DNA from: Gemmata obscuriglobus
GTDB lineage: Bacteria > Planctomycetota > Planctomycetia > Gemmatales > Gemmataceae
Direction of reading: 5' to 3'
Assembly: GCF_008065095.1 (NCBI RefSeq)
Contig: NZ_CP042911.1
Span: 5,220,001 to 5,252,000 of the forward strand
Length of the DNA stretch: 32,000 nucleotides
Shown: one piece after another, positions 1 to 32,000 of the stretch
Layout: the number at the start of each line of letters is the position of its first letter
How positions within the stretch are numbered: position 1 is the stretch's first letter
Notes under the pieces: generated by a model
Told to the model about the DNA's origin: nothing
What the model saw: the letters and a program-made list of their open reading frames with translations, nothing else
The model's database searches: none
Made by a program: the position numbers and the translations under genes

Positions 1-156
1 CGTGTCCCGAGGCACCGCCAGCCGCGCCCAACCGCACCTCGCGGCGACGAGCCGCGCCCACCCCGACCGGCACCACGCGGAGCCCGACGCGCCGGCGTCA
101 CCTTCGCGGATCACACGCCCACCGCCGCCGCACGCGCGATCGAGCGCCTCGGGGTT
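1..156 (-). repeat. ORF-less cassette family U, partial copy cut by the window edge
   Basis: Aligns by eye with the attC-distal part of units 2051-2385 and 7850-8185. Contains the hairpin motif CGCGGCGACGAGCCGCG at 40-56 and the conserved tail ...CACGCGCGATCGAGCGCCTCGGGGTT abutting the core at 157. Confidence 0.7.
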
Positions 157-247
157 GCCGAACAAACAGCTCACCTGCACCGCCATCACCGGATGAGCGA
201 TGCGCCTCAAATCAGATGGCGGTGTCAGGTGCAGCGCCGGGTTCGGC
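157..247 (-). repeat. attC-like structured inverted repeat (copy 1)
   Basis: GCCGAAC(157-163)-AAACA-GCT-CACCTG-CACCGCC / loop ATCACCGGATGAGCGATGCG... / GGCGGTG-T-CAGGTG-C-AGC-GCCGG-GTTCGGC(241-247). Read directly. Confidence 0.7.
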
Positions 248-254
248 CTTGAGC

Positions 255-410
255 CTAGTCCTTGCCAAGCACCAAGTCCACCACTCGAAAGCCCCGGACG
301 TGCGGACCGGAGCTGCGGCAGTGACCGAGCAACTGCTCGTCCTCGCACCCGACGTCTTGGAGCGCGTCGGCCAGGACCGGCATCGCGGAGAACTCCCGCG
401 ACACATCCAT
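255..410 (-). CDS. 51-aa ORF encoding a conserved C-terminal-type module (...LADALQDVGC...HCR..GPHVRGFRVVDLVLGKD); possibly the severed 3' part of the upstream cassette gene
   Basis: ATG 410-408, TAG 257-255. Translation is MDVSREFSAMPVLADALQDVGCEDEQLLGHCRSSGPHVRGFRVVDLVLGKD. I recognise this motif as recurrent in planctomycete/myxobacterial proteins but do not recall the family name. It is in the same frame as the upstream ORF tail (444-485), separated only by TGA 441-443. Confidence 0.45.
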   Translation of the reverse strand: MDVSREFSAMPVLADALQDVGCEDEQLLGHCRSSGPHVRGFRVVDLVLGKD

Positions 411-490
411 CTGACGGGCCAGCGCCAGAGCCGTGCCCGATCACCATCGCTCGGAGAAACTCACCGCCACCTTCTCAAGGAAGACTTCGA

Positions 491-1558
491 TAGGACTTAC
501 GTAGTTGACTTTTGGGTAAGTAGGTATGTAGGTGCGGCGAGGTAGGTTCGCACCGCTTCGCGCACGATGGCCGTCTTGGCCGCGAACCAACTGACGCCGG
601 ACTTGAGCCGGTGCCACTCGAGCCGCAGGAACGCGCGGATCGCGAGCCCGATGTGGACCGCTTGGGCCCGGCTCATGCGCACCTGGCACCGGTCCACGTG
701 GCAATGCTGCTTGAGGCCCCGGTGATACTCCTCGATGCCCCACGCGTGCCCGGCCAGAACCGCACGAGTGGCCTCGTCCATGTCGAGGTCGTTGGTGATC
801 CAATGCTCCGTGCCCCCATCACCGGTGGCGATCCGGAACGCCTTCACCAATCCGAACCCCTCCAGGTGCACCACCGTACCGGCGGCCCCGATCGGGCACC
901 CCTCGATGGCCCGATTGCCCGTGCGATCCGGGTTCACCCGCCGGTTGCTCCGCACCCGGGTCAGGAAGTGCCACCCCAGGGCCCGCACCGCCTTCAGGTT
1001 GTCCTTGCCCGAGTACCAGGTGTCGAACAGTACCACCCGGGGCGACAGGTCCCGTCCCTTGGCGACCGCCAGCATGGCTCGGAAGTGGTCGTTCTTGGTC
1101 TCGGCTCGGGCCGGGTCGGCGAGCCGGTAATCACACGGTACCAGGGCGGCCCCGTCGGTCCACAGCAGGGTCACCAGCCCGATCCCGCTCACCACCCGGC
1201 GGTGCCGCCCGGACCAGCACCGGCGCACCAGCCCCATGTGCCGGGCGAACGGCTTGTCCAGCACCGAGTCGTCGAGCACCACGGCACCGCCCGGGCGGAC
1301 CGACGACCGGGCTTCGTCCCACAACGCCGCTGGGTCCGGTTCCAGCCGGTGCAGCAGTCGGGTGAACGCATCATGCGCGGGCGCCGTCGGATGGTCCGGT
1401 TGGGCTCGCGCGGCTTCCGCGGCCGACGCCACCTTGGGGGTGGCGATCAGGAATTGGATGTAGTCCTCGGCGCTCGCACGTGGTGCGTTCATGGCCCGAT
1501 CATAGACCAACAACACACCATGCGCAAATCCTGCGCCAGCGCAACTGCGTAAGTCCTA
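491..1558 (-). mobile_element. IS701-like (IS4-superfamily) insertion sequence with 5-bp target duplication
   Basis: Terminal inverted repeats TAGGACTTACGTAGTTG (491-507) and CAACTGCGTAAGTCCTA (1542-1558) match 16/17. Direct repeat TTCGA lies at 486-490 and 1559-1563. A single transposase ORF fills the element. Confidence 0.85.
497..1516 (-). CDS. DDE transposase, IS701-like
   Basis: 339-aa ORF. Motifs ...VLFDTWYSGKDNLKAVRALGWHFLTRVRSNRRV... and ...WGIEEYHRGLKQHCHVDRCQVR... are typical of IS701/IS4-type DDE transposases. Family assignment is from memory. Confidence 0.8.
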   Translation of the reverse strand: MLLVYDRAMNAPRASAEDYIQFLIATPKVASAAEAARAQPDHPTAPAHDAFTRLLHRLEPDPAALWDEARSSVRPGGAVVLDDSVLDKPFARHMGLVRRCWSGRHRRVVSGIGLVTLLWTDGAALVPCDYRLADPARAETKNDHFRAMLAVAKGRDLSPRVVLFDTWYSGKDNLKAVRALGWHFLTRVRSNRRVNPDRTGNRAIEGCPIGAAGTVVHLEGFGLVKAFRIATGDGGTEHWITNDLDMDEATRAVLAGHAWGIEEYHRGLKQHCHVDRCQVRMSRAQAVHIGLAIRAFLRLEWHRLKSGVSWFAAKTAIVREAVRTYLAAPTYLLTQKSTT

Positions 1559-1939
1559 TTCGATCTCCGTGTCGCTGTTGTTGCCCACGAACTCCCCGAA
1601 CACCCCGCCCAGGAACGACCAGCCCCCACGGTCCATCAGCACTGCGAGTTTGTCGAACGGGATGCGGACCAGCCACTCCGGTTGCTGCCCCTGGGCTACG
1701 AAGTACTCACGGGCGACAGTCACCAAGTCGTCGATGCTCCGAACTCCGGGGTCGCAAGAGTCGGCGAGGTCGCCTTCGGGTAACTCCTGCTCCTGCCACC
1801 CCCACACACCGGAGTCGGAGGCGAATGCGTCGTGGAGGCCGTCAACCTCGTCGGACCACACTTCCGGCACGTCATGTTCGCGGTAGCTGAAGACGAACTT
1901 GGCTCGCCGGCCCGCAGTGCGGTTCTTACCGTCTCCCAT
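1556..1939 (-). CDS. Cassette ORF, hypothetical 127 aa, 3' end displaced by the IS insertion
   Basis: ATG 1939-1937 is preceded by GGAGGGG, about 20 nt after the attC-like core. The stop TAG (1558-1556) is supplied by the IS terminus. Removing the IS and one TSD copy restores ...DTEIEVFLEKVAVSFSERW* using 441-485. Confidence 0.7.
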   Translation of the reverse strand: MGDGKNRTAGRRAKFVFSYREHDVPEVWSDEVDGLHDAFASDSGVWGWQEQELPEGDLADSCDPGVRSIDDLVTVAREYFVAQGQQPEWLVRIPFDKLAVLMDRGGWSFLGGVFGEFVGNNSDTEIE

Positions 1940-1959
1940 CCGCTGCGTCCCCTCCGGTG

Positions 1960-2050
1960 GCCGAACGAACAGCTCACCTGCACCGCCATCACCGGATGAG
2001 CGGTGCGTCCCAAGTCAGCGGGCGGTGTCAGGTGCAGCGCCGGGTTCGGC
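1960..2050 (-). repeat. attC-like structured inverted repeat (copy 2)
   Basis: Cores GCCGAAC 1960-1966 and GTTCGGC 2044-2050. Consensus arms with bulged T and C on the right arm. Loop class ATCACCGGATGAGCGG. Confidence 0.7.
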
Positions 2051-2385
2051 TCGCTCACGTCCGCGCCGCGCATCCGCGGAAGCCCGCCCACCGGTGCGGG
2101 CGGGCGGAGCACCACCGACCCGATGCGCCGTGTCGCGGCCCACCGGAGGCCACCCACTGCCACCCGCGGCGATGAGCCGCGCCCGGCACCCCCGGGCACC
2201 ACGCGGAGCCACCACCGACCCGCACCGCCGTGTCCCCACGCGCCGCCAGCCACGACCAACCGCACCTCGCGGCGATGAGCCGCGCCCGTCGCACTCGGGC
2301 ACCACGCGGAGCCCGACCCGCGGCGTTTACTCACGCGGACCACACGCCCACCACCGCCGCACGCGCGATCATGCACGCGGTGGTT
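2051..2385 (-). repeat. ORF-less cassette family U, copy U1
   Basis: 335 bp between attC-like sites. Two ~100-bp sub-repeats each carry CGCGGCGATGAGCCGCG (2165-2181, 2268-2284). Essentially identical to 2900-3234. Confidence 0.75.
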
Positions 2386-2475
2386 GCCGAACAACAAGCT
2401 CACCTGCACCGCCAGGATGAAGTGCGCATGACAACGGTGGCCGATGGCGGTGTCAGGTGCAGCGCCGGGTTCGGC
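2386..2475 (-). repeat. attC-like structured inverted repeat (copy 3)
   Basis: Cores at 2386-2392 and 2469-2475. Same arms, with a different loop class (AGGATGAAGTGCGCATGACAACGG...). Confidence 0.7.
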
Positions 2476-2808
2476 TCGCTCACGTCCGCGCCGCGCATCC
2501 GCGGATGCCCGCGCCACCGATGCGGCCACGCGGAGCACCGCCGACCCGGAGCACCGTGTCGCCGCACGTCGGAGGCCACCCACCACCCCCACTCGCGGCG
2601 ACGAGCCGCGCCGACCACCGACCGGTGTTGGCGGAGCGCCACCGACCCGAACCGCCGTGTCCCCACCCGCCGCCCGCCACGCCCAACCGCACCTCGCGGC
2701 GACGAGCCGCGCCCGCGCCCACCGGCACTCTGCGGAGCCCGACGCGCGGGGTTCACCCACGCGGACCACACGCACACCGCCGCACGGGCGCTCCAGCACG
2801 CGAGGGTG
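2476..2808 (-). repeat. ORF-less cassette family U, copy U2 (diverged)
   Basis: 333 bp with the same block order as U1, carrying substitutions and indels. Contains the perfect palindrome GCATCCGCGGATGC and two CGCGGCGACGAGCCGCG hairpins. Confidence 0.75.
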
Positions 2809-2899
2809 GCCGAACGAACAGCTCACCTGCACCGCCATCACCGGATGAGCGGTGCGTCCCAAGCCCGATGGCGGTGTCAGGTGCAGCGCCGGGTTCGGC
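2809..2899 (-). repeat. attC-like structured inverted repeat (copy 4)
   Basis: Cores at 2809-2815 and 2893-2899. Consensus arms. Confidence 0.7.
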
Positions 2900-3234
2900 T
2901 CGCTCACGTCCGCGCCGCGCATCCGCGGAAGCCCGCCCACCGGTGCGGGCGGGCGGAGCACCACCGACCCGATGCGCCGTGTCGCGGCCCACCGGAGGCC
3001 ACCCACTGCCACCCGCGGCGATGAGCCGCGCCCGGCACCCCCGGGCACCACGCGGAGCCACCACCGACCCGCACCGCCGTGTCCCCACGCGCCGCCAGCC
3101 ACGACCAACCGCACCTCGCGGCGATGAGCCGCGCCCGTCGCACTCGGGCACCACGCGGAGCCCGACCCGCGGCGTTTACTCACGCGGACCACACGCCCAC
3201 CACCGCCGCACGCGCGATCATGCACGCGGTGGTT
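2900..3234 (-). repeat. ORF-less cassette family U, copy U3 (duplicate of U1)
   Basis: Reads the same as 2051-2385 by eye. The ORF-track translations through the two copies are identical. Confidence 0.75.
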
Positions 3235-3325
3235 GCCGAACGAACAGCTCACCTGCACCGCCATCACCGGATGAGCGGTGCGTCACAAGTCAGCGGGCGG
3301 TGTCAGGTGCAGCGCCGGGTTCGGC
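3235..3325 (-). repeat. attC-like structured inverted repeat (copy 5)
   Basis: Cores at 3235-3241 and 3319-3325. Consensus arms. Confidence 0.7.
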
Positions 3326-3659
3326 TCGCTCACATCCGCGCCGCGCATCCGCGGATGCCCGCCCACCGGTGCGACCGGGCGGAGCACCACCGAACCACGG
3401 CGCCGTGTCCCGACACATCGGGGGCCACCCACCACCGCCACACGCGGCGATGAGCCGCGCCCGCAACCGATCGGTCTCAGCGGAGCACCACCGACCCGCA
3501 CCACCGTGTCCCCATCCGCACCCGGCCACAACCACCGCAAGCTCGCGGCGACGAGCCGCGCCAGCCCCAACCGGCACCACGCGAAGCCCGACGCGCGCGG
3601 TTCACCACCGCGGACCACACGCACACCGCCGCACGCGCGCCCTCATGCACGCGATGGTT
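3326..3659 (-). repeat. ORF-less cassette family U, copy U4 (diverged)
   Basis: 334 bp with the same block order and two hairpin motifs (about 3443 and 3543). Confidence 0.75.
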
Positions 3660-3750
3660 GCCGAACATAAAGCTCACCTGCACCGCCATCACCGGATGAG
3701 CGGTGCGTTCCAAGTCAGCGGGCGGTGTCAGGTGCAGCGCCGGGTTCGGC
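3660..3750 (-). repeat. attC-like structured inverted repeat (copy 6)
   Basis: Cores at 3660-3666 and 3744-3750. Consensus arms. Confidence 0.7.
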
Positions 3751-4179
3751 GTACCGTGTCGATCGGGCGCCCAGCCAGAAGCAAGCGGCAGCCCCGACCA
3801 CGGCGTCCGCCGTCACCCCACCCACCAGCAGCCAGGCGAGTGGTTTTACTTGCCCTCCCCGGAACACCACTAGGAGAAGGAAGCAGAGCACGCCTGTGGC
3901 GACCAGACCGCTGAACAGGTAGCCGAACAGATTGGCCGGCGCCCTGTCGGGTCGCCTCCACCGGTACAGCGACCAGACCAACCCGGCCGTTGCTCCGATC
4001 ACCGCCCCGCAGGGGGGGCCAAAGAGATAGAGAACAAGCCCGAGGGCATTGAAGCCCTCCCCGGGCTTGGGAGGGAACATCCGGGGCTGGATCAATTCGA
4101 CGAAGGCAACTGCACCGAGAAAAACGAGCACCGCACCAGCAACAGCCGCAGCCAGGGTCCAGCCGATGACACGAAGCAC
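3715..4179 (-). CDS. Cassette ORF: small 4-TM membrane protein (~154 aa)
   Basis: Proposed GTG start at 4179-4177, 6 nt after AAGGTG (alternative GTG at 4188). Four hydrophobic spans: WTLAAAVAGAVLVFLGAVAFV, ALGLVLYLFGPPCGAVIGATAGLVW, LFGYLFSGLVATGVLCFLLLVVF, LAWLLVGGVTADAVVGAAACFWL. The 3' end runs into the attC-like site. Confidence 0.55.
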   Translation of the reverse strand: MLRVIGWTLAAAVAGAVLVFLGAVAFVELIQPRMFPPKPGEGFNALGLVLYLFGPPCGAVIGATAGLVWSLYRWRRPDRAPANLFGYLFSGLVATGVLCFLLLVVFRGGQVKPLAWLLVGGVTADAVVGAAACFWLGARSTRYAEPGAAPDTAR

Positions 4180-4242
4180 CGCGTTCACCTTGGGTTGTCG
4201 GCCCGTACTAGAGCGGAGTGCTTTTGCACGAGAGCCTCTGTG

Positions 4243-4333
4243 GCCGAACAAAGAGCTCACCTGCACCGCCACCATCGGATGAGCGGTGCGTCCCAAGTCA
4301 GCCGGCGGTGTCAGGTGCAGCGCCGGGTTCGGC
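4243..4333 (-). repeat. attC-like structured inverted repeat (copy 7)
   Basis: Cores at 4243-4249 and 4327-4333. Consensus arms. Confidence 0.7.
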
Positions 4334-4340
4334 TCTGTCC

Positions 4341-4718
4341 TCAGCGCGGTCGGCGCATGACGACGAGAGTGCGTCCTCCGCTCGCGGTGTCCAAGCTCAC
4401 GACCAGTTGAGCGTAGGCCGGGGCGCCCTGCAGCCGTACTTCTTCGATCACTGTGCCGTCGTCGTCCTGTGCCCGACAGATCATCGACCCACCTGGCCCG
4501 AGACATGAACCGCCGGCAAGGGATTTGCGGTATGGTCCCGGCAATCGGGGCGGGGCCACGACCTCCCACCCATCGTATCCGGCCACGACGGCTTCCAGGG
4601 AGACGAACGGTCGCTCCTGTCGTGTGGCCGATTCCGCGTGCCGGCCCCAGGGTGACAGCCAATAACCGGCACACCCCGCACCGAGTAACACGACGACCAC
4701 AAGCCACCGCACCCGCAT
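4341..4718 (-). CDS. Cassette ORF: putative lipoprotein (125 aa)
   Basis: ATG 4718-4716 follows GGAAGGGGGA. N-terminus MRVRWLVVVVLLGAGCAG is a signal peptide with a lipobox-like LLGAGC. Stop lies 8 nt before the attC-like site. Confidence 0.65.
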   Translation of the reverse strand: MRVRWLVVVVLLGAGCAGYWLSPWGRHAESATRQERPFVSLEAVVAGYDGWEVVAPPRLPGPYRKSLAGGSCLGPGGSMICRAQDDDGTVIEEVRLQGAPAYAQLVVSLDTASGGRTLVVMRRPR

Positions 4719-4735
4719 CCGATCCCCCTTCCGGT

Positions 4736-4848
4736 GCCGAACGATGAAGCTCACCGGCCCGGCCGCGACACCCGTGTGCGGCAGAGACGCGCGGGGAGCA
4801 ACGGGAAACAAACTACATGGCCGGGTCCGGTGCAGCGCCGGGTTCGGC
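4736..4848 (-). repeat. attC-like structured inverted repeat (copy 8, covarying stem, long loop)
   Basis: GCCGAAC(4736-4742)-GATGAA-GCT-CACCGG-CCCGGCC / 55-nt loop / GGCCGGG-T-CCGGTG-C-AGC-GCCGG-GTTCGGC(4842-4848). Stem bases changed on both arms; bulged T and C retained. Confidence 0.7.
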
Positions 4849-4871
4849 GTGCCTTTGCTCCAGGCGGGCGG

Positions 4872-5249
4872 CTACATGACGTGGATGTCCTTGAGCCGCA
4901 CCACCTGCCCGCCCTGCACGCGGACCAGCCAGAACGTCGCGGTCAGGTCGGAAGCCACCCCGTCGATGTTGAGGTCGTACCAAATCTCGCCCACCGCGTC
5001 GGACCCGTCGGCCGCTTCCCAGCGGTCCACCACCCTGCGCTGGGGAAGCCCACGCGACTCGCCCGCGACGGTAGCGCGTCCGCCAGAGCCCTCGATCGCC
5101 CACCGCACGCGGTTCGGTGCCCAGCGCCCCTCGTCAGGAGGGATCAACTCGTTCGCGGCCTCGTAGTCGCCTTGCTCCAGAAGTCCCACCCAGCGATCGA
5201 CCAGCGCCACCAACTCAGCGTCGGTGGCGGCCTCTGGTAGTGGCGACAT
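4872..5249 (-). CDS. Cassette ORF: hypothetical protein (125 aa)
   Basis: ATG 5249-5247 lies 18 nt after the core of the upstream attC-like site; TAG at 4874-4872. Acidic soluble protein ending ...DLTATFWLVRVQGGQVVRLKDIHVM. No family recognised. Confidence 0.65.
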   Translation of the reverse strand: MSPLPEAATDAELVALVDRWVGLLEQGDYEAANELIPPDEGRWAPNRVRWAIEGSGGRATVAGESRGLPQRRVVDRWEAADGSDAVGEIWYDLNIDGVASDLTATFWLVRVQGGQVVRLKDIHVM

Positions 5250-5266
5250 GGATCAGCGCCTCGGGT

Positions 5267-5356
5267 GCCGAATGTGGAGCTCACCTGCTCGCGCGCCCTG
5301 GAGGGGGCGATCCCCGAGTTCTGCATGCGCGAGTCTGGTGCAGCGGAGGGTTCGGC
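5267..5356 (-). repeat. attC-like structured inverted repeat (copy 9, covarying stem; extra third arm at 5395-5413)
   Basis: GCCGAAT(5267-5273)-GTGGA-GCT-CACCTG-CTCGCGC / loop / GCGCGAG-T-CTGGTG-C-AGC-GGAGG-GTTCGGC(5350-5356). In addition, 5395-5413 GGTGAGCTCCACATTCGGC is the perfect reverse complement of 5267-5285. Confidence 0.65.
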
Positions 5357-5552
5357 CCCGCGCCCCACCACGCCGAACATGGGCTGCCCGTGAAGGTGAG
5401 CTCCACATTCGGCCCCGCTCATGCAGCCCGGCAGATGAGCTACACCGATCCGCTCGCGCCTCGGGGGTGGGCGCGGGTCGGGCCAGCCACTTGGGATGGG
5501 GGGCTGGCTACCCTATCGACATCGCGCCCACCCCCGTGGGTCTCGGCGCGGG

Positions 5553-5642
5553 GCCGAACAGAAAGCTCACCTGCACCGCCAGGATGGAGTGAGCGACACA
5601 ACGGCGGCTGATGGCGGTGTCAGGTGCAGCGCCGGGTTCGGC
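5553..5642 (-). repeat. attC-like structured inverted repeat (copy 10)
   Basis: Cores at 5553-5559 and 5636-5642. Consensus arms. Loop class AGGATGGAGTGAGCG.... Confidence 0.7.
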
Positions 5643-6002
5643 TCGCTCGCCTCCGCGGTTCCGGGCGACACGCCGAGCTTGGCGCATCCGCGGAACCCGC
5701 GGCACCGGTGCGGCCGAGCGGAGCCCCACCGACTCGAATCGCCGTGTCGCGGCCCACCGGTGGCCACCCATCACCGCACCTCGCGGCGACGAGCCGCGCC
5801 CGCCCTGACGCGCGCCACGCGGAGCACCACCGACCCGAACCGCCGTGTCCCCACCCGCACCCCGGCCACGCCCAACCACACCTCGCGGCGACGAGCCGCG
5901 CCCGCCCCGACCGGCACCACGCGGAGCCACCACCGACGCGTGGGCGTCACCTTCGCGGACCACACGCCCACCACCGCACGCGCGATCCAGAACGCGAAGG
6001 TG
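5643..6002 (-). repeat. ORF-less cassette family U, copy U5
   Basis: 360 bp, same block order, two CGCGGCGACGAGCCGCG hairpins. Confidence 0.75.
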
Positions 6003-6093
6003 GCCGAACATAAAGCTCACCTGCACCGCCCCCTCCCAGGGAGCGATGCGTCACAAACTCGCGGGCGGTGTCAGGTGCAGCGCCGGGTTCGGC
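6003..6093 (-). repeat. attC-like structured inverted repeat (copy 11)
   Basis: Cores at 6003-6009 and 6087-6093. Loop class CCCTCCCAGGGAGCGATGCG. Identical to copy 14. Confidence 0.7.
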
Positions 6094-6446
6094 TCGCTCC
6101 GCACCGCGGTTCCTGGCCACGGGCCGAGCGTCGCGCATCCGCGGAGCCCGTGCCACCGGTGCGGGCGTGCGGAGCACCACCGACTCGACGCACCGTGTCG
6201 CGGCCCACCGGAGGCCACCCACCACCGCACCTCGCGGCGATGAGCCGCGCCAGGCACCCACGGGCACCACGCGGAGCACCACCGACTCGAACCGCCGTGT
6301 CCCCACGCGCCCCCGGCCACGCCCACCCGCACTTCGCGGCGACGAGCCGCGCCAACCACCGACCGGCACCACGCGGAGCCACCACCGTCTGATGCCCCGC
6401 GGACCACACGCCCACCGCCGCCCGCGCGCTCCAGAACGCCCGGGTG
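6094..6446 (-). repeat. ORF-less cassette family U, copy U6 (identical to U8)
   Basis: 353 bp. Reads identical to 7406-7758, and the ORF-track translations are identical. Confidence 0.75.
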
Positions 6447-6538
6447 GCCGAACAATCAAGCTCACCTGCACCGCCATCACACGATGAGCGGTGCGCCCCG
6501 AATCAGCGGGCGGTGTCAGGTGCAGCGCCGGGTTCGGC
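6447..6538 (-). repeat. attC-like structured inverted repeat (copy 12)
   Basis: Cores at 6447-6453 and 6532-6538. 6-nt unpaired spacer AATCAA on the left arm. Confidence 0.7.
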
Positions 6539-6955
6539 GTCTGTGAGCCACCGCACTGCGAAGTGGTCGTAGTGCAGGGCCGCGAACCGCTCGCGGAGTT
6601 GGGCCGCGAGCCACCAGAACTTGGCCCGGCGGTCGGCGGTCAGACCCGGGTCGGACCACACAGATAGCCGGCGGGAGCACCCGGCGACCACCTCCGGCGG
6701 GGCCGGTAGGTCAGGGCCGGCGGCCAGTTCTGCGCTGTCGGCCAACACCTCCGCTCCCTCCTCCAACCACGCCACCACGGCCCAGGAGGTGAACCGCACC
6801 CGGAAACCGGTTGGGCTACGGGCTTCGGGTGCTAACTCGGCCTGGACCGACCGCCGACCGCACTGTCGGCCATCGAAGTACGCGACAGCCGCAGCCAGAG
6901 AGAAGTCACTCGACGCCGGCAAGTGCGCCAACATCTTCAGACGACCGTCGCTCAT
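6503..6955 (-). CDS. Cassette ORF: hypothetical protein (150 aa)
   Basis: ATG 6955-6953 (MSDGRLKMLAHL...) lies 15 nt after the core, with AGAGGG upstream. The track's longer N-terminus (MMAVQVSFMFG) is a translation of the attC loop. The C-terminal tail ...AEPGAAPDTAR is encoded by the downstream attC-like site. Confidence 0.6.
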   Translation of the reverse strand: MSDGRLKMLAHLPASSDFSLAAAVAYFDGRQCGRRSVQAELAPEARSPTGFRVRFTSWAVVAWLEEGAEVLADSAELAAGPDLPAPPEVVAGCSRRLSVWSDPGLTADRRAKFWWLAAQLRERFAALHYDHFAVRWLTDAEPGAAPDTAR

Positions 6956-6970
6956 CCGCGGCCCTCTGGT

Positions 6971-7061
6971 GCCGAACATAAAGCTCACCTGCACCGCCAT
7001 CATCGGATGAGCGGTGCGTCACAAACGAGCGGGCGGTGTCAGGTGCAGCGCCGGGTTCGGC
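6971..7061 (-). repeat. attC-like structured inverted repeat (copy 13)
   Basis: Cores at 6971-6977 and 7055-7061. Consensus arms. Confidence 0.7.
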
Positions 7062-7314
7062 TCGCATGACTCCGCGGTTCGGGGGCGCACGCCGAGCGTC
7101 GCGGCTCCGCGGAGCCCGGGCCACCGGTGCGGCCGAGCGGAGCACCACCGACCCGCATCACCGTGCTGCCGCACACCGGAGGACACGACCAACCGCACCT
7201 CGCGGCGATGAGCCGCGCCGGCCACCCACCGGCACCACGCGGAGCCCGACACCGGAGTTCGCCCACGCGGACCACACGCCTACCGCCGCACGCGCCCTCA
7301 TGCACGCGAGGGTT
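7062..7314 (-). repeat. ORF-less cassette family U, short copy U7 (one sub-repeat)
   Basis: 253 bp with only one CGCGGCGATGAGCCGCG hairpin (about 7200). Head and tail blocks are as in the other copies. Confidence 0.7.
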
Positions 7315-7405
7315 GCCGAACATAAAGCTCACCTGCACCGCCCCCTCCCAGGGAGCGATGCGTCACAAACTCGCGGGCGGTGTCAGGTGCAGCGCCGGGT
7401 TCGGC
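7315..7405 (-). repeat. attC-like structured inverted repeat (copy 14)
   Basis: Cores at 7315-7321 and 7399-7405. Identical to copy 11. Confidence 0.7.
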
Positions 7406-7758
7406 TCGCTCCGCACCGCGGTTCCTGGCCACGGGCCGAGCGTCGCGCATCCGCGGAGCCCGTGCCACCGGTGCGGGCGTGCGGAGCACCACCGACTCGA
7501 CGCACCGTGTCGCGGCCCACCGGAGGCCACCCACCACCGCACCTCGCGGCGATGAGCCGCGCCAGGCACCCACGGGCACCACGCGGAGCACCACCGACTC
7601 GAACCGCCGTGTCCCCACGCGCCCCCGGCCACGCCCACCCGCACTTCGCGGCGACGAGCCGCGCCAACCACCGACCGGCACCACGCGGAGCCACCACCGT
7701 CTGATGCCCCGCGGACCACACGCCCACCGCCGCCCGCGCGCTCCAGAACGCCCGGGTG
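7406..7758 (-). repeat. ORF-less cassette family U, copy U8 (identical to U6)
   Basis: See 6094-6446. Confidence 0.75.
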
Positions 7759-7849
7759 GCCGAACAAATAGCTCACCTGCACCGCCATCACCGGATGAGC
7801 GATGCGTCACAACTCAGATGGCGGTGTCAGGTGCAGCGCCGGGTTCGGC
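7759..7849 (-). repeat. attC-like structured inverted repeat (copy 15)
   Basis: Cores at 7759-7765 and 7843-7849. Consensus arms. Confidence 0.7.
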
Positions 7850-8185
7850 TTCGTCGCTGGCAGTTGCGGTTCCGCGAAGCCCGCGCTCGTACCGCGCATC
7901 CGCGGAGCCACCACCGACACCCACCACCGTGTCGCGGCCCACCGAGGGCCACCCACCACCGCACCTCGCGGCGATGAGCCGCGCCGACCACCGGCGGGCG
8001 CCACGCGGAGCGCCACCGACCCGAACCGCCGTGTCCCCATGCGCACCCGGCCACGCCCAACCACACCTCGCGGCGGCGAGCCGCGCCAGACCCGATCGGC
8101 ACCACGCGGAGCCCGACCCGCGGGCGTCACCCACGCGGACCACACGCCCACAACCGCCGCACGCGCGATCGAGCGCCTCGGGGTT
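7850..8185 (-). repeat. ORF-less cassette family U, copy U9
   Basis: 336 bp with two hairpin motifs; the second is the variant CGCGGCGGCGAGCCGCG. The tail is the same as in the partial copy at 1-156. Confidence 0.75.
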
Positions 8186-8277
8186 GCCGAACCAGGAGCT
8201 GAGCTGCAAGCCGCCCCTCTCAGGGCGGTCTCCCCTTGCTCCCGCGACGGCTTGTCAGCTCCAGCGGGGGGTTCGGC
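8186..8277 (-). repeat. attC-like structured inverted repeat (copy 16, covarying stem; extra third arm at 8315-8338)
   Basis: GCCGAAC(8186-8192)-CAGGA-GCT-GAGCTG-CAAGCCG / loop / CGGCTTG-T-CAGCTC-C-AGC-GGGGG-GTTCGGC(8271-8277). In addition, 8315-8338 is the perfect reverse complement of 8186-8209. Confidence 0.65.
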
Positions 8278-8511
8278 CGACGGCCGCCTCCTTCCGCCAG
8301 AGGGTGAGTGAGCGTTGCAGCTCAGCTCCTGGTTCGGCCGCCGCCGGATCCGCTCAGCCCACCGGGGACATCGCACGGCGGGAGATCACCATGCGACCTC
8401 AGGCCGCTCGGATCGGCGGGCCCTCGCCGGTCGCCTTCACCAGGGGGGAGGTGGCGACAACCTTACGACCGCCCGCCGATCCGCGGCGCGTACAACCACC
8501 TCACGGCGGCG

Positions 8512-8602
8512 GCCGAACGAACAGCTCACCTGCACCGCCATCATCGGATGAGCGATGCGTCCCGGAACAGATGGCGGTGTCAGGTGCAGCGCCGGGTTCG
8601 GC
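8512..8602 (-). repeat. attC-like structured inverted repeat (copy 17)
   Basis: Cores at 8512-8518 and 8596-8602. Consensus arms. Confidence 0.7.
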
Positions 8603-9065
8603 CTCGGGTGCGACACGAGCCAGCCAAGGGCGGCTCGTCTGAGTCGGCAACGAGGCCGGGGGAAGGCGGCTCGCCCTCGGCCAACGCTACTATGCCCTCG
8701 GCCTCCTCCTGCTCGGCGTCACTCATGCCGTCGAGGATGCTCCGCACGTTGTCGCCGTACATCCTCGCGGCCAACAGCGGAGCCAACTCGCGAAAGTCCG
8801 GCCCGTCGGTGCCAAAGTTCAAGAAGTGCTCGAACAGCACCTCCGACCCACGCTTGTCCTCGACTTCCCGCTTGTGCGGGCCGATACCGATCCAGTTGAC
8901 TTGCCCGTCGATGCCGTTGGACACGGCCTCCGAGCCGATGCCGCCGACGCCGACGACCGCATCGTACTCGCGGTCGCGGACGATGCCCATGCAGTCATGC
9001 ACACCGAAGCAACCGCTCGCGTCGGGGTCGCCGTTGTGCGTTCGCTTGTAAACTAGCACTCGCAT
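8580..9065 (-). CDS. Cassette ORF: hypothetical protein (161 aa)
   Basis: ATG 9065-9063 lies 6 nt after GAGGAG and 22 nt after the attC-like core. MRVLVYKRTHNGDPDASGCFGVHDCMGIVRDREYDAVVGVGGIG... looks like a globular conserved protein, but I do not recognise the family. The 3' end reads into the attC-like site. Confidence 0.7.
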   Translation of the reverse strand: MRVLVYKRTHNGDPDASGCFGVHDCMGIVRDREYDAVVGVGGIGSEAVSNGIDGQVNWIGIGPHKREVEDKRGSEVLFEHFLNFGTDGPDFRELAPLLAARMYGDNVRSILDGMSDAEQEEAEGIVALAEGEPPSPGLVADSDEPPLAGSCRTRGRTRRCT

Positions 9066-9087
9066 GACGGCTCCTCGACCTTCTGGT

Positions 9088-9178
9088 GCCGAACATAAAG
9101 CTCACCTGCACCGCCATCATCGGATCAGCGATGCGTTCCGAATCAGCCGGCGGTGTCAGGTGCAGCGCCGGGTTCGGC
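9088..9178 (-). repeat. attC-like structured inverted repeat (copy 18)
   Basis: Cores at 9088-9094 and 9172-9178. Consensus arms. Confidence 0.7.
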
Positions 9179-9183
9179 GTGCC

Positions 9184-9588
9184 TTATTGGGCGTCGCGGG
9201 CCTCCTGCCGCAGCTCCGCCAGATACACCTCGAAGCTGCCGTACCGCTCCTCGACCTCGTGGGCCTCGTGTTGGTAGAACCCGACACCCCACATGGCACC
9301 ACCGCGGTCCACGAACCAGTAGTCCCCAGCCCCGTTGGTGCCGACGACGAGGTAGCTCGCTGGCCACGGCTCCTCGTCCTCACCAACGGTCATCCAGGCC
9401 GCCCGCTGCCGCGCCGCCAAATTCTCTCGGATGATGGCATCCGCGTCGGTCCACAGCACAGCGCGTTGCGGGAGGGTCGCCTTGATCCGGCGAACTTCGT
9501 CAGCGTGGCGGCGGAGGAAGTCGCGGTACTCGCCGGGCAGCGGATGGCCGAGCGCCGACTCGATCCGGGCAACCTCGGCTTCGCCCAT
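9184..9588 (-). CDS. Cassette ORF: SMI1/KNR4 (SUKH-1) family protein, immunity-protein-like (134 aa)
   Basis: MGEAEVARIESALGHPLPGEYRDFLRRH... plus ...YLVVGTNGAGDYWFVDRGG...GFYQHE match the SMI1/KNR4 pattern (N-terminal 'LP.eY..FL', central 'G.GdY' block). ATG 9588 lies 17 nt after core 9606-9612, with GGAGGG upstream. Confidence 0.75.
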   Translation of the reverse strand: MGEAEVARIESALGHPLPGEYRDFLRRHADEVRRIKATLPQRAVLWTDADAIIRENLAARQRAAWMTVGEDEEPWPASYLVVGTNGAGDYWFVDRGGAMWGVGFYQHEAHEVEERYGSFEVYLAELRQEARDAQ

Positions 9589-9605
9589 CCGAGAGCCCTC
9601 CGGGT

Positions 9606-9830
9606 GCCGAACCAGTGTTTAGTGTGCGAGGCTTCGCGCAATAACACGGGATGATTTCACCCGGCGCACCACGCGCCGGGAACCGAACTACTTGCCGGAA
9701 CTGTCGTTACCGTGTGAAGGGCGTCTTCACAATATGCGCAACAACACGGTAATGGGCCGTGCGAAACTTCGACTCACACCTTCACGGCTCGCACAATAAC
9801 ACGGTAACGGTCCGTGCGAACGTGAACGTT
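9606..9830 (-). promoter_or_regulatory. Array boundary: lone core half-site (GCCGAAC 9606-9612) followed by a repeat-rich non-coding region; candidate attI-like / regulatory region
   Basis: The core is present, but no arm sequences and no partner GTTCGGC follow. Three direct copies of GCRCAAYAACACGG lie at 9636-9649, 9736-9749 and 9791-9804; the last two extend to ~32 nt (...ACACGGTAAYGGKCCGTGCGAA). An inverted partial copy GTTACCGTGT lies at 9706-9715, and a hairpin CCGGCGC-ACCAC-GCGCCGG at 9661-9679. Confidence 0.4.
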
Positions 9831-10151
9831 ACTTCGGTGCTTCTCGCGGTGATCTTTGCTTTCTAGTTGCACGGGCCGGCGCATTCTCTCGCGCCGATCG
9901 GGCCGACACGATCAGAAGTGTACCCACGTCGTCGCCCGCGCTCAAGACCCTTATCCCGATTCGGTCCAGTGTCTGCGCGCCCGTTCGCCCATCTCGTTCC
10001 GCCGGCGCCGCACTCATTGCGCCGCTCGCGGAGCCATCCCACCTCCCGCACACTGAACATGATTCCTTGACATACCCACCCCGGCGGCACCAGCGGACGG
10101 GGCAACACAGCGTCTTCCGGGCTCCCAACCGATCACCAAGGCCGTACCCAC

Positions 10152-10182
10152 TTAAAACGCCCGGCTGGAGGATCAGCCGGGC
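10152..10182 (-). terminator. Rho-independent-type terminator downstream of 10211-11482
   Basis: Stem GCCCGGCTG (10159-10167) / CAGCCGGGC (10174-10182) with loop GAGGAT. On the minus strand it is followed by GTTTTAAG. Lies 29 nt after the stop codon. Confidence 0.6.
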
Positions 10183-10210
10183 GCAGTTTCAGACCGAGCA
10201 GTCCACCGGA

Positions 10211-11482
10211 TCAGCTCTTTTCATCGTCCTTGTCTTCCACTGACCGGATGAACTCCAGCGCGCCACGCCGCACGCCCCCGACGGCACGCCAGTAGCCCAC
10301 TACCACGATTAGCCAGCCCATCAGGATCGCCGCCTGCTCGTAGAGCAGCCAATCGGCGTCCGGCTTCTTCGGGCGCCCGTGAATTACGTACTGCTCCCAC
10401 CCGACGATTACGAGAACCGGAATGAGGGCGAAAAGGAACCCGAGCCACCCGACCTGCCGGGCCACCTTCGGCCGCTTGAGCGCGAGCCCGCTGGCGGTCA
10501 GCGCGGTGAGGAACCAGAACTCCGCCAGCGGGGCGGACACGAGCAGCGCCAGCCGCGCGTACTTCACCTCCTCCGGGAACGGCACCTTCTCGCACACGAT
10601 CCAAACCGGCACGGACACGAAGGCGACCAGGGTCAGGAGACCGCTCAGCGCGAACATTCCGCCGGCGCCGCTGTTCCGCGGGGCGCCGCCGCTGAACAGC
10701 CGCCCGATCACCATCAGGAACCCGGCCAGCGCGCCGAGCAGCCCGTAGGTGGCGAGGTTGATTTCGTCGGACTTCGAGAGCGGGATCGAGTTCGGCCCGC
10801 CCGAGTTGATGTAGCCTTCGATCTGGACCCACCCCTCGCCCTTGGGCAGTTCGCCGACGGAGCGAGTGTAAACCGCTTTGCCGAACTCGACGAACCCGAG
10901 CAGCGCGACGAACAGCAGCGAGAACCGGACCCAGAAGAGCCCGCGGCGCACGGACGCCCACTTCTTCGCGAGCACCTGTTCGGGGTTCTTCTCCGCCGCC
11001 TTCTTCTTGGGCTCGGGCGCGGCCGGCTTGGGGCGCGGCTTGCTCCCGCGGTCACCTCGCTTGGGCGCGGGCGGCGGTGCGTCCGGGTCCGGTTCGAGTT
11101 CGGGCGGCGGGGCCGACGGGAACGGCCGCGACGCGGCGGTCGGCACCGGGCCGGTGGCGGCGGGTTGGTTCGGCAGCGCACCCCAATCGGCCGCGGCGGC
11201 CGGCGACTCGGGCAGTTTGGCCCGCACCGGCGCGACGGGCGGGCGCGACGGGGCCGGGCGCGGCTGCGACGGCGGCAGCAGGTCCGACTCGAACGCGGGC
11301 CGCGACGGGGCCGGGGGCGGCGGCGGCGGCTCGACCGGGACCGTCGGCGCGGCCCCGCCCTCTTCGGGCACCGGCACCGGCACCGCGGTCTGGCAGTACG
11401 GGCACTTCACCCGCTTACCCGCGGACTCGTCGCGGGCGCGGAACCGCTTCCCGCACGACGGGCACCCCAGTGTGATCGGCAT
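10211..11482 (-). CDS. Zinc-ribbon / Pro-rich linker / multi-TM membrane protein (423 aa)
   Basis: N-terminus MPITLGCPSCGKRFRARDESAGKRVKCPYCQ has CxxC...CxxC. A long P/A-rich linker is followed by several hydrophobic spans in the C-terminal half. Confidence 0.8.
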   Translation of the reverse strand: MPITLGCPSCGKRFRARDESAGKRVKCPYCQTAVPVPVPEEGGAAPTVPVEPPPPPPAPSRPAFESDLLPPSQPRPAPSRPPVAPVRAKLPESPAAAADWGALPNQPAATGPVPTAASRPFPSAPPPELEPDPDAPPPAPKRGDRGSKPRPKPAAPEPKKKAAEKNPEQVLAKKWASVRRGLFWVRFSLLFVALLGFVEFGKAVYTRSVGELPKGEGWVQIEGYINSGGPNSIPLSKSDEINLATYGLLGALAGFLMVIGRLFSGGAPRNSGAGGMFALSGLLTLVAFVSVPVWIVCEKVPFPEEVKYARLALLVSAPLAEFWFLTALTASGLALKRPKVARQVGWLGFLFALIPVLVIVGWEQYVIHGRPKKPDADWLLYEQAAILMGWLIVVVGYWRAVGGVRRGALEFIRSVEDKDDEKS

Positions 11483-11553
11483 AATTTCTCCAGCACCAAG
11501 GAACTCGCCGCGTCGCCAAATAAAGATCCCACCTACCGGTGGGGCGGCCGGCG

Positions 11554-12561
11554 CTATTGTGCGGATTCGGAACCGGAACGGTTACTCTCCGCGGCCGCGC
11601 GCCCGGCCGCAAAGAGCGAGTAGTGAATGAACGAGTACGCGGCATTAAACAGGTAGACGACCAAGAGGCCGCCCAAAAGGAGGCCCGCGCGCTGTGCGAC
11701 CGGTATCGGGGCGGCAGGCGGTGCGGGCCGCGCCGCGGGGACCGGCGCCGGGCGCGGCAGAAACTCCGCAAACAGACCGGCATAGATGATCAGCGCCATG
11801 AGCACGACCCAGGCGGACACCATCAACTGGAGCGCCAGCGCGACCGCTCCCGCCCGCCGGCGGAGCCGGTCGGTCGGCAGCGCGCCGCCGACAACTCCCA
11901 TCCCGGCGACTACACTCACTTCCGCCACGAAGCCGGCAACGGCAGCGAGCGCGTACAGCCGTCCGACCCACTCGGTCCCCACCGCCCGGTCGCCGCGGCT
12001 CACCAGCGCGAACGCCACGAAGAGCAGCGCGCAGAGGAGCGCCAGGAACCGCAAACCGCTCAAGCAGAACGCGCCCATCAGGACGCCCAAGCCGCTGGTC
12101 CCGGCCGGCAACTGCAGCATCATCAACCGCCCGGCGCAGACGCAGCCGGTGCCGACGAGGAGGAGGCCAAAGAACACGGGCGCAGAATAGTCGCTGTTGA
12201 CCCGAGCAACCGGGATCACTCCGAGCCGCCCAAGCCCCACACCCGCCACGACCATAAACATTAGCGTGACGGCAAGGAACTCCGTCACGATGCCCCACTC
12301 GACCCACCGACACCCGCGGGCGAACGACCGCCACGGCCCCGCCGAGCCGTGCCCCGCGGTTCCGCGAGTGCGGCGGCCCGGCACCGGCGATTTGCGGGTC
12401 ACCGGCGGCTCGCCCTCATCGGGAATCGGAAGCAGTTCGACCTCTGGGCCCGGCACGGTCGAGAGCGCCTTGCAGTGGGGGCACCGGACCAATTGTCCGG
12501 CCCGGTGCTCCGGTGCCTCAAGCGGTTCGTCGCAGTGCGAGCAGGTGAGCGAAATCGGCAT
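11554..12561 (-). CDS. Zinc-ribbon multi-TM membrane protein, paralog-like of the downstream gene (335 aa)
   Basis: N-terminus MPISLTCSHCDEPLEAPEHRAGQLVRCPHCK has CxxC...CxxC. The C-terminal half is hydrophobic. Confidence 0.75.
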   Translation of the reverse strand: MPISLTCSHCDEPLEAPEHRAGQLVRCPHCKALSTVPGPEVELLPIPDEGEPPVTRKSPVPGRRTRGTAGHGSAGPWRSFARGCRWVEWGIVTEFLAVTLMFMVVAGVGLGRLGVIPVARVNSDYSAPVFFGLLLVGTGCVCAGRLMMLQLPAGTSGLGVLMGAFCLSGLRFLALLCALLFVAFALVSRGDRAVGTEWVGRLYALAAVAGFVAEVSVVAGMGVVGGALPTDRLRRRAGAVALALQLMVSAWVVLMALIIYAGLFAEFLPRPAPVPAARPAPPAAPIPVAQRAGLLLGGLLVVYLFNAAYSFIHYSLFAAGRAAAESNRSGSESAQ

Positions 12562-12708
12562 CCACTGTTTCCAAAGGGAAACGACCGGCCAACCCTTTGT
12601 GCCATTTGCGACATGCTAAGCGCAACAGCGCCCGGGCGGAACCCCCCGGGCGCCGGAAAAGCCGCGGCCGGGGTCCGCGCGGCGCGGTGGTGCCGGCGGC
12701 ACGGGGCG

Positions 12709-12969
12709 TCAGAACCGCGGGGCGGGCCGCGGCCACTCGGGATCGTAGGCCAGTGAGAAGATTTGTTGAAGCAACTCGGCCTTGTTCGGCGCGTCGCCGA
12801 GGAGCGCCTCAACGGCGCTCCGCAGCTTCGCCATACGCGGATCGGCGGCCGCGGTTTCGGCGCCGGCGCCGCGGCCGATGCGGTCGAAGATGGCGGCCGC
12901 TTCCAGCAACTTGCTGCGTGCGTCGAGGAAGAACTGGTCGAGCGCGGCGGCGGCGGGGAGTGGGTTCAT
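12709..12969 (-). CDS. Hypothetical protein (86 aa)
   Basis: ATG lies 8 nt after the larE stop, on the same strand. The ORF is non-repetitive and helical-looking. No family recognised. Confidence 0.55.
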   Translation of the reverse strand: MNPLPAAAALDQFFLDARSKLLEAAAIFDRIGRGAGAETAAADPRMAKLRSAVEALLGDAPNKAELLQQIFSLAYDPEWPRPAPRF

Positions 12970-12976
12970 GGGGGCC

Positions 12977-13882
12977 TTACAGTTCGTCGGCGGCGGGCGC
13001 CTGGGTCGGTTCGTCGCGGCGGTAGCGCAGCTTTAACTCGATCGGTACGAGTTCATTCAAGTTGCCCGAGCGGAACCCGTCGAGGTCGAGGGTCACGAAC
13101 TTGAACCCGAGCCCATGAAGCGCCCGGGCGAGTTCGCCGCGAACCGGGTCGGCGGCGAACTTCGACAGCTCGCTCACGGGCACCTCAACGCGGGCCAGGT
13201 CGCCCTCGTGGTACCGCACCCGGCACTCGCGCAGCCCCAGCGACCGCAGTACGGCTTCCGCGTCCTCGACCCTCTTCGTCCGCTCCGGGGTGACCGTAAC
13301 CCCGGGCGCCATCCGGCTGGACAGGCACGGCGCCGCCGGCTTGTCCCAGGTCGGAAGCCCCCAGAACCGCGCCAGCGCGCGGACGTCGGCCTTCGTGAAC
13401 CCGGCGTCTTGCAGCGGGTGCCGCACCGAATGCTCGGCGGCGGCGAGCAGCCCGGGGCGGTAGTCCCCCCGGTCGTCGAGGTTCGCCCCGCTCGCGATGA
13501 TCGACACTTCCAGCTCCGGCAGGATCGACTCGACCGTGGTGTACAACTCGGTCTTGCAGTGGTAGCAGCGGGAGCCGTCGTTTTTGGTGTAGTCGGGGTT
13601 GCGGAACTCGTCGGTGCGGACGACGACGTGCCGGATGCCGATCAGCTTCGCCAGCTCGCGTGCGTCGCGCAACTCGTTGCGGGCCACGCTCGGGCTGTCG
13701 GCGGTCACCGCGACCGCCCGGGTGCCGAGCGCCAGGTGCGCGGCCTTCGCGACGACGGTACTATCAATGCCGCCGCTGAACGCGACCGCAACGCCCGGCA
13801 TGCCGCCAAGGGTCGCGAGCAGCGCCTCGCGTTTGGCGTCAAGCGTGGCAGACAGTTCGATGGCGTTCGCCTCAGTAAACAT
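12977..13882 (-). CDS. larE: ATP-dependent sacrificial sulfur transferase LarE (PP-loop ATP pyrophosphatase family)
   Basis: PP-loop AFSGGIDSTV, ...CYHCK..., and ...PAAPCLSSRMAPG... (the conserved Cys region). Length of 301 aa is typical of TIGR00268/LarE. Confidence 0.85.
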   Translation of the reverse strand: MFTEANAIELSATLDAKREALLATLGGMPGVAVAFSGGIDSTVVAKAAHLALGTRAVAVTADSPSVARNELRDARELAKLIGIRHVVVRTDEFRNPDYTKNDGSRCYHCKTELYTTVESILPELEVSIIASGANLDDRGDYRPGLLAAAEHSVRHPLQDAGFTKADVRALARFWGLPTWDKPAAPCLSSRMAPGVTVTPERTKRVEDAEAVLRSLGLRECRVRYHEGDLARVEVPVSELSKFAADPVRGELARALHGLGFKFVTLDLDGFRSGNLNELVPIELKLRYRRDEPTQAPAADEL

Positions 13883-13916
13883 GATTTCAGTATAAGAGCG
13901 GCGTGCAGGTGGGTGG

Positions 13917-14249
13917 TCAAGAGTTATTCGACTTCCGCGCGGGTTCCGATTCCGGTTTGCTGAAATCGAAGTCTGGATTCGGTTCGACTTCCCCGACCCG
14001 CTTTACCGGGTCTGGTTGGAACGGCTGTCGGACCGGCGTGCTCAGTTCGTCGTGCGCCAGGCGGCCGGCGTACCACTTCGCCAAGTTAACACCCGCAAGA
14101 ACCAACGCCAAAATCGCGCCGAGCGCGAGCCGAAGCGGGTCGAACACCTGCGCCACGCGGTCGGGTGCCACGAACCGAACGGTCAGGAGCGTCGCGCCTG
14201 CCATCAGGAAGAATAGCCCGATCGCGAGCCGCATGTGCCGTACCGCCAT
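13917..14249 (-). CDS. Small membrane protein (110 aa)
   Basis: Two hydrophobic spans (LAIGLFFLMAGATLLTV, LALGAILALVLAGVNLA). The start could be the internal Met at residue 6. Confidence 0.5.
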   Translation of the reverse strand: MAVRHMRLAIGLFFLMAGATLLTVRFVAPDRVAQVFDPLRLALGAILALVLAGVNLAKWYAGRLAHDELSTPVRQPFQPDPVKRVGEVEPNPDFDFSKPESEPARKSNNS

Positions 14250-14770
14250 CGCCGCGCCCTCCGGGTGTCCTCATTTTAGACGCGAACCACTCCGCCCCAA
14301 CAGGCGGGGGAGAGTCAAACCACCAAATGCGCCACCACGGACAACGGAACAAGCCTCTGTCGGCTTACTGTGGCTTCGGGCTTTGCGGGTTATGCCACCG
14401 CTCGAAACACGGGCACGTCCCCGTTCGCGCTGTAACGGGGGTTACAGGGCGGCGGCAGCAACCGCTGGGGCACCGACGGGACAATCGCTACCGGATGAGT
14501 GGCGATTCGCTGGCAACTCGCTGGGTCATTGCTACCCGCGAATCGCGCGCTTTTGTTTCCGGATGTGGCCACGAGAGCAACCGCCCGCGCCCTCGAAACC
14601 GTCCCAACGGAGATCTGCAACATATTGCCAGCAAGTTATTTACGACGCCGCCATCGCTAACCCGTTGTGGCGCCAGCCGCACGCAAATCCGACGCCAACC
14701 GTCCGGCCCGGTGCGAGCGAAGGGGGTTGGAACTTCCGGTAGCTCCACACAGGGGAAATGGGTGCTCGAA

Positions 14771-15946
14771 ATGCCCGATGTGCCGACCGTAGAGGGGTGT
14801 CGTCGCGCGCTGCGGCGCTTCGCGTTGACACACTTGCGCCGCGACTGTTACAGTCCGTCCGCTTGTGAGCACACAGGAGTTTTCGGGATTAACCCTCAGT
14901 CGTGGTACGCCCTGGTGAGCGGGGAGCGGCGCGGGCCGTTGGCGGCGGCGCTGCGCCTCGGTTTGCGCCTGGCGAGCTGTCCCTACGCCCTCGGGGTGCG
15001 GGCGCGGAACGCGTTGTTCACCCGTGGGTGGAGGACGGTTCACCGGGCCGCCGTGCCCGTGGTGAGCGTCGGCAACCTGACGCTCGGCGGGACCGGAAAG
15101 ACGCCGTGCGTCGAGTGGGTCGCGCGGTTCTTCAGGGAGCGCGGCGTACAGGTCACGATTCTCAGTCGCGGCTACGGGAGCAGCACGGGCCGGAACGACG
15201 AAGCCCTCGTGCTGGAAGAGAACCTGCCGGACGTGCCGCACCTGCAAGGCGCCGACCGGGTGGCGCTCGCGGCCACCGCCGTCGAGGAACTTGAGGCCGA
15301 ACTGCTCGTGCTGGACGACGGGTTTCAGCACCGCCGGCTGCACCGCGACCTCGACCTCGTACTGATCGACGCGACCCGGCCGCCGGAGTGCGATTTCGTG
15401 TTCCCGCGCGGCACCCTCCGCGAACCCGCAAGCGGGGTCCGGCGCGCCGGGGCCGTGCTGCTGACGCGGTGCGATCAGGTGCCCGCCGCGGAACTCGACC
15501 GACTGCGCGACTGGCTCGGGCGCCGGGTGCCGAACGTGCCGGTCGCGAGTACCGAACACCGGCCGATCGATCTGGTCGGCGGTGACGGAGACACCGAACC
15601 GCTGGAGCTGCTCCGCGGGCAGACGGTGGGCGCGTTCTGCGGAATCGGGAACCCCGGCGCGTTCCGGCACACGCTCGAATCGCTCGGAGCGACGGTCGCG
15701 GAGTTCCGCACGTTCCCGGACCACCACGCCTACACGGCCGAAGACGTGCGCGCCCTGACTCATTGGGCCACCACACTCCCCGATGGCGCGATCATCGCCA
15801 CGACCCAGAAAGACTGGGTGAAGCTGCGCGTGCCGGAGCTGGGCGGGCAGCGGCTGCGGGCGGTGCGGATCGGGTTACACTTCCGCGACGGCGAGGGCGC
15901 CGTTTCGGACGTGCTGGAACGGGTACTGACGAGCGACACGGCCTGA
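14771..15946 (+). CDS. lpxK: Tetraacyldisaccharide 4'-kinase
   Basis: P-loop VSVGNLTLGGTGKTP, ...ILSRGYG..., ...LDDGFQH..., ...FPDHH.... Start is uncertain: ATG 14771 or GTG 14915. The track ORF from 14165 is an open-frame artefact. Confidence 0.85.
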   Translation: MPDVPTVEGCRRALRRFALTHLRRDCYSPSACEHTGVFGINPQSWYALVSGERRGPLAAALRLGLRLASCPYALGVRARNALFTRGWRTVHRAAVPVVSVGNLTLGGTGKTPCVEWVARFFRERGVQVTILSRGYGSSTGRNDEALVLEENLPDVPHLQGADRVALAATAVEELEAELLVLDDGFQHRRLHRDLDLVLIDATRPPECDFVFPRGTLREPASGVRRAGAVLLTRCDQVPAAELDRLRDWLGRRVPNVPVASTEHRPIDLVGGDGDTEPLELLRGQTVGAFCGIGNPGAFRHTLESLGATVAEFRTFPDHHAYTAEDVRALTHWATTLPDGAIIATTQKDWVKLRVPELGGQRLRAVRIGLHFRDGEGAVSDVLERVLTSDTA

Positions 15947-15986
15947 CCCGTGGCCGATACGCGATTCGGCTGGTTATGTCTGTTTC

Positions 15987-16054
15987 TTGTGGCACAGACA
16001 TTCCTGTCTGTGCGGCGCGAGAAGGCCGCACAGACAGGAATGTCTGTGCCACAA
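15987..16054. repeat. 68-bp perfect palindrome (30-bp arms, 8-nt loop) in the lpxK-hldE spacer
   Basis: TTGTGGCACAGACATTCCTGTCTGTGCGGC (15987-16016), gcgagaag, then GCCGCACAGACAGGAATGTCTGTGCCACAA (16025-16054). Each arm itself contains the sub-palindrome ACAGACA-TTCC-TGTCTGT. Confidence 0.9.
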
Positions 16055-16155
16055 AGACAACGGCCAAAACAGGTACCAGTAACCGAAGTGCGAATGAGGC
16101 GGCACAACACACAACGTCCGGCGCACGCGCCAACGGATGGCAACGGACCGTCACC

Positions 16156-17646
16156 ATGACCGACCTGACCGAGCTTGTTCAGAACCTGGGCGCCCCGCGC
16201 GTGCTGGTGGTCGGCGACGTGATGCTCGACCGCTACGTGTGGGGCAACGCCGAGCGCATCAGCCAGGAGGCGCCGGTCGTCCTGTTGCGCGCCGACAAGC
16301 GGGAGGAGCGGCTCGGCGGCGCCAGCAGCGTCGCCACCATGCTCCACGCACTCGGCGCCCGCACCAGCGTGCTCGGGGTCGTGGGCAACGACGGCGACGG
16401 GTTCCACGCCCGCCGCATCCTCACCGGCCTCGGCATCGACGCGGACGCCGTGGTCACCGACCCGGACCGCCCGACGACGGTCAAGGAGCGGTACATCGGC
16501 CGGGCGCAGGCGAAGCACCCGCAGCAGATGATCCGGGTGGACTACGAGAGCCGCGAGCCGGCCTCGGACCGGGTGGAACGACAGCTCGCCGACGCGCTCG
16601 TCGCTAAGGTGCGCGAGGCGGACGTGGTTCTCATCAGCGATTACGACAAGGGCGTCTGCACGCCCGGGCTGCTCCGGACCGTGATCGAAATGGCGAAGGC
16701 GCGCGGGGTCCGGGTCGTCGCCGACCCGACCCGCGGGGGCGACTACCGCAAGTACCGCGGGTGCTCGAGCATGACCCCCAACCGGCTCGAAGCGAGCCTC
16801 GCGGTGGGGTTCGCGATCAACACCAGGGACGACGCGGTCCGCGCCGCCGCTCACCTCCGCGACACGCTGGAACTCGAAGCGGGCATCGTCACGCTCGACA
16901 AGGACGGAATGGCGCTCGCGCACGCCGACGGGCGCGGGGCCGTGTTCCCGACCCGCCCGCGCCAGGTGTACGACATCACCGGCGCCGGCGACATGGTGAT
17001 GGCGACGCTCGGCCTGGCGCTCGCCGCCGGGGCCGATTACGGCGACGCGATCCGGCTGGCGAACGTCGCCGGCGGGCTCGAAGTTGAGAAGATCGGCGTC
17101 GCGACCGTCACCCGCGAAGAGATCCTGGCCGACCTGTTGCACTCCCCGTTCCGGACGGCGGAGCGCGTGCCCGGCGGGGCGAAGGTGACCGCCCTGTCCC
17201 ACCTGCTCGCGGAACTCGACGGGCGACGCCGCAACGGCCAAACGGTCGCGTTCACCAACGGGTGCTTCGACGTGCTGCACGCCGGCCACGTCCAGTACCT
17301 CGCCGAAGCCCGGCGCCAGGCCGACTGCCTCGTGGTCGCCGTCAACAGCGACGCCAGCGTGCGGCAACTGAAAGGCCCGACGCGCCCGCTCAACCCGGTC
17401 GAGGCCCGGGCGCTCGTGCTCGCCGGGCTCCAGGACGTGGACTACGTCACCATCTTCAACGAGCAGACCCCCGCGAGCGTCATTGAGGCCGTGCGGCCCG
17501 ACGTACTCGTGAAGGGCGCGGACTACCAGAAGGCCGACGTGGTCGGCGCGGCGTTCGTGGAGAGCTACGGCGGCCGGGTCCACCTCGCCGACCTCCGCGC
17601 CGGGTTCTCGACCACGAACCTGATCGAACGGATGAAGGCCGCCTGA
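16156..17646 (+). CDS. hldE: Bifunctional D-beta-D-heptose 7-phosphate kinase / D-beta-D-heptose 1-phosphate adenylyltransferase
   Basis: N-terminal PfkB-type kinase domain (...DITGAGD...). C-terminal cytidylyltransferase domain with NGCFDVLHAGHVQYL. 496 aa starting MTDLTELV. Confidence 0.9.
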   Translation: MTDLTELVQNLGAPRVLVVGDVMLDRYVWGNAERISQEAPVVLLRADKREERLGGASSVATMLHALGARTSVLGVVGNDGDGFHARRILTGLGIDADAVVTDPDRPTTVKERYIGRAQAKHPQQMIRVDYESREPASDRVERQLADALVAKVREADVVLISDYDKGVCTPGLLRTVIEMAKARGVRVVADPTRGGDYRKYRGCSSMTPNRLEASLAVGFAINTRDDAVRAAAHLRDTLELEAGIVTLDKDGMALAHADGRGAVFPTRPRQVYDITGAGDMVMATLGLALAAGADYGDAIRLANVAGGLEVEKIGVATVTREEILADLLHSPFRTAERVPGGAKVTALSHLLAELDGRRRNGQTVAFTNGCFDVLHAGHVQYLAEARRQADCLVVAVNSDASVRQLKGPTRPLNPVEARALVLAGLQDVDYVTIFNEQTPASVIEAVRPDVLVKGADYQKADVVGAAFVESYGGRVHLADLRAGFSTTNLIERMKAA

Positions 17647-18719
17647 TGAACCGCATAGCGCTGTTCCTGCCGAACTGGATCGGGGACGTGGTGATGGCCA
17701 CGCCCGCGGTCCGGGCCGTTCGCACCGCCTTCCCGGCGGCCGAACTGGTCGCGGTGTGCAAGCCCTACGTCGCCGACGTGCTGGCCGGCGCGCCGTGGTT
17801 CGCGCACACCGTCTTGGCCGACAAGCGCGGGCCGAAGGCGCAACGGCTGTTCGCCGCGGCGCGCCGGCTGCGCGAACTCGGCACCGACGCGGCGGTGCTG
17901 TTCCCGAACTCGTTCCGCACGGCCCTCCTGGCGCGGCTCGGCGGCGCCAAACGAATCGTCGGGTTCGCGCGCTACGCCCGCGGCTTCCTGCTCACCGACA
18001 AGTTGCACGCCAAAACCGACGCCCGCGGCCGGTTCGTGCCGTCCCCGGCACTCGACGACTACAACCGGCTCGCGGTCGCGCTCGGTGCGGCCGATCCCGG
18101 GCACCGGATGGAGCTGTTCACCACGCCCGCCGACGACTCCAGCGCCGCGGAGGTCTGGGAGCGGTTCGGGCTCGGGCGGTACCCGCGAGTGGTGGCACTC
18201 AACCCGGGCGCGGCGTTCGGCGCCGCGAAGCACTGGGGCTGCGACCACTTCGCGGAACTCGCACGGTCCCTGACCGCGCGCCTCGGCTGCGGGGTGCTCG
18301 TGCTGTGCGGCCCGGGCGAGCGCGAGATGGCCCGGCAAATCGCCGAGCAGAGCCGGTCCCCGCACGTCCACTCGCTCGCCGACGCGAAGCTGTCGCTCGG
18401 GCTGACGAAAGCCGTGGTCAAGCGCGCCGACCTGCTCGTCACCACCGACAGCGGCCCGCGGCACTTCGCGGCAGCCTTCAACCGGCCGGTGGTGGCGCTG
18501 TTCGGCCCGACACACATCGAGTGGACCGAGACGCACTTCGCGAAGGAGATTTGCCTTCAGAAGAAGCTCGCGTGCGGCCCGTGCCAGCAGCGGGTGTGTC
18601 CGCTCGGGCACCACCGCTGCATGCGCGAACTCGCCCCCGCCGCCGTGTTCGAGGCCGCCGAGCGGCTTTTAACGCGGCTCACGCTCCCCGTGTGGGAAGG
18701 GGTGCCCCGTGCAGCTTGA
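17646..18719 (+). CDS. ADP-heptose:LPS heptosyltransferase (GT9, RfaF/WaaF-like)
   Basis: MNRIALFLPNWIGDVVMATPA..., ...ALNPGAAFGAAKHW..., ...TTDSGPRHFAAAF.... The ATG overlaps the hldE stop (TGATG). Confidence 0.85.
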   Translation: MNRIALFLPNWIGDVVMATPAVRAVRTAFPAAELVAVCKPYVADVLAGAPWFAHTVLADKRGPKAQRLFAAARRLRELGTDAAVLFPNSFRTALLARLGGAKRIVGFARYARGFLLTDKLHAKTDARGRFVPSPALDDYNRLAVALGAADPGHRMELFTTPADDSSAAEVWERFGLGRYPRVVALNPGAAFGAAKHWGCDHFAELARSLTARLGCGVLVLCGPGEREMARQIAEQSRSPHVHSLADAKLSLGLTKAVVKRADLLVTTDSGPRHFAAAFNRPVVALFGPTHIEWTETHFAKEICLQKKLACGPCQQRVCPLGHHRCMRELAPAAVFEAAERLLTRLTLPVWEGVPRAA

Positions 18720-20193
18720 AGCCGCCGCCACCGTGCGCGAGCCGCAGGTCCTGTTCGCGCCGCCCGCCGACCGAGGCGGCACGCTCACGGTCCACACGGC
18801 GTTCGCCGAGTTGTTCGCGCGTGTCGGGTTGCAGCACCCCGCCTCGTTTCTGGACCTACCCGGTGAGGTGGTGAGCGGCCACGCCGACCGGCACGTCGTG
18901 CGGGTGACGGTGCCCGGGGCGCCGCGGGCGTTCTACCTCAAGCGTCAGCACGTCGTCGGGTGGCGCGAGAAGCTTCGCAACTGGCGGGCGGGGTTCGGGT
19001 GGGCGTCGCGGTGCGAGCGCGAAGCCGCCCTGCTGGAGGAGCTGACCGCCGCCGGTCTTCCGGCCCCGCCGTGGGCGGCATTCGGCACCCACGGGCGACA
19101 AGCCTTCCTGCTGGTCGAGGAGGTGGCAGATGCTGTCGACCTGCGCCGGCTGCTCGGCACGAACACGCTGTCGCCGGCTCAGCGGTCCGCACTCGCAAGG
19201 CGGATCGGCGGCGCGGTCGCGGCGGTCCACGCAGCCGGGTTCGAGACGCCCGATCTCACCGCAAAGCACGTGCTCGTGAACCCGCGCACCTTTGACCTGA
19301 CGTTCCTGGACTGGCCGTCCGCGGGCCGTGGCGTGACGGACGCGGCCCGTGCGGACGCGCTCGGGGCGCTGCACGCATCGGTCTCCCCAGAGCTGGCGAG
19401 CCCCGCCGACCGGCTCCGCTTCCTCGCCGCGTACCGCGCCCAGGGCCGCGCCCCGGACAACCTACTGGCACGCGCGCTCGGCGCCGCAGCGCGCCACGCG
19501 ACCCGGCGGTCGGTTCGTGACCAGCTTCAGCCCGGCGCGCGGCCCCAGCGGCTGGTGTGGCTCGCCGGCGAGGCCGTGTGCGCGGTGCCGGAGATCGCGG
19601 CGGTGTGGCCGACGCCCGCGATCAGGTCACCGTTTTACGGCTCGGGACCGACCGGCGCGCTGAAGGTACGGATGGCGGGCCGGGACGCGGTCCTCGCACG
19701 CGGTCGCGAGTCCGCGCCGCTCGGCCGGCTACGGGCCTGGGTCCGCGCCACCCCGTGGCGGTCGGAAGGGGTCACGATCGGGCGGGTGCTGTTCCACCTG
19801 GAGCGGTACGGGGTACCCGCCCCGCGTCTGATGGCGTTCGGCCAGCGGCTCACCGGGACCACGTCCGCGGAGTGGTTCGCGCTGTACGACGCGCCGCCCG
19901 GAGTGCCCTTGCGAAAATGGCGGCGGACGGCATCATCTTCCGCCCGCCGCGCGGCTCTTGCGAGCGTACTCGCGTGCCTGGACGCGCTCCACGCCGCGGG
20001 GTGCGTCCTGACCGACCCGAAGAACGCGTTCGCGTTCGACAACGGGCGGGTGAGCGTCGCGGACCCGCGCGCCGTGCGAGTCGCGCGACGGGTGGGTGCG
20101 GCAACCAGGCGGCGCGACGCCCGCGCCGCGGCCCGGCTTCTGGGAAGCCCACAGTTCCAAAATCCATGTTCCAAGTTCCAAGTGGACCGTTAG
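18709..20193 (+). CDS. Lipopolysaccharide kinase (Kdo/WaaP) family protein, apparently two tandem kinase-like halves (494 aa)
   Basis: First half has ...FYLKRQ..., ...EREAALLEEL..., ...TPDLTAKHVLVN.... Second half has ...EGVTIGRVLFHLERYGVPAPRL..., ...LHAAGCVLTDPKNAFAF.... The GTG start overlaps the preceding gene by 11 nt. Confidence 0.7.
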   Translation: MQLEAAATVREPQVLFAPPADRGGTLTVHTAFAELFARVGLQHPASFLDLPGEVVSGHADRHVVRVTVPGAPRAFYLKRQHVVGWREKLRNWRAGFGWASRCEREAALLEELTAAGLPAPPWAAFGTHGRQAFLLVEEVADAVDLRRLLGTNTLSPAQRSALARRIGGAVAAVHAAGFETPDLTAKHVLVNPRTFDLTFLDWPSAGRGVTDAARADALGALHASVSPELASPADRLRFLAAYRAQGRAPDNLLARALGAAARHATRRSVRDQLQPGARPQRLVWLAGEAVCAVPEIAAVWPTPAIRSPFYGSGPTGALKVRMAGRDAVLARGRESAPLGRLRAWVRATPWRSEGVTIGRVLFHLERYGVPAPRLMAFGQRLTGTTSAEWFALYDAPPGVPLRKWRRTASSSARRAALASVLACLDALHAAGCVLTDPKNAFAFDNGRVSVADPRAVRVARRVGAATRRRDARAAARLLGSPQFQNPCSKFQVDR

Positions 20194-20268
20194 TGAACGA
20201 ATCGTCATCGAACTCCGCGCGTGCGGGAATTCGACTTGAAACCTGGAACTTGGATCTTGGAACTTGAC
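20153..20268. repeat. AT-richer element bounded by 31-bp imperfect inverted repeats (TTCCAAG-rich)
   Basis: AGTTCCAAAATCCATGTTCCAAGTTCCAAGT (20153-20183) matches the reverse complement of ACTTGAAACCTGGAACTTGGATCTTGGAACT (20234-20264) at 27/31. It spans the stop codon of 18709-20193 and the spacer before the next kinase gene. Confidence 0.7.
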
Positions 20269-20283
20269 ACGACTGGGAGCGGA

Positions 20284-21231
20284 ATGAGCGCGAACCCGAA
20301 CCCGTCCCTCTTCCGGCCCGAGGTGGGCGACCCGGTCTCGAGCTTCTGGCGCCGGGTGCGCCAGGGGGTGCGCCTGCTGCGCCGCCAAGCGGACTGGGAG
20401 CGCTTCGCCGGCGAGTCGTGGACGGAGAGCATCATGACGGTGCCGCTCACGGACCGCGAGCACTCTAAGCAGGGGCGATCCATCGGGCGCAAGGTGTTCG
20501 CTGACGGCCGCGACAAGCTGAGCGTGTACCTGAAGCGGCACTACCGCCTGCCGCGGCTGCACGGGCTGCTGGCGACGCTGTTCCCGGGCCGCGCGTGGTC
20601 GCCGGGGCTGCAAGAGTGGGCGCACCTGTGCTGGGCGAAGGAGCACGGGTTTCCCGTGCCGCGCCCGGTCGCGGCCGGACAGTTCGTCGGGCCGTGGGGC
20701 CGGCTCCAGGGGTTCCTGGCGGTCGAAGAGTTGCACGGGATGCTGCCGCTCCACGAGGCCGTTCCTCGCGCGGCCCGAACACTCGATCCCCGGACGTTCG
20801 CGCGCTGGAAGCGGGGCCTGGTGGCCGAACTCGCCCGCCTGTCGCGCGAACTGCACCGCCGGCACGTGTTCCACAAAGACCTGTACTTCTGCCACTTCTA
20901 CATCCCCGAAGCGCTGGCCCGCACGCCCCCGTCCGGTTGGACGAACCGCGTCGTGATGATCGACCTGCACCGGCTCGCGCGGCACCCGCTCACCGGCCCG
21001 TGGTGGCAGATCAAGGACCTGGCGCAACTGCTGTTCTCGTCGGAAGTCGAAGGGGTGACCGCGCGCGACCGCGTGCGGTTCTGGAAACTGTACCGGCGGC
21101 ACTGGCCCGCCGGGCGTGCCCCGGGCGAATGGATTCGCCCGCTCGTGAAGTGGAAGTGGCAGCGGTACCGCCGCCACAACCAGCGGAAGCCGTCCGCCGT
21201 GCCTTACGACCAGCAACGGAGTGCCGCGTAG
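20284..21231 (+). CDS. Lipopolysaccharide kinase (Kdo/WaaP) family protein
   Basis: ...VYLKRHY..., ...EWAHLCWAKEHGFPVPRPVA..., ...LHRRHVFHKDLYFCHFYI..., ...VMIDLHR.... Start taken at ATG 20284 (MSANPNP) after GGGAGCGGA. The upstream ATG 20221 lies inside the inverted-repeat element. Confidence 0.8.
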   Translation: MSANPNPSLFRPEVGDPVSSFWRRVRQGVRLLRRQADWERFAGESWTESIMTVPLTDREHSKQGRSIGRKVFADGRDKLSVYLKRHYRLPRLHGLLATLFPGRAWSPGLQEWAHLCWAKEHGFPVPRPVAAGQFVGPWGRLQGFLAVEELHGMLPLHEAVPRAARTLDPRTFARWKRGLVAELARLSRELHRRHVFHKDLYFCHFYIPEALARTPPSGWTNRVVMIDLHRLARHPLTGPWWQIKDLAQLLFSSEVEGVTARDRVRFWKLYRRHWPAGRAPGEWIRPLVKWKWQRYRRHNQRKPSAVPYDQQRSAA

Positions 21232-22401
21232 ATGGACATCGCACTGTGCTACGAGAGCGTGCTGCCGGCGCGCGGCGGCGCGGAGACGTACATCGGCGAC
21301 CTCGCGCGCCGGCTCGCCCGCGACGGGCACGCGGTCCACCTTTATGCCGCCCGGTGGGACGCCGGCGCGCTGCCCGCCTCCACGCACTTCCACCGGATCG
21401 ACGTGCCGAGCGGCCCACGGTTCCTGCGCCCGTGGCGGTTCGCCGAGGCGTGCGAAGCCGAGCTGCGACGCCACCGGCACGACGTGAGCATGGGGTTCGA
21501 CAAGACCTGGGGTCAGGACGTTCTGTACCCGCAAGGCGGGCTGCACGCCGCCAGCGCCGCGCACAACCTGCTGAAGTACCCCGATGCGCTCTCCCGTGGG
21601 CTTGCGGCGGTCGGGAAGTGGCTCGACCCCGCGGCGTGGTCGTTCGCGCGGCTGGAGCGGAAGCAGTACCTCGGGCCGAACCGCCCGCTGATCGTCGTCA
21701 ACAGTTTCATGGTGCAGAAGCACTTCGAGCAGTTCTACGGCATACCCCCGGACGCAGTGCGGGTGGTCCGCAGCGCGATCGACCCCCTTCGGTTTGCAGC
21801 CGAGGACCGGCTCAAGCGCCGGCACGAGGAGCGCAGCCGGTGGATGGCGTTCCCGGAAGACACGATCGGCCTGTTCGTGGCGATGAACTACCGGCTAAAG
21901 GGGCTGGCGCCCCTGCTGAACGCACTGGCGCGGGTGCCCCGCGATCGCCCGTTCAAGCTCGCCGTGGTGGGTCACCCCAAGGTCGACCGGTACCGGCGCC
22001 AGGCGGAGAAGTTGGGAGTCGCCGACCGGGTCGTGTTCCTCGGGCACCGCGACGACCCGCGCGACTGCTACTTCGCGGCCGACTTTCTTGTTCACCCGAC
22101 GTTCTACGACCCGTGCTCGCTGGTCGCGCTCGAGGCACTGGCGTGCGGGCTGCCGGTGGTCACGTCGCGGTACAACGGGGCGAGCGAGTTACTCACCCCG
22201 CCGAACGACGGCGCCGTAATCGACGACCCGCACGACGCCGCGGCGCTGGCCGGAGCGATGTACCGGTTCACGGACCCGAAGTACCGCGCGGAGTCATCGA
22301 CCGCCGCACGGCAGACCGGCACGAAATGGACCTTCGAGCACCACTATCAAGCACTGCTCAACGTGTTCGGCGAGGTGCGCCAAACCAAGAAGGCCGCTTG
22401 A
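21232..22401 (+). CDS. Glycosyltransferase family 4 (RfaG-like)
   Basis: N-terminal ...ARGGAETYIGDLARRLARDGHAVHLY.... C-terminal ...HPTFYDPCSLVALEALACGLPVVTS... is the EX7E-type region. ATG directly follows the preceding stop. Confidence 0.85.
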   Translation: MDIALCYESVLPARGGAETYIGDLARRLARDGHAVHLYAARWDAGALPASTHFHRIDVPSGPRFLRPWRFAEACEAELRRHRHDVSMGFDKTWGQDVLYPQGGLHAASAAHNLLKYPDALSRGLAAVGKWLDPAAWSFARLERKQYLGPNRPLIVVNSFMVQKHFEQFYGIPPDAVRVVRSAIDPLRFAAEDRLKRRHEERSRWMAFPEDTIGLFVAMNYRLKGLAPLLNALARVPRDRPFKLAVVGHPKVDRYRRQAEKLGVADRVVFLGHRDDPRDCYFAADFLVHPTFYDPCSLVALEALACGLPVVTSRYNGASELLTPPNDGAVIDDPHDAAALAGAMYRFTDPKYRAESSTAARQTGTKWTFEHHYQALLNVFGEVRQTKKAA

Positions 22402-22445
22402 CGCCACTCCCACCGCTTGGCGCGCGGGCCTGCGGCGAGATCGGT

Positions 22446-23942
22446 TCACCGCGGGGACATTTGCGGAGTCGGCTGTGGCGTCGGCGCCAAGCGAGAATTC
22501 ACCGACCGCACCGCCCACACCAACACGACGAGCAGCAACAGGGTCATAACTCCGGCCCCCACCCACACGGGCGCGAGCCCATTGCGCGAGGGGCGGGCGC
22601 GAGCGCGGTTCGAACGTGACGCGGGTGCTTGGCGCCGCTTTCCCCGGCGCGGCTTGGTAGTCAGTTCGGCCAGATCGACCGGCCGAGGGGTGATATCGGA
22701 TGAAGTCGCCGCCGGCACTCCAGCAGGCGGGTTTTCCGGAAGGTCGAGCAACACGTGCTTCGTCGCGGAACTCGGCGCCAAACCCATTGAGGACGGGAGA
22801 GCAGTGCTCCGCGACGGCAGGGTGTCGCCGGACGCCGCCGGATTCTGCGGGGCGGGACGCACCGTCACCACCGGCACCGCGGCCGACCCGTCGGGATACC
22901 GCGCGTACGATTCCAGAATCGCGGCGACTTCCGCTGCCGTCTGAAACCGGTCGTCGGGGCGCTTTGCCATCAGCCGGGCGACGATCTCGGCCACCGGAGC
23001 GGGCACCCCGGGCCGCAGCGCCTGAAGCGGGGCCGGCCGTTCGAGTTGGTGCTGCAACAACTTCTCGATCGCGTTCCCGGTGGGAAATGGGGGACGGCCG
23101 GTGAGGAGGAAGTAGAGCGTGCAACCCAGGCTGTAAAGGTCCGCGCGTGCGTCCACCAGCTTCGAGTTTTTCGCTTGCTCGGGGGCCATGTAGTCCGGCG
23201 TCCCCACGACGGTATGGTCCCGCGTCAGGTCCGGGGCGACCATGTCCTCGGGATCGACCGCCCGGGCGAGTCCCAGGTCCAGAATTTTGACGACCGCAGG
23301 TTCGGTCGCCTGAGGCAAATGCCGCTCACCCGCAACCACAATGTTGGACGGCTTGATGTCGCGGTGGACTAGGCCATGGTCGTGCGCGTGTTGCAACCCG
23401 AGTGCCGCCTGCCGAACGTATTCGCACGCTTCCACGACCTCAAGCTTCTGGAAGTCACGCATCATCCGGGCCAGGTCGATGCCGTCGACAAACTCCATCG
23501 CCAGGAAGAACTTGCCGTCCGCCTCGCCCGCGTCATCGACGCTCACGATGTTCGGGTGGTGCAACTTGCCAGTCGCCTGCACCTCGCGCGCGTACCGGCC
23601 GCGCACGGTCGGGTTCACGATGAGTGACGGCCGGATCACCTTGAGGGCCACCGTCCGATCGGTGCGACCGTGCCGCGCGCGGAACACTTTGCCCATTCCG
23701 CCCTCACCGAGCTTGTCGAGCACGACGTAAGAGCCAACGATGAGGTCCGCGGACTTCCCACGAATGATCTTGCCGAGTTGGTAGTGGGTGACGCGCTCGT
23801 GCTTGAGTATGTGCCTCATCCCGCCCTGGAGGTCGGTTCCGAAGGCGTTCAGGTCGCGGACGATCGCCCCGATCTGCTCGGGGGTGAACAGCCCGCTCCC
23901 CTGGAGGGTACGTACCAAGTCGTCGGCGGTTTCAAGTGGCAT
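22446..23942 (-). CDS. Ser/Thr protein kinase with C-terminal membrane anchor (498 aa)
   Basis: GEGGMGKVF...ALK, HRDIKPSN, DLGLAR, GTPDYMAPE. A Pro-rich linker is followed by the TM segment GAGVMTLLLLVVLVWAV. Confidence 0.9.
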   Translation of the reverse strand: MPLETADDLVRTLQGSGLFTPEQIGAIVRDLNAFGTDLQGGMRHILKHERVTHYQLGKIIRGKSADLIVGSYVVLDKLGEGGMGKVFRARHGRTDRTVALKVIRPSLIVNPTVRGRYAREVQATGKLHHPNIVSVDDAGEADGKFFLAMEFVDGIDLARMMRDFQKLEVVEACEYVRQAALGLQHAHDHGLVHRDIKPSNIVVAGERHLPQATEPAVVKILDLGLARAVDPEDMVAPDLTRDHTVVGTPDYMAPEQAKNSKLVDARADLYSLGCTLYFLLTGRPPFPTGNAIEKLLQHQLERPAPLQALRPGVPAPVAEIVARLMAKRPDDRFQTAAEVAAILESYARYPDGSAAVPVVTVRPAPQNPAASGDTLPSRSTALPSSMGLAPSSATKHVLLDLPENPPAGVPAATSSDITPRPVDLAELTTKPRRGKRRQAPASRSNRARARPSRNGLAPVWVGAGVMTLLLLVVLVWAVRSVNSRLAPTPQPTPQMSPR

Positions 23943-24151
23943 ACCGGGCGCGTCCGATCCGCTTCAGGCGACGCCCCGAACGAAGGCCGGCGAGGGCGGC
24001 CCATTCGGTTCTTCAGATTGTAGCGCATCGTTGGCCCAATAGAAGCGGCAAATCCGACCGATACGGCGACGAAGTTCGAAAGCGAACCAACACCGCATGA
24101 AGCGAACCGTTAAAATTCCCGATGATGACACAACCCAGGTGCTGAGGAGAG

Positions 24152-24334
24152 ATGCTGATGTCACAGCCCGTGAAACCCAACCCGGTCGTTTCCGCTACCG
24201 CCGTGTCGGTTGCGGCGGAGTCTCTGCCGTACCGCAAGGTCTACGCCTGGGTGTTTCAGGCGTGGCTGGTCATGTTCCTTGGCGTGATCTGCGCGGCCCT
24301 GGCGTTTTACCTGTTGTCATACATTCCGAAGTAG
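24152..24334 (+). CDS. Small TM ORF (60 aa), probably the 5' stump of a gene truncated by the IS66 insertion
   Basis: One hydrophobic span (WVFQAWLVMFLGVICAALAFYLL). The stop TAG 24332-24334 overlaps the first base of the IS66 left inverted repeat. Confidence 0.35.
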   Translation: MLMSQPVKPNPVVSATAVSVAAESLPYRKVYAWVFQAWLVMFLGVICAALAFYLLSYIPK

Positions 24335-25913
24335 TAAGCGTTCACGGGCGATTTGCCCCGCGTTTTCCCGTGCCTTTTGAGCCCTTTCCGTGGGCGGTTG
24401 CCACTGGCGAGTGTGTCCTGTGACCGATCTAACGCCATGACACCTGTTCCTCAACCGCCGGACCTCCCAGTCGACCTGCCGCCTCACGTGGTGGCGTATA
24501 TCCGGGCACTCGAAGCCACGATTGCCCAGCTCACGGCCCAGGTCGCCGAACTGACCGCCCGTCTCAACCAGAACTCGACCAACTCGTCGAAGCACCCGTC
24601 GTCCGACGCCCCGCACGTGAACCCGGCCCCGCCCAAGGGGGCCTCGGGCACGCGTCGCGGGGGCCAACCGGGACACCCCAAAGCGGAACGCACCGTTCTG
24701 CCGCCCGATGAGATCCGGGCCCTCCAGCCGTCCACGTGCCGGGGGGGCGCGCCCGCTGACCGGGGACGACCCGGAACCGGCCGTTCATCAGGTCCACGAG
24801 ATCCCCGTCGTCAAGCCCCACGTGACCGAGTACCGGTGCCACCGGCTCCGGTGCCCACACGGCGGCACGACCACGGTGTCCCTGGTGCCCGCCGGGGCGA
24901 CCACCGGATACGGCCCTCGGGCCCAGGCCGTGGCCGCGCTTCTCACCGGCTCGTGCCGCCTAGGCAAGCGGGGCGTGAGCCAACTGTTCGGCGACCTGTT
25001 CGGGCTACCGCTGAGCCCGGCCATGGTGTGCAAGCTCCAGCACCGATCCGCCCAGGCGCTGGCCCCGGTGGCCGACGCGGCCCTCGTCTACACCCGTGGC
25101 CAACCGGCCAACGTGGACGAAGCGGGCTGGACGCAAGGGCGTCAGCGGGCCTGGCTGTGGGCCGCCGTGACCACGCTGGTGGTGGCGTTCCTGATCCGCC
25201 GGACTTGTGGCCGAGCCGCCTTGGACGACCTCCGGGCCGGTTCGACCCAGGTGCACACGACCGACCGGTATCCGGTGTACACCCACTTGCGCCCGCACAA
25301 GCGGCAAGTGTGTTGGGCGCACCTGCGACGCGATTTCCAGGCGATGATCGACCGGGGCGGTTCCGGACAGGCGATCGGCGCGGCTCTGCTGGCGTGTTCG
25401 GACGCCCTGTTCGAGAACTGGTATCGGGTGCGGGACGGAACCCTCGCGCGGTCCACATGTCGCTCGACCTACATCCCCGCGTTGCGTCGTCAGGTTGGGG
25501 AGCACCTGCGGAGCGGGGCCGCGTGCGGCTGCGCCGAGACGGCCGCCACCTGCGCGGAGTTGTTGGCGGTCGAGGCGTCACGGTGGACGTTCGCGCGGGT
25601 GGCCGGCGTGGAACCGACCAACAACGCGGCCGAGCGCGAGGTGCGTCACGCCGTGTGCTGGCGGAAGACCAGCACACGGCACCGACAGCGAACGCCGGAG
25701 CCGGTTCGTAGAGCGGGTCCTCACGGTCATCGCCTCGTGTCGCCGGCAGAACCGCCATGTCCTGGAGTTCCTCACCGACGCCGTGACCGCGCACCGCACC
25801 GCACCGGCGCGACACCGCCGACCCTAATCCCAGCCGAAGCCCAACAGACTCCGATGCGGAATTCACTCCTCGCCAACTGTTGATACACTGCCGCATCACC
25901 CGTGAACGCTTAC
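24334..25913 (+). mobile_element. IS66-family insertion sequence (single-ORF type), degenerate
   Basis: Terminal inverted repeats GTAAGCGTTCACGGG (24334-24348) and CCCGTGAACGCTTAC (25899-25913), 15/15. GTAAGCG termini are characteristic of IS66. No 8-bp TSD is visible. Confidence 0.8.
24437..25827 (+). pseudogene. IS66-family transposase, disrupted by two +1 frameshifts
   Basis: N-terminal ...LEATIAQLTAQVAELTARLNQNSTNSSKHPSSDAP...GGQPGH.... The frame changes in the G7 run at 24741-24747 and again near 25671-25677, where ...CWRKTS|HGTDSERRSRFVERVLTVIASCRRQNRHVLEFL continues in the third frame. Confidence 0.8.
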
Positions 25914-26047
25914 ATGGGCTTTCTCAGCACGTCGACGGGGCTGATGATTCCCACCACAATCCCGCTCGGGTCGATCACGAACAGGTGGTGAACGCCCACC
26001 TCCAGCAACTGTTCGATCACCGACGCCGCCGACACCTCGGTGGTGAC
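25914..26047 (-). pseudogene. CBS-domain gene fragment trapped between two IS elements
   Basis: The minus strand reads VTTEVSAASVIEQLLEVGVHHLFVIDPSGIVVGIISPVDVLRKP, a typical CBS half-domain. TAG lies immediately upstream, and the reading frame terminates inside the IS66 inverted repeat. Confidence 0.45.
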
Positions 26048-26075
26048 CTACTTGCGCTGCACGAACCTGGCGGGG

Positions 26076-27575
26076 CAGGCCATTCATGGTGCCGGGTTTC
26101 GGTCGTAAGGTTTGTTCAGTGAACGAATAGAGCCATTTCCGGACGGTCGGCCATGCTCCTGGGTGCGGTGTTCGATCGGTTCGTTGAGGAGAGCCCACTG
26201 AGCGTCATGTCTCGGGCCACCATTGAACACGCGCTGTCGGCCTCGGCCCTGGATGCGTTATTCGAGCACACGGCGGAGACGGGGTACACGCAGGAGTTGC
26301 TGTTCTCGACGGTGGTGGAGTTGATGAGCCGGGTGGTGTGCGGGAAGGCACATCACGTGCAATCGGCCGACCAGCACATGGTGGATCGGATCCCGGTGAC
26401 CCTAAAGTCGGTGTACGAGAAGCTCCAGAACATCGAGCTCGGGGTGTCGGCGGGGTTGGTGCGGCGCATCGCGGACCGATGCCACGAGCGGATCGGCCGG
26501 TTGGGCGGCGAGCGGGACCCGGTACGGCCCGGTCGAGCCGTTCGGATCCTGGACGGGAATCATCTGGGGGCCACCCAGAAGCGGCTCCGGGTGACCCGCG
26601 GGCGCACCGCCGGCCCGCTCCCCGGGCTGGTCCTGGCGGTTCTGGACCCGGACCGCATGTTGATCACCGACATCATCCCGTGTGAGGACGGGCACACCCA
26701 GGAGCGAGCCCTTCTGGACCCGGTGATGCCGCTGGTGCAACCGGCCCAGGTGTGGGTCGGTGACCGCAACTTCTGCACCGCCGAGTTCCTGTCCCGGATC
26801 GATCAGCGGGGCACGTCGTTCGTGATCCGCCGGCACGGGAACACGACCCTCGAGGGGGACGGGGAGTGGACCGCGGAGGTGCGTACCGACACCGGTCGGG
26901 CGAGCGAGCGGCCGATGTGGGTGTGCGTGGGTGGGGAGCCGGTGCTGCAGGTGCGGTGCGTGCGGGTGCGGTTGGACCAGCCGACCGGGGACGGGGACCG
27001 GGAGCTCGAGATCCTGACCAACGTGCCGGGCGACCAGGCGGATGCGGCAACCGTCGCGGCCGTATACCGGGGCCGATGGGCGGTGGAAGGCGCGTTCCAC
27101 GAATTGACGGTCGCGCTGCGGTGCGAGGTGAACACACTCGGGTACCCGAAGGCGGCGGTGCTCGGGTTCGCGGTGGCGGTAGCCGCGTACAACGTGCTGG
27201 CGGTTCTCAAGGCCGCGATGCGAGCGGCACACGGGGTGGACGTGGTGCAGAACGAAGTGTCCGGTTACTACGTGGCCCTCGAGCTGGCCACCGTGTACCC
27301 GGGCATGATGATCGCCGTCCCACCGGCCCAGTGGGCCGTGTTCGGGGCCATGTCGGGCGTCGAGCTGGCCCGGCACCTACGGGCCTGGGCCGAGAAGATT
27401 AACCTGAAAAAGGTCAAAAAGTCACCGCCACGCAAGCCCACGAAAACCAAGACCGAACGTGTCGAAGACAAAATCCTACATGTCTCAACCGCTCGGTTGC
27501 TGGCAGATGACAAGAAGAATCGTCAGTCGCAAAAACGGCAACAAAAACGACAGTAGCCCTACCGTGAATGGCCTG
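26076..27575 (+). mobile_element. IS4-family insertion sequence
   Basis: Inverted repeats CAGGCCATTCATGGT (26076-26090) and ACCGTGAATGGCCTG (27561-27575), 14/15. One transposase ORF. No TSD visible. Confidence 0.7.
26153..27556 (+). CDS. IS4-family DDE transposase (467 aa)
   Basis: ...VWVGDRNFCT... (DDE D-region) and ...YRGRWAVEGAFHELT... (Y-2-R-3-E signature of IS4-type transposases). Lys-rich C-terminus. Confidence 0.8.
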   Translation: MLLGAVFDRFVEESPLSVMSRATIEHALSASALDALFEHTAETGYTQELLFSTVVELMSRVVCGKAHHVQSADQHMVDRIPVTLKSVYEKLQNIELGVSAGLVRRIADRCHERIGRLGGERDPVRPGRAVRILDGNHLGATQKRLRVTRGRTAGPLPGLVLAVLDPDRMLITDIIPCEDGHTQERALLDPVMPLVQPAQVWVGDRNFCTAEFLSRIDQRGTSFVIRRHGNTTLEGDGEWTAEVRTDTGRASERPMWVCVGGEPVLQVRCVRVRLDQPTGDGDRELEILTNVPGDQADAATVAAVYRGRWAVEGAFHELTVALRCEVNTLGYPKAAVLGFAVAVAAYNVLAVLKAAMRAAHGVDVVQNEVSGYYVALELATVYPGMMIAVPPAQWAVFGAMSGVELARHLRAWAEKINLKKVKKSPPRKPTKTKTERVEDKILHVSTARLLADDKKNRQSQKRQQKRQ

Positions 27576-27896
27576 ACTCATACCACTAAAGAGTGGCAAC
27601 GCAACCCATTAGGTTCATAACAGGCTCTAAGCGATCCGATTAAACCGCTATCCACGCATGCGATTGTGGAGCCCGGCAACGTTTTTCATCATTACCGTGT
27701 GGCAACGGAGCGGGTCGTAGTATTCGCCACAGTGCGAACTTCACCCACGGCGACATGTTGAAGGGCCGGAGCTGAATCGCTCACCCCGCAACTCGCGTAG
27801 CACGAGCGGCGCGAGTCGCCGTAACGCTCCCTATAGTGGACCCCGAAAACTGGACCGCCGGTTAAGCTATACCGGAGGCCCAGGAAAGGGGAACCC

Positions 27897-28184
27897 ATGG
27901 CGGGCAAGCGGAAGAGTCACTCGGCGGCGTTCAAGGCCCAGGTCGCGCTGGCGGCCCTCAAGGGCGACAAGACCATCAACGAACTGGCGAGTCAGCACGG
28001 CGTCCACCCGACCCTGATTCATGGGTGGAAGAAGCAGTTGCTCACCGGGGCCGAGGCCGTGTTCGCCTCGGGGGCGAAGGGCACCGGCCCCCCGGAAGAC
28101 AAGACGACCGAGTTGTACGAGCAGATCGGCCGCCTCAAGGTGGAACTCGACTGGGTGAAAAAAAAATCGGCCGCCCTCGGCTGA
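27897..28184 (+). CDS. IS3-family transposase OrfA (HTH)
   Basis: MAGKRKSHSAAFKAQVALAALKGDKTINELASQHGVHPTLIHGWKKQL... Ends just after an A9 run (28158-28166). Confidence 0.85.
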   Translation: MAGKRKSHSAAFKAQVALAALKGDKTINELASQHGVHPTLIHGWKKQLLTGAEAVFASGAKGTGPPEDKTTELYEQIGRLKVELDWVKKKSAALG

Positions 28185-29025
28185 GGCCAAGCGTGCCCGG
28201 ATCGAGGCCGAGCACCCGGAGCTGAGCGTCCGGCGCCAGTGCGAGCTGATCGGATTGAACCGCTCGACGGTGTACTACGAGCCGACCCCGGAGAGCGCGG
28301 AGAACCTGACGCTGATGCGGTTGATCGACGAGCAGTACACGACGTGCCCATTCTACGGGAGCCGGCGCCTGGCCGCGTGGCTGGGCACCCAGGGTCACGA
28401 GGTGAACCGCAAGCGGGTGCAGCGGCTGTTGCGGATCATGGGGTTGGAGGCCCTGTACCCCAAGCCCAAGCTGTCGGTCGGGTCCGGGCACAAGGTGTAC
28501 CCGTACCTGTTGCGGGGCGTGGCCATCGACCGGGTCCATCAGGTGTGGAGCACGGACATCACGTACATCCCGATGCCCACCGGGTTCATGTACCTGGCCG
28601 CAACGATGGACTGGTTCAGCCGGTACGTGGTGGCCTGGCGACTGTCCAACACGTTGGACGGGTCATTCTGCCAGGACATGCTGGAGGAGGCCTTGGGCCG
28701 GGGCAAGCCGGAGGTGTTCAACACGGACCAGGGAGTCCAGTTCACGGCCGCCGCGTGGGTCGGGCGATTGGAGCGGGCCGGGGTCGCGGTGAGCATGGAC
28801 GGGCGGGGCCGGTGCCTGGACAACGTGTTCGTGGAGCGCCTGTGGCGGAGCGTCAAGTACGAGGACGTGTACCTCAAGGGTTACGAGTCGGTGCCGGCCC
28901 TGGAGAGTGGGCTCCGGGCGTACTTCGGGTTCTACAACACCGAGCGGTTACACCAGTCCCTGGACTACCGCACCCCGGCTCAGGTGTATGGCGTCGGAGC
29001 CACGAAGGCCCCGACGAAACAGTAG
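28159..29025 (+). CDS. IS3-family transposase OrfB (DDE integrase core), no own start; expressed, if at all, as an OrfAB fusion
   Basis: The frame is open from 28159: KKNRPPSAEAKRARIEAEHPELSVRRQCELIGLNRSTVYY...WSTDITYI...NTDQGVQFT...VERLWRSVKYE... It lies in the +1 frame relative to orfA, not the canonical -1. Confidence 0.8.
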   Translation, partial: KKNRPPSAEAKRARIEAEHPELSVRRQCELIGLNRSTVYYEPTPESAENLTLMRLIDEQYTTCPFYGSRRLAAWLGTQGHEVNRKRVQRLLRIMGLEALYPKPKLSVGSGHKVYPYLLRGVAIDRVHQVWSTDITYIPMPTGFMYLAATMDWFSRYVVAWRLSNTLDGSFCQDMLEEALGRGKPEVFNTDQGVQFTAAAWVGRLERAGVAVSMDGRGRCLDNVFVERLWRSVKYEDVYLKGYESVPALESGLRAYFGFYNTERLHQSLDYRTPAQVYGVGATKAPTKQ

Positions 29026-29074
29026 CGAAGGATAGCAACTTTTTGGTCTAGACAATGGGGTCCACTGTACCCAC

Positions 29075-29111
29075 CGCGACATTCGGCCCGCGACTCGGGC
29101 CGAATGTCGCG
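29075..29111. repeat. 15-bp-stem hairpin between the IS3 end and the 3' end of 29159-30742
   Basis: CGCGACATTCGGCCC-gcgactc-GGGCCGAATGTCGCG. No U-tract follows on either strand. Confidence 0.6.
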
Positions 29112-29158
29112 AGCCGAAATCGCCGCATGAGAAGGGAGGTGACGTAGCCGGCGGGGAA

Positions 29159-30742
29159 TCACTCGACACGGTACACGATATACGCGTCGTCGGCGTACAC
29201 CTCCTCGAGGTAGTGCGCCTCAAACGGCTGTGACCGCGATGCAACGACGTGCGTGATACCACGCATCCGTAGCGCGGTGTGATCGGACAAGAAGTTACGA
29301 CTCTGATTCGAGTAGAAATCGGCCGCGAACGTCATGCGACTATGCCACTCTTGCACCTCAGAAGCCGCATATGGCACCGACTTGAAATCGACGTACACGC
29401 ATGCCCCAGTCGCGAGTCGGAACCGCTGCAGATCGACCGGGATTTGGTTCGTACCTTCCTTCGCGCGCGGCGGAGGGGCGAACGTGTTGGACACCGCTCC
29501 GCGCCCGCTCCCGACCTTCGGAAAGCTGGTCGGGATAAGGTACACATCTTCGGGCTTGGCGGTCCCACGAACGAAATTGTAGACACCACTTTCGTCGACA
29601 GTGCGGTAGCCCAATCCGAGCGCGGTCACGGCTACACCACCTGCAACCAGTGTCACTAGAAGCGCGAACGCAACCCGCTCCGCTTGCCGATTGTTGGAAA
29701 ACCGTGAAGCAACCGCCGAACAGATGATGGCCGTCGCGATCGGTACGAGTAGCACCGAGATGCGCCACGGGAACGTGAGTGCGAGTGCGTCACTCCGGGT
29801 CGCGAGTTGCACTCCAGTGAAGAGCACGCCGCCGGCCGCGGCGGTTGTCAACGCTCGGCCGAACGGTACTCGGCGTGCAAGTACCAAACCGAACACGACC
29901 CACGCAAGTTGGCACCCTGCAACTCGGTCGAGCCATCGCGCCGGCACGCAGTGGTGCGGAATGCGAACATTCGCGAGGGTGCTCAACGCGTTCTCGGCCC
30001 CCGCATTAAGTGGGTCGAACTGACTGAAAGTGAACAGAAACACCGGTGCCACCACCACCAGTGCTCCGCCGCCAGCCTGTACCGCGGCCCGCGCCCTTGT
30101 GGGCGCAAGCGTACACACGAACCCCGCGACCAGCAATCCGGAGGGGAAGAGATACGTCGAGTGGAACCAGCATGCGGCCGCGGCCACGGCACACGCAAGT
30201 CGTGGCTTCCCGTGTGCGAATAGCGCCAACGCCCAGACTAACAGCACCCCAAATGCAGACGGCTGAAACCCCGGCCCCAAGAGGTACTGGGCGGCGAGAC
30301 CAGACTGGAGGTACCAGGGATAATCGACTCCCACAGCCTGTATCGAGAGCCACCTCAGGATGCCCGCATGCGCGGCGGTGAAAAGGGCCGCAAAACCCAG
30401 ACGTGCGAGCCAGCTATTGGGAAACCACGGGAGCGTGACCACGAGCCACCGCACGGCGAGAAAATAGCTCGCGAGTAGCGCGAAATACACCGGCTGGATA
30501 AGCCACGGCTGTGTCGCGAATGCGCCCGACGTGAGCAGCGAAAAAAGCGGCGTGGGGTCGGCCGTGTTCGCGAGCCAGTCGCCCGCGAGGTGCCCATAGT
30601 GTGCGCTCGCGGCAGCGTGCAACAGGTACTGGTTCTGGTTCGAGTAGTACAGCGGAGACTGTGTGTGCGATATTGCAAACGCCAACGCAAGCAGCACCGC
30701 CTCGACTGTCAATATGCGCGAGCCGGAAGTCGATTCATGCAT
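29159..30742 (-). CDS. Polytopic membrane protein with C-terminal soluble domain (527 aa); possibly a GT-C-type glycosyltransferase
   Basis: About 10 or more hydrophobic spans in the first ~400 aa, then a soluble ~130-aa tail. Visibly lower GC than neighbouring genes. The functional guess rests only on topology resembling ArnT/PMT-like enzymes. Confidence 0.75.
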   Translation of the reverse strand: MHESTSGSRILTVEAVLLALAFAISHTQSPLYYSNQNQYLLHAAASAHYGHLAGDWLANTADPTPLFSLLTSGAFATQPWLIQPVYFALLASYFLAVRWLVVTLPWFPNSWLARLGFAALFTAAHAGILRWLSIQAVGVDYPWYLQSGLAAQYLLGPGFQPSAFGVLLVWALALFAHGKPRLACAVAAAACWFHSTYLFPSGLLVAGFVCTLAPTRARAAVQAGGGALVVVAPVFLFTFSQFDPLNAGAENALSTLANVRIPHHCVPARWLDRVAGCQLAWVVFGLVLARRVPFGRALTTAAAGGVLFTGVQLATRSDALALTFPWRISVLLVPIATAIICSAVASRFSNNRQAERVAFALLVTLVAGGVAVTALGLGYRTVDESGVYNFVRGTAKPEDVYLIPTSFPKVGSGRGAVSNTFAPPPRAKEGTNQIPVDLQRFRLATGACVYVDFKSVPYAASEVQEWHSRMTFAADFYSNQSRNFLSDHTALRMRGITHVVASRSQPFEAHYLEEVYADDAYIVYRVE

Positions 30743-31077
30743 ACGGTCTTTTTACGAACCCCAGTAGCAGCGATTACATCTGACTGGGTCAAGTCCGAAG
30801 AATGTGTGAACCCTACTCAGAGGCATGTGGTCTGCAACTGTTCCGGAATTCTTGCCACAAACCTTCGTTGCAGAGCACCAAGGCTTGCAAGCCCCCCGCA
30901 GTCTGGCTAGTGCGCTCCCTACGCTTCAAGGGCGAGGACGGCTGCTATCGGGCACAAGCTTCGCGATGGCCGCCGGGCTTACCGATCACGTGTGGCCAGT
31001 CGCCGAATGGTGGCCATTCCCCCGCCGTGCAACGCGTGTCAAATACCACCAGAGTTTTACATGTCCCGCGTATAAAA

Positions 31078-31887
31078 TCAAAGCAAGACGGGCGGGAGAG
31101 GCGCGGTACCAGGTTTACTTGCAGCATCCGCAACCGTTTTCGCAAGCGCAAGATACGCCTTCGAGACGGCCGAATCAGGGTACTTGCGCACGATCGGCTC
31201 GCCGTTGTCGCCACACCACGCCACCCGTGGGTCGATGGGCAACTCCCCCAGGAATGGGACCTTGCTCTCGTTCGCGAGCTTTTGCCCGCCGCCGACTCCG
31301 AAAATCGGTGTTTTATTGCCGCCCGCGTCTTCGAAGTAGCTCATGTTCTCCACGATGCCGAGGATCGGCACGCGGACCTCGCCGAACATCTTCACGCCCT
31401 TACGGGCGTCGATGAGGCTTACTTCACCCGGGGTGGTTACGATGACCGCCCCGGTCAAAGGCGCGCTCTGGCTCAGTGTGAGCTGCGCGTCTCCGGTCCC
31501 GGGCGGCAGGTCAATGATGAGGTAGTCGAGTTGGCCCCAGTCGATTTGGGCGAGAAACGATTGAACGGCTTGTGCCACCTTCGGCCCGCGCCAAATCACG
31601 GCCTGCTCGGGGCTCACGAGGAACCCCATGCTCATCAGCCGGATGCCGTACTTCTCGATGGGAAAGGGGGTGGTCTGTGGGTTCACCGATCCCAGCCCGA
31701 ACATGAGCGGCACGGACGGCCCGTAGATGTCCGCGTCCATGAGGCCCACGGAACGGCCGGTCATGTGCAGCGCCATTGCGAGGTTCGCGGCGACTGTGGA
31801 TTTGCCCACGCCGCCCTTTCCGCTGGCGACCGCAATGAGTTGCTTTACCCCGGGCAGCACCAGCTTCGGGGGCATTTGCGGGTTCAT
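31078..31887 (-). CDS. apbC: Mrp/NBP35-family Fe-S cluster carrier ATPase
   Basis: Deviant Walker A ASGKGGVGKST, ...IIDLPPGTGD..., ...ENMSYF... 269 aa. Confidence 0.9.
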   Translation of the reverse strand: MNPQMPPKLVLPGVKQLIAVASGKGGVGKSTVAANLAMALHMTGRSVGLMDADIYGPSVPLMFGLGSVNPQTTPFPIEKYGIRLMSMGFLVSPEQAVIWRGPKVAQAVQSFLAQIDWGQLDYLIIDLPPGTGDAQLTLSQSAPLTGAVIVTTPGEVSLIDARKGVKMFGEVRVPILGIVENMSYFEDAGGNKTPIFGVGGGQKLANESKVPFLGELPIDPRVAWCGDNGEPIVRKYPDSAVSKAYLALAKTVADAASKPGTAPLPPVLL

Positions 31888-32000
31888 CGGTGTTCCTTAT
31901 TTTGTTCACCCAGCGCGCGCAAAAGCGCGAGCGGGTAGATGCCGGTGTCGTGCCCGTCGTTCCACTTGATCTGGTACGCGTAGTGACCAACCGGAGTCAT
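31884..32000 (-). CDS. DUF971-family protein, C-terminal 38 codons (partial at window edge)
   Basis: The minus strand reads ...[37 protein letters not shown]. The W.DGH..GIY motif is typical of DUF971. The stop TGA overlaps the apbC ATG (ATGA). Confidence 0.6.
   Translation of the reverse strand: [38 protein letters not shown]

Follow-up and report, generated by a model that had tools for sequence, protein, structure and literature searches.

The attI-proximal end of a probable sedentary chromosomal integron array without its own integrase gene in Gemmata obscuriglobus

Can a long series of short imperfect palindromes be read as an integron array when no integrase gene is in view, and if so, what would move its cassettes? 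This question is raised by the beginning of a 32,000-nucleotide (nt) stretch of Gemmata obscuriglobus DNA (NZ_CP042911.1, 5,220,001–5,252,000; hereafter, the window). Our analysis indicates, with a probability of about 90%, that window positions 1–9820 form the end nearest attI of a sedentary chromosomal integron array that lacks its own integrase gene. Such an array is termed a CALIN (cluster of attC sites lacking integron-integrase), defined by at least two attC sites and the absence of intI from the surrounding 4 kb (IntegronFinder; Cury et al. 2016).

Shuffled sequences contain GCCGAAC 12.9 ± 3.7 times, whereas the window has 61 copies, and the surplus is paired between 157 and 9612. The 16-nt stem GCTCACCTGCACCGCC is found in 15 exact copies, on the + strand only, where 1.4 are expected even allowing up to 3 mismatches. 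When the cores are paired, precisely 18 elements of 90–113 nt result, all on the + strand and spanning 157–9178, and one GCCGAAC, a half-site at 9606–9612, is left unpaired. Every copy follows one register: a 7-nt core, a 5–6-nt spacer, a stem arm of GCT plus 6 and 7 nt and a 32–54-nt loop, followed by a 3′ arm of 7 nt, T, 6 nt, C, AGC, 5 nt and GTTCGGC. The stem comprises 3 + 6 + 7 bp, and the arm facing the AAC triplet carries bulges at positions 16 and 23. For attC sites, Nivina et al. 2016 (PMC5027507) list inverse cores with AAC and GTT, a central spacer that stays unpaired, a variable terminal structure and, on the arm across from AAC, extrahelical bases 16 and 23 with a 6-bp stem between them; at the level of sequence, the window elements show all of these. 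The elements, ~95% identical to one another, are listed below; each row rests on core pairing, register and covariance-model match, and some rows give further detail in parentheses.

157..247, +, attC of canonical type, bottom strand on + (106.9 bits)
1960..2050, +, attC (single-stranded DNA (ssDNA) fold −27.9 kcal/mol, z −4.3)
2386..2475, +, attC
2809..2899, +, attC
3235..3325, +, attC, held out of model training
3660..3750, +, attC
4243..4333, +, attC of cassette c12
4736..4848, +, attC, 113-nt variant with compensated stem, held out of training (62 bits)
5267..5356, +, attC variant, core GCCGAAT, part of structured ORF-less cassette c10 (model match, fold)
5553..5642, +, attC
6003..6093, +, attC, identical to 7315–7405
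6447..6538, +, attC, 6-nt spacer
6971..7061, +, attC
7315..7405, +, attC, identical to 6003–6093
7759..7849, +, attC
8186..8277, +, attC variant with compensated stem; perfect copy of its own 5′ arm downstream at 8315–8338 (model match, fold)
8512..8602, +, attC
9088..9178, +, attC of the attI-proximal cassette c1

A covariance model built from the window copies themselves, with three copies held out of training, recovered 18/18 sites at 62–107 bits, the held-out copies included. It gave no further match elsewhere in the 32-kb window, including the 22 kb flanking the array, nor any in 63 kb from other G. obscuriglobus loci. In 150 related sites, 95.4% of stem cells are paired and 12 of the 16 stem pairs show compensatory changes; none of 500 shuffles matches this, and slid controls pair at 30–41%. 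The R box hardly varies across these sites and shows no compensatory change. Core pairing confirms the 18 attC-like sites and terminal half-site that had been proposed from the sequence alone, the model recovers the same 18 sites, and the two single-base bulges on one arm recur in identical register in every copy. The common core GCCGAAC held for all copies except 5267, where it is GCCGAAT; a single stem sequence likewise describes all sites except 4736, 5267 and 8186, whose stems differ and keep their pairing through compensatory changes. The assignment of + as the bottom strand was borne out, with cassettes read on the minus strand. The suggested check that only one strand shows bulges did not hold, as ssDNA folds of both strands are bulged and differ in which arm carries the bulges. 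The core consensus GTTRRRY has a purine where the window cores have C, and the usual first bulge is G; both departures, flagged as unusual by the sequence-only reading, are real and lineage-wide (C at core position 4 in 147/150 sites, C as first bulge in 144/150).

Beyond the last attC site, the half-site opens a region that resembles the attI beside the genome's integrase gene.

9606..9820, +, attI-type region (paralogy with the attI beside the genome's intI)

This region contains the crossover core GCCGAAC (9606–9612) and an imperfect inverted repeat. It also has TCGCGCAATAACACGG three times in direct orientation, at 9634, 9734 and 9789; in 840 kb searched, this 16-nt motif is restricted to the attI ends of arrays. 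Window positions 9602–9769 and the attI region next to intI share 80% identity (137/172), with homology that extends no further than the stop codon of intI. In G. algarum, the first 85 nt of the attI-type region show 83.5% conservation. A scan of the region for sigma-70-like promoters, which does not cover planctomycete promoters, found none. Transcription would enter the array from the attI side.

The earlier statement that no integrase is in view is correct and extends beyond the window: no tyrosine recombinase lies in the 32 kb, no integrase in 48 kb of array read leftward or in 22 kb rightward, and no local intI remnant was found. Recombination at the array would therefore rely on a distant gene. 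Such a gene, which the sequence-only reading had proposed to look for, is present 3.85 Mb from the array as a full-length intI (locus L136, 6000–6968; 427 bits, where the cut-off is 265), and the genome's complete integron is located at 6.64 Mb. The site type of this array adjoins TIGR02249 integrases in that complete integron and in four related loci (L007, L012, L063 and L119). [quoted passage not shown] Together with the attC anatomy and stem covariation, these integrase-adjacent sites in relatives support the original reading as an integron cassette array.

Between the sites, seven cassettes carry one minus-strand ORF each, and in five of the seven a GGAGG-like motif is present and an ATG follows the core at 15–22 nt, in agreement with the proposal that most ORF units have a Shine–Dalgarno sequence and start there. 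The ORF-less units in the window are nine full and one partial member of one family, plus two others.

9184..9588, −, c1 ORF, 134 aa, SMI1/KNR4 (SUKH) family (Pfam PF09346, 1.3e-12)
8580..9065, −, c2 ORF, 161 aa, no family (ORF list, Pfam search)
8278..8511, +, ORF-less c3 body, distant member of the c10 design; anti-arm 8315–8345
7062..8185, −, three ORF-less ‘101-nt module’ cassettes (7062–7314, 7406–7758, 7850–8185)
6503..6955, −, c7 ORF, 150 aa, no family (ORF list, Pfam search)
5643..6446, −, two ORF-less ‘101-nt module’ cassettes (5643–6002, 6094–6446)
5357..5552, +, structured ORF-less c10 body
4872..5249, −, c11 ORF, 125 aa, weak DUF7668 match (ORF list, Pfam search)
4341..4718, −, c12 ORF, 125 aa, signal-peptide-like N terminus (ORF list)
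3715..4188, −, c13 ORF, membrane protein, start uncertain (GTG 4188 or 4179)
2051..3659, −, four consecutive ORF-less ‘101-nt module’ cassettes (2051–2385, 2476–2808, 2900–3234, 3326–3659)
1556..1939, −, c18 ORF, 127 aa, final codons replaced through IS insertion
491..1557, −, IS within c18, DDE transposase (Pfam DDE_Tnp_1/DDE_5)
1..156, −, ORF-less ‘101-nt module’ cassette, clipped by the window edge

About one-third of cassettes belong to a single ORF-less family, and ~40% are ORF-less. The body at 7062–7314 is one module shorter than its relatives. A second ORF-less family has extra structure that is conserved and covarying: in c10, an anti-arm (5395–5418) forms a perfect complement to the attC 5′ arm and junction and is followed by a long hairpin, P1. 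The IS in c18, with terminal inverted repeats matching at 16/17 positions, a TTCGA target duplication and three genome copies, is a passenger that does not belong to the integron.

Some cassettes are shared between arrays. Over 518 nt, the c1 cassette has 0 differences from one that lies deep within the complete integron, and c12 is 100% identical to that integron's fourth cassette; in both cases, identity begins and ends at the cores and the neighbouring cassettes differ. Within the window, c5 and c8 are likewise 100% identical and bounded by cores. That the identity of shared cassettes is bounded exactly by cores argues for recombination in trans, suggesting that these cassettes moved through IntI-mediated recombination.

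The array is far longer than its part in the window. Walking left (CP025958.1) revealed at least 96 same-strand attC sites, so that the window contains just the attI-proximal end; sites were still present at CP025958.1 position 2,838,816, and the far left end lies beyond the stretch read. IntegronFinder 2.0 (Table S3; PMC9024848) reports four CALINs (39, 47, 133 and 48 attC) and one complete integron (78 attC) in this assembly, and its 133-attC CALIN is most likely this array, because of its size and the positional order in that table. The array is genuine and of textbook integron build, and it is a known kind of element, since the genome's arrays had already been classed in that catalogue; the novelty implied by the sequence-only reading was overestimated. 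Earlier descriptions exist of integrons in planctomycetes, of CALINs, of co-oriented integrases and of paralogous non-coding cassettes.

A less likely alternative is that this true integron array has been inert since its intI was deleted, its shared cassettes predating the loss or stemming from homologous recombination or gene conversion between attC sites. Neither intI nor a remnant is found locally, sites ~95% identical make homologous exchange possible, and many CALINs are viewed as degraded integrons (Cury et al. 2016); decay would also fit the IS that interrupts one cassette and the share of ORF-less cassettes. However, every structural feature is intact in 18/18 attC sites and the genome retains a full-length intI. 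Moreover, c1 occupies the position of latest insertion, yet its match to the complete-integron cassette is perfect and ends at the 7-nt cores; homologous exchange requires a common flank, and the attI beside c1 offers none. The c12 match is likewise core-bounded, with the 113-nt variant as its neighbouring attC.

It is far less probable that the array is part of a complete integron with an integrase at the distal end, beyond the stretch read. The array is indeed still running at the leftmost point reached, and IntegronFinder labels as ‘complete’ any element with intI at most 4 kb from an attC; but intI marks the attI end wherever it was seen, this array's attI end has none, and the sole ‘complete’ element has 78 attC against at least 96 here and is placed elsewhere, at 6.64 Mb. 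An origin as REP/REPIN- or MITE-like palindromes or repeated terminators with no integron link is hardly credible. These are imperfect palindromes of ~90 nt in many copies, and three variants sit within longer perfect inverted repeats of MITE-like look, but the copies share one orientation, alternate regularly with single co-oriented ORFs and are absent from the 22 kb of flank in the window and the 63 kb of other genomic loci searched. Their bulge positions stay fixed while the stem covaries, they adjoin integron integrases, and their cores delimit identical units.

Half of known CALINs lie in genomes with IntI elsewhere, often with IS elements near (Cury et al. 2016), and this array shares the attC cluster without nearby intI, the IntI elsewhere and the IS. 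Unlike the usual CALIN, with a mean of ~5–6 attC, it has at least 96 and probably 133, and it retains a complete attI-type region whose homology to a functional attI ends exactly at the intI stop codon. It resembles the sedentary chromosomal integrons of Vibrio (VCR) in its long array of near-identical, species-typical attC, its small promoterless ORFs of mostly unknown function, and its many paralogous and non-coding cassettes; in Vibrio, the latter make up 6–49% of arrays, and their families, which can reach 45 copies, are conserved from one species to another (Boucher et al. 2006). Unlike in Vibrio, the Gemmata cores are GCCGAAC/GTTCGGC, the first bulge has C in place of G, and the integrase, where present, is co-oriented with the cassettes. 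This last arrangement, seen in this genome's complete integron and four related loci, recalls the inverted integron-integrase group (for example, Treponema), in which intI is on the cassette strand and reads toward attI and the cassettes; that group is paraphyletic (Cury et al. 2016), and the integrases here instead share 65–72% identity with ordinary IntI from proteobacteria of soil and freshwater, Methylomonas for example. With a taxon-specific covariance model, Ghaly et al. 2021 had already treated Planctomycetes chromosomal attC as a recognisable structural and sequence class, and our sites are likewise chromosomal attC of a planctomycete host; the main text of that paper mentions neither the C16 bulge nor the C at core position 4, nor the attI motif.

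In the proposed mechanism, each 90–113-nt element would act as an attC whose bottom strand (+ in the window) folds into an imperfect hairpin recognised by the integron integrase, with a predicted cut between A and C (GCCGAA/C), and the minus-strand cassettes would be stacked behind the attI at 9606–9820. The genome's only integron integrase, 3.85 Mb off and adjoining a paralogous attI and a second array, most likely works in trans, inserting cassettes at this array's attI and excising or duplicating them. IntI-mediated recombination on the array may be ongoing today, and unlike in Vibrio, the cassettes of G. obscuriglobus are spread over five separate loci, all of which one intI would serve.

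The repeated elements at the left of the window have the sequence and fold of integron attC sites. The 7-nt core GCCGAAC occurs 61 times in the window, against 12.9 expected, and the 16-nt stem is present in 15 exact copies, all on the + strand. Pairing of the cores resolves exactly 18 elements of 90–113 nt between positions 157 and 9178, with an unpaired core at 9606–9612. All 18 copies share one register: a 7-nt core, a spacer of 5–6 nt, a stem of GCT plus 6 and 7 nt and a loop of 32–54 nt, followed by 7 nt, an extra T, 6 nt, an extra C, AGC, 5 nt and GTTCGGC. The cores read GCCGAAC and GTTCGGC in 17 of the 18 copies and GCCGAAT in one. Fifteen of the 18 stems are identical; those of the copies at 4736, 5267 and 8186 diverge in sequence, with their pairing and both bulges, T and C, preserved.

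The bottom strand of an attC site has R′ and R″ cores of the form RYYYAAC and GTTRRRY, an unpaired central spacer, a variable terminal structure and, on the arm opposite AAC, extrahelical bases at positions 16 (usually G) and 23/24 (a conserved T) separated by a 6-bp stem (Nivina et al. 2016, PMC5027507). In the Gemmata elements, 7 nt of R″, 5 nt of spacer and 3 bp counted from the 3′ end place the first bulge at position 16, and a further 6 bp place the T at 23, in 18/18 copies. The spacer (5–6 nt on the 5′ arm, 5 nt on the 3′ arm) is unpaired in single-stranded DNA folds, and the terminal loops are of several sequence types. Two departures pointed out by the sequence-only reading are real and hold across the lineage: core position 4 is G/C rather than Y/R (C in 147 of 150 related sites), and bulge 16 is C instead of the usual G (144 of 150), bulge 23 being T as in the consensus (147 of 150). 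Because AAC lies on the 5′ arm and the bulges on the 3′ arm, the + strand is the bottom strand and the cassettes are read on the minus strand, as had been proposed, and folding of the single-stranded DNA reproduces this arrangement. The accompanying expectation that just one strand would present two bulges failed: the opposite strand also folds, with bulges on its other arm, so that the informative test is which arm bears them. The evidence supports the elements as integron attC sites by sequence and fold, predicted to be recombined by the integrase as folded single strands.

A covariance model built from 21 copies of the element scores the 18 window sites at 62–107 bits, three of them withheld from training, and has no further match in the 32 kb. 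Across the 150 related sites, in an alignment fitted to this same model, compensatory changes occur at 12 of the 16 stem positions and the paired fraction of cells is 95.4%, a level reached in 0/500 shuffles; slid controls pair at 30–41%. The R box is nearly invariant over these sites, with no compensatory changes. Relatives were fetched by a scan of genome contigs with a 20-mer of the attC 3′ arm, many of the listed matches being due to chance and G. obscuriglobus itself not appearing among them; within the loci listed, the model recognises arrays with all sites on one strand in Gemmata algarum, Gemmata sp. SMAG_U3706, Gemmata sp. IIL30 and several Gemmataceae and Planctomycetota metagenome-assembled genomes. 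Rfam, which holds no attC family, matched none of its families over the array at gathering thresholds or at E ≤ 1. Repeats of the REPIN or MITE type, for which scattering through the genome in both orientations had been named as the signature, are excluded by orientation, context and distribution: every copy points the same way, and none lies outside arrays, either in the 22 kb on the right-hand side or in 63 kb from elsewhere in G. obscuriglobus, where the covariance model has no match.

The array extends well beyond the window. The window is the reverse complement of CP025958.1 (GCA_003149495.1), window position x corresponding to record position 2,800,374 − x, and a leftward walk by exact-protein look-ups along this 9.0-Mb chromosome gave cumulative counts of 37 same-strand attC sites by 2,809,877, 56 by 2,819,699, 75 by 2,829,228 and 96 by 2,838,816, where the array is still running. 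The window therefore holds just the first 18 cassettes from the attI end of an array of at least 96 sites. With highly similar sites on the chromosome in such numbers, beyond the threshold of more than 10–19, it has the make-up of a sedentary chromosomal integron array, and with no intI in the 22 kb to the right or in the 48 kb of array read on the left it classes as a CALIN (at least two attC sites and no intI within 4 kb), already by its 18 window sites.

Table S3 of IntegronFinder 2.0 (PMC9024848) lists, for GCF_003149495.1, CALINs of 39, 47, 133 and 48 attC sites and a complete integron of 78, that is 345 sites in five clusters. The numbering in this table is positional, since the order of the elements is exactly reversed in the species’ second assembly; from the count of at least 96 sites and the presence of another array at higher coordinate, we infer that the window’s array is most likely integron_03, the 133-attC CALIN. 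A Planctomycetes-specific attC model has been built (Ghaly et al. 2021), Planctomycetota stand on a published list of integron-bearing phyla, and CALINs and integrases co-oriented with their cassettes have been described (Cury et al. 2016). Paralogous non-coding cassettes are also published, so the array adds nothing new in kind, and the arrays of this assembly are in a public table; we found no discussion of the Gemmata arrays in the text of the literature searched.

As the sequence-only reading had noted, the 32 kb contains no tyrosine recombinase. No intI match was found in the window, in the 22 kb to the right of the array or along the 48 kb of array read on the left, and no remnant of the gene was found in 9600–12600. 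Two genes to the right of attI, encoding 423 and 335 amino acids, were considered as recombinases and rejected: these minus-strand genes (10211–11482 and 11554–12561) both begin with a zinc ribbon (CxxC...CxxC) and continue into several membrane helices, with a proline-rich linker besides in the first, and neither matches a family. Where relatives carry this attC type, an integrase gene lies immediately beyond the half-site, upstream of the cassettes and on their strand (loci L007, L012, L063 and L119); an approximate IntI1 query served as the probe, and its matches were confirmed with TIGR02249. In G. obscuriglobus itself, the second array, at 6.64 Mb, has a full-length intI at its upstream end (locus L136, 6000–6968), which scores 427 bits for a cut-off of 265 and shares the orientation of the cassettes there. 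This second array is the ‘complete’ integron, 3.85 Mb from the array in the window.

Several observations concern integrases of other organisms. The best 120 matches to the L007 integrase in a homology search were proteins of other organisms at 64–72% identity, and the G. obscuriglobus IntI was not among these. The L007 gene itself (1204–2058, Gemmata sp. SMAG_U3706) adjoins an array and is missing roughly 42 profile positions at its start, perhaps as a 5′-truncated pseudogene or through an assembly artefact. L012, a contig binned as Alcaligenaceae, carries intI and attC sites, one near-identical to the G. obscuriglobus consensus (106 bits), and is probably mis-binned planctomycete DNA.

The attI end of the window’s array resembles that of the complete integron. 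Past the half-site at the cassette-upstream end follow 165 nt that are 80% identical to the intI-side attI region; over window positions 9602–9769, identity to the stretch that separates intI from the first cassette in the complete integron is 80% (137/172). The alignment ends at ...GCGAAACTT, exactly at the intI stop codon of the complete integron, which indicates that this CALIN keeps the whole of attI and lacks the gene alone. An imperfect inverted repeat adjoins the crossover, and the region contains the following repeats:

9634–9649, 9734–9749 and 9789–9804: three direct copies of the 16-nt repeat TCGCGCAATAACACGG
9705–9715: partial copy of the same repeat, inverted
9725–9765 and 9780–9820: two copies of a 41-nt repeat

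In 840 kb of fetched sequence, the 16-nt repeat is confined to the attI ends of arrays, and the window’s attI has one copy more than the attI beside intI; the repeat may be an integrase-binding site. The first 85 nt of the region are 83.5% conserved at an array end of G. algarum, where a tRNA-Cys gene follows, without intI. There (L039 6712–7133, JC673 contig_178), the array end with the window’s attI core lies about 270 nt from tRNA-Cys, and no intI was found within 7 kb; a second G. algarum array end (L021 54–82) has just the first 22 nt in common, followed by an inverted-repeat element. A scan of 9400–10400 for a Pc promoter gave no match to the sigma-70 consensus, a consensus that does not cover planctomycete promoters.

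Three pairs of identical cassettes suggest that cassettes of the array have recombined. The attI-adjoining cassette c1 (9085–9612; cassettes are numbered from attI) matches a cassette well inside the complete integron (L134 ~16780–16260) with 100% identity over 518 nt, the identity ending at the cores and a flank that is attI in the window and attC in the complete integron. Cassette c12 (4243–4743) is 100% identical, core to core, to the fourth cassette of the complete integron (L136 8901–8409), the neighbours being unrelated. Within the window, c5 and c8 (6003–6455 and 7315–7767) are likewise 100% identical from core to core. Identical units bounded by cores in differing contexts are the expected product of excision and insertion by the integrase. 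Transfer of c1 by homologous exchange would require a common flank, which is absent at attI, so that action in trans is favoured, and the distant IntI probably does act in trans on the window’s array.

An integrase at the far end of this array, which is still running where the walk stopped, is unlikely: the sole complete element has 78 sites, fewer than have already been counted here, and was located elsewhere. The array could also be an inert fossil; we consider this improbable, if far from negligible. We favour, with a probability of roughly 0.6, an integrase-less array that is a live satellite platform, which would capture cassettes at its own attI with IntI made 3.85 Mb away.

Seven window cassettes each carry one small minus-strand open reading frame (ORF), in five of the seven with a GGAGG-like motif and an ATG 15–22 nt past the core, and the products include a SUKH/SMI1-KNR4 protein, a membrane protein and a probable secreted protein. 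An 84-amino-acid protein matching ribosomal protein S21 (PF01165) is encoded in several cassettes of both arrays (L133 4810–5064 and 17282–17536; L134 14112–14366). One cassette is interrupted by a mobile element:

491–1557 (1,067 bp): insertion sequence encoding a DDE transposase, bounded by 16/17 inverted repeats and a target duplication of TTCGA, inserted close to the 3′ end of the cassette’s ORF

The chromosome has two more identical copies of this element, at 1.13 Mb and at 5.01 Mb. The region around one copy (L127, CP025958.1 5,010,685–5,031,680) resembles a defence island: a Piwi-domain Argonaute adjoins a SEFIR/TIR protein, and AbiEi/AbiEii, a Cas4-like nuclease, an HNH protein and a tyrosine recombinase of non-integron type are also present.

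Among the cassettes without an ORF, a family of nine full and one partial window members is built of two to three modules of about 101 nt each:

1–156, 2051–3659, 5643–6446 and 7062–8185: 101-nt-module cassettes in the window
L136 7133–8317: members in the complete integron
L073, L109, L069 and L018 (G. algarum): further loci with members

The modules share the invariant blocks GCTCCGCGTGGTGCC, GGCGCGGCTCRYCGCCGCGAG, GACACGG and GTCGGTGGT. The family makes up about one-third of the 96 cassettes read, fills the first three cassettes past attI in the complete integron and is also present in G. algarum. Its top strand is 47% G and 7% A. All three minus-strand frames are open, which makes a listing of ORFs uninformative; a conserved reading frame was excluded, because the module period of 99–106 nt takes every residue modulo 3. 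Searches for RNA structure gave no covariation on either strand and one invariant 6-bp hairpin only. The modules have no match in Rfam and are not hit by the attC covariance model, and a metagenome scan with a 24-nt module motif returned two unrelated matches, both without attC sites. In its paralogy the family parallels the non-coding cassette families of Vibrio, which have been proposed as selfish or functional (Boucher et al. 2006).

A second ORF-less family, named after cassette c10, comprises eight members in six Gemmataceae genomes among the loci fetched, with no Rfam match:

5267–5558: c10, with its anti-arm (a second partner of the attC 5′, or cleavage, arm) at 5395–5418
8186–8525: c3, a distant member
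L076 1345–1644, L119 4862–5158, L028 842–1143, L045 1962–2265, L004 5141–5433 and L001 12195–12491: homologues of c10

On the bottom strand, two helices are conserved with compensatory changes. The first joins the attC 5′ arm over 24 pairs, 12 of them compensatory, to a perfect anti-arm that lies about 40 nt downstream of attC in c10 and c3 and about 25 nt downstream in the L001 copy; it is 95.7% paired. The second, a hairpin of 16 pairs, has 7 compensatory ones and is 99.2% paired. These levels were matched in 0/500 shuffles and slid controls are about 43% paired, figures that come from a small sample of eight members and a structure derived from the same sequences. Mismatches in the helices are A·C on the top strand and G·T on the bottom strand, a bias that the attC sites show as well. 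A 42-nt ‘mini-attC’ at 5372–5413 was rejected, as it is not conserved in the homologues.

The bulged partner arm is also preserved in this family, so two mutually exclusive folds are conserved. In an excised c10 circle, the anti-arm at 5395–5418 would, from its sequence, pair unbroken over the junction (against 5548–5558 plus 5273–5285). Covarying with the attC cleavage arm and, in the circle, with the junction, the anti-arm could lock the crossover site in a bulge-free duplex. That the family carries a built-in single-strand DNA switch by which it would regulate its own excision is speculation, and we regard it as doubtful; alternatively, these cassettes may encode a structured antisense RNA. 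Between the excision switch and the live satellite platform, the platform is the more probable reading.

If the excision switch were true, a c10-type cassette would set its own rate of excision or insertion, which is selfish behaviour, and both ORF-less families are candidates for selfish or regulatory non-coding cassettes. Whether CALINs are dead remnants or working platforms is a question that this genome makes concrete: with a single integrase for some 345 attC sites spread over five loci, and with its largest integrase-less array holding a full attI and the c1 copy, it offers a natural system for trans-recombination between arrays.

Follow-up and report, generated by a model that had tools for sequence, protein, structure and literature searches.

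The attC array and its gene-less cassettes

The DNA analysed here, hereafter the window, is a stretch of 32,000 nucleotides from Gemmata obscuriglobus (assembly GCF_008065095.1, contig NZ_CP042911.1, positions 5,220,001 to 5,252,000). Its positions 1-9178 are occupied by an array of attC sites that extends past the window start, carries its cassettes on the - strand and is flanked by LPS-core genes. Nineteen cassettes lie in this part of the array and ten of them belong to a single gene-less family; the ORF-bearing cassettes are found on the - strand without exception. The units are marked off by 18 attC-like sites of 90-113 nt (GCCGAAC...GTTCGGC), which all end with GTTCGGC and start with GCCGAAC, or in one case with GCCGAAT. 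Their cores match the R'' (RYYYAAC) and R' (GTTRRRY) consensus at 6 of 7 positions each and are fully complementary to each other. Folded as DNA, the sites show a long stem with a variable apex, separated by a 5x5 internal loop from a stem of 7 bp; two bulges of one base each interrupt the 3' arm of the + strand (fold z-scores of -2.0 to -3.9). In the site at 3235..3325 (z = -3.8), for example, the 7-bp stem is formed by R'' and R', the 5x5 internal loop follows, and both bulges lie in the L stem, again on the 3' arm of the + strand. Since the extrahelical bases are on the + strand, this strand is the bottom strand, and the side of the bulges is consistent with the location of the ORFs on the - strand. 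The ORFs of the 32-kb window and the called genes of the 10 kb upstream yielded no tyrosine recombinase or intI gene, so that in the sampled DNA the locus looks like a CALIN (attC cluster without integrase); the array's far end lies >58 kb off.

An earlier note on this DNA had placed ten units of one family in the array, and their alignment (mean column identity of 76%) agrees with it at every position; all are in - orientation. The partial cassette at 1..156 is the 5' part, in cassette orientation, of a full 335-bp copy that runs beyond the window start (L132 18910-19244), and it adjoins an attC site at 157..247 whose bottom strand is the window + strand (site search and fold). Four cassettes with two internal units each then lie in tandem: 2051..2385 (335 bp), 2476..2808 (333 bp), 2900..3234 (335 bp) and 3326..3659 (334 bp). 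Their respective attC sites are located at 1960..2050 (site search and fold), 2386..2475 (with a different apical sequence) and 2809..2899 (both site search), and at 3235..3325 (site search and fold). The site at 3660..3750, upstream of the last cassette in cassette orientation, closes the tandem (site search). The tandem itself, already described in the earlier note, was recovered by TRF as 4.2 copies of 426 bp at 1956-3750.

The other five cassettes are 5643..6002 (360 bp, two units, with a long 3' tail variant, …GAACCGCGGAG…), 6094..6446 (353 bp, two units), 7062..7314 (253 bp, a single-unit variant), 7406..7758 (353 bp, two units) and 7850..8185 (336 bp, two units, with a short tail variant). 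Site search located their attC sites at 5553..5642, 6003..6093, 6971..7061, 7315..7405 and 7759..7849, respectively, and a further site upstream of the cassette 6094-6446 at 6447..6538. Upstream of the cassette 7850-8185, whose nearest relative is a copy from G. algarum (88.6% identity), a divergent attC is found at 8186..8277 within a composite site, 8186-8338 (site search and fold). These units are bona fide attC-bounded integron cassettes. As had been noted, identical copies coexist with diverged ones; the identical pairs (2051-2385 and 2900-3234; 6094-6446 and 7406-7758) are recent duplicates. An independent draft assembly, made in 2008, has contigs that agree with the complete genome at 100% and 99.95% across the repeats; the family repeats are therefore not an assembly artefact.

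Internal organisation and coding capacity

The family module is a non-coding, attC-bounded segment of 250-460 bp that includes, in cassette orientation, a head of ~70 nt, one to three units of ~102 nt and a tail of 55-85 nt; the cassette's own attC comes next. The head carries GGCGTGTGGTCCGCG; the palindrome attributed to it earlier, GCATCCGCGGATGC, is perfect at 2495-2508, in the cassette 2476..2808, and present as near variants in other copies. Each unit starts with GCTCCGCGTGGTGCC, followed by a brief variable part and by the hairpin block GGCGCGGC-TCRYC-GCCGCGAG, then by a semi-variable part, GGGACACGG and TCGGGTCGGTGGT. The tail exists in three variants organised around the palindromes CACCGGTG and TCCGCGGA, and the conserved tail block that had been proposed, CGCGGACCACACGCC, was found. 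The units correspond to the sub-repeats of the earlier note: internal TRF periods of 101-103 bp, with ~2.1 copies per cassette, bear them out, their number ranging from one to three rather than from one to two. In the window, TRF delimits such tandems, all on the - strand, at 2104..2313 and 2953..3162 (~103 bp, 2.1 copies), 2530..2738 (~101 bp, 2.1 copies), 5718..5937 (~102 bp, 2.2 copies), and 6169..6387, 7481..7699 and 7901..8113 (~102 bp, 2.1 copies).

The mini-hairpin CGCGGCGRYGAGCCGCG recurs as had been claimed, in 18 rather than about 19 window copies, on the + strand only (0.05 expected). On the C-rich strand, where folding is predicted, it reads CGCGGC-GACGA-GCCGCG at 40..56 (motif search and fold). 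Motif search located the other copies, with the loop GATGA at 2165..2181, 2268..2284, 3014..3030, 3117..3133, 3443..3459, 6233..6249, 7201..7217, 7545..7561 and 7967..7983, the loop GACGA at 2594..2610, 2695..2711, 3544..3560, 5782..5798, 5884..5900, 6335..6351 and 7647..7663, and the loop GGCGA at 8069..8085. The orientation of the hairpin relative to attC is uniform (18/18 in the window and 72/72 in three 20-kb array samples). Across three genomes, 101 of 107 copies have a perfect stem and 106 a G-R-Y-G-A loop; one stem variant is compensatory, and three are one-sided C>T changes that retain a wobble pair on the C-rich strand alone. It should be stressed that, at 77% GC, single hairpins with a 6-bp stem or 8-bp palindromes are expected by chance alone and that only their invariance is informative.

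The family encodes no protein. As the earlier note had argued from indels, the distances between conserved anchors fall into all three mod-3 classes, the spacing between conserved blocks differing by 1-7 nt among copies. The period-3 power ratio is 0.9-2.1, versus 4-27 for real ORFs of the same array; unlike in these neighbouring ORFs, no GC3 bias was found in the family units, where GC is flat over the codon positions, and a Pfam search of every frame of these units gave no match. A gene for a small or repeat protein, or its decayed remnant, could be suspected from the long stop-free frames on both strands (e.g., the 515-aa ORF at 1720..3267), from a 102-nt period equal to 34 codons and from the several 'hypothetical proteins' annotated by PGAP across family cassettes. 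However, the annotated ORFs read through attC sites, and protein-database matches are restricted to seven self-matches, 'hypothetical proteins' of G. obscuriglobus, among 5.8 billion sequences. With frame-breaking indels, flat GC and Pfam-negative frames as well, this reading is effectively refuted and deserves almost no credence. ORFs longer than 70 aa arise mechanically in the GC-rich DNA of the family, so that an ORF-length criterion such as that used for Vibrio would fail here.

Distribution, conservation and strand asymmetry

The spread of the family was estimated from three 20-kb pieces (61 kb) of the arrays of G. obscuriglobus CP025958, taken at two chromosomal loci. It accounts there for 38 of 113 cassettes (34%; 13/33, 12/39 and 13/41 per sample), and the statement that it fills over half of the array holds inside the window (10/19) but not in these samples. 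The search for homologues called for by the earlier note found them in G. algarum JC673 and in a Gemmata MAG, at ~80-89% identity and located between attC sites; the best match of each copy in another species is 81-89% identical. Among the genome matches listed, none lies beyond Gemmata, and a pattern search of JGI metagenome contigs and viral contigs did not find the family.

Some copies are near-identical (99.6-100%), and the homology between such duplicates ends at one cassette and its attC. Near-identical family copies occur at non-adjacent positions and in arrays that are 3.8 Mb apart. These duplicates show the family to multiply as a cassette, and their occurrence as single cassettes within and between arrays suggests IntI-mediated excision and insertion. 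The case for current mobility is made solely by these near-identical copies, because the 32-kb window contains no integrase gene. Other copies are diverged. Within genomes, the mean identity between copies is 0.82 and 0.79, compared with 0.79 across species, and a copy frequently has its nearest neighbour in the other species. Conservation is blockwise, 40% of the unit columns being at least 95% conserved. As copies are equally divergent within a genome and between species, this conservation probably reflects selection. The internal module would thus be under purifying, strand-specific selection, as judged from uneven conservation and not from a calibrated neutral rate. Copy counts are not independent, because the copies are paralogues.

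The strong strand asymmetry described in the earlier note is confirmed, with a GC skew of the cassette strand of +0.15 to +0.26 (+0.21 to +0.26 in 9 of the 10 units), compared with 0.05-0.15 for coding cassettes. The window units have a GC content of 75-79% and a cassette-strand AT skew of about -0.35; the GC content of the family (77%) is higher than that of neighbouring cassettes and TA steps are nearly absent. The antisense strand contains ~47% C and ~30% G. Conserved columns have a GC skew of 0.18 and variable columns one of 0.05; the substitution spectrum is symmetric. Furthermore, the C-rich strand folds less strongly than its GC content would lead one to expect (-0.247 vs -0.279 kcal/mol per nt). 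For the hairpin stem, the predicted probability (RNA/DNA parameters) is 0.55/0.56 on this strand but falls to 0.06/0.21 on the G-rich one. Together with four rare stem variants, these thermodynamic values lead to the prediction that the hairpin folds on the C-rich strand, i.e., the attC bottom strand.

In this respect the family resembles the attC sites (VCR-type repeats) of sedentary chromosomal integrons, elements that are likewise strand-specific and adopt their fold on the bottom strand when it is single-stranded. GATGAGC, on the same strand, is common to the loop at the apex of local attC sites (CACCG-GATGAG-CGGTG) and to that of the family hairpin (GCGGC-GATGA-GCCGC); this heptamer occurs 23 times in the window (3.4 expected), 19 of the 23 occurrences being an attC apical loop or a family hairpin loop. 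No extended similarity between unit and attC was detected (P = 0.53). The family hairpin differs from attC by its 6-bp stem and by its lack of R and L boxes, of an unpaired central spacer and of extrahelical bases, and this absence rules it out as an attC site.

Precedents and candidate functions

The novelty implied by the earlier note was overstated, comparable Vibrio cassettes having been reported in 2006 (PMC1382264). Non-coding cassettes of Vibrio are highly paralogous and genus-restricted, and their share of an array can reach 49% (Boucher et al. 2006, PMC1382264). One family is present in 45 and 34 copies in two V. vulnificus strains, and homologues, found within the genus only, share >80% identity from end to end; purifying selection was inferred by the authors, who suggested that these cassettes are selfish elements or have a promoter or RNA role (PMC1382264). 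Like the cassettes of Vibrio superintegrons, those of Gemmata are attC-bounded, ORF-less and paralogous, with homologues in close relatives, and they fit each of these descriptive points. They differ by their host, a planctomycete whose genome has 67% GC, and by a GC content above that of their neighbours, whereas the Vibrio cassettes are AT-rich. Other differences are the strong G+T / C+A strand asymmetry, the modular organisation in one to three tandem ~102-nt units with a near-invariant mini-hairpin, and an array that no integrase adjoins in the window. With this family, the paralogous gene-less integron cassettes, a known class, gain a new and unusually GC-rich representative.

A non-coding RNA made from the sense strand, either a trans-acting sRNA or a structured G-rich RNA, has a precedent in sRNA-Xcc1, a trans-acting sRNA encoded by an integron cassette of Xanthomonas (Chen et al. 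2011, PMC3256417, as presented in PMC8876359), and would agree with the conserved sequence and with the low fold energy of the G+U-rich strand (-208.8 kcal/mol). The cassette of sRNA-Xcc1, as described there, is likewise non-coding and its product is an RNA, while the Gemmata family lacks any signal of RNA stability or covariation. The structured RNA proposed in the earlier note finds no backing in the whole window at Rfam 15 gathering thresholds (0 matches); at E of at most 1, positions 1-9300 gave one weak unrelated match, outside the family, and no Rfam family that matches the array, including any sRNA-Xcc1 model that Rfam may hold. The stability equals that of dinucleotide shuffles (z = +0.13 and +0.07) and the covariation terms of RNAalifold are close to zero (-0.52, +1.21, -0.76 and -1.04 kcal/mol, from runs on both strands that took in as many as 33 distinct copies). 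On the sense strand they are -0.5 to -0.8 kcal/mol (12 and 33 sequences), with consensus structures that vary by run. The hairpin stems are uninformative for covariation because they are invariant, save one compensatory variant in 107. The G-quadruplex candidate fared no better: the motif (G3+N1-7)x4, scored on the G-rich strand, was found in 6 of 30 copies, below composition-matched shuffles. Given also that the predicted hairpin probability is 0.06 on the sense strand and that a search for a sigma70-like promoter or a terminator found none, a sense RNA appears very improbable. Cassettes acting as promoters or other double-stranded transcription signals, fired in sense to activate downstream cassettes far from Pc in arrays of >100 cassettes, have experimental precedents, and most of the gene-less cassettes assayed in Vibrio and Treponema behave in this way. 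The majority of 29 gene-less Vibrio cassettes are active in sense and unpredictable in silico (Blanco et al. 2024, PMC11014356), and ORF-less cassettes of oral metagenomes are presented as behaving similarly (Tansirichaiya et al. 2019, PMC6557892). These cassettes are described as interspersed in long arrays and, in the cases assayed, as cis-regulatory, affecting the transcription of adjacent cassettes without making a product. In the same way, the Gemmata family is dispersed across very long arrays, in sense orientation throughout, and no integrase or Pc adjoins the array. However, a consensus scan found no sigma70-like -35/-10 pair in 1-9700 (such scans fail to predict the promoters of gene-less cassettes, PMC11014356), and 77% GC with few TA steps contrasts with the AT-richness of the Vibrio cassettes, a property linked to their promoter activity (PMC11014356). 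Tandem runs of up to five family cassettes and one to three repeated units would be needless, a double-stranded signal leaves the strand skew unexplained, and internal repeats and skew of this kind are not described for the cassettes of these reports (PMC11014356; PMC6557892). Promoter cassettes are therefore considered improbable. A directional transcription insulator would account for the skew. Antisense transcripts, C-rich, G-poor and largely unstructured (~47% C, ~30% G, the skew being in conserved columns), would be terminated by Rho, while the G-rich sense RNA would escape, so that no polarity would result; in a variant, the G-rich non-template strand would be prone to R-loops. The fixed orientation of the family, the weak folding of the C-rich strand relative to its GC content and a ~102-nt unit of about the size of a rut site, with a small hairpin, are in favour of it. 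As a lead only, the unit may be likened to the rutA-boxB-rutB rut site in tR1 of phage lambda. Such sites, being a matter of base composition, would have no need of invariant blocks of 15-28 nt, and bicyclomycin was without effect on the tested gene-less Vibrio cassettes (PMC11014356), which makes the insulator a long shot.

The cassettes could also have no selected internal function, being neutral hitch-hikers of low cost copied and re-inserted by the integrase or multiplied by slippage during replication and by unequal crossing-over of near-identical attC sites. Duplications of single cassettes hit coding and non-coding ones equally, the variation from one to three units fits slippage, and family cassettes are randomly scattered along the arrays (runs tests, P = 0.10-0.75). 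Short cassettes may be excised more often and small ones between similar attC sites lost or gained by slippage (PMC5371416), and selfish elements are one of the two options of the Vibrio work (PMC1382264). This would explain neither the strongly blockwise conservation, with a hairpin near-invariant over 107 copies from three genomes, nor the restriction of the skew to conserved columns, while whole copies remain at 70-88% identity without homogenisation within genomes; it is thus rather unlikely, though to be taken seriously. Hairpin-bearing tandem repeats are also superficially similar to MITEs or decayed ISs, REP/BIME, CRISPR-like arrays or the antitoxin RNA repeats of type III toxin-antitoxin systems. 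The degenerate IS considered in the earlier note is opposed by the lack of terminal inverted repeats in the family cassettes and of transposase similarity, and by edges that coincide with attC. Against CRISPR-like and type III repeats, the stretches between hairpins are conserved and not spacer-like, the first and second units show position-specific differences that recur across species, and the cassettes contain no toxin, cas or other gene. Copies being exactly attC-bounded without exception in three genomes, a repeat foreign to integrons is hardly conceivable.

On balance, we lean slightly towards gene-less cassettes that multiply as cassettes and carry an internal module under selection. 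The mechanism that we consider most likely, held tentatively and at somewhat less than even chances, makes the mini-hairpin the functional core, presented by the C-rich strand, which otherwise pairs poorly with itself. This strand is the attC bottom strand, which must be single-stranded and folded for integron recombination, and would also be the sequence of any antisense RNA. A putative sequence-specific factor would read the hairpin there, and the module could act in cis on the cassette or the array, in recombination, in retention or in transcription across it, no product being made. The beneficiary could be the cassette itself, the module then being a selfish helper, or the host array. Hairpins inside cassettes are not known to take part in attC recombination.

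A bolder possibility, which we regard as doubtful, is that the ~102-nt unit is an unrecognised accessory signal of cassette arrays, single-stranded on the attC bottom strand or in an antisense RNA. The signal would consist of a G-R-Y-G-A pentaloop mini-hairpin in G-poor, hence unstructured, surroundings, read by a dedicated putative factor. It could control the excision and re-insertion of cassettes, the conversion of the excised strand or strand-specific transcription over giant arrays. If this were true, one third of the cassettes of Gemmata arrays would be 'infrastructure' and not cargo.

Organisation of the array and of its gene-less cassettes

Over the initial 9.2 kb of the window, 18 attC-like sites of 90-113 nt that start with GCCGAAC and end with GTTCGGC delimit 19 cassettes (reading of positions 1-9000 and pattern search). 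In the ORF calls, all ORF-bearing cassettes are on the - strand (e.g., 1939..1556, 5249..4872, 9065..8580 and 9588..9184), and the array thus reads leftwards in window coordinates. The attC folds place the bulged bases on the + strand; this C-rich strand is therefore the recombinogenic bottom strand, and any antisense RNA would have its sequence. The 32-kb window encodes no integrase. The array is flanked by genes of the LPS core (LpxK, HldE-like, Glyco_transf_9 and Kdo kinase, about 14.3-20.2 kb of the window), by a Ser/Thr protein kinase (23942..22446, - strand) and by two transposase-like ORFs on the + strand (24353-25711, containing DUF6444, and 26153-27556, DDE_Tnp_1), which lie with the kinase ~13-18 kb upstream of the array.

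The earlier note described ten units of this array as one non-coding family with internal repeats, and this observation is confirmed. The units align with a mean column identity of 76%; TRF recovers the four-cassette tandem as 4.2 copies of 426 bp at 1956-3750 and the internal repeats of about 100 bp as periods of 101-103 bp, with ~2.1 copies per cassette. Two pairs of copies are identical (2051-2385 and 2900-3234; 6094-6446 and 7406-7758). The mini-hairpin CGCGGCGRYGAGCCGCG is indeed repeated, always on the + strand and for 0.05 occurrences expected, but 18 times rather than the ~19 first counted. Since independent draft contigs of 2008 agree with the complete genome across the repeats (100% over 10,485 bp and 99.95% over 3,651 bp), the repeat structure is not an assembly artefact. 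Each family cassette consists of a head, one to three units of ~102 nt and a tail, which exists in three variants and abounds in the palindromes CACCGGTG and TCCGCGGA. The cassette length is 252-256 bp with one unit, 332-361 bp with two and 438-459 bp with three. The units of the window array are a family of gene-less integron cassettes, modular, abundant and duplicated at cassette scale.

The lack of coding capacity also holds. The spacing between anchor blocks varies by 1-7 nt among copies (60-67 nt from head to first hairpin, 100-105 nt from hairpin to hairpin), with all three mod-3 classes present. GC content is flat over the three codon positions, and the period-3 power ratio is 0.9-2.1; real ORFs of the same array have a GC3 of 0.81-0.91, a GC2 of 0.41-0.58 and a period-3 power of 4-27 times background. 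No frame of the family cassettes matches Pfam. On frames, periodicity and Pfam together, a protein-coding family is rejected. Very long stop-free ORFs run across several cassettes and attC sites, such as those of 515 aa (1720-3267, - strand) and 485 aa (2457-3914, + strand) and similar others, and PGAP places "hypothetical proteins" on shorter ones (e.g., C1280_14915, _14925 and _14945). These ORFs are annotation artefacts of GC-rich repeats.

Other features were seen in or beside the array. ORF 11482..10211, a 423-aa membrane protein that borders it, carries in its Pro/Ala-rich N-terminal half a 57-bp tandem duplication (11227-11340, 72% identity). An IS element (487-1563), inserted in cassette 248-1959 just downstream of ORF 1939..1556, encodes a DDE_5/DDE_Tnp_1 transposase (1516..497, - strand) between terminal inverted repeats, TCGATAGGACTTACG on one side (487-501) and CGTAAGTCCTATTCGA on the other (1548-1563). 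Two attC sites, 5267-5413 and 8186-8338, are composite: in addition to the usual imperfect partner, which ends at 5356 and 8277, respectively, their left arm has a second, perfectly complementary one ~60 nt further (5392-5413 and 8315-8338). Short pseudo-cassettes of 139-173 bp, probably of this kind, recur in L134, L136 and L137, stretches of CP025958 that carry attC arrays. The window has 23 occurrences of the motif GATGAGC for 3.4 expected; ten lie in attC apical loops (CACCG-GATGAG-CGGTG; e.g., 192-198, 1995-2001 and 3270-3276) and nine in hairpin loops of the family, and these are all on the same strand.

Spread of the family in Gemmata

A cassette protein of the window is encoded at ~2.79 Mb on CP025958.1, and the array runs past the window start. 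L134, a 20-kb sample of the array beyond this start, contains 34 attC sites, and 13 of its 33 cassettes belong to the family. Two further 20-kb stretches were reached via PGAP "hypothetical proteins" lying over family copies, with the following family shares: 12 of 39 cassettes for 40 attC sites in L137 (2.83-2.85 Mb) and 13 of 41 cassettes for 42 sites in L136 (6.65-6.67 Mb). The family thus makes up 38 of the 113 cassettes (34%) in the 61 kb sampled, with 32 distinct sequences, and all 72 hairpins of these arrays have the same orientation relative to attC. Along the arrays, family cassettes were neither clustered nor regularly spaced. In G. obscuriglobus, very large attC arrays are present at a minimum of two loci (2.79-2.85 Mb and 6.65-6.67 Mb). 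Many cassettes of these arrays encode SMI1_KNR4/SUKH, Imm1-like or ankyrin proteins, an immunity-protein-like cargo.

Very recent duplications, 99.6-100% identical and ~400-620 bp long (one, of 1,150 bp, covers two cassettes), are found within arrays and between arrays 3.8 Mb apart, and coding cassettes are affected too. For example, near-identical single-cassette segments are present at L134 18482-18941, L136 4312-4770 and 10330-10788, and L137 5137-5594, and another one is shared by L134 2328-2855 and L136 8489-9016. Such identity of single cassettes across 3.8 Mb implies recent transfer or duplication at the scale of the cassette, and these duplications are indirect evidence that individual cassettes may be mobile.

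Outside G. obscuriglobus, a pattern scan of a genome collection gave mostly chance matches in GC-rich genomes. True family members among the matches listed come from G. algarum JC673 (ten contigs, many of which are collapsed single cassettes) and one Gemmata MAG. The family units lie between attC sites there as well, with the same attC type and orientation in every listed case. The array contigs of these relatives have almost nothing in common with the G. obscuriglobus array except the attC sites and the family. A more specific pattern gave only chance matches in JGI metagenome contigs and none in viral contigs, and the translated family frame retrieved 7 proteins among 5.8 billion, all hypothetical proteins of G. 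obscuriglobus. Among the matches listed and in these other searches, the family was found only in Gemmata.

Conservation and strand asymmetry

Mean identity between copies is 0.82 in G. obscuriglobus, 0.79 in G. algarum and 0.79 between species. For many copies, the closest relative belongs to the other species; the lineages of the family are therefore old and have not been homogenised within a genome. Furthermore, unit 1 differs from unit 2 in a position-specific manner that is common to different species. Conservation within the unit is uneven, 40% of the columns being at least 95% conserved and 24% less than 70%. In the three genomes, hairpin stems have six perfect base pairs in 101 of 107 cases, and the loop reads G-R-Y-G-A on the C-rich strand in 106 of 107 (GACGA 41, GATGA 35, GGTGA 17, GGCGA 13). 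Such unevenness is expected from block-specific constraint and not from recent spread alone. We infer that selection acts on the internal module and that its reading is strand-specific.

On the cassette strand, the GC content of the family is 75-79%, its AT skew about -0.35 and its GC skew between +0.15 and +0.26; the GC skew of coding neighbour cassettes is 0.05-0.15. In the family, the GC skew is 0.18 in conserved columns and 0.05 in variable ones, and G>A variants are about as common as C>T ones. The skew thus belongs to the constrained sequence, and strand-biased mutation is rejected as its source. In whole-cassette partition-function folds, the mini-hairpin has a mean probability of 0.55 (RNA parameters) or 0.56 (DNA) on the C-rich strand, and of 0.06 or 0.21 on the G-rich sense strand, where alternative G-U/G-C pairings compete with it. 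Rare stem variants include one compensatory change (C-G to T-A) and three one-sided C>T changes, which keep a G-T wobble on the C-rich strand only; the converse was never seen. These small numbers are only suggestive of a preference for the C-rich-strand fold. The reading of the bottom strand as unusually unstructured was rejected, since it departs only modestly from what its GC content predicts (0.03 kcal/mol per nt below).

Candidate roles and significance

We tentatively favour the possibility that the hairpin of the C-rich strand serves as a recognition element acting in cis. Set in a G-poor, poorly self-pairing sequence, it would act when this strand is single-stranded, during attC recombination, or transcribed, as antisense RNA. 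The beneficiary could be the propagation of the cassette itself, or the array. Two resemblances are leads rather than tests: the G-R-Y-G-A loop fits a GNRA-like pentaloop, and the unit resembles lambda rutA-boxB-rutB.

The structured or G-rich RNA suggested by the earlier note is not supported. Rfam 15 returned nothing for the family, at gathering thresholds or at E<=1. The MFE of a full cassette equals that of dinucleotide shuffles (z +0.13 and +0.07 for the two strands). RNAalifold, run on both strands, gives covariation terms of -0.52 and +1.21 kcal/mol for 12 copies and of -0.76 and -1.04 kcal/mol for 33 distinct ones, with consensus folds that are unstable between runs, hairpins excepted. 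A globally structured RNA is thus rejected. A second conserved hairpin in unit 2 (GTGGCC...GGCCGC) and a long-range closing helix (GUCCGCG/CGCGGAU) are unsupported, because the former, despite some compensatory variants, is inconsistent between copies and the latter, although possible, is invariant. Of 30 copies, 6 contain canonical G-quadruplex motifs, fewer than in shuffled controls. An integron cassette encoding an sRNA is known in Xanthomonas. A sense non-coding RNA is very improbable here.

That the family has no selected internal function is rather unlikely, since the invariance in blocks speaks against it. For sense promoter cassettes of the Vibrio kind there is an experimental precedent, most of the AT-rich gene-less cassettes tested having such activity (PMC11014356; see also PMC6557892). 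However, the base composition of the Gemmata family is the opposite and no sigma70-like promoter was found in it, which makes this role distinctly unlikely. An antisense-specific Rho or R-loop insulator would suit the base composition, yet it does not fit an invariance that is sequence-specific, and bicyclomycin was without effect in Vibrio (PMC11014356); we regard such an insulator as highly doubtful. No intrinsic terminator was found within the family. A MITE or IS is rejected, since family cassettes have no terminal inverted repeats, and so is an origin of the unit from attC, to which it has no significant similarity (P = 0.53). Next to no credence is given to a protein-coding family or to another repeat class.

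The closest precedent is that of the non-coding paralogous cassettes of Vibrio superintegrons, and the Gemmata family has the descriptive features of this class. In Vibrio, one family reaches 45 copies, as much as 49% of an array consists of non-coding cassettes, and their homologues (>80% identity) are found within the genus only; the authors inferred purifying selection and left a selfish element or a promoter/RNA as options (PMC1382264). The Gemmata family differs from known gene-less cassettes by its host phylum, very high GC content, strand skew, internal tandem units and near-invariant hairpin. It is a GC-rich counter-example that bears on what such cassettes do. Our search found no paper on Gemmata integron arrays or on this cassette family.

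In practice, automatic annotation turns Gemmata array repeats into "hypothetical proteins". More broadly, the part played by gene-less cassettes (selfish DNA, promoters or RNAs) is debated, and experiments so far concern AT-rich cassettes of Vibrio and Treponema, whose promoter-like activity may simply reflect base composition. The Gemmata family, which accounts for about one third of the cassettes sampled, in arrays where these number over 100, provides a contrasting GC-rich test case. Its short, sharply defined core (the hairpin and three blocks) and its clear strand bias make it experimentally tractable. Positive results in mutation or binding tests would point to a cis-acting role of gene-less cassettes beyond AT-driven promoter activity.

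Follow-up and report, generated by a model that had tools for sequence, protein, structure and literature searches.

What kind of element keeps a hairpin while leaving its sequence free is the question raised by 18 imperfect palindromes, about 90 nt each and all in one orientation, in the 32,000-nt stretch of the Gemmata obscuriglobus (Planctomycetota) chromosome analysed here (the window). All 18 copies have the same geometry: a 7-nt 5' core (R', GCCGAAC), a spacer of 5 or 6 nt, a 3-bp clamp (GCT/AGC), stems of 6 and 7 bp leading to a loop, and a returning arm in which a T is bulged between the two stems and a C between the 6-bp stem and the clamp, followed by a 5-nt spacer and a 7-nt 3' core (R'', GTTCGGC). 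The arms are identical (CACCTG-CACCGCC / GGCGGTG-T-CAGGTG) in 15 copies, all on the + strand: copies 1 (157-247), 2 (1960-2050), 3 (2386-2475), 4 (2809-2899), 5 (3235-3325), 6 (3660-3750), 7 (4243-4333), 10 (5553-5642), 11 (6003-6093), 12 (6447-6538), 13 (6971-7061), 14 (7315-7405), 15 (7759-7849), 17 (8512-8602) and 18 (9088-9178). Against a chance expectation of 1.5, the window contains 21 occurrences of the 3'-arm motif; the whole array, of which these copies are part, comprises at least 34 sites. An earlier note on this DNA had listed the clamp, both bulges, the non-complementary spacer and the cores as fixed; the clamp, the bulged T, the bulged C and the lack of complementarity in the spacer were found in 18 of 18 copies, while the 5' spacer has 6 nt in copies 8 and 12 and the 5' core of copy 9 reads GCCGAAT. 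The three or more loop classes it had described became at least five, with loops of 31-56 nt (class B in copies 3 and 10, class A' in copy 11) on stems that are very GC-rich.

The three remaining copies, also on the + strand, carry different stems, and their sequences and positions were correctly quoted in that note. Copy 8 (4736-4848) has CACCGG-CCCGGCC / GGCCGGG-T-CCGGTG with a 54-nt loop, copy 9 (5267-5356) pairs CTCGCGC with GCGCGAG, and copy 16 (8186-8277) has GAGCTG-CAAGCCG / CGGCTTG-T-CAGCTC. Three, four and six pairs, respectively, are changed on both sides, giving 13 compensated pairs that are all Watson-Crick. The statement that both arms changed together in every case thus holds for these 13 pairs and fails at one position of the 6-bp stem of copy 9, where CACCTG facing CTGGTG leaves a T.T mismatch.

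Covariation was then measured on related-locus sites from Gemmataceae contigs, located by the 7-nt cores alone (187 candidates). At least 12 of the 16 stem pairs were formed on the bulge-bearing strand in 156 of the 187, and none of 175 passed when the same geometry was applied to the opposite strand. Among the 156 sites there are 58 distinct 13-nt stems, and the bulged T and C are retained in 153 and 150 sites, respectively; in the subset of 78 sites lying outside the window and not matching the retrieval pattern, they are retained in 76 and 72. Across 86 distinct arm sets, two-sided changes occur at 13 of 16 stem pairs (244 cells), and 95.1% of cells are paired versus 80.9% after shuffling; none of 500 shuffles equalled any measure. 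Pairing in the stem helices is 92.9% over the same arm sets and falls to 24-45% when the partner is slid by 1-3 columns. These results bore out the covariation statistics and the conservation of bulged positions on which the earlier note had staked its reading, and the pattern lies well above chance. Other Gemmataceae genomes also have copy-8-type stems, down to the 7-mer CCCGGCC/GGCCGGG and its loop of 54 nt; the variant stems are not local compensatory mutations, and the covariation therefore reflects old, diverged lineages of sites united by cassette traffic.

The identity of the arms in 15 of 18 copies, together with the duplication of whole cassettes at 100% identity (see below), could suggest recent amplification, with the apparent compensation a product of chance or a gene-conversion artefact and no selection on structure. 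We regard this as next to impossible, as the 13 two-sided changes are all Watson-Crick, the lone one-sided change leaves a mismatch, and the 58 stems pair as they do; amplification without structural selection was already refuted by the shuffle and slide controls. Identical arms in most copies are usual for sedentary chromosomal integrons. The contrast that the earlier note drew with a recently amplified repeat is therefore only partly correct: 15 copies have identical arms, and at least one cassette was duplicated recently, its two copies being 100% identical.

Counted from the 3' end, the unpaired C and T occupy positions 16 and 23, 6 bp apart, and the sites have AAC/GTT core boxes and an open central spacer of 5-6 nt. 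According to Nivina et al. (2016; PMC5027507), attC bottom strands have RYYYAAC as R' and GTTRRRY as R''; they carry one extrahelical base at position 16 and, beyond an obligatory 6-bp stem, a conserved T at 23/24, their central spacer of 5-6 nt is unpaired, and the bulged arm is the one facing the AAC triplet. Bulge positions and 6-bp interval therefore agree with characterised attC sites, a comparison the earlier note had called for, and the window sites conform at sequence level to attC bottom strands in all but two respects: C at position 16, where G is usual, and G for a pyrimidine at one position of R' (GCCGAAC). The + strand of the window is the attC bottom strand. The expected attC-like structure is the minimum-energy fold of the single-stranded DNA, which for copy 7 has, after an R-box helix and a 5x5 unpaired spacer, paired segments of 3 bp (the clamp), 6 bp and 7 bp separated by the bulged C and the bulged T, in that order. 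Across 155 distinct sites the bulge-bearing strand is the more stable by a mean of 0.77 kcal/mol, and it is so in 102 of them (Wilcoxon p = 2e-6); bottom strands of attC sites have been reported to differ in the same direction.

On the established integron model, the + strand, once single-stranded, would fold as a hairpin with an R box made of the GCCGAAC/GTTCGGC cores, an L box made of the clamp (GCT/AGC) and adjoining stem, and an open 5-6-nt spacer. C16 and T23 would swing out of the helix and contact integron-integrase monomers, a docking that would set the strand used and hence the cassette orientation, and the integrase would cut between AA and C of the 5' core. We propose that, because the integrase reads shape and not sequence, stem sequences drift through compensatory changes but cores, spacer length and the positions and identities of the bulges stay fixed.

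The DNA between the repeats is organised as cassettes. Apart from one that holds an insertion sequence, the inter-repeat segments measure 196-492 nt, each with one small ORF or none; the ORFs are promoterless and all on the minus strand, opposite to the repeats, with an attC directly downstream and in some cases with the stop codon inside it. From the end bearing the attC closest to attI (attC 18), they encode a 134-aa protein of the SUKH-1/SMI1-KNR4 family (9184-9588), proteins of 161 aa (8580-9065, stop codon within attC 17) and 150 aa (6503-6955, stop codon within attC 12) that are both without family match, a 125-aa protein with a weak DUF7668 match (4872-5249), another of 125 aa (4341-4718) preceded by a Shine-Dalgarno-like AAGGGGG, a hydrophobic protein of about 157 aa whose start is uncertain (3715-4188) and a 127-aa protein (1556-1939) apparently cut off by the insertion sequence. 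The latter (491-1559, minus strand) lies inside cassette 248-1959, has terminal inverted repeats TAGGACTTACG and encodes a DDE_5/DDE_Tnp_1 transposase (497-1516). A non-coding family is represented by four cassettes without an ORF at 2051-3659 (minus strand), with attC 3-5 between them, and further members are found at 5643-6002, 6094-6446, 7062-7314, 7406-7758 and 7850-8185. The segment 6003-6455 is 100% identical to 7315-7767, which includes attC 14 and 7406-7767, with limits exactly at the R' boxes; the downstream flanks diverge within 2 nt, while the upstream flank, as far as displayed, has partial similarity only. At least one whole cassette is thus a recent duplicate.

Covariation by itself fits a hairpin of DNA and one of RNA equally well, and here a hairpin stands directly 3' of each ORF. 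The repeats might accordingly act as RNA, as 3'-end stabilisers or terminators of the small genes, with the covariation due to selection on RNA structure, and attC sites have been proposed elsewhere to influence cassette expression. We consider this very unlikely: cassettes without an ORF bear the same sites, no T-run follows the hairpins, no Rfam match was obtained, one cassette was duplicated precisely from core to core, the same type of site adjoins integron integrases in relatives, and the bulges at 16 and 23 with their 6-bp interval, the open 5-6-nt spacer and the AAC/GTT cores have no RNA rationale.

The link to integrases comes from related genomes. In locus L061, cassettes bearing attC sites of the window's type come after the gene for an integron integrase (TIGR02249, 419 bits against a cut-off of 265), an arrangement also present in L005, L010 and L117, and the IntI of Gemmata algarum (P0100) aligned end to end with VchIntIA (PDB 2A3V; E = 4e-84). 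In L061 and L123, intI and the cassettes or attI lie on one strand, with attI downstream of the intI 3' end. In the window, a lone half-site GCCGAAC (9606-9612, + strand) stands where the first cassette meets attI-side sequence (on the minus strand, ctaaacactg followed by GTTCGGC). The adjoining attI-side platform region (9613-10013, minus strand) matches, with 82% identity across 401 nt, the sequence located after intI in Gemmata sp. JC717 (L123, 7135-7534) and contains three direct repeats CCGTGTTRTTG; both it and its homologue finish with aaacactg directly before GTTCGGC. Pfam scans and tblastn (E<=10) of the 32-kb window and of the 8.4 kb on its left side found neither intI nor a recognisable intI pseudogene, and two protein searches for IntI homologues had no cluster from the 9-Mb G. 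obscuriglobus chromosome in their best 120.

That lack of a nearby integrase, the many copies, and the form of the repeats as imperfect palindromes of about 90 nt with terminal inverted 7-mers would also suit dispersed REP/BIME- or MITE-like elements, unrelated to integrons and piled up by chance. We judge this extremely unlikely given strict co-orientation with one site per cassette-sized unit, the absence of target-site duplications, an attC-specific asymmetry kept across genera, the linkage to TIGR02249 integrases and an attI-homologous end, and the occurrence of the repeats mostly as arrays in the 47 loci carrying them. Site anatomy, covariation, cassette organisation, IntI linkage in relatives, the homology of the attI-like end and the cassette-sized duplication together make it very probable that the repeats are attC recombination sites of an integron cassette array, as the earlier note had anticipated in describing sites recognised as folded single strands. 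The element is of a known kind, a long chromosomal gene-cassette array; its pattern of kept structure and free sequence is the textbook signature of the integron system and is nothing new.

Compared with attC-aadA7 of mobile integrons (extrahelical G16 and T23), the sites share 7-nt R boxes with an AAC end and a GTT start, the 5-6-nt open spacer, the 3-bp segment, extrahelical bases 16 and T23 around a 6-bp stem, a variable terminal structure and bulges facing the AAC triplet of the recombined strand. They differ in the C at position 16 (150 of 156 Gemmataceae sites), in the G of R', and in their loops, which in mobile-integron attC sites measure about 3-10 nt, and GC-rich stems. With the Vibrio cholerae VCR superintegron the array has in common its length, attC sites that are near-identical with a few divergent exceptions, terminal structures that are both long and variable, small cassettes whose function is mostly unknown, cassette duplicates and IS insertions; unlike it, it has no integrase at the attI end, two extrahelical bases instead of three, and over half of its window cassettes non-coding.

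Without an integrase, the array would be classed by IntegronFinder as CALIN-type, a cluster of attC sites lacking integron-integrase; 95% of surveyed CALINs have no detectable intI pseudogene (Cury et al., 2016; PMC4889954). It resembles CALINs in having at least two attC sites with no intI within reach and no detectable pseudogene, but far exceeds their mean of about 5 sites and still has a recognisable attI-side region, whose homologue in a sister species lies downstream of intI. The array resembles a complete platform from which intI was lost, or to which it never came, rather than a split-off distal fragment. The polarity of its attI-side region matches the 'inverted integrase group', in which intI and cassettes have the same direction (PMC3575428), as in L061 and L123, although the window itself has no intI.

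The Planctomycetes covariance model built on 188 attCs (Ghaly et al., 2021; PMC8352920) shows the same succession, a 7-nt core followed by a spacer of 5 nt, 3 bp, a single unpaired base and a stem, and its top-strand unpaired G at position 16 (about 62% by emission score) corresponds to the bottom-strand C of Gemmata. Its cores are GCCUAAC/GUUAGGC and its clamp GUU/AAC, whereas those of Gemmataceae are GCCGAAC/GTTCGGC and GCT/AGC; relative to that consensus, the Gemmataceae core is a compensated variant inside the R box. Perfect inverted copies of two 5' arms were also observed on the + strand, one of attC 9 (R', spacer, clamp and 4 nt) at 5394-5412 and one of attC 16 at 8315-8338.

The window contains 18 imperfect palindromes of 90-113 nt, all in a single orientation between 157 and 9178. 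Read on the + strand, every copy has the layout GCCGAAC-5/6 nt-GCT-6 nt-7 nt-loop-7 nt-T-6 nt-C-AGC-5 nt-GTTCGGC, in which the 7-mers, the 6-mers, and the GCT/AGC clamp are complementary and the T and the C are left without a partner. The arms CACCTG-CACCGCC / GGCGGTG-T-CAGGTG are common to 15 of the 18 copies; the three variants, copies 8 (4736-4848), 9 (5267-5356), and 16 (8186-8277), were located exactly where an earlier note on this sequence had placed them. For the 3'-arm motif, 21 occurrences were counted in the window, where 1.5 would be expected. Among the elements described as fixed in the earlier note, the GCT/AGC clamp and the bulged T and C were kept. The cores GCCGAAC and GTTCGGC were found in 17 of the 18 sites, copy 9 having GCCGAAT as its 5' core (AAC/GTT being otherwise invariant), and the 5' spacer, A-rich and variable, measured 5 nt in 16 sites and 6 nt in copies 8 and 12, so that for cores and spacer the description did not hold throughout. 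The 3' spacer was 5 nt long (GCCGG, GGAGG, or GGGGG) and is not complementary to the 5' spacer, and the central spacer therefore cannot pair. Loops measured 32-54 nt in the window and 8-79 nt when sites from related loci were included, and fell into several unrelated classes, at least five being found where at least three had been proposed.

With numbering from the 3' end of the + strand, positions 1-7 are GTTCGGC, 8-12 the spacer, 13-15 AGC, 16 the unpaired C, 17-22 the 6-bp stem, and 23 the unpaired T. Positions 16 and 23 were unpaired, with 6 bp between them, in 18/18 window sites, and these bulges belong to the 3' arm of the + strand. This arrangement was compared with that of attC sites, the cassette recombination sites of integrons, whose bottom strands carry the core boxes R' (RYYYAAC) and R'' (GTTRRRY), an unpaired central spacer of 5-6 nt, and two extrahelical bases, a conserved T at position 23/24 and, in L'', one at position 16 that is usually G, the 6-bp stem between them being required; the arm with the bulges faces the AAC triplet of the recombined strand (Nivina et al., 2016; PMC5027507). 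Both the bulge spacing, for which the earlier note had proposed this comparison, and the geometry as a whole matched the attC bottom strand exactly, except for C instead of G at position 16. At the fourth core position, G with its partner C replaces the Y/R of the attC consensus, a single-position and compensated departure. The minimum-energy fold as single-stranded DNA is the attC-type structure, and the bulge-bearing strand had a slight but significant stability advantage over its complement (mean -0.77 kcal/mol, p = 2e-6, 155 distinct sites), as has likewise been reported for attC bottom strands. Inverse core boxes, a central spacer, extrahelical bases, conservation of structure, and a co-oriented cassette location were thus all found, and the repeats are attC sites, beyond merely behaving like them. 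Following the established model, the bottom strand would be extruded as a hairpin, the integron integrase IntI would bind the R and L boxes, the docking of C16 and T23 onto the integrase would determine which strand is used, and cleavage would take place at AA|C.

Rfam searches with gathering thresholds on the whole window and with E<=1 on 1900-8600 returned no relevant family; to our knowledge, attC is not an Rfam family. Dispersed palindromes of the REP/BIME or MITE type were also considered and rejected: the repeats lie on a single strand with cassette-sized spacing, both in the window and in the left extension of the array, and that reading is further contradicted by related loci, in which arrays occur with an adjacent integrase gene (intI).

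The three variant stems differ from the common arms by two-sided changes in three (copy 8), four (copy 9), and six (copy 16) pairs, and 13/13 are still Watson-Crick. Copy 9 has in addition one uncompensated change that leaves a T.T mismatch in the 6-bp stem, so the statement that both arms always change together was right for the two-sided changes and wrong at this one pair. In order to extend the comparison, GGTGCAGCGNNGGGTTCGGC was scanned against one genome per prokaryotic species, giving 120 loci, many of them from Gemmata, other Gemmataceae, or Planctomycetota. Sites in these loci were located by the two 7-nt cores alone, with stems, clamp, and bulges left free, which makes the alignment unbiased as to stems. 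Of 187 core-located candidates, 156 had one strand on which 12 or more of the 16 stem pairs form in the proposed register; when the opposite strand was scored likewise, 0/175 reached the pairing threshold. Alignment of full-length sites with MAFFT was dropped because it put the variant stems of copies 8 and 16 out of line with the others, and fixed-register arm alignments were used instead, every loop being cut to its first and last 4 nt.

The 156 sites contained 58 different 13-nt stems, and their spacers were A-rich on the 5' side and G/C-rich on the 3' side. Covariation statistics were calculated on 86 distinct arm sets, using 500 shuffles and five measures. Pairing cells reached 95.1% versus 80.9% in shuffled sets, two-sided changes were present in 13 of the 16 stem pairs (244 cells), and not one of these measures was attained by a shuffle (0/500); with the 3' partner shifted by 1-3 columns, pairing fell to 24-45%. 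The bulged T23 was kept in 153/156 sites, and position 16 was C, not G, in 150/156. In the subset of 78 sites located elsewhere than in the window and not matching the retrieval pattern, T was kept in 76 and C in 72. The outcomes that the earlier note had named as fatal to its claim, stems no more complementary than by chance and bulges that are not conserved, are the reverse of these results, and its interpretation, selection on a folded, attC-like structure, is supported by the attC geometry, the covariation, and the integrase linkage in relatives. Stems of the copy 8 type recur in other Gemmataceae loci. The covariation in the window comes from cassettes with old, diverged attC lineages and not from local compensatory mutation, and the majority attC type shows the homogeneity that sedentary chromosomal integrons usually have.

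The segments between sites were cassette-sized (196-492 nt), apart from one that carries an insertion sequence, and each held one small ORF or none. All of these ORFs ran on the minus strand, and the site came just 3' of the stop codon; seven were credible cassette ORFs, 7/7 on the minus strand with their own attC just downstream, and in three cases the stop codon lay inside the attC site. The products comprised a SUKH-1 family protein, a protein with a weak DUF7668 match, and orphans. By exact protein match, the window belongs to Gemmata obscuriglobus CP025958.1. To the left of the window the array goes on for 8.4 kb or more, and 16-17 further sites were found there on the same strand; together with the 18 in the window, the array therefore has at least 34 attC sites. 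The annotation as an integron cassette array accordingly applies to about 9.6 kb within the window and, in the G. obscuriglobus chromosome, to 18 kb or more. The insertion sequence (491-1559, terminal inverted repeats TAGGACTTACG) lies inside cassette 248-1959, encodes a DDE_5/DDE_Tnp_1 transposase on the minus strand (497-1516), and apparently truncates the cassette ORF 1556-1939. Segments 6003-6455 and 7315-7767 were 100% identical, the identity running from one R' box to the next; their upstream flanks were only partly similar, and the downstream flanks diverged within 2 nt. This is consistent with what is predicted for a copied cassette inserted by core-site recombination, and since no mutation has accumulated, the duplication appears to be recent. 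No integrase was found near the duplicated cassette.

Half of the window cassettes (9/18) belonged to a single ORF-less family of about 340 nt, located at 2051-2385, 2476-2808, 2900-3234, 3326-3659, 5643-6002, 6094-6446, 7062-7314, 7406-7758, and 7850-8185, with a partial copy at 1-156. The members were 80-86% alike, 2051-2385 being identical to 2900-3234, had a GC content of 0.75-0.79, and were strongly G-rich on the cassette sense strand. They are composed of tandem units of 101-103 nt, each with the hairpin CGCGGC-GAYGA-GCCGCG, and copies about 82% identical were present in Gemmata algarum arrays (L071, L067, L107, and L016). A coding function was rejected, and the family considered non-coding, because mismatches showed no 3-periodicity and indels were mostly of 1 nt. 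A structured RNA was not supported either, the RNAalifold covariation term being unfavourable; the family gave no Rfam match.

Downstream of copies 9 and 16, after 37-38 nt, the 5' arm of the respective site recurs in inverted orientation, the site and its inverted arm together spanning 5267-5412 and 8186-8338. This inverted copy is perfect, covers the core, the spacer, the clamp, and the start of the stem, and offers an alternative hairpin without bulges and without an open spacer. The composite of attC and inverted 5' arm, with a common motif cgcctcgggggtcggcgcggg after it, was also found in several Gemmataceae genomes (L117, 5067-5158; L002, 5345-5433; L043, 1962-2051; L026, 842-932) and in the left extension of the array.

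The integrase gene was then sought. Pfam analysis of all long ORFs of the window gave no Phage_integrase or IntI match, tblastn with the Gemmata IntI at E<=10 on the window and the 8.4-kb left extension gave noise only, and tblastn of the window with an IntI1 query was negative. In each of two protein searches, no IntI from the 9-Mb G. obscuriglobus chromosome was among the best 120 matches, which suggests that this chromosome may lack one. The intI gene of a complete integron, adjoining attI (the array-end recombination site) and an array, was therefore not found in the window; such a gene was found in related loci L061, L005, L010, L117, and L123. L061, from a Planctomycetota genome, encodes a TIGR02249 integron integrase (419 bits, cut-off 265), followed on the same strand by a GTTCGGC junction and cassettes with the attC type of the window, and the arrangement was the same in L005, L010, and L117. 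The integrase encoded on L123, a contig of Gemmata sp. JC717, is annotated as an integron integrase (P0100, Gemmata algarum) and aligned end to end with VchIntIA (PDB 2A3V, E = 4e-84).

On L123, intI is followed by 565 nt up to the contig edge, ending ...gcacactaaacactg, and the window minus strand at 9613/9612 reads ...gcacactaaacactg|GTTCGGC; on the + strand, a lone GCCGAAC half-site occupies 9606-9612. The segment 9613-10013 was 82% identical to the last 401 nt of L123 (7135-7534), which lie between intI and the first cassette junction. Judged from this match to DNA downstream of intI, the array ends in a putative attI-side region of the expected polarity. The two species share the base at which the putative attI junction lies, each sequence ending ...aaacactg|GTTCGGC. 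Three direct repeats CCGTGTTRTTG were found in 9613-10013, and on L123 the junction-proximal core of about 45 nt has a second copy at 7084-7127. A sigma-70 promoter scan detected none in the attI-side region. The attI-side platform (9613-10210) contains no integrase. Above 10013, the window passes directly into the end of an unrelated gene: in place of intI are the stop codon and a hairpin with a T-run of a zinc-ribbon membrane-protein gene (10211-11482). This hairpin and T-run look terminator-like when read by eye, and the scan did not report them. Gene 10211-11482, which abuts the attI-side region, and gene 11554-12561 are adjoining minus-strand genes for membrane proteins that have a zinc-ribbon at the N terminus and linkers rich in Pro/Gly/Ala.

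With 18 clustered attC sites in the window, 16-17 more to its left, and no intI found in the window or the 8.4-kb left extension, the array fits the definition of a CALIN, a cluster of attC sites lacking integron integrase (Cury et al., 2016; PMC4889954). The platform, with 34 or more cassettes, has attC sites that are intact and under selection for structure, an attI side, and no linked integrase; the presence on it of a mutation-free core-to-core duplication raises the rather unlikely possibility that cassette traffic runs in trans through an unlinked or unrecognised recombinase. It is similarly unlikely, though conceivable, that the two conserved non-coding families, the G-rich, approximately 340-nt cassettes and the composite cassettes, are functional DNA or RNA elements riding the integron.

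Reports of integrons in Planctomycetes date back to the genome surveys of 2007-2008 (PMC2426708), with a further one in 2016 (PMC4889954). A Planctomycetes attC covariance model, built on 188 sites, has the top-strand consensus GCCUAAC-AAuGC-GUU-G-CAgC ... GcUG-AaC-spacer-GUUAGGC (Ghaly et al., 2021; PMC8352920). Its architecture is that of the Gemmataceae sites, its unpaired top-strand G16 corresponds to C on the bottom strand, and GCCGAAC/GTTCGGC, the cores in Gemmataceae, form a compensated variant of those in the model. A literature search for Gemmata with integron and attC found no paper describing a Gemmata array. The array is a further case of a well-known integron system, in which a shape kept with free stems and fixed extrahelical bases is a defining and well-studied property of attC; as stated, the finding matters little, since integrons and attC models of Planctomycetes are already published. 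Modest points that may interest integron specialists are the lineage-wide C instead of the usual G at extrahelical position 16, the two non-coding cassette families conserved across Gemmataceae, and a large array that has its attI side and lacks its integrase, yet shows signs of a recent and precise cassette duplication.

Two transposase genes, for an IS66-family DDE and a DDE_Tnp_1 protein, lie side by side at 24708-25883 and 26153-27556, in a region of reduced GC content about 15 kb away from the array. Among the related loci, L010 (CAZKIQ010000141.1) is binned as 'Alcaligenaceae' and is probably mis-binned, because its integron integrase is of the Gemmata type and its attC is the exact consensus. 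In another locus, L068 (CAWIGR010000022.1, 1-8000), from a 294-kb contig binned as 'Thermoleophilaceae' (Actinomycetota), the first 8 kb contain at least three sites of this attC family, which would be unusual for Actinomycetota if the binning is right.

Follow-up and report, generated by a model that had tools for sequence, protein, structure and literature searches.

The attI1 site of class 1 integrons is composed of a simple site, in which the L box lies 3 nt from the R box, plus the elements DR1 and DR2, DR2 being placed about 32 nt upstream. The sedentary chromosomal superintegron of Vibrio cholerae is usually described as a single array with a single attI and a divergent intI; it is long, its attC sites are near-identical and typical of the species, and its cassettes are mostly of unknown function. 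Beyond class 1, attI sites are poorly described (Néron et al.). In the 'inverted integron-integrase' group (Treponema spp.), intI is on the strand of the cassettes (Cury et al. 2016). CALINs, recognized by two or more attC sites and the lack of an integron-integrase within 4 kb, account for about half of the integron-like elements in bacterial genomes and are usually viewed as broken pieces. Half of them are found in genomes with IntI, and they may come from rearrangement (Cury et al. 2016). A 2025 preprint reports that CALINs are mobilisable in trans.

The DNA analysed here is a 32-kb stretch (the window) of the Gemmata obscuriglobus chromosome with ~68% G+C, which lies in reverse orientation on CP025958.1 and has the head of a cassette array at position 9612 (~2,790,762 in that record). 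Four CALINs (39, 47, 133 and 48 attC) and a complete integron (78 attC) are listed for the species in Table S3 of IntegronFinder 2.0 (GCF_003149495.1). The array of the window belongs to the CALINs: about 40 attC sites are found in 20 kb, and neither the 22 kb on the side of attI nor the part of the array that was read contains intI. It resembles described CALINs in its many attC sites and in the presence of intI elsewhere in the genome (Cury et al. 2016; Néron et al. 2022). CALINs are, however, defined regardless of attI and usually seen as fragments, whereas this one has a complete, conserved attI with a leader. Compared to a complete integron, all parts are present save the integrase gene, the promoter being a candidate one.

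The likeness to the V. cholerae superintegron lies in the long arrays, the near-identical species-typical attC sites and the predominance of cassettes of unknown function. The difference is that G. obscuriglobus distributes ~345 attC sites over five clusters, at least one of which has no integrase but its own attI. Like attI1, the attI unit of the window has a putative G/TT crossover in the R core, an inverted L-like site a few bases 5' of it, a direct repeat with a GTT core ~35 nt 5' and a further repeat beyond, and it lies at the boundary with the first cassette. It shows no sequence similarity to attI1, measures 155 nt against ~65 nt, has a longer motif (GTGTTAKTGYGCGA) and is located away from intI, and binding of IntI is putative here. 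As in the inverted integron-integrase group, intI of G. obscuriglobus, G. algarum and the other Gemmataceae loci examined points at the cassettes and ends right at attI, but the description of that group covers complete integrons and is silent on extra attI copies. Insertion of cassettes at attG secondary sites (Loot et al.; bioRxiv 10.1101/2022.09.11.507474) places them off-platform via a distant IntI, as is proposed for the window; attG sites are short degenerate genomic sequences, unlike the full attI homologue with accessory repeats of the window. A limited literature search returned no description of a CALIN with a full attI paralogue, of tandem attI sites or of several orphan attI sites per genome. 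While the four CALINs and the complete integron were already known, the new part, as read from sequence, is the orphan attI with its leader, which recurs in the lineage.

Cassette array and array head

The attC sites of the window array (Table 1) are 90-92 nt long, with one of 113 nt, and their spacing is 330-580 nt. At least 10 kb more of the array lies past the left window end. The + strand of the attC at 9086-9180 folds (z = -4.5) into a 7-bp R stem with 5-nt unpaired spacers and an L stem whose 3' arm has two single-base bulges (T and C), so that this site shows R and L boxes, an unpaired spacer in the centre and bases bulging from a single arm. An Rfam scan of the whole window gave no family at the gathering threshold, attC included. 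Extra-helical bases on that arm identify the folding strand (+) as the bottom strand, the one that recombines. The ORFs of the array with high third-position G+C are on the - strand and the bulges are in the 3' arm of the + strand, which identifies the high-coordinate end of the array as its promoter-proximal (attI) end.

A number of observations concern the content of the array. SMI1/KNR4 (SUKH) immunity-like cassettes are repeated, namely at window 9184-9588 (-), L006 14178-14621 and L067 15577-16170. Cassettes of ~425 nt, with a G+C content of 74-76% and devoid of any convincing ORF of high GC3, occupy positions 1950-4340, 5550-6450 and 7060-8500 in runs; each has two copies of CCTCGCGGCGA(C/T)GAGCCGCGCC spaced ~102 nt apart (18 copies in the window), and this cassette type is also the first one behind the intI-adjacent attI (L067 11127-11900). 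They may code for small proteins or for structured RNA. A composite nested palindrome, formed by a variant attC (GCCGAACCAGGAGCTGAGCTGCAA...) around a second inner attC, is present at 8186-8338 and 5267-5420 and is kept in distant Gemmataceae (two copies in L036, and L058 1577-1721). The gene of an IS transposase (DDE_Tnp_1/DDE_5, 331 aa; window 497-1492, -) sits between two attC sites, and adjoining IS66-family and IS4-like transposase genes (24708-25883 and 26153-27556) are found ~15 kb from the array head. IS copies were considered as a path to the other arrays and discarded, identical copies of the 331-aa transposase gene being located at ~1.13 Mb and ~5.02 Mb of the chromosome, outside arrays. 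The region at ~5.01-5.03 Mb of CP025958.1 resembles a defence island, with a Piwi-domain protein adjoining a SEFIR/TIR protein, an AbiEi/AbiEii pair, a Cas4-like nuclease and a non-integron tyrosine recombinase.

A preliminary description of the window recorded a lone core GCCGAAC at 9606-9612 at the end of the array and read it as the junction of attI with attC. The core has indeed no GTTCGGC partner within 160 nt. The heptamer GCCGAAC is common by itself (61 copies in the window, ~1 per kb outside the array), so the significance of this copy rests on its context. On the cassette strand, GTTCGGC 9612-9606 is the same core as in the attC R boxes; it deviates from the GTTRRRY consensus at position 4. 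It is found 428 nt beyond the last attC, which is one cassette length, and 17 nt 5' of the RBS and ATG of the ORF 9588..9184 on the cassette strand, and it has the GGTGCCGAAC context, as at other sites. An attI boundary is thus recognizable at 9612, with the leader 5' of the core and sequence resembling a cassette start (RBS, ATG) 3' of it. An anchored alignment of the site with 13 further attI cores shows similarity that ends at the crossover, and the first cassette differs at each junction, orphan or intI-linked. With the crossover placed at 9612/9611, the sequence below 9612 is assigned to cassette 1.

Table 1. Features of the array, the attI unit, the leader and the flank (window positions; identity refers to G. 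algarum)
Feature	Position	Strand	Identity	Remarks
Cassette array	157..9178	-		~20 near-identical attC sites, GCCGAAC...GTTCGGC pairs
attC of first cassette	9088-9178	-		folded as 9086-9180
First cassette ORF	9184..9588	-		134 aa, SMI1/KNR4 (SUKH), Pfam PF09346, E 1.3e-12; RBS GGAGGG
R core GTTCGGC	9606..9612	-		lone core; inferred crossover G/TT between 9612 and 9611
attI unit, full-length, orphan	9613..9767	-		155 nt; paralogue, by homology, of the intI-adjacent attI
L-box-like inverted motif TCGCACACTAAACAC	9615..9629	-		inverted copy of GTGTTAKTGYGCGA; 2 nt 5' of R core
Proximal block	includes 9615..9629		94%	
Proximal direct repeat (copy 1)	9634..9649	-		GTTATTG core 35 nt 5' of the GTT of the R core
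Centre of attI unit			64%	
Inverted partial copy of distal-block motif (CGTTACCGTGT)	9705..9715	+		falls in the centre, which is poorly conserved
Distal attI block, GTTTCGCACGGCCCATTACCGTGTTGTTGCGCATATTGTGAAG	9725..9767	-	98%	includes copy 2 at 9736-9749
Extra partial duplicate of distal block	9780..9829	-	86%	copy 3 at 9791-9804; 41 nt, 78% vs 9725-9765
Upstream leader	9830..10013	-		conserved with G. algarum; starts at core-like GTGCGGC 10013-10007
Spacer	9911-9830		67%	
Candidate promoter	9945-9917	-		TTGAGC 9945-9940, 17-nt spacer, TACACT 9922-9917
Block of leader	10006-9975		91%	
Terminator-like hairpin	10158..10183	-		10-bp perfect stem and TTTT; flank, outside the element
423-aa membrane-protein gene	10211-11482	-		flank of array

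The attI unit and its leader

Three direct copies of GCRCAAYAACACGG had been reported next to the lone core, and they are exact at 9636, 9736 and 9791. None is expected by chance (100 shuffles), and there is no fourth copy in 32 kb at up to two mismatches. The last two had been described as longer, which is correct: the similarity of copies 2 and 3 covers 41 nt, with 78% identity and a spacing of 55 nt. An inverted partial copy is also confirmed, since 9705-9715 is 100% complementary to 9799-9809. Each of the three repeats holds a GTTRTTG core on the cassette strand, and the distal ones contain CACGG-N7-CCGTG palindromes. The order at the proximal end, read on the cassette strand, is GTGTTATTGCGCGA-AGCC-TCGCACACTAAACAC-TG-GTTCGGC (where GTGTTATTGCGCGA corresponds to 9647-9634), GTGTTATTGCGCGA and TCGCACACTAAACAC forming a 14-4-15 inverted repeat around AGCC. 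This pattern of inverted core sites and accessory direct repeats is present and conserved, and its elements are putative IntI-binding sites.

The repeats are the counterparts of two conserved blocks, one distal and one proximal, in attI sites that adjoin intI. In G. obscuriglobus, the stop codon of intI is directly followed by an attI of 157 nt, at about 6,642,928-6,643,090 of CP025958.1, that ends with ...GTGTTATTGTGCGAAGCGTCGCACACTAAACACTG (also given as ...CCCGTGTTATTGTGCGAAGCGTCGCACACTAAACACTG) before GTTCGGC. Window 9769-9606 is identical to this site (L067 10968-11133) at 137 of 172 positions (80%), and the two share the same crossover region, ...CGCACACTAAACACTG followed by GTTCGGC. The attC arms of the window array and of the intI-linked array are identical (15 and 18 exact 27-mers). 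The attI core, GTGTTRTTGYGCGARSYNTCGCACACYAAAC, and the distal block are also found directly behind intI in G. algarum (L054) and in L055-57, L058-59 and L060, the distal block of the relatives starting 0-3 nt past the intI stop codon. Three metagenomic/MAG relatives whose intI is 81-87% identical to G. algarum IntI are arranged alike. The unit that extends from stop codon to crossover measures 151-159 nt in every intI-adjacent case, and that of the window 155 nt. The occurrence of the repeats at unrelated promoters had been named in the preliminary description as the mark of an ordinary operator; GTGTTRTTGYGC is confined to attI leaders among the 66 loci compared. On these two grounds, the homology to the intI-adjacent attI (same genome, G. 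algarum and three relatives) and the restriction of GTGTTRTTGYGC to such leaders, 9613-9767 is by sequence a full-length attI paralogue, with the repeats as its conserved blocks, and the reading of the lone core as a junction of attI with attC holds.

The region 9830-10150 had been regarded as devoid of any credible ORF. This part of the claim stands, and in the larger interval 9588-10211 there is neither a gene in public records nor an ORF past the GC3 filter. The segment 9830-10013 is, however, not empty: it is 67-91% identical by block to G. algarum, in an alignment that needs a 1-nt gap plus a 14-nt gap or mismatched stretch. A counterpart of this leader was not found within 10 kb of the G. 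obscuriglobus intI. The candidate promoter TTGAGC-N17-TACACT is conserved with G. algarum and agrees with the consensus at only 8 of 12 positions; a sigma-70 scan found no promoter reaching threshold in the window leader or in three G. algarum orphan leaders. The candidate promoter regions of the window and of the G. algarum orphan leaders gave no convincing alignment.

Upstream of the leader, in window 10014-10160, resemblance to attI or intI is no better than that of shuffles in local alignments. The non-coding region ends, as previously described, at the terminator of a membrane-protein gene: the hairpin 10158-10183 is followed by TTTT and lies 3' of the gene coding the 423-aa protein. Note that the products of the adjacent genes 10211-11482 and 11554-12561 (-), which make up the flank of the array, both have an N-terminal zinc-ribbon and several membrane-spanning segments, with weak Pfam matches only. 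The locus, which has membrane-protein genes of 423 and 335 aa, also includes lpxK and hldE. A synteny check of the flanking genes in relatives gave no blastn or tblastn match in the loci compared.

The integrase and the history of the module

The position expected for the integrase gene had been described as empty. Searches by tblastn of 9613-10210, using as queries IntI1 and four Gemmataceae IntI (the IntI1 sequence is approximate and matches real intI genes at 51-55%), gave a best E of ~7, in agreement with the absence of intI or of a relic of it. The rest of the window and the 10 kb of array that adjoin it gave none either, and a Pfam search of the large ORFs of the window detected no recombinase. 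The expectation of a divergent intI beyond 9830 does not apply to this lineage. Its intI is co-oriented with the cassettes, being on the cassette strand in all nine intI loci examined, and ends 151-159 nt before the crossover, which sets the start of its expected position at ~9768. The adjacent intI that characterizes an attI is missing at 9613-9767, the gene being ~3.85 Mb off.

When representative genomes were scanned for the attC arm, G. algarum, other Gemmata and further Gemmataceae assemblies were obtained. Four of these loci have intI, the stop of which is placed 56-150 nt 5' of the first GTTCGGC or GTTATGG in all four. Two intI frames, in L007 (Gemmata sp. MAG) and L008 (a MAG labelled Alcaligenaceae), are N-terminally truncated, with 289 and 268 codons between stops, respectively, and are possibly pseudogenes or assembly errors. 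The attC type of L008 is that of Gemmata, so the Alcaligenaceae label looks mis-binned.

The IntI of G. obscuriglobus (P0267, WP_010036109.1, 322 aa; CP025958.1 6,641,959-6,642,927) was located via the listing of the 90% cluster of G. algarum IntI. It scores 427 bits against TIGR02249 (cut-off 265) over profile positions 1-315 of 315, aligns end to end with VchIntIA (PDB 2A3V; residues 10-320, E 3e-84) and retains the RHSFATH and IYTHV motifs. From its sequence the protein looks intact and of full length. A second integrase was found neither within 22 kb on the attI side nor in the part of the array that was read, and the published table has one complete integron.

The history of the module is best followed in G. 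algarum JC717 (L054 10970-11534), where two tandem attI copies, A and B, are found behind intI. Copy A has the crossover core GTGCGGC instead of GTTCGGC, which makes copy B the probable active one in this organism. The window unit is homologous to copy B: window 10025-9613, read on the cassette strand, is 82% identical to the terminal 412 nt of the G. algarum contig, which begin 154 nt 3' of the intI stop, and this homology stops within ~15 nt of the copy A crossover. Pairwise identity is 0.87 between the B copies of the window and G. algarum, 0.78 between the intI-adjacent A copies, and 0.80 between A and B within G. obscuriglobus, values which place the duplication of attI before the split of G. 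obscuriglobus and G. algarum. Copy A of G. obscuriglobus stayed by intI, heading one array, and copy B with its leader heads another, 3.85 Mb away. The attI unit together with its 250-nt leader (to 10013) is, on this comparison, an old module. Since the orthologous module of G. algarum is still beside intI, linkage to the integrase gene is likely the ancestral state.

Proposed function of orphan attI sites in Gemmata

The reading that we favour, with a probability of about 0.7, is that 9613-9767 is an orphan attI that heads a CALIN and is served in trans by a distant IntI. The sole intI detected is ~3.85 Mb distant and has an attI of its own beside it, and the window array is therefore probably served from a distance. 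IntI synthesized from the distant gene would bind the GTT-core repeats of the orphan attI and, acting in trans, insert cassettes at 9612/9611. The first cassettes would be transcribed from a start in the leader, where the candidate promoter is held with low confidence. The preliminary description had left three explanations side by side: deletion of the integrase, its action in trans from elsewhere, and servicing of the array by something else. Action in trans is the best supported of these, since an intact IntI of 322 aa, whose attI and attC types match those of the window array, is encoded ~3.85 Mb away, and trans action of IntI on the orphan attI is what we infer from the sequences.

An attI and array that were split from intI by rearrangement or duplication and then fell out of use would appear as a frozen CALIN that has not yet decayed. 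Rearrangements and IS activity were proposed to have given rise to CALINs where the genome retains IntI (Cury et al. 2016); IS copies are present in and near the window array, and the G. algarum orthologous module still adjoins intI. Recent separation from intI could also account for the conservation of the blocks without function. Decay would, however, be visible in the blocks, and the putative binding blocks are 94-98% identical to G. algarum against 64-67% for the spacers, a difference implying that purifying selection has acted on the putative binding sites in G. obscuriglobus and G. algarum alike. Moreover, the array has intact attC sites, whose arms are identical to those of the intI-linked array, and orphan attI sites are recurrent at other loci and in other genomes. 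A dead relic is accordingly judged unlikely. An origin by deletion in place would require that intI was once directly 5' of the window attI copy and was lost, leaving 10014-10210 as a scar. The close apposition of the distal block to the intI stop codon in relatives and a faint likeness of window 10090-10045 to the proximal part of G. algarum copy A are in line with such a loss, but the upstream resemblance is not significant (shuffling p 0.06, 0.15 and 0.43) and tblastn with the five IntI queries detected nothing better than E ~7 in 9613-10210. The flanks also differ from the surroundings of the G. obscuriglobus and G. algarum intI genes, and an intact intI with its own attI is present elsewhere in the genome. 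These observations leave little room for a deletion in situ, which is very improbable.

The repeats might, in a third alternative, be ordinary transcription-factor operators for the promoter of the downstream genes and not bind a recombinase. The 14-4-15 inverted repeat has the shape typical of sites for dimeric regulators, and the CACGG-N7-CCGTG palindromes of the distal repeats would suit such a role. Yet the motif is found only at cassette-array heads in ~0.5 Mb of Gemmataceae loci, mostly right after the intI stop, each copy has a GTT-purine-rich core of the type recognised by integron integrases, and the spacing to the crossover parallels that of attI1. The chance that the repeats are operators instead of recombinase sites is therefore slight in the extreme, although the two roles are not mutually exclusive.

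Orphan sites are found beyond the window. G. algarum JC673 has at least four further attI-like junctions without an adjacent intI, one of them 340 nt after a tRNA-Cys gene. Nine attI-like loci were obtained in a metagenome scan with the attI core: the 3' end of intI is directly upstream in six, and three are orphan, including one behind a ClpB/C-like gene and one behind a metallophosphoesterase gene. Several orphan leaders (four loci) open with GTGCGGC or a GTTCGG-type core, and this start at a core-like sequence prompts the idea that the leader may be movable by site-specific recombination. The position of the G. algarum unit inside the first attI, in the manner of a cassette, fits a movable leader, as do the start of homology within ~15 nt of the crossover, at the core-like GTGCGGC, and the location of orphan sites behind tRNA-Cys, ClpB/C-like and phosphoesterase genes. 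Integrons of this lineage might then be distributed, with one integrase serving several platforms of attI and leader beside housekeeping genes and with the leader itself acting as a movable array seed; this extension is tentative and rather doubtful at present.

On the favoured reading of an orphan attI served in trans, an array without integrase keeps a complete and apparently selectively conserved attI, and its cognate IntI is encoded megabases away on the same chromosome. A further product of the comparison is a definition, in terms of sequence, of an attI outside class 1, a unit of ~155 nt with a conserved distal and a conserved proximal block; few definitions of this kind are available. 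Should the orphan sites prove active, integrons would not have to be single loci, several 'first cassettes' would be expressible at once per genome, and the numbers given for 'complete' and 'degraded' integrons would have to be revised.
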